Origin: a virus
UHGV virus genome: UHGV-0097969
Direction: 5' to 3' (one strand)
Length of the DNA: 45,847 nucleotides
Part shown: piece after piece, positions 1-45,847 of the stretch
How positions within the stretch are numbered: the first letter of the stretch is position 1
Layout: each line of letters opens with the position of its first letter
Made by a program: the position numbers and the translations under genes
The notes under the pieces: generated by a model
The model's input: only the letters and a program-made list of their open reading frames with translations
Database searches by the model: none
What the model was told of the DNA's origin: nothing

Positions 1-1346
1 TTTACCGTTTCCTGCAAACCGAGGTATTCGATAACGGCAGCAACGGTCGATTTCGCAAGAATATCCCGCCCGACTTTTGTCAGAGTTGCCAAGCTGGCGA
101 CATCATTCCCCGTAAAATACGGAAACCTGTCTGCCGCAGTAGCAAGCCCGGCCAGCGCCGTCAGGGTGGCATCTTTCGGTTGCTTACCCGCAAGCGCGTT
201 AGTCATGGTGGTCGCAAAATTCGGGTCGTTGCCCAACGCCGCAGCCAGCTCGTTTAGCGTATTCAGTGCGTCAGGCGACGAGTCCACGAGGGCAGCGATC
301 GCAGCCATAACATAAGCCGTGCTTGCGATCTGAGTATTGTTAGTACCTTTTGGCGCAGTTGGTGTTGTTGGTGTTCCGCTCAGCGCCGGACTGTTCAGGG
401 GCGCTTTCTTGTTCGTTTCATCCATTACCACCTTTACAGCTTTTGATGTCGCGGCCAGTGTTTCAGACGTGCTGTTGGTGGCGCTACTGAGCTGAACAAT
501 CCCTTTTCGCGCTGTGGTAGCGTCCTGTGCGGTGTATTTAGCGTTAGCAAGGTCATATGCTGCCTTTACCGCCTTTGGCGTTGCTGCCAGCGTCTCAGAA
601 TCGCTGTTAGTTGCGCTACTAAGCTGAACAATCCCTTTTCGCGCCGTGGTAGCGTCCTGTGCGGTGTATTTAGCGTTAGCCAGGTCATATGCTGCCTTAA
701 CAGCCTTAGGCGTCGCAGCAAGCGTTTCAGACGTGCTATTGGTGGCGCTGCTAAGTTGAACAAAGCCTTTTGAGGTTAAAGTTGCATCAGGATGATTACG
801 TGATTGCTCATGTTTCACAATGGCTTGCTTAAGCCGCTTTGCTGAAACAGCAAGGGAATCATCTGTACCTGCATCAATTTCTTGTTCATTAGCAAATCTT
901 GCAACCCCAACAACAGTTTCGGTCGCGGGAGGATTAATAAACTCAATATCACCAAATGTAATATTTTTAGTATCAAGAGTCTTAATTGCTATGTCACTTG
1001 ATATTAAAGCAATAGTAGATGATGCTTTATTTATTATTACTTGTTCTTGCGAGTATACAGCAAACAACGTTCCCTTATTTGTATACAATCCTATTGTATG
1101 GACAACATACTCATCTTTACTATCATCCTTCGCCGTTACATGAATTGTATCAGGGGAAACAACTTTGCCACCTATTGTGGTAAGTCGTTTTATTTCGTCT
1201 GTTATATTTGTCTGTGAGGTTGACGTGACATAATATCTACTACCTAAACCAACAGAAACAATCTCAACTTTATTTGTTCCTGTTTTGTTGGCATTAACCA
1301 ACTCCTGACGCCCGGCGTCAGTCATCGTAAATAATAATTTACTCAC
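1..1346 (-). CDS. tail fibre protein, P2 gpH / Mu S-like; N-terminal constant part only, C-terminus lies beyond the window start
   Basis: Probable GTG start at 1346 with AAGGAA 6 nt upstream (ATG at 1325 in frame); N-terminus MSKLLFTMTDAG resembles P2 H; conserved ...FPYFTGNDVASLATLTKVGRDILAKSTVAAVIEYLGLQETV at the crossover junction; open at window edge. Confidence 0.85.
   Translation of the reverse strand, partial: MSKLLFTMTDAGRQELVNANKTGTNKVEIVSVGLGSRYYVTSTSQTNITDEIKRLTTIGGKVVSPDTIHVTAKDDSKDEYVVHTIGLYTNKGTLFAVYSQEQVIINKASSTIALISSDIAIKTLDTKNITFGDIEFINPPATETVVGVARFANEQEIDAGTDDSLAVSAKRLKQAIVKHEQSRNHPDATLTSKGFVQLSSATNSTSETLAATPKAVKAAYDLANAKYTAQDATTARKGIVQLSSATNSDSETLAATPKAVKAAYDLANAKYTAQDATTARKGIVQLSSATNSTSETLAATSKAVKVVMDETNKKAPLNSPALSGTPTTPTAPKGTNNTQIASTAYVMAAIAALVDSSPDALNTLNELAAALGNDPNFATTMTNALAGKQPKDATLTALAGLATAADRFPYFTGNDVASLATLTKVGRDILAKSTVAAVIEYLGLQETV
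9..34. other. gix/cix-like invertase crossover site A (TTCCTGCAAACC GA GGTATTCGATAA) inside the tail fibre gene
   Basis: Two 12-bp half-sites around a central dinucleotide, matching the gix/hix/cix pattern as recalled; bases 1-24 are the exact reverse complement of 45824-45847. Confidence 0.6.
440..770. repeat. 132-bp in-frame tandem repeats (about 2.5 copies) inside the tail fibre gene
   Basis: Copies at 481-612 and 613-744 nearly identical, partial copies either side; encode 44-aa units (KGIVQLSSATNSxSETLAATPKAVKAAYDLANAKYTAQDATTAR). Confidence 0.85.
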
Positions 1347-1376
1347 GCTTAATTCCTTGAATTAACAAATTGCGAA

Positions 1377-1958
1377 TTAGCACTCGCCAATTAATCGTAC
1401 ATAGGACACCGGCTGACAAGCACCAACAATACCAACACCACCAGAAACATTGGCAGCTTGCGAAAATGTAAATAATGTTCTTGCCGACTTTGCGCTCTTG
1501 ATACTTCTTAACGTATCTTCCAACATCTCTTTCGAAGGAACGGCACCATCAAAAGAGTTAATCGAAGCAACAATTGAGGCTGTATATGGTTCGCCAGGTG
1601 GTGATGTTTCAAACCATTCTGTTATGTTTACCTCTCCACCCAAGCTATTTACTACATCTTCAACCGCTGCCCTTGTACCCTTTATTCGCTTTGTTCGTAT
1701 TATTGATTTAAAAACAGAACGCTTTAACGATACAGGCCAACTATCCCTCCATGTATCAGCATTCCATTGCCAGGCTAAATGATCGAGAACAACTGAGTCC
1801 AGGTTATCAACAACGCTATATATTTCTGTCTTATATATTAAATTGTTAATTGCTTGTAGTTCATCATCGATAGCTTTCGACATAGCTATCACGTTGGGAT
1901 CTCTAGCTAAGTTAGGAGGTAAAACATCCAACAAGCTAACATTAAAGATATCAGCCAT
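1377..1958 (-). CDS. tail protein, P2 gpI-like
   Basis: Size and position between baseplate J and tail fibre; family-level recognition only. Confidence 0.5.
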   Translation of the reverse strand: MADIFNVSLLDVLPPNLARDPNVIAMSKAIDDELQAINNLIYKTEIYSVVDNLDSVVLDHLAWQWNADTWRDSWPVSLKRSVFKSIIRTKRIKGTRAAVEDVVNSLGGEVNITEWFETSPPGEPYTASIVASINSFDGAVPSKEMLEDTLRSIKSAKSARTLFTFSQAANVSGGVGIVGACQPVSYVRLIGEC

Positions 1959-3075
1959 CCTCTAACCCCGCATACTGGCAATTTACATTTCTCTCTCTGG
2001 CGACCTGCGTCTCTCCAACCACAGTAAATACAGGACTTGATATTTCTAATCTTTTAGCCCCGGCATTTTTTAAACGTTGAATAATTTCATCTGGATTTAT
2101 ATCTCTTCCCATAACCGAACGTTGCCATTGTTTATACTCATCAATAGCTTTCTCAACCTCACTTTGAATTAATGTTGTTCTGTTTTTGTCCGATGAGTTA
2201 ATCCAGTATTTAATTATTATATCGTATTCAATGCTCTCTGGTTTCTTAACAAGAACTTTATCTGTGAATGGTCGAATATTAGTTGCAGAGAGAACGCTAT
2301 TTATCTGCTCCAATAGTTCATCAGAAGGTATATCTCCGTTCTCTAACAAAGAACGGATTTCTACAGTTCCGGGCGATGGTGTATATACATTCACATCTTT
2401 TATATTCTGATTGGCTGTTCTTGTCCAATATTTATAAGAATCCTCCGGCCCTGCTGTAGACAGTTTTTCCGGCGACAGTTTTATTCTTTCAGCATAATTA
2501 TCATCTGACTCTGTATCAGCACCAGAATTAGATGTTGTTAGATTCCTTACGCTGGAAATATACGGCAACGGAGTCACCAACTCATTTATTTGCCCTGGTA
2601 AAAAGCCATTCCCCGATAAACCAGGTATAACAGCATATCCTGAGACTGTACCAACTGTTTTCCCAGCAGGTATTTCCAACAAAACATCTGTTTGGAAAAT
2701 AACACCATTTCCAGTTGAAACTTGAGTGCCAGAAGGTATTGTATATATCCCCGATAATTTTGTTGACAGATTAAACTCAAATGTAGTCAAGGCAGATTGA
2801 GCTTCCAGCCTAGGCGTATCCGTCAGATAGCCTATATGATCGAGATATTCACCCCCACCATATGTAAGAAGGTTTTGTTTTGCAGAAAAATCGATAGCTT
2901 TTCTTTGCTGTATAATAATCTCACACAATGACAAGATGAATAATCTACGTGGATCAGCAGGTGCTAATGTTTCACCTGTTATACTCTCAAAAGCCCTGAT
3001 TGAACGAGTTGTTATATCAGTCGGGTTAGAATCTGCGAAAGTAATATCTGGCAAACCACCGCGCGGCAACGTCAT
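1951..3075 (-). CDS. baseplate J-like protein
   Basis: 374-aa ORF directly downstream of gpW-like gene, 4-nt overlap with neighbours; conserved order W-J-I-H. Confidence 0.65.
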   Translation of the reverse strand: MTLPRGGLPDITFADSNPTDITTRSIRAFESITGETLAPADPRRLFILSLCEIIIQQRKAIDFSAKQNLLTYGGGEYLDHIGYLTDTPRLEAQSALTTFEFNLSTKLSGIYTIPSGTQVSTGNGVIFQTDVLLEIPAGKTVGTVSGYAVIPGLSGNGFLPGQINELVTPLPYISSVRNLTTSNSGADTESDDNYAERIKLSPEKLSTAGPEDSYKYWTRTANQNIKDVNVYTPSPGTVEIRSLLENGDIPSDELLEQINSVLSATNIRPFTDKVLVKKPESIEYDIIIKYWINSSDKNRTTLIQSEVEKAIDEYKQWQRSVMGRDINPDEIIQRLKNAGAKRLEISSPVFTVVGETQVARERNVNCQYAGLEDG

Positions 3076-3392
3076 TCTCTAACTCCTATCACAAGTTTTG
3101 GCCTAATAAAACCATCAGAAACGTCCGTTCTTTCAAAAGTAACAGAATGGATAATCGCTCTAGGCTCAAACTCACTAATTTTTTGAATTATTTCTCGTGT
3201 TGCTGTAGCAATAAAAATTGGGCTGGGGCTGTCAACAAGACTTGAATTAACTCCTAATTTTCTGGCATATGGTACAGTGCCAATCTGAGTATTAATAATA
3301 GTAGAGACATTTTGCAAAACTTCTTCTACAACTGTTTTGGGCGACCAATCAATCGAGTAAGAAGGTGATGATATGGTAAACGTATTATTCAT
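3072..3392 (-). CDS. baseplate wedge protein, gpW/gp25-like
   Basis: 106-aa ORF translationally coupled to J; size and position. Confidence 0.55.
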   Translation of the reverse strand: MNNTFTISSPSYSIDWSPKTVVEEVLQNVSTIINTQIGTVPYARKLGVNSSLVDSPSPIFIATATREIIQKISEFEPRAIIHSVTFERTDVSDGFIRPKLVIGVRE

Positions 3393-3856
3393 AATAATTT
3401 ACCTAACGCACTTCTAGTTTTTGACTCTATATTGCCAGCAATATCAACTAATGCTTCTTTCAGAGAGGTCTGTCCGACTTCCTGTAATTTAATGCCGACG
3501 ATAATCACTCGTGGATTCCCAGTTGGACCGAAATAAGTCCATGATTCCTCTATATCTGTAATTATAAAATTACCAAAATACTGAATACCAATTACAACAG
3601 GATTTACTTCCTGAATTGATTGCATTATCCTAAGTAATGAAAGCGCAGCCAATGGAACAATGCCAAGTGTTGTATCCAACCGCATATTAAAACTAACTTC
3701 ATCCAGATCTGGACCTATATCCTCCAGAACAGGTTTAAGCCCAATAACATCATGGCGCGCTACACGACGCTTTGACGTCCTTTTAAAATTGTTGAACGTA
3801 TTCACCACTATTGATGAGGCAACAAAAGGCATTGTACCAAGCATACCCACAATCAT
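3389..3856 (-). CDS. baseplate/tail-associated protein (Mu gp46-like?)
   Basis: 155-aa ORF between spike and W-like genes, coupled overlaps; identity uncertain. Confidence 0.35.
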   Translation of the reverse strand: MIVGMLGTMPFVASSIVVNTFNNFKRTSKRRVARHDVIGLKPVLEDIGPDLDEVSFNMRLDTTLGIVPLAALSLLRIMQSIQEVNPVVIGIQYFGNFIITDIEESWTYFGPTGNPRVIIVGIKLQEVGQTSLKEALVDIAGNIESKTRSALGKLL

Positions 3857-4473
3857 GCCTGAGCCTCCGTTGTCGGAGCGTATTCCCCCTGAGCTGTGTG
3901 ATGGTGGCCTTTAGATTTAATCCCATCAACATCTATATCACCACCAACAACCTTAACATCCCCAGAAATTGTAGCTGCAACACCTCCAGCAGAAGATCCT
4001 TTCATTCCACCTTTGAAGGTTAGTAATCCTTCAACTGTAGCATTTCCGGTAATGATGGTTTCTGGAGCATCAATAGTTACGGTTCCTGTAGCCTTAACGG
4101 TTACATCTCCGACAGCATCAACAAGGAGTAAATTAGATTCTCTGTCTACCTCAATACGAGTTCCGTTATTAAATCTAATGACGCGTTTATTAACCGTATT
4201 AGATGGTGGCTTCTGTGTTTCATCATAAAAACTACCAAGAATAAAACCTTGTTGCGGCCCTGCGGGATGAAAGATACACAAAACTTGCTCACCAATATCT
4301 GGCATCCAGTAATCAGCATTCTTATCCGTATTTTTCACAATAACTGATAACTTTGCCGAAGTGACGTTATCCTGATCATCGAAAGTAACTCTTGCTGTAA
4401 CATCACCATCATCAATATCAGAAACAACGCCAACTCTTATAGTCTGACGTAATAATGTTTCTAAATCATTCAT
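3853..4473 (-). CDS. baseplate assembly protein V (central spike)
   Basis: 206 aa; N-terminal OB-fold-like region and Gly-rich C-terminal beta-helix-like tail; position after gpD-like gene. Confidence 0.65.
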   Translation of the reverse strand: MNDLETLLRQTIRVGVVSDIDDGDVTARVTFDDQDNVTSAKLSVIVKNTDKNADYWMPDIGEQVLCIFHPAGPQQGFILGSFYDETQKPPSNTVNKRVIRFNNGTRIEVDRESNLLLVDAVGDVTVKATGTVTIDAPETIITGNATVEGLLTFKGGMKGSSAGGVAATISGDVKVVGGDIDVDGIKSKGHHHTAQGEYAPTTEAQA

Positions 4474-4475
4474 AA

Positions 4476-5477
4476 TTAATACCCATTAATTACTCTTCGG
4501 ACATCAATCGAGGTGGTATAACCACTAGCCCCAATTGAATGCACAGCTTTCGATATAAGATATTTTCCAGAAAATGAACCGAATCCGTCCAGATTTATAG
4601 TTACACCAGCTACCAATCTGGTGTCTCCAACCAATACTAAAGATCCTGTATTTTGATATCTATTTTTAAGCCGCAAAGCAGCCTTTGCCTTACGTTTTGC
4701 TTCATCTAAATTAGCTACCAGTTTTCTTATCTTAAGATTCGACCCTTCTTCTACGGATGGATCTACCCAAGTATACGAAAGCGACTTTCTTTTTTTAGGT
4801 ACGCGATATTTGCACGTGCAACTTTTATACAAATCTGTAGATTGTGTGCTAAAGCTATATCTGATTATCTCATCAATACCTAACGTAAGCGTAGCGATAG
4901 GATTTTTTTGCTCAAACATCTCTTGAGCAAATATTATTAATTGGCTATCAGTGACCTTTAACGACAACCCTTCATCCTGGCAAAGTCGATGGAGAAATTT
5001 TAAATCGCTTTCCTCCATTTGATCTTCACGCGCATAATATGGATTACTATCACCATCAATAAGAAACAACAGTTCAAGGTTAGCTAATTTAGCTATAGAA
5101 GTTGCTATATCTTTAAGAGTTGTTTTTTCCCATGCATTACTTTTTAAATCACGTCTAATGCCTGATGAAACAGGAACAGAAACAGCAGTCACCTCAACAA
5201 CAGAAGGTGGTCCAGAGCAAGTTATGCCATCTACCTGGAATTTCCCGCACTCAAGGACGATTTGATTTATAGGCTTAAAGCTCAAATCAATAAAATCACC
5301 CTTTTTAGGTGTCCAGTCTCCAGACCATTTCCCATCATCATTTTTTAATATAATAGAAATATCATCGACCTGACCATCTTCATTATCTGTATAAGACATT
5401 GACAAAACATCAGGTGACATATGAGCGGTAATATTTACATTCTGATATATAACATCAAAAAGCGTTTTACGTAACAC
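4476..5477 (-). CDS. tail protein, late control gene D-like (baseplate hub)
   Basis: 333 aa, position between X-like and V-like genes. Confidence 0.55.
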   Translation of the reverse strand: MLRKTLFDVIYQNVNITAHMSPDVLSMSYTDNEDGQVDDISIILKNDDGKWSGDWTPKKGDFIDLSFKPINQIVLECGKFQVDGITCSGPPSVVEVTAVSVPVSSGIRRDLKSNAWEKTTLKDIATSIAKLANLELLFLIDGDSNPYYAREDQMEESDLKFLHRLCQDEGLSLKVTDSQLIIFAQEMFEQKNPIATLTLGIDEIIRYSFSTQSTDLYKSCTCKYRVPKKRKSLSYTWVDPSVEEGSNLKIRKLVANLDEAKRKAKAALRLKNRYQNTGSLVLVGDTRLVAGVTINLDGFGSFSGKYLISKAVHSIGASGYTTSIDVRRVINGY

Positions 5478-5685
5478 TATTGCGTCTCCACGGAGGCAAA
5501 TTGTTTACTGATATTGGCATAACCGGAGCATCAGGAACTTTAAGAATAATTCCCGCAGAAAAAAGCACCGTAAAGCGGTGCTCAGTATTAGCATCAATAA
5601 GAAGATAAGACAGGTACTCATTACCATACAACTTTAACGCGATACTATCCCATGAGTCCCCTTGAACCGTTCTATAATCATCCAA
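5467..5685 (-). CDS. tail protein X-like (LysM-like)
   Basis: 72 aa; MDDYRTVQGDSWDSIALKLYGN... resembles P2 gpX LysM-like fold. Confidence 0.5.
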   Translation of the reverse strand: MDDYRTVQGDSWDSIALKLYGNEYLSYLLIDANTEHRFTVLFSAGIILKVPDAPVMPISVNNLPPWRRNSVT

Positions 5686-8470
5686 AACTTAATCTCCGTT
5701 GTTGGAACATATGAGCACTCAATTTCTTCTCAAAATCAGAATATCCCGCATCTAATGCTCTTTTAGCTGCCGCCTCAGTTTCCTTTGGTGAACCAGCCGG
5801 AAGATTGATTACAGGTGAATAGGTTATTCCACCAGTCACAGCGTTAACGTTCTGGCGAGGTCCAGAAGTCCCGGCGGCAGATATTCCGTGAGGTGATAAA
5901 TTTGATTGCCCGAACTTGGTTGCTATTGCATTCTGTAAGCTGTTATTCCTGCTAACACCTGATGCCAGAGTAGTCATTATTGCACCACCTGACTTTGTTA
6001 GCTGTGAGAATGGACCTTTTTTCGCGTCAGAGAACGGTAAATACTCACGTACAGAAGAAAAAACGCCTTTCACTTCATTAATTAAAGCATTTGCTTTTGA
6101 TTTTATCCCAGTGATTAACGTCTCAATTATTTTTGCACCTGACTCACTCCAGTTTATTCCAGATAAATAAGCCGTTACAGATTGGAATGCTCTTATAAAG
6201 AGTCCAACTGGTGAAAAACGCATAAAAACAGATACCAGTGTATCTATGATTTTCTTTCCTGTTTCGCTCCAGTTAATGCCAGAAAGGTAATTTGTTGTAA
6301 GTTTAAATGCTTTAATTAAGAACGGAAGCGGAGACATCCATTTAAAAGCACTAATTAATGTACTGTAAATTCTTACTCCTGCCGAACTCCAGTTTATGTT
6401 GGAAAGATAATCCCATGCTTTACCAAACATAGATATAATCCATCCATTGAGGTCAAAGTTTAAGATAAAGTTTTTTATAGCCTCAAATGATTTAACTGTA
6501 TATTCCTTAACAGAAGGCCAAACTCTGACAGCATAATCTCTGATCTTATCCCAATTCTGATAGAGCAATATTCCTGCGGCAACCAGTGCAGATATAGCCA
6601 TCTGAATCCACCCGAAGGGTGTTAGCTTTGTCGCTACAGATAAAGCCAGCATAGCTACCCTACACGCTATAACCACACTTTTCATGGTTAGAAACGCACC
6701 TGCCGCCATCACAATCTGAGACACAAAATTGGGGTTGTTAGCTACAAATTCACTAATTTTTGTAATCAGCGGAACCAAAACACTAAGCGCGGCATTCAAA
6801 GCTGGTTGCAAGGCCTGACCAAAACTTAATGATGCATTGCTAGCCTGAATACGTAATTGTTTCAATCGCTCCGCATTGTCTTTCGTTATGTTGGCAAAAT
6901 CGCGGTCAATAACAGCACTTCCAGCCCCAAGAGATGTTGCTTTGATTCTCTGGTATTCCTTCCAGTTTTGAATCATCGGACGAACAAAGTTCTGAACCTG
7001 CATATCGCCAAATAGCTCACCAAGTAACTTCTGATCTCCGTTCTTAGTCATTTTCATGACAGAATGCATTGCAGCTTCGAATGGATTCTTCCCTTTTTTC
7101 TGCGCTGTTGTGACAATTTTATATAAATCTACACCGAAATTTTTCTTTGCTTTTTTTAGTGTTTCAGGGGAAAGTATTTTCGCCAAAAAGTTGTTCATAT
7201 TATTAGCAGCCTCATCCGAAGTTGCAGCACCTTTGCGAGCTATCTGCAAAGCTGCCCCCATCGTCGCGGCGGCTTCTTTACCTCCCATTTTTAATGCCTG
7301 GAACTGAGCACCAAGCACAGGAAGATTTTTGGCCATATCTTTAAATTCAAAGTTTCCCTCTTTCCCTGCCTGAACCAGAATCCCCATTGCAGACTTCATT
7401 TGAGATGGATCAATCTTCAATGAGTCACTTAATGTAAATGATGCTTTCGAGACATCGAGGATATCAGAGCCAGTAGCTGTAGCTGTTCGCCCAATAGTTA
7501 GTAGATTCGCCTGAGCCTCTTTATAATCCTGCCCAGCAGCGACGAGAAAACCCTGAGCGGCCTGAATATCAGATGCAAACTGGTTGGTGGCCGTTCCGGT
7601 AACAAGCATCGCCTGCCCCATCGCCTGAACTTCTTCCGGCTTCATATCTGCCGTAAGACCAATCATTTTGTTTTCACGATTGAAATTTGCTGCATTGTTA
7701 GCAGCAGCAAATGCACCAGCCGCTACAGCACCAGTTTGTAATCCTGACCTTACAAGTTGACTCTTTGCCTCACCAAGATGCTCTCGCTTCAATTCACGCT
7801 GCCTTTCCAACGCGCGGTTTAACTCCTCCTGAGCACGTTTTACTGCAAGAACATTTTTCCGTGCTTCAGCCAACGCATTTTTATAGCTGTTAATTTTATC
7901 AATACGTTGTTTTTCTAATGCCCGGTTAAGTTCCTCCTGCTGTTTTTTCACTTGCTGAACATTTGCTCTGGCTAAAGCCAAAGCCGTTCTGTAGCGGTTA
8001 ACCTGCTCAACGCTACGGGCCTGAGCCTCACGATTACGATCAATGCTGGCTTTAAGCTCTTTCTCTCTTGAGGCCAAAGCTCTGGCAGATGTATCAGCTC
8101 CCTGATAGGCAGACTTTAAAGCTGCCAGTTCTTCACGCTGAGAACGTAGTGATGCTCGTAAATTCGATGAATGTGTTTTTGCCTTCTCAAAGTCACGAAG
8201 CATCGCTCTGGTTGGATTGGCCGTGTTTTTTATTTGCTTCTGTAACTCTTCAACGCGAGCGGCAGCTTTATGATATTCGAGGGCAGTCTGTCCAACCTTT
8301 ACTTTTACAGATTGTAGCTTTTGAATTTCCCCATGTTCTTTCGTTAATCCAGCAAGCTCGGCATTTAATTTAGCAACAGCCTGATTAGCTGTAGTAAAAC
8401 TTTTGGGGAGAGAGGCGGCAACTTTACCGCCAATTTCAAAAGCCAGCTTAAAGTTCTTATTGCTGGCCAT
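5678..8470 (-). CDS. tail tape measure protein
   Basis: 930 aa, Ala/Gln/Lys-rich coiled-coil N-terminal half, hydrophobic segments, downstream of frameshifted chaperone. Confidence 0.85.
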   Translation of the reverse strand: MASNKNFKLAFEIGGKVAASLPKSFTTANQAVAKLNAELAGLTKEHGEIQKLQSVKVKVGQTALEYHKAAARVEELQKQIKNTANPTRAMLRDFEKAKTHSSNLRASLRSQREELAALKSAYQGADTSARALASREKELKASIDRNREAQARSVEQVNRYRTALALARANVQQVKKQQEELNRALEKQRIDKINSYKNALAEARKNVLAVKRAQEELNRALERQRELKREHLGEAKSQLVRSGLQTGAVAAGAFAAANNAANFNRENKMIGLTADMKPEEVQAMGQAMLVTGTATNQFASDIQAAQGFLVAAGQDYKEAQANLLTIGRTATATGSDILDVSKASFTLSDSLKIDPSQMKSAMGILVQAGKEGNFEFKDMAKNLPVLGAQFQALKMGGKEAAATMGAALQIARKGAATSDEAANNMNNFLAKILSPETLKKAKKNFGVDLYKIVTTAQKKGKNPFEAAMHSVMKMTKNGDQKLLGELFGDMQVQNFVRPMIQNWKEYQRIKATSLGAGSAVIDRDFANITKDNAERLKQLRIQASNASLSFGQALQPALNAALSVLVPLITKISEFVANNPNFVSQIVMAAGAFLTMKSVVIACRVAMLALSVATKLTPFGWIQMAISALVAAGILLYQNWDKIRDYAVRVWPSVKEYTVKSFEAIKNFILNFDLNGWIISMFGKAWDYLSNINWSSAGVRIYSTLISAFKWMSPLPFLIKAFKLTTNYLSGINWSETGKKIIDTLVSVFMRFSPVGLFIRAFQSVTAYLSGINWSESGAKIIETLITGIKSKANALINEVKGVFSSVREYLPFSDAKKGPFSQLTKSGGAIMTTLASGVSRNNSLQNAIATKFGQSNLSPHGISAAGTSGPRQNVNAVTGGITYSPVINLPAGSPKETEAAAKRALDAGYSDFEKKLSAHMFQQRRLSFG

Positions 8471-8475
8471 TAGTA

Positions 8476-8640
8476 TTAATCCTCATTAAACACGTCAATC
8501 CATGCGACGATTCGCCTCAACCGAAGCGAAAGCCAGTAGGATATAGGTGTTGATTGAGATGATTGAGATAGAGAACTCGCGGCCCTCATTATTTGCTTAT
8601 CAATAGGTTTTTGCTCATCAAAACCTACGAGAGCAAAAAA
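8476..8640 (-). CDS. -1 frameshift extension of the tail chaperone (gpE+E'-like)
   Basis: ORF 8476-8658 is in the -1 frame relative to gpE and overlaps its end; reading continues ...FFALVGFDEQ... after the slip. Confidence 0.5.
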   Translation of the reverse strand, partial: FFALVGFDEQKPIDKQIMRAASSLSQSSQSTPISYWLSLRLRRIVAWIDVFNED

Positions 8641-8906
8641 TTCTGTACCTTTTGACAAACTTTAACAAAGTCTTTCGCTGGTAATCCATTCAGATACTCT
8701 ATTGGACGACCAATACAGCGAGCAGCCAAGGCTGCATGGACTTTATTATCAAGTGATGTTTGAACTGAAACATGCCCTTGAGATTGCAGTAAGTCCGATA
8801 CCTCTAAAATATCACTGCCTTTTAGGTTGTCTAAATCAAGGTTGAGTTCAGTCACCGGCTCAAAGTCTTCAAAACGATATTCTTTACTTAATTTAACGGT
8901 TTCCAT
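8625..8906 (-). CDS. tail assembly chaperone, gpE-like
   Basis: 93 aa, ends ...QNFLLS; slippery heptamer near its 3' end; sits between tube and tape measure. Confidence 0.6.
   Translation of the reverse strand: METVKLSKEYRFEDFEPVTELNLDLDNLKGSDILEVSDLLQSQGHVSVQTSLDNKVHAALAARCIGRPIEYLNGLPAKDFVKVCQKVQNFLLS
8634..8640 (-). promoter_or_regulatory. programmed -1 ribosomal frameshift slippery site T TTT TTG
   Basis: Heptamer in X XXY YYZ register in the gpE frame, 2 codons before the gpE stop. Confidence 0.5.
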
Positions 8907-8915
8907 TTTGTCACC

Positions 8916-9437
8916 TTATAAACCTAAATCATCACGAACGCTTTTTAATATATCTTCACCATCAAAGATACAAATAAAGTTCAACTTATCAATTTCCAGG
9001 ACTTCTTTTCCATCAATAAATAATTTGATATAGAGAACTTCAAATTCATTCTCTGAATCAGTAGCCTTTGCCACCTGTAGCGAACCTAAATCCAGTTTTT
9101 TAGGGTTTAGCTTCATTGAAGCCCGAATAGGAACCGTTTTATATTTTCCTGTTCCTGCATCATAAACCTGCTGGCTACCGCGAAAATCTACCTGATGCGA
9201 TGAGGATAGAAATAATTTTGTACCAGCAGAGGTCAGAGTTCGCCATTTAAGAGAGACAGTCATTGGTTTGAAATGCCCCAGCGTTCCGCTCTCAAGCTCT
9301 CCAGCGATACCTGCACCACTAACAGTTTCTGTCATCATCTCAATTGATGGCAGCTTTGCGTCAGCAACACCGATAATACGGTTTCCCTCACCGTATACTG
9401 TAAAGTTAATAAGTCTCTCAGGAATTTGATTGCTCAA
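8916..9437 (-). CDS. tail tube protein
   Basis: 173 aa directly downstream of the sheath gene. Confidence 0.7.
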   Translation of the reverse strand: MSNQIPERLINFTVYGEGNRIIGVADAKLPSIEMMTETVSGAGIAGELESGTLGHFKPMTVSLKWRTLTSAGTKLFLSSSHQVDFRGSQQVYDAGTGKYKTVPIRASMKLNPKKLDLGSLQVAKATDSENEFEVLYIKLFIDGKEVLEIDKLNFICIFDGEDILKSVRDDLGL

Positions 9438-9453
9438 AGCAACCTCCTATTAT

Positions 9454-10917
9454 TTATTCAGAAAACAAGTTCAGCAGATAATCAGGATTATATTCCATGA
9501 CGAACTCAATATCTCTGGCAGGTGAGAATGGTGTCATTTTTACATGGAATTTAACAATCCCGTCCATTAATGACGTAATCGTGTTTTCAGACTGATCAAA
9601 GGTAACAACACCACCTGCAATATCCTGATTACCTGTGAGGCCGTTAAGCCAAATATTCGCACTTGTAACAATCGATTCAATTAATCGACGGTTTGCAGGA
9701 TTGTCTATTTTTGACCAATGCGAAAGAATTAACGTATTACCCACCCAGTTAAACATACGTCGGCAAACACGAAATGCGTCTTTGGGGTCTGTAGATGTTG
9801 GATAAATAGCATTACGGTTTCCCCATGATTTCCAACCATCAAAATTAAGGCTTGTTACAATCCCCTGTCCATTTAAGTAGTTTGCCTGGCTAATGTTAAG
9901 CCATACTTCACTGCCATCTTTACGTACAGCACCGTCCATCTGTAGTTTTATATTTGACGGAGAACGTGATGGAATATCACCATACTGACTATCCAGCAAG
10001 CATGTTGCGGCCGCTAAATGGGTTGAGTGATGGTAAATATTGTCACCAAGTTTCACCATCGGCCAGCACACTGTCTGGTTAGCGGCCATGTGATTATTGT
10101 TCTGTTTCCATTCAGGAACAGCCGAGTAATCACTGATAGTAGATTTATCGGTCGGCGCATCCGTTATAGCTTCTGCTTTGAACAATTCACTAATCAGCGC
10201 GGCTTTAGCCGCCATTAGCTGACCAACTTCACTATCAGAACTAAATCCAGGTGCAATCACTTGTCCAGGAACTAACTTGAAGCGGGGATACACATCTGAC
10301 AGTAACTCAAGCCCTGTATTGGCTTTAGTGTTGGAATCCACACCACCGATAATGTCATTTTTAGTTACGGCACCGGGATCAAGATGCGTATAACTAACCT
10401 TAAGAGTAGCGTCTTTTTCGGTAATTTTTCCTCCGCTAATAGCTGTAATGACCGTATAGCCATTATCATCCAGCGCCAGCACATAATCGGTATCAAGCGT
10501 TAACCCAGGCGAATCACCATCTGCTTTTTTCACAACAACAGATTTATATAAGACACCATCGTTAGAGAGCGTACCTTTCCCGCCAGAAAGTTTTACTAAC
10601 TCATCAGTAACGTCTTTCTTATGCTTTGCTGGATCAAGCACATTGATAAATACAACTGGCGCAACACCATATATTCCAAATGCGACTTTAATTACTTCGC
10701 TTAAAGTATATTTCTCGAAGTTTGTGCTATATCCTATTTTAGATACGGCCTCTGCGTATGTATAAGCAATGATAGGTTTATTTACCGCTGAGGCTGGATC
10801 TTCTAACTGATTAACAGGAGCCGTACCAAATGCGACAATCAACCCAGCACTAACTTGCACTGGAGGAGTTATAGATGTAGCCAGTTCAGATATATAAATA
10901 CCGTGGCGATATCCCAT
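9454..10917 (-). CDS. contractile tail sheath protein
   Basis: 487 aa; N-terminus MGYRHGIYISELATS... typical of Mu/P2-type sheaths. Confidence 0.8.
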   Translation of the reverse strand: MGYRHGIYISELATSITPPVQVSAGLIVAFGTAPVNQLEDPASAVNKPIIAYTYAEAVSKIGYSTNFEKYTLSEVIKVAFGIYGVAPVVFINVLDPAKHKKDVTDELVKLSGGKGTLSNDGVLYKSVVVKKADGDSPGLTLDTDYVLALDDNGYTVITAISGGKITEKDATLKVSYTHLDPGAVTKNDIIGGVDSNTKANTGLELLSDVYPRFKLVPGQVIAPGFSSDSEVGQLMAAKAALISELFKAEAITDAPTDKSTISDYSAVPEWKQNNNHMAANQTVCWPMVKLGDNIYHHSTHLAAATCLLDSQYGDIPSRSPSNIKLQMDGAVRKDGSEVWLNISQANYLNGQGIVTSLNFDGWKSWGNRNAIYPTSTDPKDAFRVCRRMFNWVGNTLILSHWSKIDNPANRRLIESIVTSANIWLNGLTGNQDIAGGVVTFDQSENTITSLMDGIVKFHVKMTPFSPARDIEFVMEYNPDYLLNLFSE

Positions 10918-11207
10918 TATTTAATCTCCATGATAGAAGAAGAAACTCTAGAGTACATTACATACTCGACACTGGTTTTATCAGAAAGTCTTTTCTCTGC
11001 ATCTGCAAAATCACTGGTTGCCACAAACAAACACTTTGCACCAGGAATATGTGATATTAATTTTTTACACTCTGGAGATAAGCCATTCTTAAATAGTTTA
11101 TGCTTCAAAATTGAGAGTTGAGGGATTGTTGGTCCTATATATACAAATGTTTGAGCAACATCTTCCTTCTTTTCTATATCTTCTTTACTACTTTTCTTAT
11201 TAGCCAT
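10917..11207 (-). CDS. hypothetical virion-module protein
   Basis: 96-aa ORF coupled to neighbours in the structural operon. Confidence 0.35.
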   Translation of the reverse strand: MANKKSSKEDIEKKEDVAQTFVYIGPTIPQLSILKHKLFKNGLSPECKKLISHIPGAKCLFVATSDFADAEKRLSDKTSVEYVMYSRVSSSIMEIK

Positions 11208-11693
11208 TTAGATAAACTCCTGAGACTGAATATTCTGAGGCTTTAATACTATCCACGTTCCAGTTGCTTCCGTTATCCAATATGGATACGGTTGATCATC
11301 AAACATTCGCCATCTGATATCGCCCTGAAAGAGAAATTTCTCTTCAAGTAAAGGCTTCTCCTGAAAATGAAACATCATCCTTTCAAGAAGAGCCATTACC
11401 CATTCATATCCAGTATGGTCCTCACAAAAACCACCTAGAAGAAACTTAACCTTAACTTCATCCGTTTCAGGCTGCATACCTCCTTCCGTGGGCCTGATAA
11501 TCACATGAGGAAATTCTGGCGGTTTATCTGGAGATGGTTGTGATTTAGGAGGCAAGTACCCTTTAAATATTGTTGGAACAAACAATTTAATATCGCTGTC
11601 TGTTTCATCATAAGGAGGTCCCTGCACTAATAAATCATGGAAAACCTCATGTTCCAACCGATTTTTTATTGCATCTATCAAAAGATTAATCAA
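11208..11693 (-). CDS. hypothetical protein (possible tail completion)
   Basis: 161 aa, position between head and tail genes. Confidence 0.35.
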   Translation of the reverse strand: MINLLIDAIKNRLEHEVFHDLLVQGPPYDETDSDIKLFVPTIFKGYLPPKSQPSPDKPPEFPHVIIRPTEGGMQPETDEVKVKFLLGGFCEDHTGYEWVMALLERMMFHFQEKPLLEEKFLFQGDIRWRMFDDQPYPYWITEATGTWIVLKPQNIQSQEFI

Positions 11694-12034
11694 ATCGGCA
11701 TTCCTCTGTTAGTATTAACAGTGAGAGTTATTTCCAATACACCAACATTATCTGATACTTCATCAACAATATAATTTTTACCGTTGATTTTCATTGACTG
11801 GTCTTTGACAGGGAGAACAGGAAAATCTTTTCTTGAAACAAATAATATTATTTGCCCCTGATTTATTCCCTCTGCAAACTCAGCATATGAGCGTTTATTC
11901 CGCTCATGAATAAGGTCTGTATCAATAACGGCAAGGATATCCTTGCCGTCTATGTTATATGTATCGGCAAACTCTTTTTCATTGAGGAATATTGCAGAAA
12001 TATCTTGCGCTATAACCTCTTTGAAGGAGTTCAT
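11690..12034 (-). CDS. hypothetical protein (possible head-tail connector)
   Basis: 114 aa, 4-nt overlap with neighbours. Confidence 0.35.
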   Translation of the reverse strand: MNSFKEVIAQDISAIFLNEKEFADTYNIDGKDILAVIDTDLIHERNKRSYAEFAEGINQGQIILFVSRKDFPVLPVKDQSMKINGKNYIVDEVSDNVGVLEITLTVNTNRGMPI

Positions 12035-12426
12035 TACTTCTTATTACCTTTCTTTTGCGTTGATTTTTTCGTATTACTGGTATCAGAAGTAGCTACAGAT
12101 TCAGATGAATCATCAGCAACCGTTTCCTCATTGCCGCCATCATCCTCAAACTCAACCTCGAATACACAGCTACCCGCCTCCGTTCGCGTAATCAACCCCG
12201 CGTCCACAGCATCATTAACAGCAGATGCGTATCCATGCTCAAAAGCTAACTTAGCAGCATCATAGCCCCCAGCCGATGCCAAATCACCATCCTCTTCGGT
12301 GGCAATAGCATGTCCTGACGCAATCAGTTCGGCAATTCTGGAGTTATCCATTAGCCCATTAAGCAAACGGCCCGCTTTTAGCGAGCCGTGGCTTATCGTA
12401 TCAATGTTTTTAATCAGTCTGGCCAT
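12034..12426 (-). CDS. hypothetical head-module protein with acidic C-terminus
   Basis: 130 aa immediately downstream of the major capsid gene. Confidence 0.35.
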   Translation of the reverse strand: MARLIKNIDTISHGSLKAGRLLNGLMDNSRIAELIASGHAIATEEDGDLASAGGYDAAKLAFEHGYASAVNDAVDAGLITRTEAGSCVFEVEFEDDGGNEETVADDSSESVATSDTSNTKKSTQKKGNKK

Positions 12427-13470
12427 TTAAACCACCTTAGCCACCAGATAGGCATCAGCCACACCAGGATTAGGCAGTGGAGATGACTTCATGGCAACAT
12501 AACGGCCAGCCGGCTTACGAGTTACCCAGGTGTCTGGAACTCGTGGTGACTCAACAATCGTTAGAGTCTTTTCGGCGTCATCTACAAGCTCTACAGCACC
12601 ATACAGCATCGTTCCTCGACCAGGAGAGCCAAAGAGGATCTTATCTTCCGGTACTAATGGTTCTGGTTTTCCTGTTTTATCATTGCGAATAAGTTCGTCG
12701 TAACCATAAAAATCGACACCTTCAAGATTGCCATAATGAGTTACGCCTTCTTCTAACTCCTTAGGCTCAATATACCCAAGCTCTTTTCGGCGATTATCAA
12801 GATATTTAGTTACTGCTTCATTTTTAACGAAAGCATCAACAACTTTTGCGCCCATTACGGCAACACGAGGTGTAAAACCTGAAGTTAGTGATACCCGACG
12901 TTTCCAGTTGCGAACATTGACCAACGGATCTGATTTTGCTGCACTCCATAAATCATCACCTGTCAGTTCAAGATATGGTTTATCTCCTTCCTCTTCAGGC
13001 CAAAAATAAACTGTGTCATCCACACCTTCACCAACAATATCAACCTGCCCCGTAAACAAGACTTGTGCACACATCCATTCTTCACGGCGATTAACCATTT
13101 CATCAAGCTCAAGCAAATCTTTACCTAATTGCTCGGCAGCTCGTTCTGCTGGCGATTTTGCGTTGTAAATATTCTCACCCGGAAGCCTGTTTAAAAGCAG
13201 CTCTGCTGTTGTTACCAAATCAGGTGCAACAAGTGGTGGCTCCAGAGTTCTCGTTACAAAGCCGCGTCGCTCAACGGTTTTTGAGCCAAAACCTTTACCA
13301 ACAAACGGAGCCATAGTACGGCCACCGCGAACAAAATCCAGATCAACTTTCTTTGTATTAAAGGTCTGAACACCAGGAAAAAAGGTACGAAGAAGAAAAC
13401 GACGAGCCTTGAAATTCTGAATAACAGGCTCAAGCATTGTACGTCGTTCAAAAATATCAATATTCGGCAT
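12427..13470 (-). CDS. major capsid protein, lambda gpE family
   Basis: 347 aa; N-terminus MPNIDIFERRTMLEPVIQNF... and size match E-type capsids. Confidence 0.85.
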   Translation of the reverse strand: MPNIDIFERRTMLEPVIQNFKARRFLLRTFFPGVQTFNTKKVDLDFVRGGRTMAPFVGKGFGSKTVERRGFVTRTLEPPLVAPDLVTTAELLLNRLPGENIYNAKSPAERAAEQLGKDLLELDEMVNRREEWMCAQVLFTGQVDIVGEGVDDTVYFWPEEEGDKPYLELTGDDLWSAAKSDPLVNVRNWKRRVSLTSGFTPRVAVMGAKVVDAFVKNEAVTKYLDNRRKELGYIEPKELEEGVTHYGNLEGVDFYGYDELIRNDKTGKPEPLVPEDKILFGSPGRGTMLYGAVELVDDAEKTLTIVESPRVPDTWVTRKPAGRYVAMKSSPLPNPGVADAYLVAKVV

Positions 13471-13490
13471 AAAAATACGACCTCTTTATA

Positions 13491-13874
13491 TTATGCAGAT
13501 GGATTTTGTTGTGCGGTGTTAAGGAATATCCCAACCTTCCGGCAAGCCAGATATACATCGGCAATCTTTGCTGATTCAGGAAGGATAACCGCATGTGCAT
13601 TGAACATTCCGGTCAGCCATGCTGTTCCAACTTGCGCTGAATCAGTCGCATCAATACTGTGTTGAGCGATACAATACGGTTCTTTTGCCACCCCCTCACC
13701 AGAGAGATTTATTGGTGCTACAGTGACAACATTTGTTGTCTGATCAATACTGACAAAAGCAAGCAACTCACCTCGATTTACTTTACCGCTGGCAAGTTTA
13801 ATACTTGTTGTAATTGCTGGCATACCACCAGAAATAATCAGATTATCTGGTTCAAATGAAAAAGACTCTCGCAT
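13491..13874 (-). CDS. head decoration protein (gpD-position)
   Basis: 127 aa between protease and capsid genes. Confidence 0.5.
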   Translation of the reverse strand: MRESFSFEPDNLIISGGMPAITTSIKLASGKVNRGELLAFVSIDQTTNVVTVAPINLSGEGVAKEPYCIAQHSIDATDSAQVGTAWLTGMFNAHAVILPESAKIADVYLACRKVGIFLNTAQQNPSA

Positions 13875-13883
13875 AAACTCACC

Positions 13884-14972
13884 TTAATTTTTATCGCGGT
13901 TTTTAAATACTGACCCAATAACATTTTTTACTACTTCAGCTTGTTTATCGCCGTTGTTTTCTGGTTGATTAACATCAACTGAATCATTCACCTCATTTGC
14001 GTCTTCTTGCCGTTGATTAAGAAAGTTTTTGTTACGCGCTCGCTCTGCATTCATAATTTCCAAAGCAAGTTCAGCCGCAGAAACTCCCGTTTTGAATTTT
14101 GCATTCTTAACCAGGTCGTCATGACCTGGAATCACGCTATTCTCGATTGTTTCAATGCGCTCACGTTCTGATTTAACGCCCTCGTCTTTACCAGCATTAA
14201 AAACCTGATTGTATAATTCTGGATATTTATTTTTTAATTCATCAAGAGTCACAACATCGTCCTCGGTTTGTTCATTTAATTCAGTAGATAATTCATTTTT
14301 ATTTTGTGGCAACTTTGCGAGCGAATCAGGTAATTTTGAAAACCTTGATGCTTCAAAAGTTATTCCATTGAGCGAAAGCATCCCTTCCTTTATAGAAGCG
14401 GATAAACGCATTGGTTTTTCAACTTCGTCAGCAAACCCAAGCTCAACAGCTTCTTCTGCATTTAGCCAAGTTTCCTGATCCATTAGTTCAATTAACTTAT
14501 CTTCAGAAAGTCCTGTCTTCTCCTTATATGCAGATAAAATACTATTTCGTATCTTATCCATCATCTCAGCAATATCACGCAATTCATCCGCATCCCCCAT
14601 TGCCCATGTCCACGGATTATGTATCATCATCATAGCATTAGATGGGATAACAACTTTATCACCTGCCATTGCAATAATGGTTGCAGCCGATGCAGCAATA
14701 CCATCAATATAAACTGTAATATTAGCCTTATGACGTTTTAATGAAGAAAGAATAGCTTGAGCTGTAAAAACAGAACCACCATAACTATTAATTTTTACGT
14801 TGATAGCATTTGATGAAATATCCTTTAACTTATTAACTATGTCAGAAGAAGAAACCTCATCAAATTCACCAATATACCCGTATATTAAAAGCTCAGCCGG
14901 AGTGTCATCTTCACCCGTGCTATTTTTTATTTCCCACCAATTAGGCATCATCAGTCTCCATATTTTGTTCAT
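13884..14972 (-). CDS. prohead protease, ClpP-like (with scaffold-like C-terminus)
   Basis: ClpP-type core ...YGGSVFTAQAI...GIAASAATIIAMAGDKVV...MMMIHNPW; downstream of portal. Confidence 0.8.
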   Translation of the reverse strand: MNKIWRLMMPNWWEIKNSTGEDDTPAELLIYGYIGEFDEVSSSDIVNKLKDISSNAINVKINSYGGSVFTAQAILSSLKRHKANITVYIDGIAASAATIIAMAGDKVVIPSNAMMMIHNPWTWAMGDADELRDIAEMMDKIRNSILSAYKEKTGLSEDKLIELMDQETWLNAEEAVELGFADEVEKPMRLSASIKEGMLSLNGITFEASRFSKLPDSLAKLPQNKNELSTELNEQTEDDVVTLDELKNKYPELYNQVFNAGKDEGVKSERERIETIENSVIPGHDDLVKNAKFKTGVSAAELALEIMNAERARNKNFLNQRQEDANEVNDSVDVNQPENNGDKQAEVVKNVIGSVFKNRDKN

Positions 14973-16515
14973 TTACCTCAGAAACAGGAGGATTAATAAG
15001 CCCCAACTCACGGCGAGCATTCTCTTCTCTGCCACAAATTTGTGCGGTTTCTTCCCAGTTAAGACCTGACATTTCAGCCGCTTCCTTTTCACGGGTAGAG
15101 AATGTTTCCTCAACACGCAGTTTTGCAGCTTTGACTTCTTTAAGGGGATCTAATTGGCCTTGTGATGGGCCATACCATTGAGCGCCACTCCATGCAGCGC
15201 GATATTCAGGCCCATAAAAAAAACCAGGGGCAATAACACGACCTTTAGCCACGGCTTCGGCCAACCATTCCTCATAGATCGGTTGGCAAAATGACTGAAC
15301 CATCCAGTCACGTCGCATACGGAACATTTTCCAGGCTTCAAGTAATGCGGCCCTGCTTGCGCTATAACTTGCTGTAAAATGCTTTACCAAGAGTTCGTAA
15401 GGGAGTTCTAAAGCAGCCCCAATTTGACGGCATATGGCGACAACAAAACCATCAAATGCCGTATTTGGTCGCCCGGGATTTGCTGTATCTATCGACTCAC
15501 CTTCACCCAAACTTACTATGGAGCCATTCCCCATTTCTTGGGTGTTATCATCATGGTTATCGATCTGCTCGTACTGAGGGATACCCGATTCACCGACTGG
15601 TCCATCAGGAGCCTCTGTTTTAATAAAGACAGTAAACATCCCTGACACAACCGCAGCAACCAATTCAGCATCGGTGTATCGTCCTAACTGCTTCAATGCT
15701 TCAATTACAGGAGCAAGGACAGGAACGCCACGGCGTTGCCCAGGCCTTTCAAAATCCTGCATGACATGCAGAATATTTCTTCTTCCTGTTTTACTCCCAT
15801 ATGCGGGAATACGTTCCCACTTGCGGGTTACAAAACCAGAAGTCCCGGCTGGGTGATGTTTTGCAACCCAGTACGCTACAGGCTCGCTAAATTCACCAAC
15901 CTCTACGCCACCGTAAAGATTTGGTATAAAACGATCCTCTGGATTGCAAACACGATCACCTTCAATTAAATAGACGCACAAATCATATATAACACCCTTA
16001 CGCTTAATAACTGGTAGCGCAGCAAATATATCGCCAGATGTTAACGCAGATATTTGGACCAATGATTGCAATTGTCCAAAAGTACACATTCTTGATGCAT
16101 CACAATTTGGAGAATCAGCCCATAATCTAAACTCACGCTCAACATGCTTTTCCCATGCTCGCGCTTCTTCCTGAGTCATCCCCAAGAAATCGGCATCAAT
16201 GTTCGCATTTAGTTTTAAACCGGAACCAACAACGTTTGTCCTGATAGTTTTTATTGCGCCAACCGATAGCGGGTTTCCCATGAAGAGATCACGAGAACGC
16301 TCACGCAATTTATCTATATTTTTAACAATATCATCATCAGGAGAACCAGCTTTACTAAACCAACCCCTTAATGATTTTTTATGAGTGCTTGCACCATGAC
16401 GTGAATATCCAAGGTTATTAATACCTTCAAGTGCCTCTAACCGTTTTCTTGCCAAAGCTCGATTTAATGCCCTCTGAGGTGAAAACGGCGCAATAACTCG
16501 ATCAAGAATATTCAT
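14941..16515 (-). CDS. portal protein, lambda gpB family
   Basis: 524 aa, ATG at 16515, between gpW-like and protease genes. Confidence 0.8.
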   Translation of the reverse strand: MNILDRVIAPFSPQRALNRALARKRLEALEGINNLGYSRHGASTHKKSLRGWFSKAGSPDDDIVKNIDKLRERSRDLFMGNPLSVGAIKTIRTNVVGSGLKLNANIDADFLGMTQEEARAWEKHVEREFRLWADSPNCDASRMCTFGQLQSLVQISALTSGDIFAALPVIKRKGVIYDLCVYLIEGDRVCNPEDRFIPNLYGGVEVGEFSEPVAYWVAKHHPAGTSGFVTRKWERIPAYGSKTGRRNILHVMQDFERPGQRRGVPVLAPVIEALKQLGRYTDAELVAAVVSGMFTVFIKTEAPDGPVGESGIPQYEQIDNHDDNTQEMGNGSIVSLGEGESIDTANPGRPNTAFDGFVVAICRQIGAALELPYELLVKHFTASYSASRAALLEAWKMFRMRRDWMVQSFCQPIYEEWLAEAVAKGRVIAPGFFYGPEYRAAWSGAQWYGPSQGQLDPLKEVKAAKLRVEETFSTREKEAAEMSGLNWEETAQICGREENARRELGLINPPVSEVNEQNMETDDA

Positions 16516-16751
16516 AAATCTCTTATCACCACTCGTTTAATTCGTGGGCCTCGGCGTATACCTGCTGATAATCTTTCTACTTCATTACGCCAGTAATCCA
16601 TCTCTTTTCTGACTTCTGATAAATCCGCACGAGTTAACTGCCGCGTACCAAATTTATATGACTGACCGCCAATAGCAATAGCGCGATATGCTTCCCGCCA
16701 GACAGATAACATCTCTCTGGCTTCAGTCAGAGAAAATGCTTCATTGTTCAT
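16512..16751 (-). CDS. head-tail joining protein, gpW family
   Basis: 79 aa ending ...RRGPRIKRVV, resembles lambda W; between terminase and portal. Confidence 0.55.
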   Translation of the reverse strand: MNNEAFSLTEAREMLSVWREAYRAIAIGGQSYKFGTRQLTRADLSEVRKEMDYWRNEVERLSAGIRRGPRIKRVVIRDL

Positions 16752-16762
16752 TTATATTTCCT

Positions 16763-18619
16763 CTATATGGTTACGCCTTTACTTATAACTCTACGGCGTC
16801 TTCTACGTATACCTGACGAGTTCTGCACATACACATTACCTCGCATTTCCTGTTCGGCAAGCCAGTTAAAATTAGGGTTCAGAATTTCCATCGCGGCAGT
16901 TGCATAGTTACGGCAATCAAGAGGCTCGTTACGCTCGTAGACTTTCACCCACTTTTCTTTTGTCTGCCCATTTTTATATTCAAATATTTTTTTCTCTGAT
17001 AATAATCCTTTAAAGTATTCGGTATCATATCCTCTGTCAGAATCTAATGGGAAATGCATATAACCAGGACCAGGATCATGTAGTTTAATTCTTGCCATGA
17101 TGGTCCCTTTACCATCATCAACCCCCAAATTAAACAACATAGCCCCCACACGGTTATTATTACTTGGCTTTCCTATAAATGGTAAACCTACCCCACCACG
17201 CCCCTTGATAGAGTATATTCGCCTTGATTCTCTCGGCTTAGTAAAGCGATATACCTCTGTCGTAAAATGCCCACCAGAGTCAATACAAACGGAAGAAATC
17301 TGTAATTTTCGACCGTCACGGAATGACCAGCTACGGAGTAAGTATTCATCAAGTTGTTTCCAGACAACATCTTGTGCGGGATCACCTGGGAATATTTTAT
17401 ATTCTATCCCCCATGACTCCTTACCTTTTCCCCAACCGACCAATTCACAAACTAAATACGTGTCCTGTACGTCAACACCAGCACTTAACAATAAAACATC
17501 ATCTGGTAAAAACTCTTCAAACCTTATTCTGCGTTGCAACAAGTATTCAGGATCGATATCGTCTTTAGCATCCTCTTTCCATGGCTCACCCAGCTTAAGG
17601 TTAATAAACTCCATTAATCCATTTTTATCGCGGTTTCTGGTTGCTTCCGTAAATTCTTCAACCAGCTCTGACAATGCAACCCACGGGGAGTAAAGACTGT
17701 TAATATGAAAACCAACAATACCTTTAACTCCAGTATGTTCAGCTATCCATACCCCCTTCGCCAACCAATCAACGTCTGGTTTACCAGATCCGCGCATAAT
17801 CCCGCCGCACTCACAGCACTCATATCTGGCCGTTTCCGGTAACGCCTCACCTGAATCGCTCTTATCCCATCTGACTTGCGACCATTTCATCACCTGCATG
17901 GTGCCACAACATGGGCAAGGAACATGGTAGTAACGCTGATCGGAGAGCTTAAACCACTTGTGGATTTTGCTCGTTTCCTCCAAAACAGGAGTAGAAACAA
18001 AAACTTTCTTACGATTATGAAAGTTGGTAGTACGCTGAATACCTAGTTTTAGTGGGTCGCCCTCCTGCGTCACACCGTAACGATCAATCTCATCAGCTAA
18101 CAGTATTCGAATTGGCCTGGATGCAAGACCTGCTGGGGAATTAGCACCAACAAGTGCTATATATCCACCAGCGTAATGCTTCATACGTATAGTCGTGCTG
18201 GACTTTTTGGCTGCACCGCGCCCCTCTTTCCCTTCATGCAGCTTGTGTTTCAAACCAGGGGAATATTTGAACGTCGGATCAATACGCTCTTTTGAAAAAG
18301 CCTCAGCCGCCTCTACCGTTGGATAAATCATCAACTGAGGAGATGGCTCCTGATCTGCAAAGTAACCCATAACATTTAGCTGTAATTCGGATTTACCAAT
18401 TTGCGAGCTACATTGCATCACTACTGTTTCTGTATCAGCGTCACCAATAACATCCATTGGTTCACGCAAATATGGCACTCGGCTTGTACGCCACGGCCCT
18501 GGCTCTGGAGACGTTCCCGGCGCTACATGACGATACTTATCAGCCCATTCGGAAACAGTTAGCCGTGATTTAGGGCGAAGCGCACGGAAAAAAGCGGTGC
18601 TCCATACTGTTTCGCCCAT
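16763..18619 (-). CDS. terminase large subunit, GpA family
   Basis: 618 aa; WADKYRHV... N-terminus, ATPase region, Cys cluster HVPCPCCG...YECCECG as in lambda gpA. Confidence 0.9.
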   Translation of the reverse strand: MGETVWSTAFFRALRPKSRLTVSEWADKYRHVAPGTSPEPGPWRTSRVPYLREPMDVIGDADTETVVMQCSSQIGKSELQLNVMGYFADQEPSPQLMIYPTVEAAEAFSKERIDPTFKYSPGLKHKLHEGKEGRGAAKKSSTTIRMKHYAGGYIALVGANSPAGLASRPIRILLADEIDRYGVTQEGDPLKLGIQRTTNFHNRKKVFVSTPVLEETSKIHKWFKLSDQRYYHVPCPCCGTMQVMKWSQVRWDKSDSGEALPETARYECCECGGIMRGSGKPDVDWLAKGVWIAEHTGVKGIVGFHINSLYSPWVALSELVEEFTEATRNRDKNGLMEFINLKLGEPWKEDAKDDIDPEYLLQRRIRFEEFLPDDVLLLSAGVDVQDTYLVCELVGWGKGKESWGIEYKIFPGDPAQDVVWKQLDEYLLRSWSFRDGRKLQISSVCIDSGGHFTTEVYRFTKPRESRRIYSIKGRGGVGLPFIGKPSNNNRVGAMLFNLGVDDGKGTIMARIKLHDPGPGYMHFPLDSDRGYDTEYFKGLLSEKKIFEYKNGQTKEKWVKVYERNEPLDCRNYATAAMEILNPNFNWLAEQEMRGNVYVQNSSGIRRRRRRVISKGVTI

Positions 18620-18624
18620 GAGGT

Positions 18625-19185
18625 TTATTCTTCCTGCTTAATAAATCGGGATTCCTGGAGCGCCTGAAGCGCAAAATTAATCTCGTCTTCAATAATGCGT
18701 TCGATCTCCCTGGCTGTTTTGCCTTCACAACGGGGAGCTGCTCTTGGAGCAATACTAAATAAGCGGCTACGCAATTCATTAGCTGCCAGAAATGCATCAT
18801 CCCTGACCGCATCTTTAGCGATGAGAGAGCCTTCCTTTTCTTCAAATTCAAGGCGTTTCAGCTTTGCCTGATAAATTTTTTCTGCAGTCTTAGCCTTGTT
18901 GAATTGCACCGCAACACCGGAAGTACCACCAGCTAATCCGGCATCATCAGCGGGTAACTCTGGTTGTTCCGAAGATATCCCATGCCCTCTTTTTCCGTTT
19001 TCAGCAGATACCTCACGACCAACCTGTCGGCTCGCTTCATAAGCCGCACTAGCTTTATCAAAATCCAGCTTGCCGCTTTTCAGCACTGGAATGCGACCGG
19101 AACGACAGAGCTTCGTAACCATTGCCGGAGAAATACCTTTCCGGCGGGCAAACTCTGACTTACTGACGATGGCCATTACTTGCAA
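18625..19185 (-). CDS. terminase small subunit (Nu1-like, N-terminal HTH)
   Basis: Track start is TTG; likely ATG at 19176 overlapping the upstream stop (TAATG); HTH-like N-terminus; immediately upstream of large terminase. Confidence 0.55.
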   Translation of the reverse strand: MQVMAIVSKSEFARRKGISPAMVTKLCRSGRIPVLKSGKLDFDKASAAYEASRQVGREVSAENGKRGHGISSEQPELPADDAGLAGGTSGVAVQFNKAKTAEKIYQAKLKRLEFEEKEGSLIAKDAVRDDAFLAANELRSRLFSIAPRAAPRCEGKTAREIERIIEDEINFALQALQESRFIKQEE

Positions 19186-19766
19186 CCATTAGCAAGATAC
19201 TGAACAAATCCCTCATGCGTTTCATGCGCGTCGTGGTACTGACGATAAACATCCAGCAACAATGCAATTTCCATATCCGTCGCGGGAATACGTTCTTTAT
19301 CAATAGCCAGGTACTTAATTTGAACAACAGGGGAAGAATTATCGTCTTCTTCCTGCGGCTGTTCATCGCTTAACATTTCGTCAAGCTCTGCATCATTAAA
19401 CCCAAGCAGATCAATATCAAAATCATCATCCATTAACTCTTTGACTTCTTCGGCCAGAAGCTGCATATCCCAGCCAGCATTTAAGGCAAGCTTGTTATCT
19501 GCAATCCTGTAAGCCTTCTTCTGTTTTTCAGAAAGGTTACTCAACCGAATCGCCGGAACTTTATCCATTTCCAGAATTTCGGCTGCTGCAAGCCGCCCAT
19601 GCCCCGCAATCAGTTCATTCTTTTCATCGATCAGCACAGGATTAGTGAAACCGAACTCACGGATACTGTTCACCAACTGTTCAACCTGCTCATCTGAATG
19701 AGTCCGTGAATTTTTGGCGTATCTGAGCAGCTTACCGACTGGTAAATATTCGATTTTTAGAGCCAT
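19176..19766 (-). CDS. ParB-like nuclease domain protein
   Basis: 196 aa; ParB N-terminal motif ...LIAGHGRLAAA...; coupled to small terminase. Confidence 0.65.
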   Translation of the reverse strand: MALKIEYLPVGKLLRYAKNSRTHSDEQVEQLVNSIREFGFTNPVLIDEKNELIAGHGRLAAAEILEMDKVPAIRLSNLSEKQKKAYRIADNKLALNAGWDMQLLAEEVKELMDDDFDIDLLGFNDAELDEMLSDEQPQEEDDNSSPVVQIKYLAIDKERIPATDMEIALLLDVYRQYHDAHETHEGFVQYLANGCK

Positions 19767-20322
19767 TTTTTAACCGCCATAACACAACAGGTTAAAGAAA
19801 ACTGTTTAACTTATTGATACTAAAAGAGAAAAATGACGATCTTTTTACTCATAAAAAATCACACAAACCAGCATAATCATCTGATTTTATTAAGTTTTTA
19901 TAAGTAAAAAGGATCTTGAGATGGTGTTTTGGTTAAAAGATTGGATGTATTTGCATGATTTATAACGATTTTTATCAGAACAACATCACATTGGTTAAAG
20001 ATCTGCGCGTATCTTGATGATCTAAAAGAAATTTTCTACTTTCTTTTTACCAGCACAAATACAGCAAAAAATCACATTTTCCCGATATTTTTCAATGAGA
20101 TGAGTAAATTTCTTTTACCGCAACTTTTAACCTAACTTTTTTCACGTTTAGCTAGCCGAACATCGGGGTTCGAATGACCCGCATCCAACGCTTTTGGCCA
20201 GAAGGACCCAATTCTGCCGGACGATGAAACGATGCTCGTGCTCCCCCACGGACAGCCAGCGAGCGACGCTACAGAACACAGTGAATACACCCTGCATAAC
20301 AACACCATCAACCACACGATGA

Positions 20323-21042
20323 TTAACGAGAGAACGTCTTAGAAAGGATGTCATCAATAGCCTTTGTGACTTCATCAGCAAACGCATCCTCACCAGCACG
20401 CAGCGCCACGCCATGCCAATCAAGACGCTGCGAATAGTTAGGTTGCTGGATGAACGTAAGGATCAACGTAGGACGCCGCCCAACGCGCTGCCAGACGCCT
20501 GGTTGAAGCGGGTTACTTGTACCAGGTCGAACAACAAAAAACTCCGTAGGCTTGCCCTGACGGCGATTTTGATGCGCATCTCGCTGAACTCTTAGGCCAG
20601 ATAAGACCTGCTGTAATTGCCCCCGCGAAATATTCCCGTATTTGTCCAGCTTTGCGCCGGGACCAGGAGCAAGCTGCCAGCCGTTAGGCAAATATCCACC
20701 AGCCCTTAGCGCCCCTTCTGAGCGTTTGTACTGTCGTTGGCCGCCTTCGATTTGCGGAGTCAACGTTACAGGGGCTGGCGTTCCACCCCATTCACGAGCA
20801 TACACAATGGCTGTAGGATCACTCTTCTTTGCGGCTAAAACGTAAGTAGAGTTCTGAATCCACGGCGTGGGCCTGTCAAATACCCGATTAATTTCATCCT
20901 TAATCGCAGCCTGAGAAGCCTTTGCCGTTCTGGTTGCTGTAAGCGCCATTGCGAACGGCAATTCGCGTTCTTCAAGGCGCTGGAGTTGTCGTTGAATATC
21001 CTGAGAAGAAAAATCCATCTTTATCTCAATTCTGTCAGCCAC
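20323..21042 (-). CDS. hypothetical protein
   Basis: 239-aa ORF, Gln/Arg/Pro-rich, no recognised motif. Confidence 0.4.
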   Translation of the reverse strand: MADRIEIKMDFSSQDIQRQLQRLEERELPFAMALTATRTAKASQAAIKDEINRVFDRPTPWIQNSTYVLAAKKSDPTAIVYAREWGGTPAPVTLTPQIEGGQRQYKRSEGALRAGGYLPNGWQLAPGPGAKLDKYGNISRGQLQQVLSGLRVQRDAHQNRRQGKPTEFFVVRPGTSNPLQPGVWQRVGRRPTLILTFIQQPNYSQRLDWHGVALRAGEDAFADEVTKAIDDILSKTFSR

Positions 21043-21058
21043 CAGCGCCTCCTACACA

Positions 21059-22438
21059 CTACTTAATCAGCGGCCGGAAAGCCGCCAGCACATCATCAGA
21101 TCGTCCGATTGTTGAACCACCAGGCAACGGCAACTCAAACTCAAAACGAACAGCTTTCTCCAGACTCGCCCAACTAAGGGAATCATCGTTAATGACGTGC
21201 AAATACCAGCTCTTACAGTTGAATATTGACCGCTTAATCCTGAAACCATGTACACGACACAACTGCTTCACTTCATCATCAGAGTGAAACTTCTGGTAAA
21301 ACCAGTGCCCCTTCCGGTACAACGCGGTAAAACCGTTATGATCAATAAAATAAAGCCGGCTTTTGGAACTCGCCGCTTGTGTTTGCTTCAGGACTGTTTC
21401 CAGCTCTCCACGGCTACGACCAGAAAAGAATATTGACCCACCAGCTTTACACAGGCCTTTCAGAACCGTCAGAACGGACCATTCAGCCTCGACACTATCG
21501 ACCGAGTTCAAAACGCTATCGCAAATCACGTAGTCGTAACGCCCTCGCGTTTTTAAGTCGTCCACCAGCGTATCAATCATCCGGTTTGTTGCGGTCCTAT
21601 CCAGAGTGTTTCCAGCGCCCTTACGGCGGAAAAGCTCGAGATCATGCAGGTTATATCCCTTTGCCCTGAGCATTCGCGCGTAGTCTCCCTGCCCCGAACC
21701 AAAATCAATTCCTCTTGGCGTCTTGGCAATGATCGGGAGGATCAACGACTCATACAGGTTTGATTTCAGGCTGCCACCATTACGCAACCGCATAAGCTGC
21801 GCATACGTCTGGATGTATGTTGTTTTCTCCAGATGAGAATACTCAAATACACCATAAGTTTTATTCAGATAACTTTGGTATTTTTCCTTCTCAACATCAG
21901 GGATCACAAACACCGTTAGCGGTGTGCGCGTCATTTTCGCTGCTAATGCATACTGAGCACAGTGAATAACCTCACCAGACTGAGTAGCAACACAACCACC
22001 CCACGGACCATACTTGATAACCAGTTCCGCTATGTTCTTTCGAACATATGCCATTTTCGCGCGCATATTGCCTGAGATCTGGCTTGCCGATACCTGAACA
22101 AAACCATGCTTATCTTCCAGACCGGACACCCTGCAACGCTCATCTCCGCTATCAAAATCCGTTCCGTTATGCAGTTGGTTAAACCGAACTTCGTCGTATA
22201 CCGTCGTTTCACAGGGCAACACATACACCGCAGCACGCGTTATTCCCAACTTACGTAGCGCCTTCGTCCTTTGGTGTCCCGCCACCAGCAAATCGCCGCG
22301 CACTATCAATGGCTTCACAAGCCCCAGCTCCCTGACGCTTTCGGCCAGCCTCGCAAGATCATCCTCACCGATAAAACGCGGGTTATATTCCGCGCCGCGT
22401 AGGTGCGTTATGTCGTAATTCAGGTGAAGCATCAGCAC
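21059..22438 (-). CDS. ParB-like N-terminal domain fused to class I SAM-dependent methyltransferase
   Basis: N-terminus ...LLVAGHQRTKALRKLG; C-terminal IDFGSGQGDY... and YDYVICDSVL Rossmann motifs; no DPPY/NPPW motif seen. Confidence 0.6.
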   Translation of the reverse strand: MLMLHLNYDITHLRGAEYNPRFIGEDDLARLAESVRELGLVKPLIVRGDLLVAGHQRTKALRKLGITRAAVYVLPCETTVYDEVRFNQLHNGTDFDSGDERCRVSGLEDKHGFVQVSASQISGNMRAKMAYVRKNIAELVIKYGPWGGCVATQSGEVIHCAQYALAAKMTRTPLTVFVIPDVEKEKYQSYLNKTYGVFEYSHLEKTTYIQTYAQLMRLRNGGSLKSNLYESLILPIIAKTPRGIDFGSGQGDYARMLRAKGYNLHDLELFRRKGAGNTLDRTATNRMIDTLVDDLKTRGRYDYVICDSVLNSVDSVEAEWSVLTVLKGLCKAGGSIFFSGRSRGELETVLKQTQAASSKSRLYFIDHNGFTALYRKGHWFYQKFHSDDEVKQLCRVHGFRIKRSIFNCKSWYLHVINDDSLSWASLEKAVRFEFELPLPGGSTIGRSDDVLAAFRPLIK

Positions 22439-23055
22439 ACCTCCCCAGCCAGCAATGCGGATACAAATCCGATATAGCTGCCATTATCATCAACATAACG
22501 AGACACCGCGCAGTCAAAACGATCCGCTTCCTCATCCGTTGCCGGGATTTTATGACCTCCAAATGACAGGTACTGAACTTTTACGCCTGATTTGGCCTCA
22601 TCCTTCTCAAATGGGATATCCATACCCTCTGTGTCATCGTAGACCGCCGCACTCAATAAGTTATCCAGTTCGCGCTGAGTAAAACCAATTGAGTCCAGAG
22701 CAAAATCATCGGCCGCAAGATCTGCAAGCTCCGCGCTTAACAACTCTTCATCCCAACCAGCATTCAGCGGAATACGGTTGTCGGCCAGACGATATGCCTT
22801 CTTCTGATTCTCCGTTAGCCCAGCCAGAACAATGCAGGGAACATCATCCATCCCCAACTGAGTGGCCGCAGCAATTCGACCATGACCAGCAATTACAACG
22901 TTGTTCTCGTCTATCAGGATCGGATTAGTCCATCCGTACTCCTGTATGCTGGCAACAATCTGATCTACCTGCTCCACGGAGTGTGTGCGAGCGTTCTTTT
23001 CATAACCAATCAACACAGAAAGTGGTAAAGAAACCACATTAAGATGTTTTGTCAT
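22432..23055 (-). CDS. ParB-like nuclease domain protein (paralog of 19176-19766)
   Basis: 207 aa; ...VIAGHGRIAAA...QKKAYRLADNR...LNAGWDEELL, collinear with the 196-aa paralog. Confidence 0.65.
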   Translation of the reverse strand: MTKHLNVVSLPLSVLIGYEKNARTHSVEQVDQIVASIQEYGWTNPILIDENNVVIAGHGRIAAATQLGMDDVPCIVLAGLTENQKKAYRLADNRIPLNAGWDEELLSAELADLAADDFALDSIGFTQRELDNLLSAAVYDDTEGMDIPFEKDEAKSGVKVQYLSFGGHKIPATDEEADRFDCAVSRYVDDNGSYIGFVSALLAGEVC

Positions 23056-23300
23056 GCCGTTTATCCGCTAAAATCCCCTCGCTTGTGCAAGCAAGTGGGC
23101 CTCGGTTTGTATCCACGGCACCCTGTGGGTATGAATGACTGTCGTCAGGTCGCAACTGACGGCGGTCGCCCACCTTCCAGTAATAAAAAAGCCACCAGCA
23201 TTAACTCCACAGCGAGCTGGAGTTAATGAGGCAGCTTTGGTTTGCGCATTATCGCAGCCCCTGATAAGCACAAGAGCTGCTGTAATGCGTTACGCAGGGA

Positions 23301-23618
23301 TCAAACGGAGGCGGCCGTTTCGTCGTCTTCAAGTACCGCGCCTTCTGGCAAATCAACACAGGCAAAAACAGGGCAGCCTGGATAACGATCATCTTCCATC
23401 GCAATCAGCATCGACTCACCGAACCACTCTGTGGTAGCACGACCATCAGCCGCCTGATAGTGAATCAGATACTGGTTTTCGCCATTTGCATACTGAGCAC
23501 GGGCTTGAACTTCTCCCCACTCTTCACTGATACGCATTGTTACCAGTTGGGATAATTCAAACTTAAACGGAACAGACTCTGCACCAATGGCAATCGGTTT
23601 ATCTTCTTTCTTTTCCAT
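23301..23618 (-). CDS. hypothetical protein
   Basis: Likely ATG at 23618 with AGGTGA upstream (track start 23687); preceded by a terminator hairpin. Confidence 0.4.
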   Translation of the reverse strand: MEKKEDKPIAIGAESVPFKFELSQLVTMRISEEWGEVQARAQYANGENQYLIHYQAADGRATTEWFGESMLIAMEDDRYPGCPVFACVDLPEGAVLEDDETAASV

Positions 23619-23667
23619 AACATCACCTGAAAATAAAAAGCCCCGCGACACCGCGAGGCTGTAAGAG

Positions 23668-23820
23668 TTACTTTCGATATAAATCAAGGTGCATTTGCTC
23701 TCGCTTACGCCGAAAAGCTCTCTGCGCCACTAAGATGCGCCACAGGACACCAGCAATAACCACCAGCGAGAAACAAAACCACACGGCCATAATCACCAGA
23801 AAAATGCCAAGACCATTCAT
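23668..23820 (-). CDS. small membrane protein (50 aa)
   Basis: Hand-translated MNGLGIFLVIMAVWFCFSLVVIAGVLWRIL...; ATGA overlap with upstream ORF; terminator follows. Confidence 0.35.
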   Translation of the reverse strand: MNGLGIFLVIMAVWFCFSLVVIAGVLWRILVAQRAFRRKREQMHLDLYRK

Positions 23821-24023
23821 GAAACTATCCATTCTTCAATGAATATCTCCAGTAATGTCAAGAGATACGCCGTACCCAGCGCGGTTCCTACCGATATAGC
23901 TAAGACAAACCTCAAAGATAACGAGGTGTCTTTCGCTTTTCTCCAGACGTAAGCGCCAGCCAGAAATACCAACAAATCTCTTATTGGAAGCGGGAACCAG
24001 AACAAATCACTCGGCAAGTCCAC
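23817..24023 (-). CDS. small membrane protein (68 aa)
   Basis: Two hydrophobic segments; coupled to flanking ORFs. Confidence 0.35.
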   Translation of the reverse strand: MDLPSDLFWFPLPIRDLLVFLAGAYVWRKAKDTSLSLRFVLAISVGTALGTAYLLTLLEIFIEEWIVS

Positions 24024-24025
24024 GG

Positions 24026-24481
24026 TTATATCCTTCCATTCATTTTTATCGGGTGACCAGATAGCCTTACGCTGTTGAGCTGTAAAGCTCCGGTATCAAC
24101 TAACTGATCAACTAACATGATTAGAGCTTCATATTCAGACTGATAGCTAACCTGACGCATTCGACCGCCGTTGTTCTCCAGAATGTCGGCCACCTTTGCA
24201 GCCAACTCGCTTAGACAGGAGAACTTATTCCCATATATCGTTTTATACTCGCGCTTCTGGCATTCTTCGGCTTGCGGCTGGTTATCGAGAGCTATCAGCG
24301 ACCGATGGCTATCAAGGAAGTCCACAATCTCATTCAGGCACTCTTTAGCTGCCTCATCGTGACTTTTTCCGTATGCTTCATGGAGGACTTTCATCCTCAT
24401 CATTGCTCCGTCACATATAGTCGAAAGCGCGTAAAGCACATCACTAACCGACATTTCTTTTTTGGTGCTTGTCGAAGGCAT
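24026..24481 (-). CDS. hypothetical protein
   Basis: 151-aa ORF in the small-gene block downstream of repeat cassette a. Confidence 0.4.
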   Translation of the reverse strand: MPSTSTKKEMSVSDVLYALSTICDGAMMRMKVLHEAYGKSHDEAAKECLNEIVDFLDSHRSLIALDNQPQAEECQKREYKTIYGNKFSCLSELAAKVADILENNGGRMRQVSYQSEYEALIMLVDQLVDTGALQLNSVRLSGHPIKMNGRI

Positions 24482-24555
24482 CCCATGTTCTCCTTTGTCT
24501 GGATGTAAAAAAGCCCCGGCAATTGCCGAGGCTCGTTGTTCGTTATCGTTACGGT

Positions 24556-24756
24556 TTAATGCTCGCGTCGTCCGGCGACAACTTCGGATTTGTATTTCAG
24601 GTCGCCCAGCAAGAATTGCAGTTTAAGCATCTTTGCCGCCGTGTAGTTCCCTGATTCAACAACCTCTTTCATGAGGTCATAAACGGCCGCTACATCATCA
24701 GTCAGGAACTCTTTGCGTTGCTGCTCAGTCGCACGTTTGAAGGAAATACGCATCAC
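24556..24756 (-). CDS. hypothetical small protein
   Basis: 66 aa, ATGA overlap with upstream ORF. Confidence 0.35.
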   Translation of the reverse strand: MMRISFKRATEQQRKEFLTDDVAAVYDLMKEVVESGNYTAAKMLKLQFLLGDLKYKSEVVAGRREH

Positions 24757-25022
24757 TCATCATCTCCTGCCGCACATACAACCTCACAAAAAACATCAGC
24801 GGAATGTTTCTTTTTGAATGAATGGCGCTCAAAACCGCACTCAATATCAGGCGCAAAAACATCCACCACATACGGTCTTTCAGAATGTTTGTTTTCCCAA
24901 CGATAAACCGTAGTGACGTTGAAATGTTTTAACGCTTCACGGAACTCAACGCTGCCAGTCAGGTTTTTTGAGGTCAGGTATTGCAGGAGGTTTTTTACTA
25001 CTTCACGGTCTTGTACTTTCAT
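24753..25022 (-). CDS. hypothetical protein, first gene after repeat cassette a
   Basis: ATG at 25022 preceded by GGAG within the conserved leader. Confidence 0.45.
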   Translation of the reverse strand: MKVQDREVVKNLLQYLTSKNLTGSVEFREALKHFNVTTVYRWENKHSERPYVVDVFAPDIECGFERHSFKKKHSADVFCEVVCAAGDDE

Positions 25023-25138
25023 CGGGTTATCTCCGGTTTAACCAGGGCGGGTATCGCTCGGTTTCGGGTATAACCTTAGGAAATTTTTTCCCACCTGTAA
25101 AGCACTTTTTATATAAATCTATAATTATATAATTCTAT
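25023..25138 (-). promoter_or_regulatory. conserved promoter/leader cassette, copy a
   Basis: About 108 bp near-identical to 31667-31768 and 41761-41876; TTTACA-N17-TAAGGT promoter-like, conserved leader with SD, AT-rich octamers upstream. Confidence 0.5.
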
Positions 25139-25722
25139 GACAGTTGCCAGAGAGCATCATGCAACTGGATACCTCCGTTGCACTGGTTGCCCCAGCCATG
25201 CCAGCCATCAGGTAAATCACCGCGAGCAAACAGCTCAATACGAGGAACATCACCTAACAGTCTTACCAGCTTGTCACGAACCACATCAGGCTTCCGTGAA
25301 TGTTCCAGACGAGGCGATGTAAACGACTGAATGATCCCCGCATCAAGGCGGGTCGGCAGTTTGCCTTTTACCGCAAACAAGCAATCTTCACTGTTCGCAC
25401 GAGTCATATGCCCCATCCCCATCACCAGCTTATCTGGTTGTCGGCTACCACATTTGTTCCATGTAAAGCCCTTCATGGTCATAAGCCTGAATCCCCATGC
25501 TTTCACCACCAGCAACGCTTCTTCTGGCTGAGTCGGAACCCACCACATGGCCAACAAACACGATTCAGGATTAGCAAGCTGCCAGACAGGAATACGAGCA
25601 ATATCCTCAGCTTTCATCGTTGGATACTTAAAACCAGCGCCACGACTCCCATCCTTACACTTGTCTTTGTATTCCCAGGGGGGATCTGCATAAATCAGAT
25701 TAAACAATGCAATTGCCTCCAT
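25135..25722 (-). CDS. DNA N6-adenine methyltransferase, MT-A70 family
   Basis: N-terminal motif ...LIYADPPWEY... (DPPW). Confidence 0.75.
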   Translation of the reverse strand: MEAIALFNLIYADPPWEYKDKCKDGSRGAGFKYPTMKAEDIARIPVWQLANPESCLLAMWWVPTQPEEALLVVKAWGFRLMTMKGFTWNKCGSRQPDKLVMGMGHMTRANSEDCLFAVKGKLPTRLDAGIIQSFTSPRLEHSRKPDVVRDKLVRLLGDVPRIELFARGDLPDGWHGWGNQCNGGIQLHDALWQLS

Positions 25723-26028
25723 GTTAGTTGTGCCTCCGGCGCTTATCTCCGGCAGTCATAACGCTGGCCAGCTCTACAGCAGACACAACGAAAAGGGCAC
25801 TAACCAGACTGATTAATGCCCTTGCCTGTTGTGTGCCGGATATCGCCCGACAACGCTGTTTTGGTAACACGGCTACAGTTCCGTGCCGCTCCAGCTTTTA
25901 CCCCTTTGCGGATAACAGGCCCTGCCTGTACTTAGCCCCACGTTCACCCGAATGTGCACCAGGCACGCATAAAGATGAGCACGAAGGAAGTAACTCCACC
26001 GCGCTTATCTTTATGTGTAAGAGTGAAT

Positions 26029-26104
26029 TGGTGGCCCCTACCGGATTTGAACCGATGACCGTGCGATTATGAGTCGCCTGCTCTAACCACTGAGCTAAGG
26101 GGCC
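26029..26104 (-). tRNA. tRNA with CAU anticodon (Ile2 or Met), CCA encoded
   Basis: Reverse complement GGCCCCTTAGCTCAGTGGTTAGAGCAGGCGACTCATAATCGCACGGTCATCGGTTCAAATCCGGTAGGGGCCACCA folds as a cloverleaf (7-bp acceptor, GCTC/GAGC D stem, TTCAAAT T loop); first half resembles ileX-type as recalled. Confidence 0.85.
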
Positions 26105-26273
26105 ATATTTGATTTGTTTGTCTGGTGTGGCGCCGCGTACGAAAATCCCAGCCAATAAATTCAGGATTTTTGGACGCGGCGGCATATCAGACAAACATGG
26201 TTGATGCGTGCGCTCATGAGAAAAGCGCATAGAATGTTGTAACTATATATTTATATAATTATAGAAATATATA

Positions 26274-26483
26274 TTACTTTTGGCAGTTGATTTCCCATGC
26301 CCTGTTATGAGCCAGAATATCTTTCTTTGTCTGGCGGTCCATAACATCGATGTCGTGATCAGTAAGGTAGATTGGCTTTACCCAATCACAGGCGGTATCA
26401 ACCACCACCGGGACGCTTCCACGACTCCCGCAGCTCGCGATCAACATCGTCATCAGCCATATGGTTAACACTCTGCTGTACAT
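26274..26483 (-). CDS. o-spanin (Rz1-like lipoprotein), overlapped frame
   Basis: Lipobox-like LIASC after a hydrophobic N-terminus; overlaps the 3' end of the i-spanin-like ORF in another frame. Confidence 0.45.
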   Translation of the reverse strand: MYSRVLTIWLMTMLIASCGSRGSVPVVVDTACDWVKPIYLTDHDIDVMDRQTKKDILAHNRAWEINCQK

Positions 26484-26676
26484 TCCCCACCTCTTTTGTC
26501 ACTTCTATACGCCGCTCCGCAGTGGCTTTTACGGCGGCTGCATTCTCATTAATGCGCTGCTTTTCAGCTTCATCTTCGGCCTTTTCTCGCCCCTTCATAC
26601 GACCAAAACCAAACGCACCGAATGCAACCAATATAACAGTGCCGATAAATGACAAAACGGCTTTCAAACCAGTCAT
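26398..26676 (-). CDS. i-spanin (Rz-like)
   Basis: N-terminal TM helix then charged coiled-coil region; directly downstream of endolysin. Confidence 0.5.
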   Translation of the reverse strand: MTGLKAVLSFIGTVILVAFGAFGFGRMKGREKAEDEAEKQRINENAAAVKATAERRIEVTKEVGNVQQSVNHMADDDVDRELRESWKRPGGG

Positions 26677-27215
26677 ACCACCACTCGATCTTTCATCCAG
26701 CCGTAGACAAACGACTCATTGGCCTCGCGCTTCTCCGCCAACTCCAGATAGCGTTCGCCCTGCGTACAGTTCAGCGACGTCAGCATCACCCGTTCTCCGT
26801 CTTTTCCCCGATTCCCAAGATAAGCACGCAGCGCATTAATGGTACGTGGACCGATTCGTCCGTCTGCATCCAAATCGGGATACAGCTTCCCGCGCAGATT
26901 GAACACATTCAGCCAGCGTTGAAGCATTTTTGACGCCACTGTTGGCCCCATGTTCACCCCCGTATCACACAGCTCTGCGGCAATATCAGAGGATAATGCG
27001 GCCACCTGATCAAAGCGTGGTCCGTACCAGTAATCAGCCTCAAGGATTTCCAGTGCCTGTTCGCGGGTTAAATCGCGCATATCGCCACGGTATCCATGAG
27101 CACGGGCAGTGTTCTGAGTAATGCCCCACTTTGTTGGGCCTCCCTTGTCGTCAGGGTGATCCACATAGCCGCCCTCTTTTCCAAGAACGCTGTTAAAAAT
27201 CTCATCTTTGGTCAT
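26673..27215 (-). CDS. endolysin, GH108 lysozyme with peptidoglycan-binding domain
   Basis: N-terminal ...GKEGGYVDHPDDKGGPTKWGIT... hallmark of GH108; follows holin genes. Confidence 0.8.
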   Translation of the reverse strand: MTKDEIFNSVLGKEGGYVDHPDDKGGPTKWGITQNTARAHGYRGDMRDLTREQALEILEADYWYGPRFDQVAALSSDIAAELCDTGVNMGPTVASKMLQRWLNVFNLRGKLYPDLDADGRIGPRTINALRAYLGNRGKDGERVMLTSLNCTQGERYLELAEKREANESFVYGWMKDRVVV

Positions 27216-27498
27216 GATTAAACCCTAATGCGTCAACTATCCGCGCCAGATTGCCCCTGAAATACAGAACAACGATGCAGATAATCAGATTTCCAATAAC
27301 CACCAGCCAGTGGGATTCTTGATAAAGACCGAACACATAACGGAAGGGAACATTGGCGTATACAATGACGTAGATATAAGCCAGAAAGGAAACAAATGGA
27401 CGATGCCTGGAGTCTTTCCGTCGATAAAGCATCAGCGCCATTACTATTACTGTGCAAAGCACCGCATTAATCAGTGCTGACGGGTCACTGCTTACCAT
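27202..27498 (-). CDS. holin/antiholin-like membrane protein
   Basis: Strongly hydrophobic; start uncertain (track 27534, internal Met at 27498); between holin and endolysin. Confidence 0.4.
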   Translation of the reverse strand: MVSSDPSALINAVLCTVIVMALMLYRRKDSRHRPFVSFLAYIYVIVYANVPFRYVFGLYQESHWLVVIGNLIICIVVLYFRGNLARIVDALGFNHDQR

Positions 27499-27880
27499 TT
27501 GAACCCCCTCCACGTAAGCGGGAAAGCATTCCAAAGATGCTACCGAGATCCTGGCTGTTTACGAACGTGAGGATTTTAATTGTCAATGCAGCCACAATAA
27601 CCGCACCAAGCGCATCAAGAGGTCGATCGTTGTAGCTGGTCCATTTGGCAAGAAATGAGCCAACTAACGGCGCTCCAATCACTCCAACAATGAACGATGT
27701 AAAGAAATAGCCAATCAGCTTGAGACGGCTAATATTCACCGCTGTAGCAACATAGAAAACAGCGCCAGCAAATGCCCCGAATACAACGCCGTAATCAATA
27801 CCAGTTGCAATACCAAAAACGCTGGCACCCATCAGGCCACCAGCAGCAACGGCCGTACCGGAAATTGGTTCTGCTGACAT
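27485..27880 (-). CDS. holin-like membrane protein
   Basis: 131 aa, Gly/Ala-rich TM segments; ATG at 27880 with GAGGA upstream; first gene of the lysis block. Confidence 0.5.
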   Translation of the reverse strand: MSAEPISGTAVAAGGLMGASVFGIATGIDYGVVFGAFAGAVFYVATAVNISRLKLIGYFFTSFIVGVIGAPLVGSFLAKWTSYNDRPLDALGAVIVAALTIKILTFVNSQDLGSIFGMLSRLRGGGSNGKQ

Positions 27881-27891
27881 TGAAATCCTCG

Positions 27892-27926
27892 TTAAAAAAA
27901 AAGCCCCGCCGAAAAAGGCAGGGCTT
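27892..27926 (-). terminator. strong intrinsic terminator immediately upstream of the holin RBS
   Basis: Minus strand AAGCCCUGCC-UUUUUC-GGCGGGGCUU followed by U9. Confidence 0.6.
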
Positions 27927-28258
27927 CATAAAGCAACAAATTACGCGGTAATCGCTTAACGCAGTTTTACTACGTTAAATGAAACACTACACCCAGTTAC
28001 CACCTAATACAAGGTTTTTCCATAAAAAACCTTCATATCGTGGTTAATCGATCAATAAAAAAACAATGTTCAATTTTTTACCAACCGAACATCCCGACCA
28101 GGACTTCCATAATATTCGCCGATATGCCACTGCTTAAGTTGAGTAATCTTCTCCAACTTAGCTCCCATAGAGTCCAGTTTCTGCCATGTTTTCGGTTGTA
28201 TGTGCTTCATTACCCGCTCTGAATATCTGAATACTGCTCGTAATCGCATGGATTCTCA

Positions 28259-28441
28259 CTACAGCTTATATAAGTGGTTTTTCCAGCGGTTTTGCGCCGC
28301 GCTGGGCTTTTTGCAAAAACCACAATCCATCATCCCGTAATATTTCATCAACCCCATCCGTCGGTTGCTGAGTCTCACCCACTGCCAGACGCCAGGAGCG
28401 TTTCTACGAACTAACAGAATCTTTGCTTTACGGTTTTTCAT
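28259..28441 (-). CDS. hypothetical small basic protein
   Basis: Internal Met of a longer track ORF; overlaps upstream gene end. Confidence 0.25.
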   Translation of the reverse strand: MKNRKAKILLVRRNAPGVWQWVRLSNRRMGLMKYYGMMDCGFCKKPSAAQNRWKNHLYKL

Positions 28442-29009
28442 CGCTTTGCTCTCCTGCGTCTCCTTTGGTGCGAATTCCAGCGGCGCGCTCGGCTTCACTT
28501 TGTTCCCAAAACCACTTGTGAAGCTCCATGAGCTTTTCGTCAATCGGTGCATATTTGCGATTCAAGTAGGCCTGAGCATCTTTCTCAGATTCGTCCGGCA
28601 ATTCGCCTGGGCCAAACAGTGTGTTATAAATCCATGCCAGTCCGCTTTTAGCGTCGCCAGTCGATTGCCATTCGATAATGGCAGCCTGCATGACCAGAAT
28701 GTTTTTCCCGATTAATAGGTCCAGTTCTTTGTACCTGTTGCGGATGTATGCATTCTCGCTTTGTAATTTTGCGTTGCGCTTCTCTGCGGCTTCCAGCTCA
28801 ACACGCAGCTTCCCTACCGTTAGCGCAATTTCCTCGTTCTCCTGGTCACGGCGTTTGATGTATTGCTGGTTTCTTTCCCGTTCATCCAGTAGTGCCAGCA
28901 CAACCTGAGGTGTGACTTTCATACGAAATGCCAGCAATTTTTGAGGCGTTGCTACTGTTTCAATTGCTACTGCTGCCTCACGCAGTGCCTGATAGTCAAT
29001 CTTGCTCAC
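28428..29009 (-). CDS. hypothetical coiled-coil protein
   Basis: 193-aa ORF, charged heptad-like middle region. Confidence 0.4.
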   Translation of the reverse strand: MSKIDYQALREAAVAIETVATPQKLLAFRMKVTPQVVLALLDERERNQQYIKRRDQENEEIALTVGKLRVELEAAEKRNAKLQSENAYIRNRYKELDLLIGKNILVMQAAIIEWQSTGDAKSGLAWIYNTLFGPGELPDESEKDAQAYLNRKYAPIDEKLMELHKWFWEQSEAERAAGIRTKGDAGEQSDEKP

Positions 29010-29695
29010 TGGTTGCCCTCCTGAATACGCTTAAACTCAATTACCCATACCCACGGGTTAGATAGCCAGTTCTCTTGCCCGTAAATACCGCGCCAGATAT
29101 CACCAAAGCCAACGCGATAAACAGCTTCCGGCGGTGTAATCTTGTACGTCGCCGGAGATGCGCCTTCTGCTTTAGCATCTGCCTCGCTCATGTCATGCAG
29201 CCGTTCCACACGCACGTCGGTAATTTCCAGCAAAATACGCGAAGCCCAGCGCGGCATGTGAATTGATGGACACCACCCGCCATCAAACTTTTCATTCACA
29301 GTGTGAGGTTTCCAGTCGGCATCATCGGGGATCGACCACAGGCCGTAATCACCAGGCTTTTGCTCGCAACTGGCTCGATAAATCCTTGCTGCGTTCTTCT
29401 CATCGCCACGACAAAGGTTGTCGTTCCAGTCCACACTGCAACCATCCTCATTGCCTAATATCGCCCACGCTTCACGGACCCATATGCGATCACCAACGTT
29501 ACCGAACGGGCATAAACCATGTTCAGGAGCATCCATAACGTGGGTATAGACACCATTGCGTTTCTTTGTCGGTTTACGGATAACCAGGCAGTTATCGGCC
29601 CTGACATTTTTTACAGGTCGGCGAGTCTGCGTCTTCCTTCCTTCAAGGATGGCCCTAACCATATCGTCATTAAAAACAACACCACGTTCTTTCAT
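29006..29695 (-). CDS. ASCH-like domain protein
   Basis: N-terminus ...MVRAILEGRKTQTRRPV... resembles the ASCH GxKTxxxR motif. Confidence 0.45.
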   Translation of the reverse strand: MKERGVVFNDDMVRAILEGRKTQTRRPVKNVRADNCLVIRKPTKKRNGVYTHVMDAPEHGLCPFGNVGDRIWVREAWAILGNEDGCSVDWNDNLCRGDEKNAARIYRASCEQKPGDYGLWSIPDDADWKPHTVNEKFDGGWCPSIHMPRWASRILLEITDVRVERLHDMSEADAKAEGASPATYKITPPEAVYRVGFGDIWRGIYGQENWLSNPWVWVIEFKRIQEGNQ

Positions 29696-29850
29696 TTAGA
29701 AGCCACCTTGTTCAATTTCCGGCGACAAGACACGCAATCATCAGGACTCTCAAAAGTGTCTGGCTCACGGTAATCACCAAAATACATCCAACGGCCGCAA
29801 ATGCTGGTTACTTCACCTTCATTAAAATAATGATGTTTATTCGCCTTCAT
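29692..29850 (-). CDS. small Cys-containing protein (zinc-ribbon-like?)
   Basis: Internal Met of track ORF 29692-29946; CxxC-like pairs. Confidence 0.25.
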   Translation of the reverse strand: MKANKHHYFNEGEVTSICGRWMYFGDYREPDTFESPDDCVSCRRKLNKVASK

Positions 29851-29879
29851 TGGCCTGACCCATCCGGCATTTTTCTTGC

Positions 29880-30245
29880 TCACTTCAACTCCTCCCGACG
29901 ACGTTCCTGAAGCTCTAGCATTGCGGCTCGGAAATCCTGCCACCATTCCTCATCTGCAACGGGGGTGTTTCGCTCCAGCACCTTGTCCGCATCAGCGATC
30001 AGGTTTGCCAGACTCTTGTCTGAAATCTTCGTTACCGGAGTCGTTGGTTGCTCAACCTGCCCGATAGGTTTTATCGTGCTCAAAAGGAGGCGACGGCTGG
30101 AAAGTGGCGACCCACAACGGCGCCCATCTTCCTTGCGATATGTTTCTTTCGGACCAACACACCAGGTTGTCGGCGTTTCGCGTAACTTCACTTTTTTCTC
30201 ACCATCAATGGTGATGATTATTCCGGTATGGGTTTTGATGCTCAT
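29880..30245 (-). CDS. hypothetical protein
   Basis: 121-aa ORF, 4-nt overlap with upstream gene. Confidence 0.35.
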   Translation of the reverse strand: MSIKTHTGIIITIDGEKKVKLRETPTTWCVGPKETYRKEDGRRCGSPLSSRRLLLSTIKPIGQVEQPTTPVTKISDKSLANLIADADKVLERNTPVADEEWWQDFRAAMLELQERRREELK

Positions 30246-30544
30246 GCCACAGCCCCTCTCAACGGCTTAACTTTGGCTAATAAGGTGTTAAACAACATGG
30301 AGTTAGGATTCATGCCAAATGGCAATTCCGGTTTAGCGGAGTAGTACAGGCAACCATTTATTTTCCTGGTTGTTATCTGTCCTTCGGCAACCATGCTTCT
30401 CAGTCTGCAACGCATAGAGTTCTGCGACACACCAATGTGCTCCGCGATTACGTCCACTTTTGAACATGGGTGATCGGTCAGGAAATTAATCACATCTTGG
30501 GGGTTAATAATTTTGCGTTTCATTGTCGAGGCGTCCTTATACAT
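30242..30544 (-). CDS. putative winged-helix DNA-binding protein
   Basis: 100 aa; AT-rich octamer motif directly upstream (30541-30562). Confidence 0.4.
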   Translation of the reverse strand: MYKDASTMKRKIINPQDVINFLTDHPCSKVDVIAEHIGVSQNSMRCRLRSMVAEGQITTRKINGCLYYSAKPELPFGMNPNSMLFNTLLAKVKPLRGAVA

Positions 30545-30592
30545 TTATATAATTCTATATACAGCGGGAGACATCCCGCCGTAGGCTTACTG

Positions 30593-31660
30593 TCAGGCTT
30601 TCAATAGCGATTCTTTCAGATATCGGGCATCAGCCAGGGCGTTTGGAGTAATCTTGCGAACCCATGCATTACGGGTTGGACTCCACTTAAAGGCGCGTGA
30701 TTTAAGCAGCGAACGAATGTTTGCCTCTGGTTTGCCAGGGAAATAAAACAGGATGCGGTTATCCTCTGGATCTATCTCCATAGAAAAGCCGTCGTATTCT
30801 TCGCGCTGTGCTCCTGTTACAGACTTGACCGATTCAAGCTCCTTAATACGGCTCTGTAGTCGTTTGATTTCGGCGTTATTGTTGCTCAGTGCGTATGAAG
30901 GGAATCCGATGCGCCCACAGAAATCTCCGGCCAGTAACTCTTTGGCTTCGCTTTCTGTAAACCTGAGATCGATTAATGCAGAAAGCTGCTGTATTTGGTC
31001 TTTTTTGTATTTGCGAATGGCCTTATTTGCGGCCTTCATTTTGACGTGTGACTTCATGCAGCCTTGCAGCTTACGAAGCAACTTAAATAGCGCATCAGGA
31101 TCATCAGACGAAATTCCATTACGACCAACACCTGCGGCTTTGCTCTCGTAGTGTGATGCTTTACTTTCGCATTCAACAAACGCTTTTCTGAATAACGCAT
31201 CAGCTTTAGACAAACGGCGGCGATGGCCTTTCGCGCTATAATGGTCAACTAAAATCGGCTGGCCTAACGGGATCACATCCAACAGGTCATGCGCTCGCTT
31301 ATGCGCTACCGCACCTTCTTTTCTGGCTTTTTCTGCACGAGCAATATATCGGGCAAGACGCGCGTTCTGGCGTTCCTGATAGGTGTTTACGTAATCATCT
31401 CCGCGCTGCTGCTGTTCAAGCCATGCTTTGCGCAGATCTTCTGTTACGTCCACCAGCTCCGCAGGGATACAACCTGTTTGGGCTTCATAAGAGTAACCAT
31501 CCTCATAGATGCGCCCATCGTCTTCAACAAAGAAAAAGGTTTCGTGCTCATCGCTTTTGACCATACGACCATTAACATGGCGTAATAGGTAGCCAGTATC
31601 AGTGCTCAACAGGCTGTTAGGGTTGTTGATCCAGTCAGAAATAATTACTTGTTTATTCAT
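30593..31660 (-). CDS. DUF3560-like protein, first gene after repeat cassette b
   Basis: ATG at 31660 (MNKQVIISDW...); motif ...IPLGQPILVDHYSAKGHRRR... resembles DUF3560; the track N-terminal extension is the translated repeat. Confidence 0.5.
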   Translation of the reverse strand: MNKQVIISDWINNPNSLLSTDTGYLLRHVNGRMVKSDEHETFFFVEDDGRIYEDGYSYEAQTGCIPAELVDVTEDLRKAWLEQQQRGDDYVNTYQERQNARLARYIARAEKARKEGAVAHKRAHDLLDVIPLGQPILVDHYSAKGHRRRLSKADALFRKAFVECESKASHYESKAAGVGRNGISSDDPDALFKLLRKLQGCMKSHVKMKAANKAIRKYKKDQIQQLSALIDLRFTESEAKELLAGDFCGRIGFPSYALSNNNAEIKRLQSRIKELESVKSVTGAQREEYDGFSMEIDPEDNRILFYFPGKPEANIRSLLKSRAFKWSPTRNAWVRKITPNALADARYLKESLLKA

Positions 31661-31666
31661 CAGATT

Positions 31667-31768
31667 TCTCCGGTTTAACCAGGGCGGGTATCGCTCGGTT
31701 TCGGGTATAACCTTAGGAAATTTTTTCCCACCTGTAAAGCACTTTTTATATAAATCTATAATTATATA
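31667..31768 (-). promoter_or_regulatory. conserved promoter/leader cassette, copy b (P_R'-like position after the Q-like gene)
   Basis: Near-identical to copies a and c; lies about 60 bp downstream of the Q-like stop. Confidence 0.5.
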
Positions 31769-31830
31769 TTTATAGATTTTCCGATATTCCCGATGCCTAC
31801 AAATCACCAAAACAGCTCAAAATGACACTT

Positions 31831-32208
31831 TCACTCTCTTCGTTTTTTCAAATAGTCGACAACATACGCCCTGGCTTTTGCCAGCTTCCGGCGATACTGT
31901 CTGAGACTAAGAGAAAGGGCGTGGGCTTTATCAATATGCGGTGCATTTATGTCGAGGCCCCGAATCTCCCACGCCCCGTATTCAATTCTGACAACCAGCG
32001 CCGCAGTCTCATCAACTACCGTGAGGGCCGTCACCGCTCCCTCGATACTGGTTTCCAGTGAGTCATTTGGTGCGCCGCCCCCTCCAGTAAACTGGCAGCG
32101 CGTAACCATCATCATTTCTAACATCGACGCGAAACCGCTACGGGCGTTGCAGCCATTGCGCACCCACAGCGCCCATAGCTCAAACAAGCTATCCAGATCG
32201 CGTCTCAC
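31831..32208 (-). CDS. late-gene antiterminator, Q-like
   Basis: 125 aa; N-terminal ...LFELWALWVRNG... resembles the P22 gp23/Q-like WGAW region; sits upstream of a late-promoter-like cassette. Confidence 0.45.
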   Translation of the reverse strand: MRRDLDSLFELWALWVRNGCNARSGFASMLEMMMVTRCQFTGGGGAPNDSLETSIEGAVTALTVVDETAALVVRIEYGAWEIRGLDINAPHIDKAHALSLSLRQYRRKLAKARAYVVDYLKKRRE

Positions 32209-32211
32209 TGT

Positions 32212-32544
32212 TCAGATCTCCCGTATCGTGACGGGATAAAGCGCCTCTACCTGCTTTTTCTTCATGATGTAGACGTCTGTTCGCACACCTTTAGTGTCGA
32301 CACAATCAATCGTCCCATCGTCATAAAACACCATGAAATCAAGTTTATAAACGACACCACCTGGCAGATGAAAAGGCACCTGCATAAGAAACGTCACAAC
32401 GCGGCCAGCTTTTCTCAGTAGCTTCAGTTCGCAGTAGTAATCAGCCTCTTTTTTGCTATCAAAAGCGATATCATCGACAACCGTTTTTTTATTGCCGTAT
32501 TTGCTTTTCCTTGTCGCTGGTTTGCGAAAGCCGGTATATCTCAT
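32212..32544 (-). CDS. DUF1064-like phage protein
   Basis: ...KYGNKKTVVDDIAFDSKKEADYYCELKLL... matches the DUF1064 signature. Confidence 0.55.
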   Translation of the reverse strand: MRYTGFRKPATRKSKYGNKKTVVDDIAFDSKKEADYYCELKLLRKAGRVVTFLMQVPFHLPGGVVYKLDFMVFYDDGTIDCVDTKGVRTDVYIMKKKQVEALYPVTIREI

Positions 32545-32945
32545 TTGGTATCCCCTGGTACTTCACCAAGACTAAGATCAAACCCAATTTCGTCTTTAAC
32601 TGACTGCGGCAACAGCTCCCACGTCTGCGCACACAAAAATTCATCTGTGCCATAACGCTCAACAAAGCGAGCACAATTACTCAGGGGAGGGTGACGAACG
32701 GCAATATGCGGAGGCACGCGCCCACCACCAGGCACAACACCGCGATGATGTGGTGCGCACAACCCAAAGCTATGGAAATGGCAATTCTCATCAACGCTGC
32801 CGTAATCAGGATCGTGATGTAGCTCCGTCCACAGCTCTGGATTCTCAATTTCACGGCCATCAATAATGCAAGCTATGCAACCCACGTGAGTGAGCACCGC
32901 TTGTATATAAAGTTTCTCTTTCTTCGTTGGTGTACGTCCGTTCAT
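32541..32945 (-). CDS. Cys/His-rich protein, possible HNH-like nuclease fold
   Basis: ...LHHDPDYGSVDENCHFHSFGLCAPHH... Confidence 0.3.
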   Translation of the reverse strand: MNGRTPTKKEKLYIQAVLTHVGCIACIIDGREIENPELWTELHHDPDYGSVDENCHFHSFGLCAPHHRGVVPGGGRVPPHIAVRHPPLSNCARFVERYGTDEFLCAQTWELLPQSVKDEIGFDLSLGEVPGDTK

Positions 32946-33178
32946 CAGCGCCCCTTACCATTGATAAAGAGGTTGAACTCGTTGATTAACTGGACATACA
33001 TGCTTCTGGCCGCGTAGTTCTTTGCCAGCTCTTTACGGGATGAGATCCCGCAAAACTCACGCAGAATCACAGAGGCCTCAGAACTGTTTGAAACGTTCTT
33101 CCCTGTTTTACTGGTCAGAAAGCACCAGAATTGGGGATTCTGGCAATGCATCGCAGCACCGCGAACATAACTACTCAT
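32945..33178 (-). CDS. hypothetical protein
   Basis: 77-aa ORF coupled to neighbours. Confidence 0.3.
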   Translation of the reverse strand: MSSYVRGAAMHCQNPQFWCFLTSKTGKNVSNSSEASVILREFCGISSRKELAKNYAARSMYVQLINEFNLFINGKGR

Positions 33179-33690
33179 TGATGGCCCCCGTCATTTCTGG
33201 TGCTTTTCACCGTGCGGCTTCTTAAAAACCTGCCATCACGAACAACAGACACATCTCGTTTACCCATCCTCATTTCACGGCGGTAACATTCAGAAAATGC
33301 CTCGTCCGGCATCATATAAATGCGACGCTTCGCCTCCGTATCCAGAAGGGAACGGCTTGGGGTTACATATAAAAACGACTCATCAATAGGGACAAAACCA
33401 CGAGCAAGAATTGCTGGCAGAATGCCAGGAAGAACGCAGAAAACAGCTCCACGATGCAGCAACATCTGGTACTCCATGACCTCCGTTATCCCCGTGACTA
33501 CTGTTACGGTGTCACGTCTGTTACGGCTGGCAACCAGTCGCTGCACACGTCCAATTTTCTGATCTACAGATAGATGTTTGCTATCGTTATCAATATGATC
33601 GATAACAAACCCTTTAATCGTTTGATCAAGGTAGTGCACCACCTTCGATTGAATCTGGTGATTATCACCAAAGAAGGCCAGAATCATCAT
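33175..33690 (-). CDS. hypothetical protein
   Basis: 171-aa ORF, 4-nt overlap with the Cro-like gene. Confidence 0.4.
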   Translation of the reverse strand: MMILAFFGDNHQIQSKVVHYLDQTIKGFVIDHIDNDSKHLSVDQKIGRVQRLVASRNRRDTVTVVTGITEVMEYQMLLHRGAVFCVLPGILPAILARGFVPIDESFLYVTPSRSLLDTEAKRRIYMMPDEAFSECYRREMRMGKRDVSVVRDGRFLRSRTVKSTRNDGGHQ

Positions 33691-34181
33691 TCCTCAAGCC
33701 TCCCAAGTGCTGAACGCCGGGCGTTGCTAATCTCCTTATGAATCAGCTCGATATCGCTGGAATCTTTATTCTTAAACTCCAGCATGGCAATCGCATCACG
33801 AACCTCTGAAACGGTTACGTGTGAGTGTTTCCAGCGAGCAATGAATCGCGGACCGCGTAGATTGCAACGCTCCGCAGGCATCCCCAGCTCAGAGAAAACC
33901 GCTTTCAGCCTTGATAAGCAGTTAACAGGGAGATTCCCTTTGATCTTGTTCTGCCGAACCGATGTGCCATCGCTACGCTGGCGCTGACGTTCGGCAAAAT
34001 CTGCCGCCCATTGCTGGACGTTAATCCGGCCTTCCGAATACGCCACCAGCAGCGTCAGGTTATCCGCACGAGGGAATCTCTCGAAGCGATACCAGGCACC
34101 AATCAGTGATGACGTAAAGCCAAACTTTCTGGCAACACCAATTTGGCCTCCATTCTCGTCAACCCACTCCTGAAAGGTCAT
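33687..34181 (-). CDS. Cro-like HTH regulator with C-terminal extension
   Basis: ATG at 34181 with GGAG upstream; Cro/YdaS-like N-terminus; divergent from the CI-like repressor. Confidence 0.5.
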   Translation of the reverse strand: MTFQEWVDENGGQIGVARKFGFTSSLIGAWYRFERFPRADNLTLLVAYSEGRINVQQWAADFAERQRQRSDGTSVRQNKIKGNLPVNCLSRLKAVFSELGMPAERCNLRGPRFIARWKHSHVTVSEVRDAIAMLEFKNKDSSDIELIHKEISNARRSALGRLEE

Positions 34182-34199
34182 TTAACGAACTCCAGTCAA

Positions 34200-34317
34200 A
34201 CCACGATATGTGGTATTAAAACCACATATCGTGAGTTTTTCAATGGGCGAAACAAAAAATAACCTTCTATTTGTGGTCCACCTCTCGTCTTACCATGTGA
34301 AAACCACTAAATGTGGT
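34200..34317. promoter_or_regulatory. operator cluster ACCAC-N5-GTGGT in the divergent immunity promoter region
   Basis: Perfect sites ACCACGATATGTGGT (34200-34214) and ACCACTAAATGTGGT (34303-34317), partial sites at 34221-34233 and 34272-34280. Confidence 0.55.
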
Positions 34318-34354
34318 AATGTATAAATAACCCACCATTCACGATTGATGAGAC

Positions 34355-35011
34355 ATGAAAAGCAACGACGAGAACATCAAGAAAGAAATAGGTCTGCGCA
34401 TTCAGACTCTACGGAAACAATCCGGCATGACTGCCGGAGATCTCCAGCAAGTCACTGGAATAGGCTTAAGCACCTTGCAGAACTATGAGGCCGGATTAAG
34501 ACAACCATCTATACCTGCCATCAAGAAAATCGCGCACGCCCTGAAAGCATCAGCGCCTTATATCGCGTGCTTAACAGATAACCCGTTCCCACCCCAGAAT
34601 ACTAACGCTCCTGTTATTCCTGGGCTTGTAGCTATAAAAAATGACATAGCATCGCACGCCGGAGAAAAGCCAGTGCTGGCGATAGAACAGGAGATTCTAC
34701 GAAGCAAGAACATCAACCCATCGTCTCTGTCAGTTCTCCAGAGCAACGATGAGTTAATGTCACCAACAATATCCCCAGGCTCCCAAGTCCTGATTAATAC
34801 AGACGATACAGAGATTCATGAGGGGATCTATGCCCTTGAAGACAGAAATGGCCTGGTTGTTTTGAGGCACTGTAGAGTCATACCGGGTGACAATGCTGTT
34901 ATGCTGTCAACCGAAAGGGATGCTGAAATGAACACTAAGCATCTGAATAACGAGGAATTTAAGCGTTATAAAGTTCTGGGCCGCGTAGTTAGTGTTGTCA
35001 ACTGGTTATGA
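34355..35011 (+). CDS. CI-like repressor (HTH plus S24/LexA-like C-terminal domain)
   Basis: HTH ...QSGMTAGDLQQVTGIGLSTLQNYEAG...; C-terminal domain of LexA/CI type. Confidence 0.8.
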   Translation: MKSNDENIKKEIGLRIQTLRKQSGMTAGDLQQVTGIGLSTLQNYEAGLRQPSIPAIKKIAHALKASAPYIACLTDNPFPPQNTNAPVIPGLVAIKNDIASHAGEKPVLAIEQEILRSKNINPSSLSVLQSNDELMSPTISPGSQVLINTDDTEIHEGIYALEDRNGLVVLRHCRVIPGDNAVMLSTERDAEMNTKHLNNEEFKRYKVLGRVVSVVNWL

Positions 35012-35103
35012 TACACAGCACGGCGAAAGCCGTGCATTTCTACGCTCAAAAAAACCACGCTTTGTGGTTTTGACAACATGTGAAAGTATAAAAGAGGCTA
35101 CGC

Positions 35104-35478
35104 ATGGAATTACATACAGCCAATAAAAACGAAACTCTGATCACTGCTGGAATCGAAATCCAAGCGTTGAACATAGCGATTGAGTGTATGTTATGCCAAA
35201 TCATTGATAATGAGAAAGATATCGACTGGATAGAATCTATCCTTCATCTGGCATCAGAACAAAAAGTCTGCCTCAAAACGGCCTTACAATACGATGTGCC
35301 AGCGGTATCGAAGCTGTGCCAGCCATTGATGGCATATAACAGGGCTATTATTTCTGTATGCCTCATGATTCTCGATGAAAACACCCCTCTTAGCGACCGC
35401 TCAGAAGCTGCTCTAACCCTCTCACGTAAACAGCGACAGCTAGCAAATCAACTGATATCAACGATAGCTGACCTCTGA
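35104..35478 (+). CDS. hypothetical protein downstream of the repressor
   Basis: AAGAGG 6 nt upstream of ATG; hairpin GCGGGC-taac-GCCCGC after the stop. Confidence 0.4.
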   Translation: MELHTANKNETLITAGIEIQALNIAIECMLCQIIDNEKDIDWIESILHLASEQKVCLKTALQYDVPAVSKLCQPLMAYNRAIISVCLMILDENTPLSDRSEAALTLSRKQRQLANQLISTIADL

Positions 35479-35500
35479 CTGCAAGCGGGCTAACGCCCGC

Positions 35501-35606
35501 TTATATGATTATAGATTTATATAATTATATAAAACACTTTTCATCAGCCAAAAAGTTGGTTATGCTTACCTCGTTCTATAAATATAGATTTATAGAATTA
35601 TATAAC
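35501..35606. repeat. AT-rich octamer arrays upstream of parA (candidate centromere/operator)
   Basis: ttatatga ttatagat ttatataa ttatataa at 35501-35532 and tatagatttatagaattatataa at 35580-35606; similar array at 36281-36314. Confidence 0.45.
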
Positions 35607-35613
35607 CAAACAC

Positions 35614-36282
35614 ATGGAGTCTCGACAAATGACTATCTCTGTAGGTATTTTCAACGGAAAAGGCGGCGTAACCAAATCAACAATTGCCCGTGCTTTAGCA
35701 GTTGCTTATGCAAAGGCCGGCTGGAATGTATGCCTGATCGATATGGATGTGCTTAACGGAACGGTAACGCGTTGGGTACAACGCAGAATGGCCAACAATA
35801 TCGAACCTGCAATCGCGGCGCAGCCGTGCGGCACACCATCACAAGTCCAGAAAATCATCGAATCAGAAGTATACGACCTGGTTATCGTCGATGGCGGTGC
35901 CTACGCATCTGAATCAGTACCGAAGCTCTCTGAATTTCTGGATATGGTTATTTTGCCAACCAGATTCTCTACCGATGACCTGGAAACCACCGTTAACACA
36001 GCTCATGGCATCGTTAAAAAGGGTGTGCCAATCAAGAAAATTTGCATGGTGTTCTCAGGCGCGGCTGAAAACGAAGCCGACTACATTGAAGCCCAAGAGT
36101 ACCTGGCTAATACGCCATACTTTGTTGTCGATAAGTACATTCCCCACAAGCCAGCTCTGAGCAAAGCTCAGGATAAGGGCTTAAGCCTCATTGAGTGCTC
36201 ATACGTTGCGCCACGCAAAAAGGCAGACGACGTTATTCAGGGGATTATCAACCAGCTTGAGGCTCTGACTACTGCCGCGTAA
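35614..36282 (+). CDS. parA: ParA/ParF-type partition ATPase (type Ib)
   Basis: Deviant Walker A GIFNGKGGVTKST; about 220 aa; probable true start ATG at 35629 with GGAG upstream. Confidence 0.85.
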   Translation: MESRQMTISVGIFNGKGGVTKSTIARALAVAYAKAGWNVCLIDMDVLNGTVTRWVQRRMANNIEPAIAAQPCGTPSQVQKIIESEVYDLVIVDGGAYASESVPKLSEFLDMVILPTRFSTDDLETTVNTAHGIVKKGVPIKKICMVFSGAAENEADYIEAQEYLANTPYFVVDKYIPHKPALSKAQDKGLSLIECSYVAPRKKADDVIQGIINQLEALTTAA

Positions 36283-36325
36283 TATATAATTATAGTTTTA
36301 TAGATTTATATAAGAGGGGATACAC

Positions 36326-36574
36326 ATGGCCGCACCATCAAAACCACCAAAGAAGAACAGCAAAGGCGTACCGCCATCGATCGAACAACCGCAGGTTTTC
36401 GACCCGACTGAAACGCCAACCAGAACCAAATCAGGTGGGGCACAAATGGCGTTTAACGTCGACCCTGAATTTAAACGTGAGTACAAAACATTCGCCAGCT
36501 CAATGGATATGTCATTGAAAGAAGTGCTGACAAAATCTTTTGAGTTACTCAAGGCTCAATACAACCAGAAGTAA
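36326..36574 (+). CDS. ParG-like ribbon-helix-helix centromere-binding protein
   Basis: 82 aa; flexible basic N-terminus then RHH-like ...QMAFNVDPEFKREYKTFASSMDMSLKEVLTKSFELL; immediately after parA. Confidence 0.55.
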   Translation: MAAPSKPPKKNSKGVPPSIEQPQVFDPTETPTRTKSGGAQMAFNVDPEFKREYKTFASSMDMSLKEVLTKSFELLKAQYNQK

Positions 36575-36639
36575 GAGAAGGTGACGGCCTCCAGCGCCAA
36601 CTGTTGGCCGTCGCGACACAACAAGGGGAATTTGTTATG

Positions 36640-36786
36640 TCCGAACAACAATATACACGGTTACTGAAAACTCGTCTAACCGACCTCAAACGGCTGCAAG
36701 CTGGTTGCTTATTTGCCCTGCTATCTACCAGACCAGAATGGGTACGTGAAGCAGTTCTGAAAGGCTTAATGCGCTCCAGCGTTTAA
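36640..36786 (+). CDS. hypothetical small protein
   Basis: ATG with AAGGGGAA upstream (track ORF starts 36604). Confidence 0.3.
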   Translation, partial: SEQQYTRLLKTRLTDLKRLQAGCLFALLSTRPEWVREAVLKGLMRSSV

Positions 36787-36795
36787 ATTCAACCA

Positions 36796-36819
36796 TAAAA
36801 AAGGCCCCCGAAGGGGCCT
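36796..36819 (-). terminator. intrinsic terminator between convergent units
   Basis: AGGCCCC-cgaa-GGGGCCT stem with T-run on the minus strand. Confidence 0.5.
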
Positions 36820-36824
36820 AATCG

Positions 36825-36947
36825 CTACTTGCTGCTAATGTTTATCGTCACATTCAGAGCGTTATCAGTAATCTTCCAACCCTCCCCATGTGGCGTAAAC
36901 AAAGCTCCAGTAACAACGATAAAAATACACATGTAGTATTTTTTCAT
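36825..36947 (-). CDS. small hydrophobic peptide (40 aa), putative
   Basis: MKKYYMCIFIVVTGALFTPHG...; AAGGG SD; terminator directly after the stop. Confidence 0.3.
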   Translation of the reverse strand: MKKYYMCIFIVVTGALFTPHGEGWKITDNALNVTINISSK

Positions 36948-37261
36948 TGTGTGGCCCTTACAGGCCGTTTCACGGCATCCCCACCGACGAAAATGACGCG
37001 AGAGCAAGCACGCTGTTTGTGCCTGCGTGGTACGGCAAGTGGATAATCCTTTCCTGAAAGTCAGTGCCCGGGTGCGAATCGGCGGAAAGGCCCCAAGCCA
37101 TATTACACGTCATACCCTTCATAATGAAGGAATAAAAAACGCTTTTATTACATAAGATTACACGTAAATAAGTTAAAAACCTTCATTTTGCATGAGCTAA
37201 TGAGCTAAATTTTTTTATATGAATAGTGGACTATTCACCTCAGTTGGGTAAGAATGTAGTT

Positions 37262-37365
37262 GCTGTTTGTGCTTGCGTGGTTGTATTAGTACAACGACGT
37301 TATGCTGAAAGGACCGCGAATCCGATCAGCACGAAAGAACCGTCCTCAAAAGGACGGTTTTTTTG
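37262..37365 (+). ncRNA. candidate small RNA (about 100 nt)
   Basis: Promoter-like TGGACT-N17-AAGAAT (37227-37255), strong terminator ACCGTCCT-caaa-AGGACGGT plus T6 at 37339-37365; 3' end overlaps the stop of the convergent HTH gene. Confidence 0.35.
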
Positions 37366-37918
37366 TTTCTCCCCCTTCCTTCCCAAATGATTCAAATGTT
37401 AATGAGAGTGAATCATTTGATATGTTCGATTTAGCGCCGTTATCGACCCAATTTCTGTATGCTTCATCACAACAGTACCTTACAGCAGTTGGAATAACAG
37501 GAGAGCCGCCCAGAAATGAAAATCCCATTGAGCTTATGCTAATTCTTTCGAATGGCCTATTTCTCAATGCTTCAAATCCCTTGCTGTTGAAGTAACTCAG
37601 CATCAGAGGTAAAAGGTTATCCTCGTCTTGACTGATTGTTCCCGGGAAAAAGTAGTAACCATGGCGATTAAATTCGGGAATCAGTTTTTCTACCAACAAC
37701 ATGAAATTCATTGGGGTAATATTAAGGGCAGAGCAAGCACCAAAAAGAGCATCAACCGTTAATACAGACTGTCCGTTCTCTATCTTTGTCCATGCGTTTG
37801 GTGTTTTTCCAGCAGCTTGAGCCAGCACTCCTTGATGCACACCTCTTTCTAGCCTAAGTTCTTTTATGATCATTAGGTGGATTGTTGAAAAACATGAGTT
37901 TTTTGACGTTTCAGTCAT
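37346..37918 (-). CDS. HTH (XRE-type) regulator with C-terminal domain of unknown function
   Basis: Likely ATG at 37918 (track 37975); divergent from the antirepressor operon. Confidence 0.5.
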   Translation of the reverse strand: MTETSKNSCFSTIHLMIIKELRLERGVHQGVLAQAAGKTPNAWTKIENGQSVLTVDALFGACSALNITPMNFMLLVEKLIPEFNRHGYYFFPGTISQDEDNLLPLMLSYFNSKGFEALRNRPFERISISSMGFSFLGGSPVIPTAVRYCCDEAYRNWVDNGAKSNISNDSLSLTFESFGKEGGETKKPSF

Positions 37919-38056
37919 TTTTTTATCCCCATATTGAATTTTTTCCTTGTTCCCAACTTTAACAAAACACCACAACTCAGGATTGAGTCATTCCCTACAG
38001 GAACTATACATTCCCGTATTTGGTATATCAAGAAAATTAAAAGCTCGGCATTCAAA

Positions 38057-38071
38057 CCCACACTATGTGGT
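38057..38071. promoter_or_regulatory. operator-like site CCCAC-N5-GTGGT upstream of the antirepressor operon
   Basis: One mismatch to the ACCAC-N5-GTGGT sites at the cI/cro region; sits about 25 bp upstream of a TTGACA -35. Confidence 0.4.
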
Positions 38072-38094
38072 TTAGTCTGTTAAAATCCGCCGTA

Positions 38095-38203
38095 TTGACA
38101 TGAATGCGCCATTGGTGGACACTTTCCGAGCCGTAGCAAAATCTACGGTCGGGATTGGAACCCCGTAGACACAATGGCGCATACCGCGTTAGCGGTTTTT
38201 TTA
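38095..38203 (+). promoter_or_regulatory. promoter plus structured leader with intrinsic terminator (attenuator or small RNA) ahead of the antirepressor operon
   Basis: TTGACA at 38095-38100; hairpin CCGTAG-caaaat-CTACGG; long-range GCGCCATTG...CAATGGCGC; terminator ACCGC-gtta-GCGGT plus T7 at 38183-38202. Confidence 0.35.
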
Positions 38204-38368
38204 TGCGTAAAGCACTGCTACACCCAAATTATGGTGGGGCGTGCGGGGGAGTCGTAAGACTCGCCGGTTCGTCATTGTGTCCGGTAGTTCCAACCCAGCA
38301 CGTCTCACCACCCAATGATTGGAACCTGACGGTGGTGAGTATCCTTAACCTTTAAGGGAATCATCACA

Positions 38369-38560
38369 ATGACAAACCTACCCCATGACTATTACGTCAA
38401 CCTCGTAAAGATCCTTCTCAAGAAAGCCTCATACGCCGATAAATTCCGCTTGGCTGAAATAATCGAGCGCGAAGCTATGCGCATCGCCAGCAACGATAAC
38501 GCTGTTTCTGACGCAAAAATCTCCCTCGTAACCAAAGTAGTTATGGGAGGTGCAAAATGA
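38369..38560 (+). CDS. small protein upstream of and coupled to the antirepressor
   Basis: 63 aa, AAGGGA SD; stop overlaps next start (ATGA). Confidence 0.4.
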   Translation: MTNLPHDYYVNLVKILLKKASYADKFRLAEIIEREAMRIASNDNAVSDAKISLVTKVVMGGAK

Positions 38561-39738
38561 AAACGCTTCCGACCGTTAACACCCTACAGCCTATCCTGCA
38601 TAACCAAATCCCCGTTATCACTACTGAACTACTGGCAAAGCTATACGGCACAGACGTTGATAACATCAAAAAAAATTACTCACGTAACGCAAACCGCTTT
38701 ATTGAAGGAAAGCATTTTTTCAAAGTGGCTGGCGATGAGTTAAAAACTTTGCGAGTGACTTTAAGTCACTCACAAAATTTGCGACTGGTTTTAAACGAGT
38801 CACAAAATGAGGTGCAAATTTCCCCCAAAACTCGCTCTCTCATCCTCTGGACAGAACGCGGGGCTGCACGTCACGCCAAAATGCTTGAAACTAACCAAGC
38901 GTGGGATGTGTTCGAACGGCTGGAAGACTGCTACTTCAACCAGAACGCGCAAACGGCCGCGACCGTTACCGTCTCGCCAAACAATGCTCGTGAGGTTGTC
39001 GATACGCTCAACGCCAAACCGATGTTTTACATTAAAGTGTGCAACAACGAGCCACTCACAACCTCAGCCGATGTTGCCCAGGCATTCAGCACCACAAACA
39101 ATTCCATCGTTATGGCCATCGATGCGCTACGCATTCCTCGCACGGCTGCGGCGCGTCACTTCTTTAAAGAGCAACGACCGCTGGAAGGAAGCGACCGCGA
39201 AATAACAATCTATCGCATGACAAAAGACGGATTTACCTTACTCATGGAGAGCATCGACGGTCCAAGCGTGAAAGATATCAAGCTGGCCTACATTGAAGCC
39301 TTTAACGCTATCAGCAGCGTGTTAAAAACACAGTACGAGCGTGATCTGGCTAAACGACTGTACCAGGAAAAAACGATTATCCGCGCGGCAACAGAGCATA
39401 ATCGGCTATTAACGGAACCGAACTACAGGAAGGAACTAATCAAGGAGTTTGACAAGGCAACAGGAAAAACCAAAGCGGCGCTAAATCTGCCAGCAATGAC
39501 TCAGGAAAATGTGATATCAGCCTTACTTCTTGATCTGCTCAGAAACGCCAGAGCACTGATCAGCTTTGACGAAAACCTGAATCCTCAGCTCAAGCTACTA
39601 CCACCGACAGGCAAAGTAGTCGACCAGGCAGATCACAACAGCATACTCAGCGTACTGGATGCAAACCTACCAGCCAGGACACTACAGGAACTGATAAAGA
39701 TATCGGCGGATAAACTGGCCGCAGGTGCAAAACCATAA
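38557..39738 (+). CDS. Rha-family phage regulatory protein / antirepressor (ORF6N-like N-terminus plus Rha domain)
   Basis: ...ILWTERGAARHAKMLETNQAWDVFERLEDCYF... and ...ITIYRMTKDGFTLLMESIDGPSVKDIKLAYIEAFNAI... resemble ORF6N and Rha signatures. Confidence 0.55.
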   Translation: MKTLPTVNTLQPILHNQIPVITTELLAKLYGTDVDNIKKNYSRNANRFIEGKHFFKVAGDELKTLRVTLSHSQNLRLVLNESQNEVQISPKTRSLILWTERGAARHAKMLETNQAWDVFERLEDCYFNQNAQTAATVTVSPNNAREVVDTLNAKPMFYIKVCNNEPLTTSADVAQAFSTTNNSIVMAIDALRIPRTAAARHFFKEQRPLEGSDREITIYRMTKDGFTLLMESIDGPSVKDIKLAYIEAFNAISSVLKTQYERDLAKRLYQEKTIIRAATEHNRLLTEPNYRKELIKEFDKATGKTKAALNLPAMTQENVISALLLDLLRNARALISFDENLNPQLKLLPPTGKVVDQADHNSILSVLDANLPARTLQELIKISADKLAAGAKP

Positions 39739-39772
39739 AACAAAGCGCCCGATTTGGGCGCTTCTTCAATTC

Positions 39773-40408
39773 TTAATATTTCAGTGTAATCAGTAGCGAC
39801 ACGTGCCCTGATTTGTCACGAGAAACGTAATACTCGCCTCTCTTAGTCTTAAACTCAGCTTTCTGCGTATCAGATTTAACAATCTGCTCTAACTGCGCGA
39901 TCACTGTGTCTCTATCACTTGATGCATCCAAGACTTCAACAGCTACGGCCATAGAAAGCAAGGAATCAGAGCTAGGCTTAGATACTCGCCATAATAACTC
40001 TGAAATCTTCCCATCCTTATCAACTCTAGCTCGACCGTTAACAGATGAATTGATGGCAAATTCAACGGTGTTGTTACCTTGTTTAACTGACTTAATTCTT
40101 ATAGTGGAGGTGGATTTTCCTGATGTAGCGATACCTTCAAGGTCATCATTATATAGCTGCTTAAACTTATCTACGGTCACGCCATCGAAAGCAGCTCCGG
40201 TAGTAGCCGTAGTGCCGGAGTCTTCTGGAATCAAGGCCACAGCAGCAAGAGTATTAACAACAACAAAAGTAGCAATCCCAAGAAACCCACTCACTAAAAC
40301 AGCTTTGAACTTACTACCAGAAGATGGGCCACATTGTTTCCGATATGCACCACGAACTACGAAGAAACACAAAATCAGGCTAATAATAAACGCCACCAGC
40401 ATCCCCAT
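39773..40408 (-). CDS. membrane-anchored protein of unknown function
   Basis: 211 aa, two N-terminal hydrophobic helices, Ser/Thr-rich soluble domain. Confidence 0.5.
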   Translation of the reverse strand: MGMLVAFIISLILCFFVVRGAYRKQCGPSSGSKFKAVLVSGFLGIATFVVVNTLAAVALIPEDSGTTATTGAAFDGVTVDKFKQLYNDDLEGIATSGKSTSTIRIKSVKQGNNTVEFAINSSVNGRARVDKDGKISELLWRVSKPSSDSLLSMAVAVEVLDASSDRDTVIAQLEQIVKSDTQKAEFKTKRGEYYVSRDKSGHVSLLITLKY

Positions 40409-40971
40409 AGAAATCTCCTTTTAGATATAAGGGTAAAGCAATATCGTATTGGATCTTCCTTTAGACACAACCCCCCCTCCCCCCATACAGGGTGCCCTTT
40501 ACCGGAGTTCCGGCCCCTTCTCAAAAGCATCAAAAAAAGCTCGAGATCGAGTACCGGAACTCATGCCACCAGATAGCTCCACATCGTTTCCAATGCTTCG
40601 CCGCCGTGTGCGCCCTGTGGCCCACAATCATGCCATTGGTCGTCTGATATACCTTCTTCTGCTCATTGAGCACAGGCGAGTTGTCGCACTCCTGCCTTTC
40701 TCAGACTCGACTTAGTTTAGATCGCTGTTCCTGGCTTGCGTCAGCACACTTTCCCCTTGTACGCATACCCGCGCGCCACTTCGCCCAAAAACACCGAACC
40801 CAACGAAGTGGCAAAGACAACGACGCGAGCGTGAGTCTGAAACAGGCACCAGTAAAAAAGGGGTTGCAGGCGCAAAAAGATTTGATTATCTTTAGACGCA
40901 AGAAAGCCGCCCCAATCAAGAGGTGTCTTTTTAAATCCAGCCTACCAAGCAAGATTTAAATTTCAGACTGA

Positions 40972-40995
40972 AAACCGCCCGGCAAGGCGGTTTTT
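40972..40995. terminator. bidirectional intrinsic terminator
   Basis: AAAA-CCGCC-cggcaa-GGCGG-TTTTT; ends the HTH/unit-c transcript. Confidence 0.5.
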
Positions 40996-41043
40996 GTCTT
41001 TCTGGCGCTTACATTACACCACCATAAAACGATCCGTAAAGGA

Positions 41044-41316
41044 TCATTTGATCCCTTGTTCCAATTCTGACGACACTTTAACCTTTTCCCATACAAGGGT
41101 TTGCAGCCTTAACAGAATCGCATCTTTATCAAGGTGTGAAAGATCCTTAACCATATCGTCAAACGACAGAACGCGAATGGCCATCTCAATGACCCTCGGC
41201 GGCTCCCCCTTCTCATATCGCTTATATGTAGCCAACGATATCCCAAATTCTTCGGCGGCTCGCTCCTGCGTCCAGTTCATCCCTCGACGCCATAATTTCA
41301 ATTCATAACCCGTCAT
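41044..41316 (-). CDS. HTH (XRE/Cro-type) DNA-binding protein
   Basis: ATG at 41316 with GAGGAGG SD; HTH ...MNWTQERAAEEFGISLATYKRYEKG... Confidence 0.6.
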   Translation of the reverse strand: MTGYELKLWRRGMNWTQERAAEEFGISLATYKRYEKGEPPRVIEMAIRVLSFDDMVKDLSHLDKDAILLRLQTLVWEKVKVSSELEQGIK

Positions 41317-41379
41317 AGCATCCTCCTCGCACAATATTAACACTCGCAAAGTGTCAAAATGACACTTTGCGCATTGTGT

Positions 41380-41760
41380 TTACTTAACGAGGAATAAAAA
41401 TGGTTTATTGTTCGGCGGTGTAATCGGGGCTGGCTCGCTTTTGCTTATGCGATCAGTGTACCAGGCCAGCTCCTTGTCAAAGTAAGCCTGATTAAAATAG
41501 GCCATGAATGTAGTTTCAAATCCATAACGACCGCTAATACGCAGCATCTGATTGCCGTTCTCTGTTTCCAGATATACCTGGGCACGTTCCTGATTCTCCT
41601 TCAGCCAGGTTAAAGCCTCATCGCATGAGGACACACGATACTCATCATCGTAGCAGTCATCGATGCGGCTTGAGGAAGAACGGCAAATCACGCCAACAGA
41701 ACCAGCCAGGATAGTTTGAATTTTAAGGAAAGCGTTTTTGCGGATTTTAATCATGCTCAT
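41380..41760 (-). CDS. hypothetical protein, first gene after repeat cassette c
   Basis: ATG at 41760 preceded by the conserved leader. Confidence 0.45.
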   Translation of the reverse strand: MSMIKIRKNAFLKIQTILAGSVGVICRSSSSRIDDCYDDEYRVSSCDEALTWLKENQERAQVYLETENGNQMLRISGRYGFETTFMAYFNQAYFDKELAWYTDRISKSEPAPITPPNNKPFLFLVK

Positions 41761-41876
41761 CGGGTTATCTCCGGTTTAACCAGAGCGGGTATCGCTCGGT
41801 TTCGGGTATAACCTTAGGAAATTTTTTCCCACCTGTAAAGCACTTTTTATATAAATCTATAATTATATAATTCTAT
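41761..41876 (-). promoter_or_regulatory. conserved promoter/leader cassette, copy c
   Basis: Near-identical to copies a and b (one G/A difference in the leader). Confidence 0.5.
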
Positions 41877-41880
41877 AAGC

Positions 41881-41908
41881 ACAAAAAAGCCCCTTTGCAA
41901 CAGGGGCT
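41881..41908 (-). terminator. intrinsic terminator after the toxin-antitoxin pair
   Basis: AGCCCCT-ttgcaac-AGGGGCT with T-run on the minus strand. Confidence 0.55.
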
Positions 41909-41923
41909 TATCATTCGTTCTGA

Positions 41924-42223
41924 TCAGATGTTAAACGCTATTCGTTTTCCTGTGGGAAGCTCAACATCCAGGCTTAATTTGCCTCCCATAGCTTCAACGT
42001 AACGCTTTAATGTCGCCAGCTTTAAATCATTTCCGCGCTGCTCCAGCTTTGTTACTGCTGGCTGGCTTATACCCATCGCCTCAGCAACCTGTTTTTGTGA
42101 TAACTGGAGTTCTTCACGCATCATCTGCAAGCCGACCTCAAGAATCATCTCATCTGCCATTTCTTTAATTCGCGCCTGGCTTTCCGGTGAACGGCTGGCA
42201 ATCGCCTCATCTAATGTTCTCAT
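41924..42223 (-). CDS. higA: HTH antitoxin, HigA-like
   Basis: 99 aa, XRE-type HTH ...LSQKQVAEAMGISQPAVTKLEQ...; start overlaps toxin stop (ATGA). Confidence 0.65.
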   Translation of the reverse strand: MRTLDEAIASRSPESQARIKEMADEMILEVGLQMMREELQLSQKQVAEAMGISQPAVTKLEQRGNDLKLATLKRYVEAMGGKLSLDVELPTGKRIAFNI

Positions 42224-42576
42224 TACTTGCTCTCCAGTGTGTTCAGATGTGCTGCAAACTCATCCTCAGCTATACGCACCAGTTTTTCATAAAACCGCTT
42301 ATCGTTACTTTTGTCTCCTGCACAAAGAACGATGGCCCGGCGAATCGGATCGAACGCATAAAAGGCTCTTATCGGACGGCCAAAAAACTGAACGCGAAGC
42401 TCTTTCATATTTTTGTACCGAGAACCTTTTACGGTATCGGCATATGGCCTAGGTAACTCAGGTCCGTAAACCTGTAGCTTTTTCAAATCAGCCAAAACCT
42501 TTTCCTGAAGAGCGTCTTCTTGCTCATTTAGCCAGTCGTCAAATCGCTGGCTAAAAAGTACCGTCCACATGCTCAA
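42223..42576 (-). CDS. higB: RelE/HigB-like toxin (Gp49-like)
   Basis: ...RVQFFGRPIRAFYAFDPIRRAIVLCAGDKSNDKRFYEKL... resembles the Gp49/HigB family; toxin-first order; track start is TTG, likely ATG at 42570. Confidence 0.65.
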   Translation of the reverse strand: MSMWTVLFSQRFDDWLNEQEDALQEKVLADLKKLQVYGPELPRPYADTVKGSRYKNMKELRVQFFGRPIRAFYAFDPIRRAIVLCAGDKSNDKRFYEKLVRIAEDEFAAHLNTLESK

Positions 42577-42579
42577 TCC

Positions 42580-42624
42580 TATAACCTGTAGTTTATATCA
42601 CTAACTATATAACCTGTGAGTTAT
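42580..42624. promoter_or_regulatory. direct-repeat operator in the higBA promoter region
   Basis: TATAACCTGTAGTTTATA and TATAACCTGTGAGTTATA just upstream of higB. Confidence 0.4.
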
Positions 42625-42814
42625 AATTTCAAGAAAAACGGGGCTATTTAACATAATGGACGTTATCGGCACCACCGGATCACCGTTCGTTGTCGGATCT
42701 AAAAAATCCGCTCAAAAGATCATGTTTTCCTGGGCGTTTTCCACCGTTTTTTATGTTGCTTATTTGTTAATGAAATCTCGTTTCCAGTTTCGCCTCATTT
42801 TCGACGCGAAAGCC

Positions 42815-43105
42815 CTATTTTTGTGACTTTACTCCTGGCATATGGACTTCCCAGCGCCGAATCCCCATAGCTGCGCAAAAATCAGCCACATAATTCAATC
42901 CCGCCCATTCGCGGATACCACCACGGGCTTTTTCAATGAAAACGGCAATCCCTTTTTTATTGAGAGCAAAAAGCCGCCAGCTTTTTGTCACTTCGTCCTG
43001 GGTAGCCACAACACAAGTGAAAGCGCCCATGCGATACAGGTCCAAGAACTCTTTGCGTGTTTTGCGTACAAGTTCCATAACAAACCTCATATTTGCATGT
43101 TTCAA
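42815..43105 (-). CDS. hypothetical protein
   Basis: 96-aa ORF coupled to the upstream HTH-like gene. Confidence 0.4.
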   Translation of the reverse strand: MKHANMRFVMELVRKTRKEFLDLYRMGAFTCVVATQDEVTKSWRLFALNKKGIAVFIEKARGGIREWAGLNYVADFCAAMGIRRWEVHMPGVKSQK

Positions 43106-43401
43106 ACATCTGTTTTGTCATCAATGAAGATTAACCCTAACCCAGCGAAGTAACACAGCAGCGCCCAGGCTGCATACGGAATGCTGGATCTGGATGTGGA
43201 CTCCTTTAACATCTGCCAGTTGCGAACATTGCGACTATCTTTTAAGCCAAGTTTTTTGGCCAACTGCGAGCCGCTCATTCCGGTCAGGCCAATGACTGCC
43301 CGAACTTCTCCACATGTAGGAGATTCCCATTCATCCGCTTTTTTTAAACAAGCCGGATTCAACATTTTTAAAACAGTATCTTTATCCATAACCATCTCCA
43401 T
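43102..43401 (-). CDS. HTH-like protein with C-terminal hydrophobic segment
   Basis: ...VIGLTGMSGSQLAKKLGLKDSRNVRNWQ... then IPYAAWALLCYFAGLGLIFI. Confidence 0.4.
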   Translation of the reverse strand: MEMVMDKDTVLKMLNPACLKKADEWESPTCGEVRAVIGLTGMSGSQLAKKLGLKDSRNVRNWQMLKESTSRSSIPYAAWALLCYFAGLGLIFIDDKTDV

Positions 43402-43636
43402 TTATTACATCTACGATGGTAGGAAATCTTTTCCTATGTGGCAATAGAAATTTACCACATTTCGTATAAGACAAGTTTTCTATACCTAATAGGAAATCAT
43501 GATTCTTACGTTTTATCGCGTTCTGATGGCTACTGTGTGCGTATTTATCGACGTTTATTGATAAGGCTCGCCCCTTCCTCCTGCAAAGCCTGGCCGTAGG
43601 CCTTATTTCGGCCTTATATAAATTGATTTTGTATAG

Positions 43637-43748
43637 TTCGAAACGCGCCGTTTCGAAAAGGATGATCAGGCTGCTCCATGCCTCCGGCAAGTGCCGGAGG
43701 AGGTATATTTGAGCGTAGCGACTCGAACCGGCGCGAGCTTTAGCTCGC
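43637..43748. repeat. cluster of three perfect palindromes in the AT-rich region downstream of repA (candidate origin)
   Basis: TTCGAAACG-cgc-CGTTTCGAA (43637-43657), CCTCCGGCA-ag-TGCCGGAGG (43681-43700), GCGAGCT-tt-AGCTCGC (43733-43748). Confidence 0.4.
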
Positions 43749-44032
43749 TGCAAGGGCGAACATATTCACAGGCAAAGCCTGCGTAAGTTAAATAAAGAAA
43801 GTCTTAATAAAAGAAAGTGATTTTGCATTTATTTGTTTAGTGCATCTATTATAAAAAACCATTTGCATATACATATCAAAACTGTGGACAACTTAATTAG
43901 CCGATGCCTGTAAAGGCGATATTTACGCTGTGTTCAGGTTTAGAGAAAATTAATTTAGCTTGTTTTTTGAACAGATATTTTATTGCGACGTAGATAATCC
44001 TCCGGTAAAACCGGATTCATCATTCAGGTGGG

Positions 44033-44881
44033 TTAATGTTGGAGTGATTTCCAGGTCTTTCTTAGCCTGTTATAACGCTGCTCAACGAGGGAGCGTAAAT
44101 ATGCAAGGTCAGCTCCAGGATACATGCCATCAGCAAATTCCTGGCTAACCTCTCTAGTGATTTGATGACGAAGTTCGGCCTCTCCCTTTTCCCGAACAAG
44201 ACGCGCAGCTCTCTCCGCTGCTTTCTGTTTTGCCTTTATCTCTCTGGCCGTCTTCCTCTGACGCCATACATTCTCCATCTGCTCCTGAATAACAATACGC
44301 TTATAATCAGCCTCCGTTATCGCTTTTTTAAGCCGTTCGCTATTCTTCGCATTGAAGTAATTAAGTTTCTGGCTAACCGCACGTCTCCATGCTTGTTCAG
44401 TAATACCAACGGTTTCCAGCAGTTGATCACGAATCTCTATTTTCGCTGGCCAATACTGTTTATTCACCCGATCCCAGCGACGTTCATAATCAATAAAACC
44501 TAACGCTTTCAGTTGCGACAACGCCCTTGTACAGCGCGTTATAGACTTGTTCCCAGCTTCGGATACGGTAGACAGGCCGCAAAAATCAGCCAACGCCTCA
44601 GCACTAGCCAGAACCCGCTTAGAAATGATGTTTACATGGTGCAAAATCGCAGCGATCACAGCATTAATCGCCCGACGACGATGCTCGTTTATCCGGCGCT
44701 TCCGCTCTGACGGTTGATTAACGTAGAACGCAACCTCACACGTAAGATCACGCCCATTAATGCGCTGTAAAGCATCAGATAACACCAGCGGCAGCTTGTG
44801 CGTATGGTGCTTTGGAGGCTGGAACTCCGGCGACAAATTACAAACGTAAGCTGAACGTAGAGACGGCATTGGTCTATCCAT
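44033..44881 (-). CDS. repA: replication initiator RepA, IncFII RepA1-like
   Basis: ...CGLSTVSEAGNKSITRCTRALSQLKALGFIDYERRWD... resembles R100/R1 RepA1; basic C-terminus; in-frame upstream ATG at 45013 would add 44 aa. Confidence 0.75.
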   Translation of the reverse strand: MDRPMPSLRSAYVCNLSPEFQPPKHHTHKLPLVLSDALQRINGRDLTCEVAFYVNQPSERKRRINEHRRRAINAVIAAILHHVNIISKRVLASAEALADFCGLSTVSEAGNKSITRCTRALSQLKALGFIDYERRWDRVNKQYWPAKIEIRDQLLETVGITEQAWRRAVSQKLNYFNAKNSERLKKAITEADYKRIVIQEQMENVWRQRKTAREIKAKQKAAERAARLVREKGEAELRHQITREVSQEFADGMYPGADLAYLRSLVEQRYNRLRKTWKSLQH

Positions 44882-44925
44882 ATGTTCGCTCTTGCGTCCA
44901 CGGAAAACCAACGTATAATGGGAGT

Positions 44926-45006
44926 TGTCGAGGCGCCCATGGATTGTTGTTGTTGGTTTTCCGTGGATGTCGCAAGAAGCCCGCAGATTTATCTGCGGGC
45001 TTTTTG
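44926..45006 (+). ncRNA. CopA-like antisense RNA in the repA leader
   Basis: Promoter TTGCGT-N16-TATAAT (44892-44919) and terminator GCCCGCAGA-ttta-TCTGCGGGC plus T5 (44979-45005), opposite to repA. Confidence 0.45.
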
Positions 45007-45194
45007 TTTCCATATCTGGTCACTTTCCAACCAGACACCCACAATCATAACCACGTTACGTGGTTTTAAGAGAACTCTACCACAACACTTTCGGTCATGC
45101 ACGAAGTCTCTCACTGATCGAACGATAATCCACCAGTAAAAGGATCTAAATTGGATCTCGTTTTGCGAGCATCATACTACTGGCCTAACTCCAG

Positions 45195-45749
45195 TCAATG
45201 ATTCCCAGCCGGAAACCTGCGGTAAAGCGTGGATAAGGTAACATCGAAGATAATCGCTATCTGCTTACGTGAAACACCATTCGCAATAAGCCTTCCGATC
45301 TGTTCCCATTGCTCTGGTGCCAATTTTGAGCGGCGTCCTCCTATCCTGCCGTTAGCCCTTGCCACCGCCAATCCTGCACGCGTTCTTTCAATCATATTTT
45401 CCCGCTCCATCTCTGCGACTGCACTCAGCATCGTGTAGGCAAAGCGGCCAATTGAAGTGCTAATTTTTATCCCTTCCGTAATCGAAATAAACTCAATGTT
45501 GTTTGATAAAAAATAATTAAGTAAATCAACAAGATGAATCAGAGAGCGCCCCATTCGGTCCAGCTTCCAGACAATAACCGTATCGCCCGGCCGTAACACC
45601 TTCAGTAGCTTATCAAGTCCTGGTCGTTTTGATTTAGCACCGGATATTTTATCTTCAAAAATCCGGTCACATCCTGAACTCCTGAGCGCCTCCAGTTGTA
45701 ATTCCAAATTCTGGTCAAAAGTTGACACCCTCGCATAACCATATTGCAT
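45195..45749 (-). CDS. site-specific DNA invertase, Gin/Pin/Cin/Hin family serine recombinase
   Basis: MQYGYARVSTFDQNLELQLEAL...VWKLDRMGRS... catalytic-Ser N-terminus and C-terminal HTH; 184 aa. Confidence 0.9.
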   Translation of the reverse strand: MQYGYARVSTFDQNLELQLEALRSSGCDRIFEDKISGAKSKRPGLDKLLKVLRPGDTVIVWKLDRMGRSLIHLVDLLNYFLSNNIEFISITEGIKISTSIGRFAYTMLSAVAEMERENMIERTRAGLAVARANGRIGGRRSKLAPEQWEQIGRLIANGVSRKQIAIIFDVTLSTLYRRFPAGNH

Positions 45750-45813
45750 ACTTTCTAAACCGCGATTGTTGCTAAAAGCGGGAAAAAATATCGTTCAGAC
45801 GACACAGAGGCAA

Positions 45814-45839
45814 TTCGCAAAAACCTCGGTTTGCAGGAA
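45814..45839. other. gix/cix-like invertase crossover site B
   Basis: Reverse complement TTCCTGCAAACC GA GGTTTTTGCGAA; inverted partner of site A; 65 bp upstream of the invertase start. Confidence 0.6.
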
Positions 45840-45847
45840 ACGGTAAA

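Follow-up and report, generated by a model that had tools for sequence, protein, structure and literature searches.

The ~240-nt leader that lies between a divergent helix-turn-helix (HTH) gene and a 63-codon ORF in the UHGV virus genome UHGV-0097969 (45,847 nucleotides, analyzed as a whole and called the window below) is, in our judgment with high confidence, an IsrK–C4 antisense-RNA immunity module of the P1 immI / N15 immA type that gates an antirepressor operon. We make this assignment because the two RNAs match Rfam models in tandem, because the a and b sites that they carry are complementary, and because these pairings covary in 23 loci. The module is of the same type as those of P4 and Gifsy-1 too, with a different protein cargo. 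The leader is thus a real, conserved, and unannotated member of an already well-understood class of elements, and its variations on that class are minor; the local peculiarities are a b2 target that lies over the AUG instead of the Shine-Dalgarno sequence and a small ORF that is no homologue of Icd.

Tandem IsrK-type and C4-type RNAs ahead of the operon

Scanning the whole window with Rfam returned isrK (RF01394, 67.7 bits against a gathering score of 50) and, 24 nt further downstream, C4 antisense RNA (RF01695, 74.1 bits against a gathering score of 45), the latter matching its model over the full length (model positions 1–87; Table 1). A permissive scan added a match to c4-a1b1 (RF03163, which Rfam labels 'a1, b1 targets of C4 antisense RNA') at 38117–38169, with 38.8 bits and an E value of 2.7e-8 but below that model's own gathering score of 46.7. 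When compared with phage genomes by blastn, the leader matched 174 phage records, the weakest of these matches being to the c4 genes annotated in P1 and in P7 (80% identical along 60 nt). The RNA spanning 38130–38380 had a minimum free energy (MFE) of –100.6 kcal/mol (z –5.2), and none of 200 dinucleotide shuffles folded as well.

The original prediction, made from the letters of the sequence, had described an 'attenuator or small RNA' in an RNA-controlled antirepressor leader resembling P1 immI, and had proposed RNA folding with covariance analysis and an Rfam search as ways of checking it. Both checks came out in its favor: the fold is significantly stable by its z score, the pairings are conserved and covary among the 23 loci, and isrK and C4 both score above their gathering thresholds. 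The resemblance to P1 immI is borne out by the Rfam matches to C4 and isrK and by the conserved order of the parts. The added remark that the sequence was not recognizably P1 immI is contradicted by the scores of C4, isrK, and c4-a1b1 and by the blastn matches to the c4 genes of P1 and P7. The phrase 'attenuator or small RNA' also turned out to be too simple, as there are two tandem RNAs, IsrK and C4, and a second pair of targets at the translation start; the central element, a C4 RNA closed by a 17-bp stem, had been missed.

Table 1. Features of the leader and of the neighboring genes, in window coordinates.
Feature	Position	Strand	Remarks
Divergent HTH_3 (XRE-type) regulator gene	37346–37918	–	Pfam HTH_3 7e-7; outside the conserved module
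Palindrome CCACACTATGTGG	38058–38070	none	Candidate operator, 25 nt 5′ of the –35
TGTTAAAAT, possible extended –10 of a second, upstream promoter	38078–38086	+	Read from sequence
Leader promoter	38095–38123	+	–35 TTGACA 38095–38100, 17-nt spacer, –10 GACACT 38118–38123
IsrK-type RNA (equivalent of the P1 a1b1 element and P4 seqA)	38130–38202	+	Rfam isrK
IsrK hairpin 1	38130–38149	+	96.2% paired, 6/7 pairs covary
IsrK hairpin 2, a1 in loop	38150–38165	+	a1 = UUGGAAC, 38155–38161
b1 target	38168–38179	+	Inside IsrK, complementary to C4 loop b′
Clamp helix CGCAU/AUGCG around terminator hairpin and U-tract	38178–38207	+	Fold and covariation
Intrinsic terminator	38183–38202	+	Stem 38183–38196 plus seven-U run; terminator scan
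C4-type antisense RNA	38227–38315	+	Rfam C4; 17-bp closing stem enclosing two hairpins
C4 hairpin 1	38249–38262	+	97.4% paired, 5/5 pairs covary
C4 hairpin 2	38263–38285	+	Loop = b′ (38266–38281)
a′ = GUUCCAA, single-stranded	38287–38293	+	Complementary to a1 and a2
a2 hairpin, 9 bp	38304–38339	+	Arms 38304–38312 / 38331–38339; 92.3% paired, 4 pairs covary
Small hairpin CCUUAA/UUAAGG	38343–38357	+	Overlaps Shine-Dalgarno AAGGG; present in fold
b2 target CACAAUGACAAACC	38365–38378	+	Covers AUG (38369) and first codons of ORF63
ORF63, 63-codon leader ORF	38369–38560	+	phrog_7886 (function unknown); P1 icd position
Antirepressor-type gene, 393 aa	38557–39738	+	Pfam ORF6N 1.1e-20, Phage_pRha 1.5e-12

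The upstream RNA has what distinguishes the isrK type, namely a promoter of its own, a pair of hairpins, and, immediately 5′ of C4, a Rho-independent terminator. The consensus TTGACA –35 that had been noted in the sequence is present, and across the 23 loci the TTGAC columns of the –35 and the xAxAxT columns of the –10 are invariant or nearly so; both elements align with those of the annotated P1 promoter P1c4 (P51b). The –10 sequence GACACT is weak, and transcription is expected to start near 38130, where the isrK model begins. The predicted intrinsic terminator was found where it had been placed, its stem followed by seven U; the IsrK terminator of the window is a weak one. The 'nested hairpins' of the original prediction correspond to an alternative in which the 3′ arm of IsrK hairpin 1 (CUACGGU, 38143–38149) pairs with CCGUAG (38162–38168), a pairing that is used in the MFE structure of IsrK alone, occurs in the phage-plasmid family only, and is absent at other loci.

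A helix said to span the terminator is likewise there, formed by CGCAT (38178–38182) and ATGCG (38203–38207). This clamp helix folds alone at –14.7 kcal/mol (z –2.7), is possible only in read-through RNA, and is 90.4% paired across the 23 loci, with both sides changed at four of its five pairs (slid controls, 23–52%). Like the a2 hairpin, it lies outside the Rfam models. The C4 RNA folds alone at –42.1 kcal/mol (z –4.6), its closing stem is 99.7% paired with nine covarying pairs in the 23 loci, and the CCACC at its 3′ end is invariant. Transferring the ends of the annotated 77-nt P1 c4 predicts a mature C4 of 38233–38312.

Downstream of the leader, the stop codon of ORF63 overlaps the start codon of the antirepressor gene (ATGA), whose 393-residue product combines ORF6N and Rha domains and matches many anti-repressor PHROGs. 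BLASTP gave no alignment between ORF63 and P1 Icd and no similarity to N15 gp32, and for the antirepressor the best E value against P1 Ant1/Ant2 was 1.3, with no similarity to N15 gp30. Because neither protein is homologous to its P1 or N15 counterpart, the analogy with immI extends, as regards the proteins, only to their positions. At other loci the same RNA cassette is followed by Bro-N, Rha, KilA-type, or 'derepression' proteins, and because such differing protein types follow it, we conclude that the RNA module is conserved and its cargo exchanged; the RNA cassette travels independently of the protein cargo. The antirepressor gene, an intact 393-residue fusion in the window, is broken in close relatives (L023, 1968–3113; L001, 5085–5801): one relative has an ORF6N pseudogene and a separate Rha gene, another the Rha gene only.

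Upstream of the leader promoter, TGTTAAAAT aligns with the –10 of P1 P2c4/P51a, within a poorly conserved part of the alignment, and as a second promoter it is a weak lead read from sequence. We also observed that the spacer of the leader promoter, ATGCGCCATTG (38104–38114), is complementary at 11 of 11 positions to CAATGGCGCAT (38172–38182), which comprises the 3′ part of b1 and an arm of the clamp helix. This pairing would be relevant only to transcripts from an upstream promoter such as TGTTAAAAT, and no covariation of the two segments was seen. Further upstream, CCACACTATGTGG is a candidate operator, by analogy with Op51 of P1. It is one of six CCAC-N5-GTGG palindromes in the window (at 1168, 34201, 34304, 35055, 38058, and 45051; 0.39 expected), all six of which are intergenic and most of which have ACCAC...GTGGT flanks, and there is an imperfect seventh at 34222–34234. 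By comparison with the C1 operators of P1, the set looks like the dispersed operators of one repressor.

Matched target sites and their covariation

The a1 and a2 sites have the same sequence, UUGGAAC, and both are complementary to the GUUCCAA of a′ in C4. The loop sequence GATTGGAACC, which had been reported to occur twice, was found exactly twice, at 38153 and 38317, and because both copies are complementary to a′, the duplication represents the two targets a1 and a2. Taken simply as a 10-mer, the repeat lacks significance (the expectation for the window is 3.2 matches having up to one mismatch); what makes it significant is that it is complementary to 38287–38293 and covaries with that site. 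The complementarity between a′ and a1 amounts to 7 bp plus 3 bp, that between b′ and b1 to 12 nt with one G–U pair, and that between b′ and b2 to 14 nt at 93% (38266–38279 with 38365–38378), giving a duplex of –18.6 kcal/mol.

The second a target (38319–38325) is presented in the 18-nt loop of a 9-bp hairpin. The original prediction had recognized this hairpin, which exists and is conserved, but had placed it at 38298–38336, several nucleotides from its true arms (Table 1). The C4 closing stem uses as its 3′ strand the segment that forms the 5′ arm of the a2 hairpin, so that hairpin and stem are mutually exclusive. The small hairpin that overlaps the Shine-Dalgarno sequence belongs to the phage-plasmid family only, and was 42.9% paired across the 23 loci. 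The b2 site spans –6 to +11 around the AUG in five members of the family; the remaining 18 loci have it at about –22 to –3, where it covers the Shine-Dalgarno sequence.

Covariation was assessed in a MAFFT alignment of 23 sequences (alignment A1, from which our scripts worked), comprising the window and 22 related loci. These were drawn from four phage-plasmids of the same family; P1, P7, D6, and N15; Stx and other lambdoid phages; epsilon15-like (Uetakevirus) and P88-like (Peduoviridae) phages; and Klebsiella, Citrobacter, and Salmonella phages. The isrK element lay 25–36 nt 5′ of C4 in all 20 of the loci scanned with Rfam, N15 included, and in P1, P7, and D6 the upstream element matched c4-a1b1 rather than isrK. 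For the Rfam-like structure overall, 90.5% of cells were paired and 25 pairs were changed on both sides, with slid controls at 34–44%. The long-range a1–a′ helix was 90.7% paired with six of seven pairs covarying, and the b1–b′ pairing was 77% paired with both sides changed at 8 of 10 main-helix pairs.

For a′–a2 and b′–b2, pair counts on the MAFFT alignment were weak, as the a2 loop is gapped and the distance between b2 and the AUG varies. Because the alignment is unreliable at these two sites, we instead compared cognate with permuted duplex energies, pairing the a′ and b′ of each locus with the upstream and downstream segments of its own locus and of every other locus. Cognate duplexes were the more stable in all four comparisons: –13.8 versus –8.3 kcal/mol on average for a′ with upstream segments, about –9.7 versus –7.2 for a′ with downstream segments, –13.8 versus –11.3 for b′ with upstream segments, and –16.0 versus –11.6 for b′ with downstream segments (0 of 10,000 permutations in each case). 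The 23 loci contain 14 distinct a′ heptamers, and each of these has a1 and a2 sites to match. The window shows 18 differences from Yersinia phage vB_YpM_39, of which 14 are located in b1, b′, and b2 (Fisher p = 2e-7); such clustering would be expected if these segments determined specificity, as in the case of P1 and P7. Together, these comparisons demonstrate the parts of the module, their order, their complementarity, and their covariation.

Proposed control of the operon by the leader

How the leader would be expressed, processed, and bound we infer from the characterized systems of P1, P7, N15, P4, and Gifsy-1. By analogy with these, transcripts that begin near 38130 would in part stop at 38202, yielding a short IsrK RNA of ~73 nt. 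In P1, C4 is processed by RNase P, and there is Rho-dependent polarity in icd. In the window, RNase P would cut the read-through RNA at G38233 and trimming after the CCACC at 38312 would leave a C4 RNA of ~80 nt, such that small RNAs of ~70–80 nt are expected from the leader. C4 would then pair in trans with the loop-presented a2 and subsequently with b2, blocking ribosome binding at the start of ORF63, and translational coupling and polarity would keep the plasmid prophage from making the antirepressor. By pairing with a1 and b1, either in the nascent leader or in free IsrK, C4 would provide feedback, acting through termination as in P4 and N15 or through titration of C4 as in Gifsy-1, and the variable a and b sequences would determine the specificity of immunity. 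Counting against this reading are the weak –10, the unrelated proteins of the operon, the placement of b2 over the AUG, and a cis-paired read-through fold that could compete with C4. The P1 c4 work that serves as the source for the P1/P7 mechanism is reportedly that of Citron and Schuster (1990), which PMC3632133 and PMC7313666 cite, and the N15 CA RNA is said to have been described by Ravin et al. (1999).

A reading that is compatible with this explanation but differs from it in emphasis makes attenuation of the P4/N15 type the main mode of control, with C4 bound to nascent a1 and b1 halting the polymerase at 38183–38202, so that both the operon and C4 itself would be under premature termination. 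The position of the best-matched targets fits such a mode, as a1 and b1 lie immediately 5′ of the terminator and the a′ duplexes are more stable upstream (–13.8 kcal/mol) than downstream (about –9.8 kcal/mol); the annotated terminator of N15 (28413–28435) is the IsrK terminator, 5′ of C4; and the mechanism of P4 seqA and CI provides a precedent (PMC4825925, PMC3632133). However, a search of the leader folds for an antiterminator competing with the IsrK terminator found none, which leaves C4 binding with no such pairing to disrupt, and if termination were the sole control, the conserved and covarying a2 and b2 at the translation start would be superfluous. We regard attenuation as the main mode as a reasonable contender that is somewhat more likely to be wrong than right.

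Rather doubtful, in our estimation, is activation of the Gifsy-1 type, in which the read-through mRNA would be closed and untranslatable, with a1 and b1 paired in cis to the C4 core. The most stable read-through fold does pair a1/b1 with a′/b′ in cis (–100.6 kcal/mol, versus –73.6 kcal/mol for the modular fold), so the MFE structure of 38130–38380 is such a closed form, like structure A of Gifsy-1, and this cis-paired fold could compete with maturation of C4. Precedent is experimental, as alternative structures A and B of the read-through RNA were shown for Gifsy-1 (PMC4825925). Carrying a1 and b1, the short IsrK is able to bind C4. The a2 and b2 sites, being of the same sense as IsrK, are unavailable to it for pairing, which counts against activation of this kind. 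In addition, orf45 of Gifsy-1 starts at the conserved AUG of UUAUGGUGG, and in the window that frame closes after just 8 codons, over 100 nt short of ORF63, making the orf45 route inapplicable here. Translational block, termination control, and trans-activation by IsrK are not ranked by our computation and are non-exclusive.

A leader peptide acting as a translational attenuator, encoded either by a 66-codon ORF with a TTG start (38155–38355) or by the orf45-like frame, is very improbable. The 66-codon ORF does span the region, and orf45 has been proposed in Gifsy-1, but the frame from the conserved AUG varies from 8 to more than 71 codons between loci and specifies unrelated peptides, and the substitutions are compensatory in stems rather than codon-like. 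Both coding explanations were therefore rejected, the reading frame not being conserved. Less probable still is an opposite-strand antisense RNA across the ant ribosome-binding site in the manner of P22 sar, which had only the general analogy of the original prediction in its favor and was rejected because Rfam gave no sar match with E values up to 1, because no minus-strand promoter-like site lies within 38130–38400 (the lone opposite-strand site serves the divergent HTH gene), and because the complementarities join segments of one strand.

Returning to the IsrK–C4 module, we entertain, as a speculation that may well not hold, the idea that in this family the leader works as a switch with several states, some of whose features have not been described in P1. 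Were this so, the start codon itself would be sealed by the b′ loop, the conserved hairpin that presents a2 would be in competition with the closing stem of C4, the clamp helix, likewise conserved, would arise in read-through RNA alone, and C4 would be sponged up by the short IsrK. The fast, concerted change of the a/b 'code', with at least 14 types, would then define heteroimmunity groups among otherwise near-identical plasmid prophages.

Distribution of the module and comparison with known systems

The window is a member of a family of ~48-kb Escherichia coli phage-plasmids, which includes pHN68-3 (97.9% identity), pOkiPb01714_2 (100% over the leader), and a plasmid of strain ATCC 25922, as well as the Yersinia phages vB_YpM_39, vB_YpM_41, and vB_YpM_44; a literature search for the three Yersinia phages found nothing. 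The module occurs in 84 of 5426 complete E. coli genomes (~1.5%), mostly on ~48-kb plasmids, and the five related family records that we inspected carry no RNA annotation at the leader locus. A P1-type RNA immunity switch is thus present in ~1.5% of complete E. coli genomes. The finding opens no new question, the mechanism class being known. The three-way covariation amounts to a table of matched antisense and target 'codes', which could predict heteroimmunity of phage-plasmids or supply orthogonal RNA regulators.

Several observations concern the surroundings of the module. There is a mosaic joint at ~38051–38054: for many 48-kb plasmids, identity of at least 98% to the window is confined to the part right of this joint, and because the similarity starts there, the stretch of promoter, IsrK, C4, ORF63, and ant is shared and the HTH gene at 37346–37918 is replaced. 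The minus strand contains, roughly 1 kb upstream of the leader, a full-length Rfam match to ryfA (36797–37095; 134.6 bits against a gathering score of 80), which is also found in relatives L021 and L022 and encloses a small hydrophobic ORF (within 36825–37007, minus strand); this region may be a toxin locus of the RyfA/TimP type carried by the phage-plasmid. The element also carries a tRNA-Met gene (anticodon CAT; 26029–26104, minus strand).

The class of mechanism to which the module belongs has long been known, from 1990 for P1 c4, 1999 for the N15 CA RNA, and 2016 for IsrK. An 'IsrK-C4 immunity system' has been described for P4, P1, P7, and N15 (PMC3632133), and a system of the IsrK–C4 type has been noted in APSE phages (PMC7313666).

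The closest parallel is immI of P1 and P7. The annotated P1 order is P51a/P51b promoters, a1, b1, c4 (77 nt), a2, b2, icd, and ant1, and transfer of P1 coordinates through the alignment places the P51b –35 at 38095–38100, its –10 at 38118–38123, a1 at 38155–38161, mature c4 at 38233–38312, and the icd ATG at 38369. Like the window, P1 and P7 have a promoter, a1, b1, C4, a2, b2, a small ORF, and an ATGA-coupled antirepressor; their C4 RNAs are homologous to that of the window; the elements are plasmid prophages in both cases; and specificity lies in a few a and b nucleotides, as in the heteroimmunity of P1 and P7. The window differs from P1 in that its upstream element is of the full IsrK type with a strong U-tract, whereas that of P1 is degenerate (c4-a1b1 in Rfam); in that b2 covers the AUG and not the Shine-Dalgarno sequence; in that ORF63 is unrelated to Icd and the ORF6N/Rha antirepressor is unrelated to Ant1; and in that a C1-type operator is represented at most by the candidate palindrome CCACACTATGTGG.

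N15 immA (CA RNA, genes 32-31-30) resembles the window in having an isrK–C4 tandem 5′ of an operon of a small ORF and an antirepressor in a plasmid prophage, and differs in that the proteins are unrelated, the a and b sequences differ, and N15 is linear and lambdoid. In N15, we observed that gene 32 ('transcriptional repressor', 28082–28372 in L017) overlaps the C4/CA RNA match (28301–28388) by ~70 nt; because alignment with the other loci points to an ATG 3′ of C4, the annotated start of gene 32 is probably too far upstream. The isrK-orf45-anrP region of Gifsy-1 (STnc1160, Salmonella) shares with the window an IsrK with a leaky terminator, a processed C4-like RNA, an antirepressor, and a closed, cis-paired read-through fold; unlike Gifsy-1, the window has an orf45 frame of only 8 codons, and a separate 63-codon ORF carries the start-site target. 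P4 (seqA, CI RNA/seqB, and seqC), which we compared from the literature only, likewise has a processed, tRNA-like antisense RNA with complementary sites on both sides (PMC3632133, PMC4825925), but it controls replication genes, and does so by termination.

Follow-up and report, generated by a model that had tools for sequence, protein, structure and literature searches.

A probable, highly diverged ColE1-type replication origin in an enterobacterial phage-plasmid

An unannotated island in a phage-plasmid

The window, by which we mean the whole 45,847-nt stretch analysed (UHGV-0097969), is a ~48-kb myovirus phage-plasmid of E. coli. At the locus considered here, a membrane-protein gene (39773-40408) lies to the left of a non-coding island, and a hairpin/terminator (40969-40996) and a gene for a helix-turn-helix (HTH) protein lie to its right, so that the island is located where the original prediction had put it, between a terminator and the membrane-protein gene. 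Across the island and its flanks, ~60 E. coli plasmids (47-49 kb, non-mobilizable), including the plasmid of E. coli ATCC 25922 (NZ_CP009073.1), and also the Yersinia phages vB_YpM_39/41/44 match the window at 99% identity; three Salmonella plasmids have 88% identity over the same region. None of ~130 records carries any annotation under the island.

Annotated relatives encode tail, head and lysis functions, a CI-like repressor, ParA, a HigBA toxin-antitoxin pair and an IncFII-type RepA. The window further contains an immunity module of the P1 type, in which isrK and C4 RNAs precede the anti-repressor gene, and a ryfA-like RNA. Besides RepA, no initiator, helicase or polymerase can be recognised in the phage, though a DUF3560 protein has a match to a PHROG with a primase annotation. 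These plasmids receive no replicon type from MOB-suite. A 32-kb deletion derivative retains both repA and the island and does not discriminate which replicon is used.

Base composition sets the island apart much as originally reported, with a GC content of 0.53-0.54 (300-nt windows, 40450-40900) against 0.41-0.47 in the flanks, and with a poly-C tract, C7TC6, at 40471-40484. The GC skew of its plus strand is strongly negative, at -0.26 to -0.30. That the island is non-coding also held, but its borders, first given as 40420-40970, had to be redrawn. On the left, conservation ends sharply at 40458 rather than 40420, next to three different neighbours, and on the right it passes through the terminator to ~41065, within the 3' end of the HTH gene. 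The conserved block is thus wider, at ~40458-41065.

Constraint and secondary structure of the island

Additional relatives were collected through homologues of a neighbouring 126-aa protein and through pattern scans. They comprise one type resembling that of Klebsiella, three types from metagenomes and two variants with natural deletions. The metagenome scan contributed the useful variants L040, L046 and L051. Viral-contig scans with exact patterns gave nothing beyond the close family already known and some chance matches (L010, L017, L057-L059), and a genome-contig scan returned chance matches only, in unrelated MAGs. The 126-aa protein also led to a Vibrio phage-plasmid, in which the adjacent gap is not homologous to the island. 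The neighbouring HTH protein is promiscuous, with relatives found in unrelated contexts. The resulting diversity amounts to about six lineages at 83-91% identity, in which the support for most helices consists of invariance or wobble changes.

Among the E. coli-, Salmonella- and Klebsiella-type relatives the island is 88-91% identical. Between the E. coli and Salmonella types the figure is 87.6%, as compared to 49-79% for the cargo gene, the HTH gene, the 126-aa gene and higBA; the 126-aa protein itself has 64-65% amino-acid identity. This conservation does not reflect coding. The open reading frames in the island, which had been judged unconvincing from the outset, are broken or neutral in relatives: each one longer than 50 aa is frameshifted by 1-nt indels or stopped in some relative, and none matches Pfam or NCBIfam. 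A single 50-aa frame (40563-40715, plus strand) stays open throughout. It has no Shine-Dalgarno sequence ahead of it, and a coding-potential check of the kind first proposed gives it a pN/pS of 0.5-0.9, with differences spread evenly over codon positions. We found in the island neither an open frame under purifying selection nor homology to a protein family, no tRNA or tmRNA, and no other Rfam 15 family (riboswitch, leader, ROOL, GOLLD or HEARO) at gathering score, a permissive scan giving chance-level matches only. The island is non-coding and under constraint.

The constraint can be read in part as RNA structure. Consensus folding of 24 distinct sequences with RNAalifold in the minus orientation gave 152 pairs at -166 kcal/mol, of which 10 have changed on both sides and ~21 carry one-sided changes that preserve pairing. 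In this consensus 99.5% of cells are paired, compared to ~40-48% in slid-partner controls, and none of 500 shuffles reached the number of covarying pairs. The same procedure on the plus strand gave 123 pairs, 3 of them covarying, at -116 kcal/mol. Three hairpins covary, and one-sided changes mostly retain G·U pairs on the minus reading only. The minus strand is favoured because the A·C and C·A mismatches of the plus reading are G·U pairs on the minus. Thus, the conserved secondary structure sits on the minus strand, and the suggestion that the island might be a structured non-coding RNA is borne out by covariation, although not for the strand as read. A helix scan singled out two stems with several compensatory pairs each, 40581-40586/40591-40596 and 40775-40783/40804-40812, which belong to the third and first of the following elements, respectively.

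40775..40812, minus strand: variable hairpin with the conserved 20-nt loop UUGGGUUCGGUGUUUUUGGG on the minus strand (helix 10; 5 two-sided pairs, 99% of cells paired)
40724..40770, minus strand: 47-nt invariant block containing ...GUACAAGGGGAAAGUGUGCUGACGCAAGCCAGG (invariant in 13 distinct sequences)
40581..40596, minus strand: 6-bp hairpin with an invariant GAAA tetraloop, 5'-GCAUUG-GAAA-CGAUGU (helix 20; 3 two-sided pairs)
40505..40562, minus strand: long interrupted hairpin of 20 pairs (40562-40540 with 40525-40505) that includes the 9-bp stem (helix 22)

Nearly all of the mismatches of helix 10 on the plus reading are G·U pairs on the minus reading, and the wobble pairs of helix 20 are likewise valid on the minus strand only. 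In one natural variant (L046), which is without 40765-40814, the variable hairpin is missing as a unit; in another, metagenomic variant (L051) the 22 missing nucleotides constitute one strand of a predicted invariant helix. The 9-bp inverted repeat that had been noticed, GAGTTCCGG (40505-40513) and CCGGAACTC (40554-40562), is exact, and taken by itself it is about what chance would supply (an estimated ~0.9 expected in ~680 nt). We nevertheless take the stem as real because it forms the base of helix 22, which is 100% paired in the 24 distinct sequences and has accumulated five one-sided changes, all still paired on the minus strand. The palindrome enclosed by it, CTCGAGATCGAG (40541-40552), is present but imperfect, and it is not conserved, being TTTGAGATCGGG in the Salmonella types.

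Several other candidate elements did not hold up. An end-to-end helix proposed by RNAalifold (5' AGACA with 3' UGUCU) is broken by variants. A XerCD cer-like site, suggested by TGCGTACAA in the invariant block, has a mismatched XerD arm on inspection. A repeat search and inspection of the island gave no repeats or matches for iterons, DnaA boxes, IHF sites or oriT, and no target complementary to the conserved 20-nt loop or to the C-run was found in the window.

Similarity to ColE1-family origins

For comparison we used ColE1 itself (NC_001371), with its RNA I placed by Rfam, and a profile HMM built from nine diverse ColE1-family origins. Searched against the whole window, the HMM produced one match above noise, on the minus strand at 41065→40971 (E=5.2e-6, 17.4 bits), which takes in the RNA II promoter with the GATC sites around it and the initial ~35 nt of RNA II, the 5' hairpin included. 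This 5' module scores 14.9-18.7 bits in each of the 33 copies of the island, and elsewhere in 534 kb of DNA no score is above 8 bits; the hairpin at 40969-40996 taken alone scores 7.7 bits. A reciprocal HMM of the island matches the 5' ends of the ColE1 family at E~1e-5. When the 5' 131 nt were compared by blastn to 72,556 plasmids, the phage-plasmids were followed by ~1,700 further records, which in the rows sampled are chiefly 2-13 kb plasmids of Klebsiella, Escherichia, Salmonella, Aeromonas and Edwardsiella. The best match outside the phage-plasmids, CP077297.1, is aligned at its own RNA II promoter, and its membership of the ColE1 family is verified by scores of 56.5 bits with Rfam RNAI and E=2e-139 with the family HMM. 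Both HMM and blastn therefore point to a homologous RNA II promoter and RNA II 5' region, and the features that we recognise by comparison with ColE1 are as follows.

41031..41053, minus strand: GATC-N4-GATC-N7-GATC cluster (Dam sites) surrounding the -35 of the promoter predicted for the primer RNA, overlapping the stop codon of the HTH gene
41011..41040, minus strand: predicted RNA II-like promoter, -35 TTTACG (41040-41035), 18-nt spacer, -10 TAATGT (41016-41011), start at ~41003
40458..41003, minus strand: putative RNA II-like pre-primer RNA, G-rich and multi-domain, ~515-545 nt (conservation, consensus fold and strand preference)
40969..40996, both strands: hairpin AAAACCGCC-CGGCAA-GGCGGTTTT (terminator scan)
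40898..41004, plus strand: predicted RNA I-like antisense RNA, ~105 nt, three consecutive stem-loops (fold)
40930..40960, both strands: second stem-loop, its apex differing by lineage (GC/GC in the E. coli type, GGU/ACC or GGUU/AACC elsewhere)
40864..40892, plus strand: predicted antisense promoter, TTGCAG-17-TATCTT (read from the sequence; a weak consensus match)
40507..40538, minus strand: origin-proximal motif UUUUUUUGAUGCUUUUGAGAAGGGGCCGGAAC (40538-40507, UUUUUUUGAUGCUUUUGAGaaGGGGCCGGAAC), the second, collinear HMM match
40471..40484, minus strand: G6AG7 run, 13 nt before conservation ends, nearly invariant in length across variants

The HMM aligns the predicted RNA II-like promoter to that of ColE1, TTGAGA-17-TAATCT. 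Its hexamers are invariant, with variable positions confined to 41022-41025 in the spacer. The Dam-site arrangement around it occurs once in the window, with 0.00 expected from shuffles, and is present in most island-bearing loci; CP077297.1 has the identical arrangement at its RNA II promoter, and 7 of the 9 ColE1-family sequences have GATC-N7-GATC around the -35. A generic sigma-70 scan called neither of the two promoters predicted here, both of which are weak, and by the rule of that scan the ColE1 promoter would likewise fall below threshold.

The hairpin at 40969-40996 appears to serve both strands. On the plus strand it is a terminator, followed by TTTTTGTCTTT, and the third stem-loop of the predicted antisense RNA; on the minus strand it would form the stem-loop at the 5' end of the primer RNA, with just 3-4 U after it, the terminator being the stronger on the plus strand. 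The Salmonella-type hairpin, CCGCCTTGCAGGGCGG, is identical to that of two ColRNAI plasmids (L067 and L068). We place the promoter of the antisense RNA, from its sequence, at 40864-40892, where the putative hexamers fall within invariant blocks and the variable positions 40873 and 40880 lie in the spacer. The starts predicted for the antisense RNA and for RNA II lie ~104 nt apart, compared to about 100 nt in the family (PMC8683028). The RNA folds at -30.9 kcal/mol (z=-3.43; none of 200 shuffles equally stable), four diverged variants fold into the same three hairpins, and ColE1 RNA I, folded in parallel, shares this architecture, so that an antisense RNA of ~100 nt with three stem-loops, as expected of the family, is predicted here as well. 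In the second stem-loop the loop sequences differ by lineage, with helix 5 being CG in 17 sequences and UA in 7, and the apex is the most variable part yet still paired. An apex that varies and keeps its pairing behaves as expected of a specificity determinant in ColE1-type incompatibility, and we regard this one as a candidate for that role.

At the other end of the island, the motif at 40538-40507 aligns to the ColE1 origin-proximal sequence attttgtgatgcttgtcagGGGGGCGGAGC (E=0.076 in an island-only search). The distance from the first to the second HMM match is 527 nt, compared to 535 nt in the ColE1 model, and this location is the best local match for 9 of 9 family members; the switch sequence is not conserved. 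The point equivalent to the RNA-DNA switch of ColE1 would fall at ~40487. Measured from the predicted start at ~41003 to ~40487 or to 40458, the primer transcript would be 515-545 nt long, including a central ~300 nt that cannot be aligned to the family. Pre-primer RNAs of ~550 nt and antisense RNAs of ~100 nt are the dimensions given for the ColE1 family (PMC8683028), and the predicted ~545 and ~105 nt agree with them.

Over its full length, the minus strand of the island aligns end to end with the ColE1 RNA II region at 56% identity. Against dinucleotide shuffles this alignment scores z=7.9 (local) and z=5.9 (global), with a plus-strand control at z~1, but against block shuffles that keep local composition z falls to 2.4-4.8, and much of the pairwise signal is therefore one of regional composition. 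A single-sequence nhmmer search of the window with ColE1 found nothing, and hmmalign placed the 5' part alone on the family alignment. In a segment test, the ~140 nt at the start and the ~100 nt at the end took collinear positions in 9 of 9 family members; the middle did not, and no similarity to the family is consistently seen in the central ~300 nt. The 47-nt invariant block lies opposite the G-run region of ColE1, GAACGGGGGGTTCGTGCACACAGCCCAGC, in the pairwise alignment, a placement that the segment test does not confirm. The Rfam scan originally proposed as a check found no family at gathering score, with RNAI (RF00106, threshold 47 bits) reaching 18.1 bits on the plus strand (40924-40997) and 16.3 bits on the minus; for the Salmonella type the two strands give 17.1 and 15.4 bits, and genuine family members score 73.8 and 56.5 bits.

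In other words, it is the promoter with its 5' module and the origin-proximal motif that, at the level of sequence, appear significantly similar to ColE1-family origins. With ColE1, pMB1 and ColRNAI origins the island shares GATC sites around the -35, a -10 of the form TAATNT, an A-run/GC-hairpin/U-run just after the start that doubles as putative antisense terminator, two predicted RNAs of ~100 nt (three stem-loops) and ~550 nt (G-rich and structured), and a U-run-GAUGCU...G-run-CGGA motif ~530 nt downstream. It differs in the central ~300 nt and in the sub-threshold RNAI score, and in an extra G6AG7 run past the predicted switch point. The elements that carry it differ as well: ColE1 origins reside in small plasmids, while the host of the island is a 48-kb tailed-phage genome with an IncFII-type repA, with no rop seen in annotated records and no mob genes (typed non-mobilizable). 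Because RNAI stays below threshold and the middle third is unalignable, we do not class the island as a plain member of the family but as an element that works like ColE1 and is in part homologous to it.

A priming model and its alternatives

Taken together, these observations make it probable that the island is a highly diverged origin of the ColE1 (theta-RNA) type that accompanies an IncFII-type repA replicon in one element. In the model that we favour, a sigma-70 promoter at 41040-41011, with its GATC sites, would direct leftward synthesis of a minus-strand pre-primer RNA, G-rich, structured and ~520-545 nt long. This RNA would stay hybridised to its template at the U-run/G-run motif (40538-40507) and perhaps at G6AG7 (40484-40471); RNase H would cut the RNA-DNA hybrid, and the cut RNA would prime DNA polymerase I for a leftward leading strand. 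The antisense RNA (plus strand, ~40898-41004) would pair with the 5' end of the nascent pre-primer and block the primer-competent fold, a control that would set copy number and specificity. The two transcripts with their ends, hybrid formation and priming are all predicted here from sequence and fold, as would be a function beside repA in plasmid maintenance or lytic amplification.

Leading-strand synthesis leftward from the island would be co-directional with repA and with most of the listed genes of the ATCC 25922 plasmid. The GC skew of the whole plasmid is one-sided throughout and locates no origin; it fits leftward leading-strand synthesis but does not prove it. Primosome assembly sites are known downstream of the ColE1 origin. 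Since the DNA downstream of the island is a variable cargo slot, ColE1-style primosome sites cannot be conserved here.

The G6AG7 run may have a role in hybrid formation or in ending the transcript. An element of the form G5-6AG7-8, CSB II of human mitochondrial DNA, is said, in work by Wanrooij and colleagues from 2010 and 2012, to form an R-loop and primer. The island sequence GGGGGGAGGGGGGGUUGUGUCU is like CSB II in form, having two G-tracts split by one A, then a U/G-rich stretch, at the 3' end of what is predicted here to be a primer-forming transcript. The resemblance implies no homology, and a hybrid G-quadruplex at the island would be pure speculation. A tentative extension of the model, which we put forward as a possibility and well below the origin assignment itself, is that vegetative (lytic) replication starts from the ColE1-like module, which would be quiet in the prophage state, with repA maintaining one or two copies, and would fire on induction, with G6AG7 ending the transcript and locking the R-loop as CSB II does.

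The alternative that survives best is one in which the island, ColE1-derived or ColE1-like, no longer primes replication and serves as a long 5' leader or other structured RNA, either as a constitutive promoter and leader for the variable cargo gene or as a regulator in trans. The idea of a long regulatory leader, raised in the original prediction, is kept alive by the gene order, since a co-oriented cargo gene always lies directly beyond the sharp left edge of the island with no terminator between them, and these genes differ (211 aa here; 62, 218 or 264 aa in relatives). The conserved structure, and the repA that the element already owns, also speak for it. However, three cargo-less relatives (L004, L015 and L046) keep an equally conserved island and have a terminator immediately after it. 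Moreover, the parts that match ColE1 are the promoter, the 5' hairpin, the antisense architecture and the origin-proximal motif, which a leader would have no reason to keep. We consider this weaker rival unlikely.

Another possibility is that the island is an inactive, drifting remnant of a small ColE1-like plasmid captured by cointegration, in line with an earlier suggestion of captured DNA. The confinement of the ColE1 resemblance to the two ends, the RNAI score below threshold and the lack of a MOB-suite replicon type could all be read in this way. A dead remnant would not, however, be expected to be the best-conserved stretch of its region, beside flanking genes at 49-79%, with substitutions that are compensatory or wobble-compatible and with the length of G6AG7 kept in almost all variants, and no close small-plasmid relative appears among the 72,556 plasmids. 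This makes a remnant quite improbable.

A plus-strand non-coding RNA that spans the island and ends at the terminator (40969-40996) is less probable still. The plus strand has a stable fold (z=-3.97) and the stronger terminator, and one variant (L054) has two changes that break a helix on the minus reading and are wobble-compatible on the plus reading only. Against this stand the weaker plus-strand consensus in pairs, covariation and energy, the many A·C and C·A cells that would be mismatches in the covarying hairpins, and the location of the ColE1 HMM match on the minus strand; the origin model, in any case, already contains a short plus-strand RNA of ~105 nt. A protein-coding gene or pseudogene can practically be dismissed, for although the 50-aa frame at 40563-40715 is open in all variants, it has the near-neutral pattern and the lack of Shine-Dalgarno sequence and family match described above, and the longer frames are all hit by frameshifts or stops.

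We return, then, to the ColE1-type origin. The island is most likely a phage-plasmid-specific, strongly diverged new variant of the ColE1 (theta-RNA) replicon. A literature search turned up neither a description of this element nor an account of a ColE1-type origin in any enterobacterial phage-plasmid, this one included. RNA-based prophage origins have been described in cluster A mycobacteriophages (Wetzel et al. 2020, PMC7157519), whose extrachromosomal prophages replicate by means of a non-coding RNA expressed beside the partition/maintenance region (PMC7157519). Those phages infect Actinobacteria, are unrelated to the island in sequence and are without repA, whereas the link between the island and ColE1 is one of sequence similarity and not of analogy alone.

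The assignment would have several consequences. ColE1-type replicons are regarded as a hallmark of small multicopy plasmids, and the island would extend their superfamily to the genome of a tailed phage whose family is widespread in E. coli, Salmonella and Klebsiella. Replicon-typing tools overlook such origins, as the absence of any MOB-suite replicon for these plasmids illustrates. The island would also provide a second replicon, one independent of an initiator protein, from which the incompatibility and copy number of these elements could be predicted, and it could explain how the element switches from a low-copy plasmid to lytic amplification. If the lytic-origin reading is true, this is a tailed phage that amplifies its genome with the RNA polymerase, RNase H and DNA polymerase I of its host.

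Variation within the island and the cargo slot on its left

The sequence around the triplet at window positions 40843-40845 is near-invariant among the islands compared, and the triplet itself is hypervariable (CAG, TGG, CGT, ACG, GCG or -TG), differing even between E. coli copies that are 99% identical. These three positions lie at the base of a predicted long-range helix. Two natural deletion variants of the island, both from metagenomes, were also found. In L046 the segment corresponding to window 40765-40814 is missing, which removes the variable hairpin in its entirety; L051 lacks 22 nt (window 40688-40709) and with them one of the two strands of an invariant helix in the predicted structure.

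A slot at window 39742-40457 extends from the anti-repressor terminator to the sharp left edge of the island. Its contents vary among the elements compared (the window and relatives L001, L004, L015, L022, L024 and L046): the window carries a 211-aa membrane protein, and the relatives have an ORF of 62, 218 or 264 aa or no occupant, in which case a terminator hairpin directly adjoins the island. In every case the cargo has the orientation of the primer-RNA strand.

Immunity module, RNA genes and a possible replication protein

Further genes of the window are as follows.

26032-26104, minus strand: tRNA gene (67 bits), tRNA-Ile by annotation of the ATCC 25922 plasmid
30593-31810, minus strand: 405-aa DUF3560 protein encoded in the early region; hit to a PHROG that carries a primase annotation (E=4e-37)
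36797-37095, minus strand: ryfA-like RNA (134.6 bits)
38130-38202 and 38227-38315, plus strand: isrK and C4 antisense RNAs
38369-39738, plus strand: 63-aa ORF and ORF6N/Rha anti-repressor

The isrK and C4 antisense RNAs lie immediately 5' of the 63-aa ORF and the anti-repressor, and the group is an immI immunity module of the P1 type in a phage-plasmid other than P1. Apart from RepA, the primase-like match of the DUF3560 protein is the sole hint of a phage-encoded replication protein. On the 48.5-kb circle of the ATCC 25922 plasmid (L006), GC skew has one sign across nearly all 1-kb bins, with no origin/terminus switch over the whole circle.

Short ORFs in RNA II regions and sequences on the right side of the island

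In four ColE1-family plasmids (L060, at 784-942, and L061, L063 and L065), RefSeq annotates "replication initiation proteins" of 37-53 aa within the RNA II region, on the strand opposite to RNA II. These ORFs look like ones kept open through RNA-level conservation, and in this they resemble the 50-aa ORF of the island, which is apparently open for the same reason.

L025, a more distant relative, retains the RepA and HigBA order of the window's element and has an IS110-family element (5453-6878) directly after its homologue of the 126-aa gene, in the place expected for the HTH gene and the island.

An AT-rich 31-nt sequence, tttatataaatctataattatataattctat, is located at window 41847-41877 (and 41752-41850). 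The E. coli and Salmonella types have it in common at 90-97% conservation, and in relatives it occurs a second time, beside the parA gene. It may be an operator or centromere-like repeat that the operon of the 126-aa and HTH genes shares with the par operon.

Follow-up and report, generated by a model that had tools for sequence, protein, structure and literature searches.

A probable IncFII-type replication origin on an E. coli phage-plasmid and the strand-specific hairpin element that flanks it

In the plasmids R1 and R100 (NR1), the vegetative origin, oriR, lies downstream of an IncFII-family repA gene and on the same strand. A hairpin and a spacer follow the repA stop codon. On its repA side, the origin begins with a DnaA box, which is succeeded after a few bases by a (C/A)TGCAA motif and then by an AT-rich core. 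In R100, a short hairpin is found beyond the core and then a second one, here called stem-loop II, which carries an AGGT tail. The R1 replication fork moves away from repA, and the G site of R1/R100 is said to lie ~380 to 400 bp beyond oriR, reportedly in the work of Masai and Arai 1989, Bernander et al. 1992, and Tanaka et al. 1994. The G sites of these plasmids and of phages G4, alpha3, and St-1 consist of several stem-loops followed on their 3' side by a CTG on the single-stranded template. A published description of R1 oriR (PMC5883639) gives it a length of 188 bp and a DnaA box next to which, on the downstream side, RepA is bound, and states that theta replication proceeds in one direction. 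In G sites, primase starts at the T of the CTG that lies 3' of the stem-loops (PMC6783573), and mini-hairpin apexes of the GCGNNAGC/GCGNAGC class are known at such priming sites, in hairpin I of G4, St-1, and alpha3 (PMC13037366).

The region from 43579 to 44032 of the window (the whole 45,847-nucleotide stretch of DNA that was analyzed) is laid out in much the same way. Since repA is on the minus strand, this region lies downstream of the gene, which is where the preliminary description had expected an IncFII origin, and it is collinear with the region downstream of R100 repA in which oriR was experimentally defined. Read from repA, the order is post-stop hairpin, DnaA box, TGCA repeats, AT-rich core, variable hairpin, and GC-rich hairpin cluster (Table 1). 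A nine-sequence alignment sets the region alongside those of R100, Yersinia pCD, IncFII(K), and Serratia, Pantoea, and Salmonella plasmids, with several invariant columns. Given this homology and collinearity, 43579-44032 very probably serves a ~48-kb E. coli phage-plasmid, which carries an IncFII-type replicon, as its vegetative (plasmid-state) origin, although origin activity as such is predicted from comparison of sequences. The full explanation that we favor, which joins the IncFII-type origin to the hairpin cluster and to a priming model, is probable, albeit less firmly so. The origin is ordinary, in that the work refines a well-known system and does not change the view of how such origins work.

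Table 1. Features of the predicted origin region and of the adjoining repA gene, in window coordinates
Feature	Position	Strand	Basis or remark
Motif CCTGCAAAGCC, G-type primer start-like	43580-43590	plus	CTG at 43581-43583; left edge of conserved cassette
Small hairpin GGCC-GTA-GGCC	43592-43602	plus	Stem invariant in alignment A5; GGCC-GAA-GGCC in relatives
Palindrome 1, TTCGAAACG-cgc-CGTTTCGAA	43637-43657	plus	9-bp stem, 3-nt loop; one subfamily only
Palindrome 2 (stem-loop II), CCTCCGGCA-ag-TGCCGGAGG	43681-43700	plus	9-bp arms; element to 43706 with tail AGGTAT
Mini-hairpin motif GCGTAGC (GCGNAGC type)	43713-43719	plus	Spacer between stem-loops II and I
Core block, CGAACCGGCG-stem-loop I-CTG(43748-43750)CAAGGGCG	43724-43758	plus	Conserved; CTG overlaps last stem pair
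Palindrome 3 (stem-loop I), GCGAGCT-tt-AGCTCGC	43733-43748	plus	7-bp arms
Short hairpin CAGGC-aaa-GCCTG	43769-43781		Between block and AT-rich core; position kept, sequence variable among plasmids
AT-rich core, presumed unwinding and RepA-binding region	43782-43882		GC minimum; TGCA motifs
DnaA box TTGTCCACA	43883-43891	minus	One mismatch from consensus TTATCCACA
Spacer between repA and origin (CIS-like)	43892-44032	minus	Hairpin TCCGG-taaaa-CCGGA at 44001-44015, just past repA stop codon
repA, IncFII RepA family initiator	44033-45013	minus	Pfam PF02387 (IncFII_repA), E = 1.3e-43, residues 53-319
Stem-loop plus terminator-like hairpin, candidate copy-control antisense RNA	44896-45009	plus, opposite repA leader	Arms, T-run

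In the alignment, the features are collinear with those of the IncFII oriR; pairwise BLAST against R100 returns nothing significant for the window's origin. Direct BLAST of the origin flank against R100 and G4 likewise gives only short, chance-level matches. The link between the window and R100 is strong when it is made via the intermediates IncFII(K), pCD, and ColIb-P9. R100 RepA itself differs, matching the window's RepA over only 97 residues at 40% identity, and the spacer between the stop codon and the DnaA box measures 141 nt in the window compared to 177 nt in R100. R100 also lacks a block of ~50 bp (CGAACCGG...stem-loop I...CTGCAAGGGCGG) that is present in the window; conversely, two Ter-like sites and a complete distal G-type module are found in R100 but not in the window. 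The placement of R100 stem-loop II opposite the family's stem-loop I in alignment A1 proved to be a misalignment and was corrected by means of the covariance model.

ColIb-P9 (IncI1), IncFII(K), and the Yersinia pCD/pYV-type plasmids share with the window a stem-loop II followed by a stem-loop I-CTGCAAG block, located directly past the AT-rich core and on the opposite strand from rep, and in pCD and IncFII(K) the flanks of the block are identical to those of the window. Unlike the window, these plasmids carry a Ter-like GAATGTTGTAACTA beside stem-loop II and a full distal module ~370 to 380 nt further on. In the window, palindrome 1 takes the place of the Ter-like site, and all that is kept of the distal module is its CCTGCAAAGCC end, at 144 nt from the block. 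Comparison with relatives delimits the conserved cassette to 43579-43893, and its left edge thus falls 58 bp to the left of the point at which the preliminary description had begun the candidate origin.

RefSeq names the repA product "plasmid replication initiator RepA." The true start codon of the gene may be M45 (44879-44881); a Salmonella RepA homologue starts at residue 49 of the window's repA ORF. From what is known of R1 and R100, the spacer between repA and the DnaA box would play the part of CIS, and the position of its post-stop hairpin is kept in the aligned R100, pCD, IncFII(K), and Salmonella sequences. On the other side of the gene, the candidate antisense RNA has 16-bp perfect arms (44897-44912 and 44952-44967), then a hairpin (44973-45006) and a T-run. 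Rfam gave no CopA match at 44896-45009, where only sub-threshold matches of a generic terminator type were returned. A single-protein scan of viral contigs with L009 RepA produced no match.

The DnaA-box-like 9-mer that had been reported on the minus strand is present, and it shares its alignment column with the DnaA box of R100 and with seven other IncFII-type regions; the sequence at this column is TTATCCACA in R100, pCD, IncFII(K), and Serratia. Taken alone, such a 9-mer would be weak evidence, because the window contains 12 of these sites and ~0.1 is expected per 394-bp stretch. The box also marks the right edge of the DNA that is conserved with the Salmonella relatives. A GCAA adjoining it is invariant in nine replicons, and the bases flanking this GCAA vary with the RepA subfamily.

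The AT-rich tract beyond the palindromes, likewise noted previously, has a GC content of 0.338 over 43750-44030 (0.445 for the window) and ranks among the lowest 2.5% of 281-bp windows, while 43790-43880, at 0.209, is the lowest 90-bp stretch in the whole window. Three TGCA motifs lie here on the repA-sense strand (ATGCAAAT at 43862-43869, ATGCAC at 43841-43846, and ATGCAAAA at 43823-43830). Together with the GCAA beside the box, they are candidate sites for the RepA binding that, by analogy with R1 (PMC5883639), would take place in the core. Hairpins at the position equivalent to 43769-43781 read CTGTCC-tgt-GGACAG in R100, ACAGAC-ga-GTCTGT in Salmonella, and CCCAC-aac-GTGGG in Serratia. In a search of 43000-45847 for tandem direct repeats of the iteron type (~17 to 22 bp), no such family was found, only short direct matches in two or three copies.

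The three perfect palindromes of the preliminary description, with arms of 9, 9, and 7 bp, are indeed there and span 112 bp. The whole window contains 64 perfect hairpins whose arms reach 7 bp or more, or ~1 per 716 bp, and a cluster of three within ~115 bp occurs in 0.1% of 2,000 dinucleotide-preserving shuffles of the intergenic stretch 43402-44032, in which RefSeq annotates no gene. The plus strand of 43630-43790 folds with a z score of -3.1, a fold that none of 200 shuffles equaled. An ORF that crosses the palindromes (43382-43753, 123 amino acids) was taken as spurious, having neither a Pfam match nor a RefSeq annotation. An Rfam scan of 43000-45847 (E ≤ 1) gave no match in the origin region.

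Palindrome 1 is kept in three relatives (L002, L083, and L084) with a loop change of cgc to tgc. Four others (L023, L040, L048, and L054) have GCGAAAAG-cgc-CTTTTCGC at this site, with one compensatory pair change, and the equivalent hairpin of L055 has one mismatched pair. Most of the wider family lacks palindrome 1 and has a Tus Ter-like site, GAATGTTGTAACTA, on that side. The reading of the region as a candidate origin stands, supported by the collinearity and by the restriction of the module to plasmids, but with two refinements: the palindromes are not part of the RepA/DnaA portion, and a role as terminators only is not supported. They are neither iterons nor typical terminators but a flanking, strand-specific hairpin element on the side toward which IncFII replication proceeds.

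Palindromes 2 and 3 are contained in a composite element that consists of stem-loop II, a spacer, and CGAACCGGCG-stem-loop I-CTGCAAGGGCG. The tail of stem-loop II is AGGTAT in the window and AG(C/G)TAC in the family consensus, and the mini-hairpin motif at 43713-43719 becomes GCGAAGC in L084. The block matches 2,559 PLSDB plasmids and 63 genome contigs from many Enterobacterales genera. The strand opposite the block carries a repA of the IncFII or IncI type in 52 of the 63 loci, in one orientation and with its 3' end 275 to 623 bp from the block. Relatives that were found by RepA alone also have the composite element. In the accessible literature, we found no paper describing this proximal block.

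Both stems covary. In alignment A2 (65 sequences), 95% of the cells in the eight pairs of stem-loop II are paired and six of the pairs have changed on both sides, and stem-loop I is 100% paired, with all three of its varying pairs changed on both sides. Among 69 copies of stem-loop I, the inner stem is complementary in 68 and is formed by at least seven different arm triplets with their complements, and stem-loop II is found as 34 haplotypes. Overall, 97% of the cells were paired, relative to 35 to 59% in slid controls; changes on both sides accounted for 124 cells (35 expected), and 0 of 500 shuffles reached the score.

The wobbles also favor one strand. Wobble cells comprised 39 G.T/T.G against 4 A.C/C.A pairs, these being counts of cells rather than of independent evolutionary events, and the ratio was 15 to 4 when distinct stem-loop II haplotypes were counted. 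In stem-loop II, the G.T wobbles occur on the plus strand only. Given this bias, the hairpin structure is selected on the window's plus strand.

The CTG that follows stem-loop I is invariant in the 65 sequences of alignment A2. Since the genome contig sample was gathered by a pattern with fixed block flanks and a spacer of N{8,11}, the invariance of the flanks in that sample arises by construction. Independent support for it comes from the loci retrieved by BLAST and by RepA and from ColIb-P9, which lies outside the training set and in which the covariance model finds the element with 33 bits (E = 5e-6). Even where a plasmid's RepA shares only 28 to 37% identity with that of the window, the block flanks are the same, whereas the motif on the DnaA box side varies with the RepA subfamily. 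That the flanks stay constant while RepA diverges suggests that a host factor recognizes them.

A CTG on the 3' side of stem-loops, together with CCTGCAAAGCC near the left edge of the cassette, suggests a priming signal for primase, and we give an even chance to the possibility that the hairpin element is such a G-site-like signal. As in the G sites, the CTG of the block comes 3' of stem-loops, here palindrome 1, stem-loop II, the mini-hairpin, and stem-loop I on the plus strand, which would be the leading-strand template if the fork leaves away from repA, as in R1. Mini-hairpin-type apexes are shared with G sites as well (PMC13037366): the GCGNNAGC/GCGNAGC class is found in 36 of 69 family copies of stem-loop I and, as GCGTAGC, in the window's spacer, and the apex of the hairpin at 43592-43602 has the C-G-N-A-G form of this class. 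In the window itself, stem-loop I has the apex GCTTTAGC, which does not conform to the canonical mini-hairpin. With respect to the start context CTGCAA(A/G)G, the block sequence CTGCAAGGGCG shares 7 nt (CTGCAAG) with CTGCAAAGCC of G4 and resembles CTGCTAAGCC of alpha3. The G4 record annotates the primer at 3970-3997, and 43580-43590 matches the decamer CTGCAAAGCC at this annotated start in 10 of 10 positions.

The element nonetheless differs from the phage G sites in several ways. The hairpins of G4 and alpha3 have no detectable homology to those of the window, the CTG of the block shares a base with the final pair of stem-loop I, compared to a distance of 3 nt past hairpin I in G4 and alpha3, and CTGCAAG is followed by GGCGG in the block, not by CCAAA. 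By BLAST and covariance model, neither the G4 and alpha3 oric sequences nor the R100 distal module is significantly similar to the window beyond the short CTGCAA(A/G)G, and the covariance model of the element finds no match in phage origins or the distal module.

In an alignment of 15 distal modules, CC-CTG-C(A/T)AAGCC ends the module of R100, ColIb-P9, and 13 other loci. A CAGTACCGGC at ~10432 of L005 had been considered as the R100 G-site start and was dropped, since the conserved CC-CTG-C(A/T)AAGCC lies ~35 nt further on. The CCTGCAAAGCC motif, which corresponds to this module end, is invariant in the window and in L084, L083, and L002, and the DNA to its left is unrelated. Elsewhere, the motif occurs on the same strand as the block in 22 loci and on the opposite strand in 0, and in 14 of the 22 it is 368 to 385 nt from the block. 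No stable hairpins were found 5' of the 43580 motif in the window (folding z = +1.2).

R100 replicates even though it lacks stem-loop I and the CTG block, so the block is not essential to the IncFII replicon type. Many plasmids have both the proximal block and a distal G-type module; the two may accordingly do different jobs, and the idea that they are mutually exclusive substitutes was rejected. The window, which is without the hairpins of the distal module, needs some start site.

If the element does act in priming, initiation might proceed as follows. RepA, made in cis, would bind beside the DnaA box together with DnaA, and the AT-rich core would open. DnaB would then be loaded and would unwind the DNA away from repA, to lower coordinates, exposing the plus strand, as leading-strand template, in single-stranded form. 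Palindrome 1, stem-loop II, the GCGTAGC mini-hairpin, and stem-loop I would form on this strand, free of SSB, and DnaG would begin the leading-strand primer at a CTG, likeliest opposite T43749, just past the 3' end of stem-loop I, with the G4-like CCTGCAAAGCC at 43580-43590 as the second candidate start. Synthesis would be unidirectional, away from repA. The presumed movement of the fork to lower coordinates fits the GC skew, which is negative on the plus strand over all 45.8 kb, and the orientation of the genes (31 of 37 long ORFs on the minus strand), although these two indications are confounded with each other.

A broader proposal is more tentative. The composite element (stem-loop II, then CGAACCGGCG-stem-loop I-CTGCAAGGGCGG, abutting the unwinding region) could conceivably be a widespread, unannotated origin-proximal primase start of the IncFII/IncI superfamily, present in >2,500 sequenced plasmids. 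It might have been overlooked because R100 has a ~50-bp deletion of the block and uses a distal G site ~370 to 380 bp away, and it might provide the main leading-strand start of compact replicons like that of this phage-plasmid.

The covariation and strand asymmetry establish a structure selected on the plus strand but do not identify the protein that reads it, and the cluster might be a single-strand signal of another kind, i.e., a PriA-dependent (phiX174-type) primosome assembly site, a positioner for DnaB/DnaC loading, or a limit to SSB spreading, with no direct recognition by DnaG. The lack of homology to known G sites past the 7-nt motif is compatible with this explanation, and the separate distal G-type module on the same strand in many plasmids leaves room for a different proximal role. 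To our knowledge, however, primosome assembly sites have no conserved flanking sequence, and the window, being without the distal hairpins, would still need a start site. In addition, the invariant CTG immediately 3' of stem-loop I, with ~12 conserved nucleotides after it, fits the layout of a primase start (PMC6783573), and we consider a signal of another kind unlikely.

We regard it as quite improbable that the palindromes are duplex sites for a dimeric protein, whether a host or phage regulator or RepA itself, which would use them as an outer origin site in partnership with the CTGCAAGGG-like motif next to the DnaA box. The R100-type box-side motif CTGCAAGGGA (repA strand) and the block sequence CTGCAAGGGCG (other strand) do form an inverted repeat flanking the core, and GCAA is invariant at the proximal site. 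Yet the stems vary freely while staying complementary, as the arm triplets of stem-loop I and the haplotypes of stem-loop II attest, which is unlike the behavior of protein-contacted bases, and tolerance of G.T wobbles on one strand only is unexpected for duplex recognition. Moreover, the block remains constant in plasmids with highly diverged RepA proteins, while the proximal motif changes along with them.

The alternative that the preliminary description had named against itself, namely, that the palindromes are only terminators, is not supported. In this reading, they would act as transcription terminators or insulators against read-through from repA or from the left into neighboring genes, with no role in replication. 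Transcription of repA does head toward the palindromes, and palindrome 2 was flagged in a plus-strand scan for terminator-like hairpins, with a weak tail (AGGTATATTT). There is no T-run at palindromes 1 and 3 on either strand, however, nor at any of the three on the repA-sense strand, and no plus-strand gene or promoter-like site lies to the left. The G.T positions would become A.C mismatches on a repA-sense RNA, and the position and orientation of the element beside repA are kept in plasmids with unrelated downstream genes, so that we deem termination alone very unlikely. It is least probable of all that the region is a decayed relic of an IncFII replicon in a phage-plasmid maintained from another origin: MOB-suite assigns no replicon type to pHN68-3, and a phage of ~48 kb is also expected to have a lytic replication module, but repA is intact, the cassette is 96 to 100% conserved in ~60 to 70 independent plasmids with all origin features retained, and there is no other plasmid-type initiator in the annotated stretch examined.

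These results provide a concrete origin annotation for the ~48-kb phage-plasmid family, in which the region is blank in current annotation. The hairpin-CTG block is a short, highly specific marker, and since it always lies a few hundred base pairs from rep in a fixed orientation, it could allow origins of the IncFII and IncI types to be located and oriented automatically across thousands of plasmids. Should the block indeed be a primase start, the textbook case of R1/R100, with its leading-strand start ~380 bp from oriR, would be the exception and not the rule.

The origin module was found in 73 places in 71 complete E. coli genomes, all of them on plasmids and none chromosomal. Near-identical DNA occurs in isolated Yersinia phages of ~49 kb. 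Yersinia phage HQ103, a published plasmid-like pseudolysogen, was considered as a member of the family and rejected, as its qPCR primers are absent from the window. The 71 E. coli genomes that carry the phage-plasmid family represent ~1.3% of the 5,426 complete genomes and include that of the reference strain ATCC 25922.

The three perfect palindromes, the AT-rich tract and the DnaA box-like 9-mer named in the preliminary description are all present (see the table), and since repA lies on the minus strand, the entire flagged region (43637-44030) is downstream of that gene, as had been proposed. When the intergenic region was shuffled with its dinucleotides preserved, 0.1% of the shuffles contained a comparable palindrome cluster. 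The GC content was 0.338 across 43750-44030, relative to 0.445 for the whole window, and no other 90-bp stretch of the window is as AT-rich as the core of the tract (43790-43880; GC content, 0.209). RefSeq annotates no genes in 43402-44032, and a 123-codon ORF spanning the palindromes had no family match.

Features in and around the candidate origin, and copies of a 24-mer repeated elsewhere in the window
Feature	Position	Strand	Remarks
CCTGCAAAGCC	43580-43590	+	10/10 with the G4 decamer
Palindrome 1	43637-43657		perfect, 9-bp arms
Palindrome 2 (stem-loop II)	43681-43700		perfect, 9-bp arms
GCGTAGC mini-hairpin motif	43713-43719	+
Palindrome 3 (stem-loop I)	43733-43748		perfect, 7-bp arms
DnaA-like 9-mer, TTGTCCACA	43883-43891	minus
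repA	44033-45013	minus	Pfam IncFII_repA, E = 1e-43
Copies of TTATATAAATCTATAATTATATAA	25109-25132, 26251-26274, 31746-31769, 35501-35524, 35574-35597, 36290-36313, 41847-41870

When the intergenic region was used in distant BLAST searches, Salmonella phage-plasmid relatives aligned to 43579-43893 only, and short, strong matches to 43708-43761 were found in Pantoea and Serratia IncFII plasmids, with an IncFII-type repA ~290-360 bp upstream in each case. An alignment of nine such downstream regions (the window, Salmonella, Pantoea, Serratia, Y. pestis pCD, Klebsiella IncFII(K), two further plasmids, and R100) revealed one common order of features: a hairpin directly past the repA stop codon, a spacer, a DnaA box (reading GTTGTCCACA in the window and GTTATCCACA in R100, pCD, IncFII(K), and Serratia), then (C/A)TGCAA, AT-rich DNA, a short hairpin whose sequence varies, and a GC-rich block. 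The R1 oriR comprises 188 bp with a DnaA box, binds RepA directly downstream of the box, and supports unidirectional theta replication (PMC5883639). Given this anatomy and the shared feature order, the flagged region is very probably an IncFII-type origin in the place predicted for it, collinear with R100 and seven other regions and with its DnaA box, AT-rich stretch, and hairpins in the same order as in R100. The origin is ordinary in kind and has so far gone unannotated in the phage-plasmid family of the window.

The palindromes belong to an element that extends well beyond this family. In PLSDB, 2559 plasmids matched a 96-nt query around palindrome 3, mostly over 43724-43758 (stem-loop I, its conserved flanks, and a CTG; here, the block), from hosts that include Klebsiella, Escherichia, Enterobacter, Yersinia, Citrobacter, and Serratia; in all five examples examined, an IncFII-type repA lay 270-370 bp upstream of the match, with the relative orientation unchanged. 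Scanning one genome per species with a pattern that fixed the block flanks returned 63 loci from many Enterobacterales genera. An IncFII- or IncI-type repA was on the opposite strand in 52 of these, with 275-623 bp between its 3' end and the block, and several of the other 11 loci end at contig boundaries. Stem-loop II lies ~25-45 nt 5' of stem-loop I and varies in sequence; it is followed by a conserved AG(C/G)TAC. Palindrome 1 has a narrower spread: it is kept in the closest relatives, four more distant loci have a hairpin at its site that differs by one compensatory pair change, and in a fifth, L055, one pair of the hairpin is mismatched. The palindrome 1 side is taken up by a Tus Ter-like site, GAATGTTGTAACTA, in most of the family.

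Pairing is conserved where sequence is not. The inner 8-11 nt of stem-loop I, which the pattern left unconstrained, have complementary arms in 68/69 copies, with pairs that differ by locus (GAC/GTC, ACC/GGT, GCC/GGC, AAC/GTT, ACG/CGT, AGC/GCT, and GGC/GCC). In a 65-sequence alignment of the element, 97% of cells were paired (100% in stem-loop I; 95% in stem-loop II, with both-side changes at six pairs), compared with 35-59% when the partner was slid by 1-3 columns. Both-side changes numbered 124 cells versus 35 in shuffles, and none of 500 shuffles attained the observed values. Wobble cells were one-sided, with 39 G.T/T.G versus 4 A.C/C.A (15 versus 4 as distinct stem-loop II haplotypes), although neither these nor the covarying cells are independent evolutionary events. 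This excess indicates that the hairpins are selected as the single-stranded form of the window + strand, opposite in sense to repA; for the palindromes, the best reading is a single-strand hairpin signal that flanks the origin.

As to mechanism, the best reading is a primase start signal, to which we give about an even chance. In the presence of SSB, E. coli primase begins synthesis at the complementary-strand origin of G4 from the T of a CTG 3' of three stem-loops (PMC6783573). The primer annotated at 3970-3997 in the G4 record starts at the CTG of ...GTCCCTACTGCAAAGCC, and the arrangement in phage alpha3 is the same, with CTCCTGCTAAGCC. The window + strand is laid out likewise, with palindrome 1, stem-loop II, GCGTAGC, stem-loop I, CTG (43748-43750), and CAAGGGCG in succession. 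This CTG is invariant in 65/65 aligned sequences, some of which were collected by means other than the pattern; in the pattern-scan sample, flank invariance is in part built in by the search. Hairpin I of G4, St-1, and alpha3 has mini-hairpin apexes of the GCGNNAGC/GCGNAGC class (PMC13037366); by our own count, a CG-N(N)-AG apex is present in 36/69 stem-loop I copies of the family, and the Serratia copy contains GCGTTAGC, the octamer given for St-1 and alpha3 (PMC13037366). The likeness to known G sites (G4-type primase starts) is nevertheless limited to a 7-10-nt motif and general architecture, and the block may already have been described, as one of the conserved blocks known from plasmid G sites.

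R1 replicates away from repA. If the fork left the window origin in this direction, the + strand would be the leading-strand template, and a primer begun at T43749 would grow away from repA. The GC skew of the + strand, negative across all 45.8 kb, and the location of 31/37 long ORFs on the minus strand both fit such a fork, yet they are mutually confounded.

The main rival reading, a possible but less probable one, is an assembly site of the PriA type or some other signal in single-stranded DNA. Transcription terminators, the refuting option raised in the preliminary description, fare worse: palindrome 2 alone has a T-run, a weak one on the + strand, but palindromes 1 and 3 lack one on either strand, the DNA to the left contains no + strand gene or promoter-like site, and the wobble positions would be mismatches in repA-sense RNA. 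Protein sites in duplex DNA are disfavored by the free compensatory variation of the stems and would not show the strand bias of the wobbles. No iterons were found in 43000-45847.

There is also a second G-type motif. R100 (L005 10395-10530), ColIb-P9 (L011 2206-2341), and 13 further family loci (e.g., L010, L022, L028, and L032) share a distal module that ends in CC-CTG-C(A/T)AAGCC(A)AAC, nearly identical to the primer-start contexts of G4 (CTGCAAAGCCAAAAGG) and alpha3 (CTGCTAAGCCCAAAAAGG), with conserved hairpins ATGCCGC...GCGGCAT and CCGGC-gta-GCCGG 5' of its CTG. In the 22 loci where the end motif was found, it was always on this strand, never on the opposite one. Masai and Arai in 1989, Bernander et al. 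in 1992, and Tanaka et al. in 1994 reportedly placed the R1/R100 G site ~380-400 bp beyond oriR, a location that the position of the end motif, 368-385 nt from the block in 14 loci, would fit. Since many plasmids carry both block and distal module, their roles may differ. The hairpins of the distal module are absent from the window (z = +1.2 for folding 5' of the 43580 motif). However, CCTGCAAAGCC marks the very point at which conservation with three diverged relatives starts and is followed by a small hairpin, GGCC-GTA-GGCC; judged by this conservation, the conserved cassette spans this motif to the DnaA box, and the CTG at 43748-43750 and that of CCTGCAAAGCC are both candidate start sites.

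The element also recurs where it was not sought by pattern. A covariance model of the family found it at the origin edge of IncI1 ColIb-P9, which was absent from the training set (33 bits, E = 5e-6), and relatives retrieved through RepA alone have it at the expected place. ColIb-P9, IncFII(K), and pCD have the stem-loop I/CTGCAAGGGCGG block, as does the window. In contrast, R100 (L005 10015-10060, compared with L008 and ColIb-P9) keeps stem-loop II and its AGGT tail but is missing the ~50-bp block; the model found the stem-loop II half alone, because R100 has 3 nt in place of the 33 model positions for the stem-loop I/CTG block. Since R100 replicates without it, the block is dispensable for this type of replicon. 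R100 also has two opposed Ter-like cores, at 10079 and 10217, which lie between oriR and the distal module.

The window RepA is 86% identical to that of Salmonella but 37% to Kp AR_0129, 30% to Serratia, 30% to IncFII(K), and 28% to pCD, and CGAACCGGCGCG...CGCTGCAAGGGCG is unchanged in all of these, which were retrieved by BLAST rather than by pattern. The motif beside the DnaA box, in contrast, varies by RepA subfamily (CTGCAAGGGA, ATGCAAATGG, or ATGCAAGCGG). Given that the block is constant across diverged RepAs while this motif tracks them, the element is likely read by a host factor rather than by RepA. Since the Pfam match begins at residue 53 of the 326-aa repA ORF and the Salmonella homologue at residue 49, the annotated start is probably too far upstream, and Met45 (44879-44881) is likelier. 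Opposite the repA leader (44879-45013, minus), a perfect stem with 16-bp arms and a terminator-like hairpin with a T-run (44896-45009, +) form the arrangement expected for a CopA/Inc-type antisense copy-control RNA, a candidate that no Rfam family matched.

E. coli plasmid pHN68-3 (48.7 kb, circular, nonmobilizable) is 100% identical to the window, and ~60 more plasmids (46-52 kb), among them one of E. coli ATCC 25922, are 96-99% identical to it over the repA region. Since neighboring genes encode phage tail, tail-fiber, and baseplate proteins and a DNA invertase, and the isolated Yersinia phages vB_YpM_39, _41, and _44 (~49 kb) carry near-identical DNA, the element carrying the window is a phage-plasmid. 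The region occurs in 71/5426 complete E. coli genomes, at 73 places, all plasmid and none chromosomal. The invertase (45195-45749, minus) is a Hin/Cin-like serine enzyme with Resolvase and HTH_7 domains; beyond 45750 in the full plasmid, it adjoins oppositely oriented tail-fiber and tail-fiber-assembly genes, an arrangement suggestive of a host-range switch that works by inversion. A Gp49/RelE-ParE-type toxin gene (42223-42576, minus) followed by an HTH antitoxin-like gene (41924-42223, minus) is a putative HigB/HigA-like addiction pair near the replicon.

An intergenic site ~17.5 kb from the origin, TAGAATGTTGTAACTATA (26229-26246, +), fully matches the Tus-binding Ter consensus GNRNGTTGTAAYKA, with its GTTGTAAC on the same strand as in the Ter-like sites beside stem-loop II in most related plasmids; by the Ter polarity we assume, it would pass a fork leaving the origin and stop forks coming the other way. 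One copy of TTATATAAATCTATAATTATATAA, a 24-bp AT-rich, partly palindromic sequence, adjoins this site. The seven copies have 0-3 mismatches, with zero expected from shuffles, and look like putative operator or promoter-associated sites of the phage-plasmid.

Follow-up and report, generated by a model that had tools for sequence, protein, structure and literature searches.

The DNA analysed here (the window, 45,847 nt) carries tail, head, lysis, immunity and plasmid maintenance genes on one molecule (Table 1). Apart from three divergent accessory stretches (28472-29018, 38653-38832 and 39720-40346), it is 99.8-99.9% identical along its full length to pHN68-3 (NZ_CP141847), a closed circular plasmid of 48.7 kb, and by this match the full element measures about 48.7 kb. 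Positions 22434-25343 of pHN68-3, a 2.9-kb invertible tail-fibre segment, are missing from the window. The comparison supports the view that the window represents nearly the whole genome of a temperate tailed phage, which would reside in E. coli as a free circular plasmid and would not integrate. A preliminary description of the window had proposed a complete head, tail, lysis and immunity gene set beside a plasmid replicon, and the PGAP annotation of pHN68-3 (99.9% identical) together with Pfam and PHROG scans bears this out.

Table 1. Features of the window, in order of position.
Feature	Position	Strand	Content
Left crossover site	1..25	.	Contig end; exact reverse complement of 45823-45847
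Tail-fibre gene, constant 5' part	1..1346	-	Runs off the window start; maps to pHN68-3 CDS 21088-23313
P2-type contractile-tail and baseplate module	1377..11207	-	ORFs for I, J, W-like, V, gpD/VgrG-like, X, tape measure, assembly chaperone, tube and sheath (PGAP names on pHN68-3)
Lambda-type head and packaging module	11208..19185	-	Connectors, decoration protein, ClpP-like protease, portal, DUF6148
Major capsid protein	12427..13470	-	
Large terminase	16763..18619	-	
Small terminase	18625..19185	-	
ParB_N/Srx-domain proteins, ParB_N-methyltransferase fusion, MT-A70 methyltransferase	19176..25722	-	Orphan methylases and small genes, function unassigned
tRNA, CAT anticodon	26029..26104	-	Orthologue named tRNA-Ile by PGAP
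Lysis cassette	26398..27880	-	Two holins, GH108 endolysin with peptidoglycan-binding domain, small downstream ORF
Early operon	28259..34181	-	Ead/Ea22-like, DUF3560, DUF1064, Ref nuclease, proteins without assigned function
Divergent control region	34198..34318	.	Three or four operator-like palindromes, AAAACCAC-N5-GTGGTTTT
CI-like prophage repressor	34355..35011	+	HTH_3 domain and degenerate S24-like C-terminal domain
Partition locus	35501..36574	+	AT-rich repeats, 8-bp period (35501-35613); ParA (35614-36282); 82-aa partner (36326-36574)
ryfA-family RNA	36797..37095	-	Rfam 134.6 bits, cut-off 80
Second HTH regulator	37346..37975	-	Divergent from antirepressor operon
Secondary immunity module	38057..39738	+	Operator-like site (38057-38071), isrK-like RNA (38130-38202), C4 antisense RNA (38227-38315), 63-aa ORF (38369-38560), ORF6N-Rha antirepressor (38557-39738)
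Toxin-antitoxin pair	41924..42576	-	Toxin gene first: Gp49/HigB-like RelE-family toxin (42223-42576), HTH antitoxin (41924-42223)
Replication origin core	43724..43891	-	DnaA box TTGTCCACA (43883-43891), ATGCA(A/C) x3, AT-rich stretch, covarying hairpins, then CGCGCCGGTTCG
repA	44033..44881	-	Conserved start 44869 (278 aa); in-frame ATG 44881 after conserved Shine-Dalgarno sequence
Predicted antisense RNA gene	44892..45013	+	-35 TTGCGT (44892-44897), -10 TATAAT (44914-44919), start near 44923-44927, stem-loop 1, terminator hairpin 44973-45006, U-run
Operator-like palindrome ACCACGTAACGTGGT	45050..45064	.	Inside repA leader
repA sense promoter	45171..45198	-	Conserved, TTGACT-16-TATGAT
Serine DNA invertase, Hin/Gin/Cin/Pin type	45195..45749	-	184 aa; Resolvase domain (E 3e-44) and HTH_7
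Right crossover site	45823..45847	.	Inverted relative to 1-25; contig end

The structural, packaging and lysis ORFs are all full length and 99-100% identical to those of pHN68-3, only the tail-fibre tip lying outside the contig. The small terminase matched phrog_57 (E 7e-42), the closest capsid protein outside the lineage was that of a Vibrio phage (45% identity), and the tail-fibre DNA is 88-91% identical to P2-type tail-fibre genes. The product of lytic growth would be a myovirus whose head is of lambda type and whose tail is of P2 type. The DUF1064 protein of the preliminary description is present in the early operon, as is a DUF3560 protein (30593-31810) with a primase-like PHROG match. 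The Q-like protein of that description was not recovered, as none of the 13 minus-strand ORFs of at least 120 aa scanned between 23301 and 34181 had a Q-family Pfam match.

The contig breaks exactly at two 25-nt inverted crossover sites, which we take to resemble the gix site of Gin (gix/cix-like), so the window ends are invertase sites and not host DNA. The missing segment (22434-25343 in pHN68-3) holds alternative tail-fibre tips and tail-fibre assembly genes only. Judged from its sequence, the locus is an invertible tail-fibre switch of the Gin/Cin/Hin/Pin type, in which the serine invertase would exchange the tail-fibre tip. This invertase is the sole recombinase, in agreement with the earlier report that no integrase was present: no tyrosine integrase or large serine recombinase was found in the window, where all ORFs of at least 250 aa are accounted for, and no integrase is annotated in the closed relatives inspected.

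The longest repA ORF (44033-45013, minus strand) encodes 326 aa, with its first ATG at 45013. Relatives from Salmonella and Klebsiella aerogenes lack the ATG at 45013, and their 277-aa RepA aligns from window position 44869; therefore the true repA is 44033-44869 or 44033-44881. Profile searches upheld the RepA homology, with scores above the cut-offs for Pfam IncFII_repA (PF02387; E 1.3e-43, 149.8 bits, cut-off 22.9) and NCBIfam RepA_IncFII_LM (NF040977; 231.5 bits, cut-off 70). The score against the canonical IncFII equivalog model TIGR03474 was below its cut-off (78.6 bits vs 446.9). By these profiles the protein is a distant IncFII relative within the IncFII_repA superfamily (RepA_IncFII_LM) and not an IncFII-group protein; of the proposed IncFII-type RepA, the superfamily assignment stands, while the strict model failed and Rfam gave no CopA. 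RepA would act on the origin just downstream of its gene, through the DnaA box, the AT-rich region and the hairpins. The origin core, which resembles R1 oriR with its G-site, is kept in eight loci, including Mu-tail phage-plasmids and one conjugative plasmid. Iteron control is unlikely because no iteron array was found near repA.

On the strand opposite the repA leader we predict an antisense RNA of about 85 nt with a perfect -10 box, an intrinsic terminator and a fold z-score of -6.4. Its promoter and terminator are conserved, its two-hairpin architecture recurs in nine variants from three lineages, and compensatory changes are found at five terminator pairs. In five close relatives 27 of 27 pairs are formed, two of them with compensatory changes. 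The covariation statistics from these five sequences are modest, the observed score being reached by 33 of 500 shuffles. Several of the antisense pairs are G-U and thus valid on the antisense strand only. The RNA belongs to no Rfam family, and CopA was not matched even when E values up to 10 were admitted below the gathering score. Conserved promoter, conserved terminator and compensatory changes nevertheless support, in silico, the earlier suggestion of an antisense-RNA-controlled replicon, in which the two stem-loops would hold repA expression down by the logic of CopA in R1. As for the leader palindrome of repA, it might form a hairpin in the RNA and not serve as an operator. A long ORF from 44940 was considered as a conserved leader peptide and rejected, since on our own reading its frame relative to repA varies between relatives.

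Plasmid copies would be segregated by a small ParA ATPase and its 82-aa partner. ParA is a small Walker-type protein of 222 aa without an N-terminal HTH; it has CbiA, ParA and MipZ matches, a weak match to ParF (4dzz, E 3e-4) and a score under the NCBIfam cut-off (78.5 bits vs 180). The partner had no Pfam, NCBIfam or PDB sequence match. Its structure model (pLDDT 65) consists of a disordered first half followed by two helices, and Foldseek returned no fold match for this model. Of the postulated ParA/ParG-like pair, the ParA half is supported; the ParG-like (RHH) identity of the partner is unproven. The HigBA-like addiction module is present as described, with the RelE-family toxin gene (Gp49, PF05973, E 4e-22) upstream of an HTH_3 antitoxin gene that it overlaps by one base, and the pair would kill cells after loss of the element.

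The early operon would be kept off by the CI-like repressor acting on the AAAACCAC-N5-GTGGTTTT operators. The palindrome occurs as four exact copies and one copy with one mismatch, all in regulatory gaps, with at most 0.7 chance matches expected. With a T-run behind it, the 35054 copy may be just the terminator of the repressor gene. Since copies of the palindrome are also present upstream of the antirepressor operon and within the leader of repA, replication is probably tuned by the repressor as well (compare CB, N15/phiKO2). In a by-eye alignment the S24-like domain of the repressor appears to lack the catalytic Ser and Lys, and for this reason induction is probably driven by the antirepressor module, that is, the c4-type RNA, the small ORF and the ORF6N-Rha protein. 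The C4 RNA and isrK both scored above their Rfam thresholds (74.1 bits vs 45 and 67.7 bits vs 50, respectively), and a complementary target of the C4 RNA lies just downstream of it at about 38314-38330. By these matches an immunity module of the P1/P7/N15 type, with c4 RNA and antirepressor, is present. A search for LexA/SOS boxes around the repressor and antirepressor genes found none. The CI part of the proposed CI/Cro organisation was confirmed, no Cro could be identified, and the immunity region first called lambdoid is closer to P1 and N15, with their c4 RNA plus antirepressor, than purely lambdoid.

The element is real, yet its sequence is already public: near-identical copies are deposited as about 70 "plasmids" and three "phages". 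The sibling plasmids, from E. coli, E. albertii and E. fergusonii, are 97-99.9% identical over the whole length and keep the gene order, replicon, partition locus, toxin-antitoxin pair and virion genes; they are annotated as plasmids and the phage-plasmid label is absent. The same architecture is found in more than 60 plasmids of 47-52 kb that are closed, circular and non-mobilizable. Of 5,426 complete E. coli genomes, 71 (about 1.3%) contain the replicon, and all 82 copies in these genomes are on plasmids of 39-57 kb, with none on a chromosome. ATCC 25922 carries the element as a 48,488-bp plasmid (NZ_CP009073) that recurs in repeated assemblies of this strain. The head module was found in 72 complete E. 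coli genomes, the same genome set as the replicon; a lone 'chromosome' match was discarded as an incomplete 31-kb record labelled extrachromosomal. Across 72,556 plasmid records the replicon DNA is restricted to this lineage of non-mobilizable plasmids and never occurs without phage genes. A RepA scan of genome contigs found no relatives.

The three phage records, vB_YpM_39, 41 and 44 (OR545053-OR545055), are 97-99% identical to the window across the virion and plasmid halves, replicon included. Their maps are circular, at about 49 kb, and nearly all genes are labelled 'hypothetical'. The deposits give them as phages of Y. pestis EV76, and these GenBank names and host fields suggest that they were isolated as virions. 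We found no publication on any of the three, and no accession of the element in the supplements of phage-plasmid papers. Two further candidates, vB_EcoM-613R2 and 473R2, were rejected as phage isolates because both are PHASTER predictions. One shortened relative, pCREC-544_3 (32 kb), lacks the repressor, partition, early and lysis genes, keeps repA and is recorded as a circular plasmid.

Taken together, it is very probable that the window is one short-read contig of a circular phage-plasmid of about 48.7 kb, lacking the invertible segment, and that it works by the mechanism proposed above. In the lysogen the element would most likely persist as a plasmid, assumed to be of low copy number. The phage-plasmid reading put forward earlier is backed from outside the window, by the closed plasmids, the plasmid location of 82 of 82 copies and the near-identical phage records. 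Judging from these relatives, the element in the window should likewise be circular, low in copy number and free of any integrated copy, and it may produce virions.

The same gene content might belong to an ordinary plasmid that replicates and segregates with a captured prophage as dead cargo and yields no infectious particles. Decay of this kind is seen in pCREC-544_3, where the repressor, early and lysis genes are lost and the terminase and baseplate J genes are split, and in one copy (H256) with IS1203 inside the terminase gene; moreover, most records are annotated as plasmids only. For the window this reading is unlikely, given that no structural, packaging or lysis ORF is truncated, that vB_YpM_39, 41 and 44 match the whole element together with its replicon, and that the head module and replicon co-occur, the replicon never being found apart from phage genes. 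A carrier state (pseudolysogeny) would dispense with real plasmid functions and use RepA for lytic replication only. The primase-like match of the DUF3560 protein means that the phage may have separate replication functions and was counted in favour of such a state. We consider it very unlikely in view of the partition ATPase, the toxin-antitoxin pair and the copy-control antisense RNA conserved beside repA across lineages, the stable record of the element in many unrelated isolates and in the repeated ATCC 25922 assemblies, and the persistence of pCREC-544_3, a deletion derivative without the early operon, as a plasmid.

With some 2.9 kb missing and the contig left open, there is room for an integrating prophage whose integrase or attachment-site end lies in the missing segment or on another contig. 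The closed relatives fill this gap with tail-fibre tips and assembly genes only, and they have no annotated integrase where inspected; both window ends are crossover sites and not host DNA, and 0 of 82 replicon copies are chromosomal. Integration is accordingly an extremely improbable explanation, and the non-integrating phage-plasmid is retained as the preferred one.

In a wider reading, which we put forward tentatively as somewhat short of an even chance, the element stands for a prevalent, uncharacterised family of Enterobacteriaceae phage-plasmids. These would share a conserved backbone (RepA/antisense replicon, ParA, CI-like repressor and antirepressor), carry virion modules that can be exchanged (P2-type tails in the Escherichia, Salmonella and Klebsiella members, a Mu-type one in Citrobacter) and have repressor binding in the repA leader. 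If this is true, replication would rise on loss of the repressor just as lytic growth starts. At 48 kb the element offers a compact model for studying how plasmid copy number would be set by a phage repressor together with an antisense RNA. In about 1.3% of complete E. coli genomes the element is present as a 'cryptic plasmid', among them ATCC 25922, the worldwide control strain for antibiotic testing. Treating it as an inducible phage has consequences for plasmid typing, since MOB-suite (as reported by PLSDB for pHN68-3) assigns it no replicon type, and for prophage surveys, since the invertible segment interrupts short-read contigs. It also bears on host-range questions because the sibling records are phages of Yersinia pestis. 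Current concepts are unchanged, because phage-plasmids were known before, as were the control of repA by a repressor (N15) and the c4-type control of an antirepressor (P1).

The eight well-defined phage-plasmid groups (P1, N15, SSU5_pHCM2, pSLy3, pKpn, pMT1, pCAV and AB) span 55-111 kb, and P1 is the sole Escherichia myovirus group among them; tyPPing also lists cp32, which comprises Borrelia plasmids of about 30 kb. In DNA searches, P1, SSU5 and N15 gave nothing longer than 600 bp, which covers invertase and tail-fibre sequence, the sole match to a P1-group phage-plasmid being this stretch of about 600 bp in SJ46 (90% identity). The lineage thus appears to fall outside the named groups checked, set apart by size, morphology and DNA and capsid comparison. 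The earlier statement that this is not a described phage-plasmid group agrees with the searches made; the sequence itself, however, has been made public many times. [quoted passage not shown]

The antirepressor locus of the N15 type is governed by a small processed RNA. In the telomere phage-plasmids N15, phiKO2 and PY54 a CI-like repressor without cleavage motifs binds its own switch and operators at repA and sets the copy number (PMC4997575). The element may share this regulatory logic by analogy. In other respects the element, a circular myovirus with an IncFII-superfamily RepA and an antisense RNA, differs from N15, a linear siphovirus that has a protelomerase and whose RepA is of the primase type; no protelomerase-sized ORF was found in the window. 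The immI region of P1/P7 (c4-icd-ant) is like that of the element in having a C4 RNA upstream of a small ORF and the antirepressor, with the target just downstream, and the element is like P1, too, in being a plasmid prophage whose tail-fibre segment is invertible and whose invertase is Cin-like. However, P1 has no DNA or capsid similarity to the element, whose genome is half the size, and the replicons differ, that of P1 having an iteron-controlled RepA.

The IncFII plasmids R1 and R100 are laid out as promoter, antisense-targeted leader (CopA/CopT, tap), RepA and oriR. The element resembles them in its two-hairpin antisense RNA on the leader (about 85-90 nt), repA and the DnaA-box/AT-rich origin, and in its relatives a short leader ORF overlaps the repA start as in that layout. 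The RepA proteins are about 31% identical over 39% of the length, and no CopB was identified in the element. A Mu-tail phage-plasmid of Citrobacter freundii (UFWO01000003), together with related metagenome contigs, has a RepA about 60% identical and the antisense module and origin core in common. UFWO01000003 also shares the CI-like repressor, ParA with the small protein beside it, the antirepressor of Rha type and the start of the early operon. The Mu-tail phage-plasmids have a Mu-type baseplate (Gp45 to Gp48) where the element has a P2-type one, and an additional ORF of 42-162 aa separates their repA from the antisense module. Their operator motif differs as well: the 8-mer that recurs in the repressor region and in the leader of repA is another one in this lineage.

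The window matched the closed circular E. coli plasmid pHN68-3 (NZ_CP141847; 48,743 bp) at 99.8-99.9% identity and mapped onto it as one continuous circle, except for some divergent accessory stretches and for plasmid positions 22434-25343, which carry alternative tail-fibre tips and assembly genes and are missing from the window. The two ends of the window are exact reverse complements of each other over 25 nt, and resemble Gin/Cin crossover sites. The contig therefore ends at both recombination sites of an invertible segment. A break at an invertible tail-fibre segment is typical of short-read assembly, and in short-read surveys the element will show up unclosed, on a contig of about 46 kb. 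The element is already public in databases and its sequences are not new.

Searched against the plasmid collection, the replicon turned up at 98-100% identity on over 60 closed plasmids of 47-52 kb, all non-mobilizable and carried by E. coli, E. albertii, E. fergusonii or Klebsiella aerogenes, at 74% identity on three Salmonella plasmids, and on no plasmid of a different type. Of the 5,426 complete E. coli genomes, 71 carried the replicon, in 82 copies that were all plasmid-borne. The head module was present in 72, and its lone non-plasmid record was a contig described as extrachromosomal and not complete. Several ATCC 25922 assemblies are among the carriers; in one of them the element's record (NZ_CP032086.1, 94,204 bp) contains two copies, through either dimerisation or duplication during assembly. 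Some copies are decayed. NZ_CP173475.1 has IS1203 inserted in the terminase gene, and NZ_CP172156.1 (39 kb), a possible further case, is shorter than its sibling records. A natural deletion derivative, pCREC-544_3 (NZ_CP024829.1), is a 32-kb circular plasmid that has repA and lacks the repressor, partition, early and lysis genes. Three GenBank phage records that give Y. pestis EV76 as host, vB_YpM_39, 41 and 44, were 97-99% identical across both halves of the element; a literature search found no publication on them. Both vB_EcoM-613R2 and 473R2 were rejected as phage isolates, being software predictions. The repA control motif was also present in nine IMG/VR contigs.

ORF calling placed nearly all long ORFs on the minus strand, which from high to low coordinates starts with the serine invertase and repA and continues, after a gap of about 640 bp, with small genes, the HigB/HigA-like pair and regulators. 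A plus-strand island (34.3-39.7 kb) holds the CI-like repressor, ParA with its small partner and the antirepressor operon. Beyond it the minus strand carries the early operon, lysis genes, methyltransferases, terminase, a lambda-type head module and a P2-type contractile tail. Every ORF of at least 250 aa in the window was assigned a structural, replication or regulatory function and none was an integrase; the sole recombinase was a 184-aa resolvase-family invertase. The preliminary description, made from the sequence alone, was right that no integrase is present, and its reading of the element as a phage-plasmid was correct and reflects a real finding.

Several further genes were observed (see table). 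Together with an MT-A70 methylase, three ParB_N/Srx-domain proteins (one is a fusion with a methyltransferase domain) resemble orphan methylases and possibly have an anti-restriction role. The tRNA with a CAT anticodon was called tRNA-Met by ARAGORN, versus tRNA-Ile for its orthologue by PGAP. The 405-aa DUF3560 protein had a primase-like PHROG match (E 4e-37) and is a candidate for a lytic-replication function apart from RepA. A segment with a 211-aa ORF (phrog_23465, unknown function) is absent from pHN68-3, the Yersinia phage and the Salmonella plasmid and is a variable accessory slot. The ryfA-family RNA was a full-length match (134.6 bits).

Positions of features in the window, or in the named Mu-tail locus
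Feature	Position (strand)	Location
ACCAC-N5-GTGGT, exact	34200, 34303	between repressor gene and early operon
ACCAC-N5-GTGGT, exact	35054	after repressor gene
ACCAC-N5-GTGGT, exact	45050	repA leader
ACCAC-N5-GTGGT, one mismatch	38057	before antirepressor operon
Inverted end repeats	1-25, 45823-45847	contig ends
ParB_N/Srx proteins and MT-A70 methylase	19176-23055, 25135-25722 (-)	adjoining terminase genes
tRNA (CAT)	26029-26104 (-)	between lysis cassette and MT-A70 methylase gene
DUF3560 protein	30593-31810 (-)	
CI-like repressor	34355-35011	plus-strand island
ryfA-family RNA	36797-37095 (-)	between partition locus and second HTH regulator
Accessory slot	39720-40408	next to antirepressor gene
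ORF between antisense module and repA, L006	9516-10004	
ORF between antisense module and repA, L010	9528-10004	
ORF between antisense module and repA, L011	1236-1712	

RepA had been called IncFII-type. It matched Pfam IncFII_repA (E 1.3e-43) and NCBIfam RepA_IncFII_LM (231.5 bits against a cut-off of 70) but fell below the NCBIfam IncFII equivalog model, and was about 31% identical to IncFII RepA over 39% of its length; by these comparisons it is a distant relative of that protein. Within the plasmid collection, the closest RepA from an ordinary plasmid (36% identity) comes from one that has type IV secretion genes, and VirB-type conjugation genes accompany a relative of 63% identity on a metagenome contig. 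Conservation does not extend to the annotated start at 45013: its ATG is missing in the Salmonella and K. aerogenes relatives, whose RepA has 277 aa and aligns from window position 44869. An ATG at 44881 and its Shine-Dalgarno sequence are both conserved; in the relatives it begins a short leader ORF overlapping the start of repA, while in the window it is in frame with repA. Loci of the Mu-tail lineage have a 158-162-aa ORF between the antisense module and repA, overlapping the repA start (ATGA). This ORF has its own IncFII_repA Pfam match in L010 and L011 and is shortened to 63 and 42 aa in L008 and L012.

The 330 nt upstream of the RepA start are strongly structured (z-score -7.5). On the opposite strand are a -35 element (TTGCGT), a perfect -10 element (TATAAT) and an intrinsic terminator whose U-run is exclusive to that strand. 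The predicted antisense RNA (81-91 nt) has a 5' tail, a first stem-loop and a terminator hairpin in 9/9 variants from three lineages, with compensatory changes in five terminator pairs and a first-hairpin loop that varies among lineages. The five closest sequences form every one of the 27 pairs, two of these with compensatory changes, although with five sequences the covariation statistics are modest. Several pairs are G-U, where the sense strand would have A-C mismatches. In plasmid R1 the arrangement is CopA/tap/RepA; the antisense RNA, leader ORF and repA of this element follow the same logic, with an RNA that matched no Rfam family. Eight loci, one of them a conjugative plasmid, share a conserved core of about 170 bp on the downstream side of repA, where a DnaA box is accompanied by three ATGCA(A/C) motifs, an AT-rich stretch and covarying hairpins. 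The vicinity of repA has no iteron array.

The proposed ParA/ParG-like pair stood for ParA, which had CbiA, ParA and MipZ matches and a weak match to ParF of TP228, with AT-rich repeats of 8-bp period directly 5' of its gene. Its 82-aa partner, described as a ribbon-helix-helix protein, had no family, PDB or fold match, so that ParG-like remains a guess; in the predicted model two helices follow a disordered first half. The HigBA-like module was borne out by a Gp49/HigB-like toxin (E 4e-22) followed by an HTH antitoxin.

A lambdoid immunity region, Q-like with CI and Cro, had also been suggested. The CI-like repressor was there, with an HTH_3 domain and a weak S24-like domain, but no Cro was found in the window and none of the 13 minus-strand ORFs of at least 120 aa scanned in 23301-34181 matched the Q family. 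In a by-eye alignment, the catalytic Ser and Lys of LexA and lambda CI both appear replaced by Leu in the CI-like protein, a loss that would fit antirepressor-driven induction. No LexA box was found near the antirepressor operon or the repressor gene. Two RNAs identified by Rfam, one isrK-like and the other a C4 antisense RNA, precede a 63-aa ORF and an ORF6N-Rha antirepressor gene; the C4 RNA is directly followed by its target sequence, and P1 immI has the same arrangement.

Elements of this type in Salmonella and K. aerogenes encode RepA homologues of 81-85% identity, and homologues of about 60% adjoin Mu-type baseplate genes (L006, L008, L010, L012). The Citrobacter contig L006 also has the ParA, CI-like, Rha and early-gene backbone in common with the window, and a Mu-type instead of a P2-type baseplate looks like an exchange of virion modules on a plasmid backbone that stayed conserved. 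That the combination was not recognised as a described group agrees with the named groups compared here: the eight well-defined phage-plasmid groups span 55-111 kb and include no 48-kb Escherichia myovirus, and none of the ten tyPPing types matches. The heterogeneous VP882 community (Pfeifer et al.), with Escherichia and Klebsiella elements of 41 kb on average among its members, may hold the present lineage.

Immunity and replication may share a control sequence. The palindrome ACCAC-N5-GTGGT occurs in four exact copies and one with a single mismatch, against a chance expectation of at most 0.7 matches, and in relatives its half-sites are fixed and its centre variable. The repA-leader copy could be an RNA hairpin rather than an operator. 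In the Citrobacter lineage, where the repressor differs, the control region has TTGTAGTC/GACTACAA three times instead, and the repA leader bears that same 8-mer; the motif lies at 9295 and at 19540-19590 of L006. This co-variation of motif and repressor between lineages suggests binding of the repA leader by the prophage repressor. A precedent comes from N15 and phiKO2, whose repressor CB reduces plasmid copy number by way of operators that it occupies at repA (PMC4997575); here the counterpart would be the operator-like palindrome in the repA leader, a putative repressor site.

Follow-up and report, generated by a model that had tools for sequence, protein, structure and literature searches.

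The control mechanisms of the I-complex plasmids, of the IncL/M plasmids and of R1 have been summarised previously (PMC8053102, PMC10286972, PMC12365149). In these literature summaries, control in the IncB and IncL/M plasmids involves a leader peptide and a pseudoknot besides an antisense RNAI. In IncL/M, RNAI binds the leader and inhibits RepA translation, and RepA expression needs the pseudoknot; a leader peptide, RepB, is required, and a repressor, RepC, is present (PMC12365149). For ColIb-P9, the work of Asano and Mizobuchi (1998) is cited in PMC8053102 for a single site at which Inc RNA binding competes with the formation of a pseudoknot.

The locus described here lies in a 45,847-nt stretch of viral DNA (UHGV virus genome UHGV-0097969), referred to below as the window. 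Its repA gene is on the minus strand and is preceded by a leader across which a promoter, a stem-loop and a terminator are laid out on the plus strand (Table 1). Our literature search found no study on this replicon. As argued below, the control region is probably, with some room left for doubt, the copy-number control element of a phage-plasmid replicon, operating as a three-helix translational switch.

The phage-plasmid and its relatives

The window corresponds to nearly the whole of a ~48-kb circular, non-mobilizable E. coli plasmid, and positions 43800-45200 are 100% identical to pHN68-3 (NZ_CP141847). The 62 related records in PLSDB come from Escherichia (58), Salmonella (3) and Klebsiella (1). 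The genes around repA are phage genes, encoding a tail fibre, a tail-fibre assembly protein, a baseplate protein and a Hin/Pin-type invertase. Because the repA region is also contained, at 98-99.4% identity, in the Yersinia phages vB_YpM_39, 41 and 44, which were isolated as virions, the element is a phage-plasmid. It is present in 71 of 5,426 complete E. coli genomes, ATCC 25922 included, in every case on a plasmid, and its likely copy-number and incompatibility determinant is defined here. Plasmid pSLy3 belongs to the SSU5-like group and was set aside as not being the phage-plasmid analysed.

Relatives of the replicon were gathered from PLSDB, IMG/VR, metagenomes and Logan contigs. The E. 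coli form is grouped here with three Salmonella/Klebsiella forms (RepA 81-85% identical) as type A, and type B is a lineage with a RepA ~60% identical. An exact-pattern scan of the genome contig collection gave no matches, and a RepA-profile scan of the same collection yielded one Buchnera plasmid only. Two Buchnera-like metagenome loci (L053 and L054) were left out of the comparison as too AT-rich.

RepA and its translation start

The longest minus-strand ORF (45013->44033) encodes 326 aa and matches the Pfam family IncFII_repA (E 1e-43), the profile beginning at residue 53. The protein scores 232 bits against the NCBIfam model RepA_IncFII_LM, and 79 bits against the incFII_RepA equivalog TIGR03474, for which the cut-off is 447. 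A tblastn search of PLSDB with RepA returned 242 records at E<=1e-10, in which the phage-plasmid's own group is followed by Buchnera (47%) and then by pKPC_UVA01-like plasmids (37%); no classical IncFII plasmid was among the matches at this threshold.

Because RepA homologues outside the E. coli form are 274-283 aa in length, RepA probably does not begin at 45013, where the PGAP annotation places it, but further downstream, and is most likely a protein of ~278-282 aa. This reading, which agrees with the downstream start favored in the earlier note, would correct the start of a protein that is carried in databases as 326 aa in a cluster of 525 sequences. There are two candidate starts. M45 corresponds in position to MENH/MDNH, where the controlled ORF of type B starts, and M49 aligns with the N-termini of the homologues. 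The Shine-Dalgarno energies of M1, M45 and M49 are all weak (~-3 kcal/mol) and do not discriminate between them, and in the Salmonella relatives the ATG beside the AAGAG motif is out of frame with RepA.

ATG 45013 and ATG 44881 share one frame and are separated by 44 codons without a stop, so that the in-frame stretch noticed earlier is indeed open. Its proposed role as a tap-like leader peptide does not hold: the stretch is part of the RepA frame, and loop indels of -1 or +2 nt put ATG 45013 out of frame in four of the eight E. coli-type loop variants, in which RepA itself is 99-100% identical. The Salmonella forms have no ATG at the position equivalent to 45013 and carry 2- or 7-nt loop indels, one of them with an in-frame stop. 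On sequence comparison and folding, 44882..45013 is a structured 5' leader of the repA mRNA.

The replication origin is probably downstream of repA, where an AT-rich stretch is found (43800-43900). The count of DnaA boxes was not above chance. An 18-nt direct repeat that flanks repA (43993-44010 and 45124-45141) was rejected as a RepA-binding site, being absent in the Salmonella relatives.

Table 1. Features of the repA control region, in window coordinates.
Feature	Position	Strand	Details
Hin/Pin-type invertase	45195-45749		
Candidate repA promoter	45171..45198	-	TTGACT-N16-TATGAT, 10/12 match
Leader hairpin SL0	45012..45038	-	GUGUCUGGUUG-GAAAG-UGACCAGAUAU; directly 5' of target region
44 in-frame codons upstream of M45	44882..45013	-	PGAP: part of RepA; not conserved as coding sequence
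Rho-independent terminator of antisense RNA (predicted)	44972..45009	+	16-bp hairpin 44972-45007, then UUUUUGUUU
SL1 of antisense RNA (predicted)	44932..44971	+	11-bp interrupted stem, three G.U pairs, 16-nt loop
Predicted antisense RNA	44926..45008	+	Single-stranded 5' tail UGUCGAGGC, SL1, terminator
Putative antisense RNA promoter	44892..44919	+	TTGCGT-N16-TATAAT; -35 TTGCGT 44892-44897, 16-nt spacer, -10 TATAAT 44914-44919
H2 5' arm	44952..44978	-	Core UCCACGGAAAACCAAC (44967->44952) + extension CUUGCG (44978->44973); antisense SL1 target (predicted)
H2 3' arm	44891..44912	-	Core GUUGGUUUUCCGUGGA (44912->44897) + extension CGCAAG (44896->44891)
Putative H3 3' strand	44867..44882	-	UAUGGAUAGACCAAUG; both candidate RepA starts inside
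repA	44033..44881	-	Probable length 282 aa (M45 start) or 278 aa (M49 start)
Candidate start M45	44881-44879	-	ATG
Candidate start M49	44869-44867	-	ATG

The predicted antisense RNA gene

The promoter on the plus strand had been called near-consensus in the earlier note. Its -10 element is perfect, but its -35 matches TTGACA at only three of six positions, for which reason the promoter was not listed by a consensus promoter scan. At the DNA level, its spacer holds the 3' arm of the mRNA helix H2 described below. The RNA made from it is predicted to be ~80-84 nt long, from ~44926 to 45006-45009, with the 5' end placed from the -10 element and the 3' end from the U-run; a conserved unit of about the size claimed earlier, antisense to the 5' region of repA, is thus retained. 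Folding of 44926-45008 with RNAfold gave SL1 followed by the terminator hairpin (-41.1 kcal/mol, z = -6.3), and none of 200 shuffled sequences was equally stable. The terminator hairpin, with a GC core (GCCCGCAGA/TCTGCGGGC) and a UUUA loop, was missed by a simple terminator scan; its 16 bp and the U-run behind it bear out the strong plus-strand terminator proposed before.

The SL1 loop (UUGUUGUUGUUGGUUU, 44944-44959) is 16 nt long. Its 5' half (44944-44951) is hypervariable and is part of a (TTG)4 run, and its 3' half (GUUGGUUU) shows no variation among the E. coli-type variants. Because SL1 contains G.U pairs, the antisense hairpin is about twice as stable as its complement in the sense strand (-11 to -14 kcal/mol vs -4 to -8 kcal/mol). 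Such an asymmetry between the predicted folds of the two strands marks the antisense strand as the one under selection.

Compared with the Salmonella relatives, the antisense gene outside the loop has an identity of 95-98% (95-97% over the promoter and 5' tail, 96-98% over the 3' stem of SL1 and the terminator), and the corresponding values are 35-65% for the SL1 loop and 40-74% for the flanks, that is, the remaining leader and the start of repA. The antisense promoter is unchanged in all type A relatives. In type B, TTGCAT-N18-TATAAT is found at the equivalent position and the 5' tail is shared with type A; the type B SL1 sequence is unrelated to that of type A, but the layout of promoter, tail, SL1 and terminator is kept. 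TATAAT and the 5' tail are invariant across the lineages, and on the sense strand their complement appears as the motif GCCTCGACAACTCC[C/G]ATTATA common to both. The near-identity of this control block between diverged replicons could be due in part to recombination rather than to selection.

Every variant of types A and B is predicted to adopt the three-part fold of tail, SL1 and terminator. SL1, predicted separately in each lineage, contains several G.U pairs, and three pairs of the terminator stem show compensatory changes across the lineages. A joint RNAalifold analysis of both lineages recovered the terminator only, because MAFFT was unable to align the unrelated stems, and the lineages were therefore analysed one by one and compared by duplex energies. 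Taken as a prediction from sequence and modelled structure, the antisense RNA gene is well supported, and transcription from it is likewise predicted.

A long-range helix in the repA mRNA

An inverted repeat at 44900-44915 and 44953-44967 had been proposed to form a stem-loop in the repA mRNA. The repeat is a perfect one of 16 nt at 44897-44912 and 44952-44967, within 3 nt of those positions, and gains six further pairs (44891-44896 with 44973-44978) across a 3-nt bulge. We refer to the resulting helix as H2. Its 3' arm ends 15 nt ahead of ATG 44881 (M45) and has the sequence of the antisense RNA at 44952-44967, and the repA mRNA thus holds a mimic of its own antisense RNA.

In type A, 98.6% of the cells in the tested structure were paired, and three pairs had changed on both sides, two of them in H2 and one in the terminator; these values were matched by at most 2 of 500 shuffles. 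When the partner strand was slid by one to three columns as a control, pairing fell to 31-43%. One-sided changes in the type A pairs gave U.G wobbles, which pair in the sense RNA and not in the opposite strand. Across lineages the arms are unrelated in sequence, but each lineage's own 5' arm and 3' arm form a duplex of -19.6 to -37.6 kcal/mol (z -3.4 to -10.3), and arms mixed between lineages reach only -7 to -16 kcal/mol. On this comparative and modelled evidence, and as the earlier stem-loop proposal would have it, the two halves of the repeat pair over a long range in the repA mRNA; the helix is conserved and shows compensatory changes. Covariation is seen in the terminator, SL1 and H2 alike.

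The 3' arm of H2 doubles as the 5' strand of an alternative hairpin, H3. In constrained folds of the window's 364-nt leader in which the 5' arm was blocked, 44913-44899 paired with 44882-44867, and the probability that the M49 AUG is unpaired dropped from 0.91 to 0.02-0.07 upon blocking of the antisense target. An H3-equivalent hairpin is predicted in every variant. Across three type A lineages the start-region strand differs, and pairing is retained by G.U/G-C and U-A/U.G exchanges and by one U-A to A-U exchange, as read by eye. In type B, the equivalent has CCUGGCU paired with an AGG(CC)AGG Shine-Dalgarno region, in which no clean compensatory pair was found. Because H3 scores only moderately against shuffled sequences (z -1.3 to -3.7), we infer this hairpin and treat it as a putative helix. 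The 6-bp extension of H2 covers the AAG of the AAGAG motif located 5' of M45 (probability unpaired 0.05 in the free fold), which would fit awkwardly with H2 as the ON state if M45 is the start.

Upstream of H2, the leader begins at a candidate repA promoter, from which it would be ~280 nt long; in the Salmonella relatives the -35 of this promoter is identical and the -10 is TATCAT. Folding predicts the hairpin SL0, whose 3' base includes ATG 45013, for the window, for the Salmonella relatives and L025 among type A, and for two of the three type B sequences folded (L016 and L007). The identity of the SL0 sequence between the window and Salmonella is only 44%.

A proposed translational switch

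In the switch that we infer from these elements, a constitutive promoter inside the repA leader would produce an antisense RNA of ~80 nt composed of a 5' tail, the recognition stem-loop SL1 and a terminator, and its target in the repA mRNA would be the 5' arm, 44967-44952. When the antisense RNA is absent, the 5' arm would pair with the 3' arm (44912-44897), made ~55 nt later, and H2 (16-23 bp) would hold the 3' arm off the translation start region, permitting RepA to be made (ON). When the antisense RNA reaches the 5' arm first, the free 3' arm would fold onto the start region, and H3 would bury both candidate AUGs and block RepA translation (OFF). The antisense RNA and the 3' arm of the mRNA would thus compete for one site, the 5' arm. 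Because the 5' arm, the 3' arm and the start region are transcribed in this order, the choice could fall during transcription, and no ribosome would be needed to open H3. The half of the SL1 loop that is free of the H2 constraint, which is hypervariable, would give rise to new incompatibility types.

A broader reading is put forward tentatively, as a possibility somewhat short of an even chance. The locus may represent leader-peptide-free control set during transcription, in which an internal 16-nt copy of the antisense RNA either pairs with the target (ON) or folds onto the start codons (OFF), and which may have evolved as a long-helix replacement of a pseudoknot and leader peptide such as L006, with a 63% identical RepA, has retained; the variable loop half, partly a TTG microsatellite, may generate many incompatibility types within one lineage.

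Alternative explanations

The classical CopA/tap or RNAI/RepB logic, in which a leader ORF that terminates near the repA start is translationally coupled to RepA and is blocked by the antisense RNA, is an unlikely account of this locus, although several arrangements recall it. In the window, a +1-frame ORF (45044->44874) ends in a UAG (44876-44874) that overlaps codons 2-3 after M45 (AUGGAUAG) and lies 4 nt before M49. The upstream ORF of L025 ends in an AUGA overlap on the RepA start, and type B repA is coupled by ATGA to an upstream ORF of 158-162 aa, itself preceded by a mini-ORF of 7-13 codons that ends 11-13 nt before it. L006, whose RepA is 63% identical, has a canonical 15-codon leader ORF ending in GUGA (alignment read by eye). 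The +1-frame ORF of the window, however, has GUG and UUG starts only, and a census of upstream ORFs found no leader ORF ending near the repA start in L039 (a -1 nt loop variant), L003 or L004. In the remaining -1/+2 nt variants (L041, L048 and L012), the loop indels would shift the window's +1 frame just as they shift that of ATG 45013, and the latter frame, which is broken in half of the eight variants, is that of RepA and not a separate ORF. At the position of the I-complex repB AAGGA there is no Shine-Dalgarno sequence, the window having CUCCC. No leader ORF keeps its start, frame and stop throughout the relatives checked, and a conserved leader peptide is, as judged from these sequences, absent from the control element.

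A second possibility, also quite unlikely in our estimation, is that the antisense RNA is a true negative regulator that acts through duplex-triggered RNase III cleavage or mRNA decay, with H2 only limiting the time during which the target is accessible and with H3 irrelevant. RNase III cleaves CopA-CopT in R1. Some indirect effect is required in any case, because the duplex would end 45 nt upstream of M45, excluding direct ribosome occlusion, and the antisense gene and H2 are well supported where H3 is moderately so. If H3 were irrelevant, the complementarity of the 3' arm to the start region would be an unexplained coincidence, repeated in three type A lineages whose start regions differ (the U-A to A-U exchange included) and in type B, where the 3' arm pairs with a Shine-Dalgarno-like AGG. 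The poor -35, the absence of both promoter and terminator from the consensus scans and the fact that the 44972-45007 hairpin forms in the sense transcript as well would suit a locus with no regulatory antisense RNA, at which this hairpin separates the invertase gene from repA as a bidirectional terminator or insulator and the repeat is a DNA-level protein site or a leftover duplication. This we regard as very improbable: what follows the hairpin on the minus strand is CUUCUUGCG and not a U-run, the unit is kept in relatives that lack the invertase as upstream neighbour, and TATAAT and the tail are invariant across lineages. The helices, moreover, contain strand-specific G.U pairs, a sign that selection acts on RNA and not on DNA. 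Least credible of all is countertranscript-driven transcription attenuation of the pT181/pIP501 type, in which a terminator would arise in the growing repA mRNA once the antisense RNA has bound. The helices are mutually exclusive by design, as attenuation would have them, and Rfam gave matches to the Thr, Leu and Trp attenuator leaders; these matches are on the plus strand and below the gathering scores, and were rejected as attenuators since they reflect the hairpin-plus-terminator shape on that strand. On the repA strand, no U-run follows H3 or any other helix downstream of the target. The three-helix translational switch thus remains the reading that we prefer.

Comparison with known systems

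The arrangement proposed in the earlier note, that of copy control in an IncFII-superfamily replicon, is what is found: a conserved promoter, stem-loop and terminator antisense to the leader of a repA gene of the IncFII_repA family. Its description as CopA-like does not extend to family membership. The Rfam model for CopA (RF00042) had no match at E<=10, either in 43500-45847 or, with the filters relaxed, in 44850-45060, and PK-repBA (RF01089) and PK-repZ (RF01087) had no match in the window at E<=10; the control region is thus an RNA element without any Rfam family. A blastn search (word size 11) with 44850-45200 against the 72,556 plasmids of PLSDB returned 62 records, all of the phage-plasmid's own group; this comparison, which covers the R1/R100-type copA regions named in the earlier note, detected no similarity to the leader of any classical IncFII plasmid. 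L006 has a different control region, which scores 49.3 bits with PK-repBA (gathering score 45) and, on its antisense strand, 34 bits with the CopA model; the CopA model can therefore reach into this RepA subfamily. L006 contains a UUGGCGG loop and a CCGCCA located 5' of the Shine-Dalgarno sequence, together with its leader ORF. Since its score exceeds the PK-repBA threshold and its antisense strand resembles CopA, competition between an antisense RNA and long-range mRNA pairing appears to be used in this RepA subfamily.

IncFII plasmids R1 and R100 resemble the window in having an antisense RNA of ~80-90 nt directed against the repA leader and an origin downstream of repA, which in the window is probable. 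Since the antisense RNA ends well upstream of the repA start, inhibition would be indirect, as in R1/R100. Unlike R1/R100, the window shows neither a CopA model match nor nucleotide similarity, its RepA is far under the incFII_RepA equivalog cut-off, it has no conserved tap-like ORF and no CopB-like repressor gene between the upstream gene and repA, and H2 is without counterpart in the R1 model. The IncL/M plasmids pMU604 and pOXA-48 (RepC, RNAI, RepB, RepA) share with the window a RepA belonging to NCBIfam RepA_IncFII_LM, but the RepB leader peptide and the RepC repressor are neither present nor conserved in the window. As in pT181 and pIP501, the antisense RNA of the proposed switch would choose between two exclusive mRNA helices during transcription. 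In those plasmids the outcome is termination of transcription, whereas in the window it would be sequestration of the start codon, because no terminator follows on the repA strand.

The I-complex (IncI-alpha ColIb-P9, with Inc RNA, repY and repZ; IncB pMU720, with RNAI, repB and repA) has an initiator of the same Pfam superfamily as the window, an antisense RNA of ~70-80 nt whose promoter lies within the leader, an mRNA segment just 5' of the initiator start region that is complementary to the target of the antisense RNA, and complementary RNAs that differ in structure. The I-complex pseudoknot is 6-8 bp in length; the self-pairing in the window is a helix of 16-23 bp that must unfold the target hairpin. 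The window further differs in having no conserved leader peptide, with no Shine-Dalgarno sequence or AUG at the repB position, and in an antisense RNA with a separate terminator hairpin, where the I-complex has a single stem-loop. By analogy, we propose that the element of the window works like the I-complex switch, yet stands outside the curated Rfam families. L006 with a short pseudoknot and leader peptide, type B with a long helix and a coupled 160-aa ORF, and the window with a long helix acting directly on repA form a natural series, which makes the evolution of antisense control circuits testable. The system is of an ordinary kind, antisense copy control of an IncFII-superfamily replicon, in a form that is undescribed: a long self-mimic helix, a leader with no conserved peptide, and a hypervariable loop half.

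RepA start and leader region

RepA is annotated by PGAP/RefSeq as a 326-aa protein starting at 45013 on the minus strand, and the database cluster of this 326-aa form holds 525 sequences. Because RepA homologues are 274–283 aa in length, and because the reading frame of the N-terminal extension (44882–45013, minus strand) is broken in natural variants, the annotated start is probably 44–48 codons too far upstream. Folding predicts a hairpin in the repA leader of the window, of its Salmonella and L025 relatives, and of two of the three folded sequences of type B, the lineage with a RepA ~60% identical to that of the window; identity between the window and Salmonella in this segment is just 44%. 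The (TTG)4 run lies in the loop of SL1, the recognition stem-loop of the predicted antisense RNA. Natural variants of this run differ by −3, −1 or +2 nt and also carry substitutions, and slippage here may generate new antisense specificities. Two of the three leader GATC sites, those closest to the promoter, are kept in the Salmonella relatives, and for this reason Dam/SeqA may be involved.

Positions of features in the window and in type B relatives
Feature	Position	Strand	Remark
tRNA-Met (CAU) gene	26029–26104	minus	amid phage genes
ryfA	36797–37095	minus	Rfam match above gathering score
isrK	38130–38202	+	Rfam match above gathering score
C4 antisense RNA	38227–38315	+	Rfam match above gathering score
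RelE/ParE-family toxin gene and HTH antitoxin gene	41924–42576	minus	near replicon
AT-rich stretch	43780–43990		24% GC at 43800–43899
DnaA-box-like TTGTCCACA	43883–43891	minus	within AT-rich stretch
18-nt direct repeat GATAATCC(T/A)CC(G/A)GTAAAA	43993–44010 and 45124–45141		either side of repA: just downstream of the stop; in the leader
(TTG)4 run	44944–44955	+	variable half of SL1 loop
Leader hairpin	45012–45038	minus	directly 5' of antisense target; fold prediction
Three GATC sites	45116–45119, 45143–45146, 45154–45157		first ~50 nt of predicted repA transcript
Serine DNA invertase (Resolvase + HTH_7)	45195–45749	minus	
Type B 158–162-aa ORF	L007:2016–2504; L009:2028–2504; L010:1236–1712		

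Candidate origin and other elements

The AT-rich stretch and its DnaA-box-like site lie 130–250 bp downstream of the repA stop, where an origin of the IncFII type is to be expected. The DnaA-box count was not above chance, and the 18-nt direct repeat flanking repA is absent from the Salmonella relatives. C4 antisense RNA also occurs in the immunity region of P1/P7, and its match here suggests that another part of the phage-plasmid holds an antisense-based immunity system like that of P1/P7. The serine invertase gene adjoins tail-fibre and tail-fibre-assembly genes in opposite orientations (extending past the window end in locus L001), an arrangement suggesting that host range can be switched. 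Some relatives (CP088608) have an acetyltransferase in place of the invertase.

Control regions of related replicons

In the type B relatives, the antisense unit sits over a 158–162-aa ORF (MENHTP.../MDNHTP...) that overlaps the start of the full repA via ATGA. Its similarity is to RepA's N-terminal half, with E 1e-10 to 1e-12 against NCBIfam RepA_IncFII_LM. This ORF looks like a truncated RepA paralogue acting as a coupled "leader" gene, which the predicted antisense unit would control; in L008 it is reduced to a 64-codon remnant (about 2300–2510). The RepA of another relative, L006, is 63% identical to that of the window, and its control region (L006:2369–2489) scores above the Rfam PK-repBA threshold. 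This region has a predicted single-hairpin antisense RNA (promoter TTGAAA-N16-TATAAT); its leader ORF of 15 codons terminates in GUGA at the start of RepA. Initiators this closely related thus differ in the control modules they carry.
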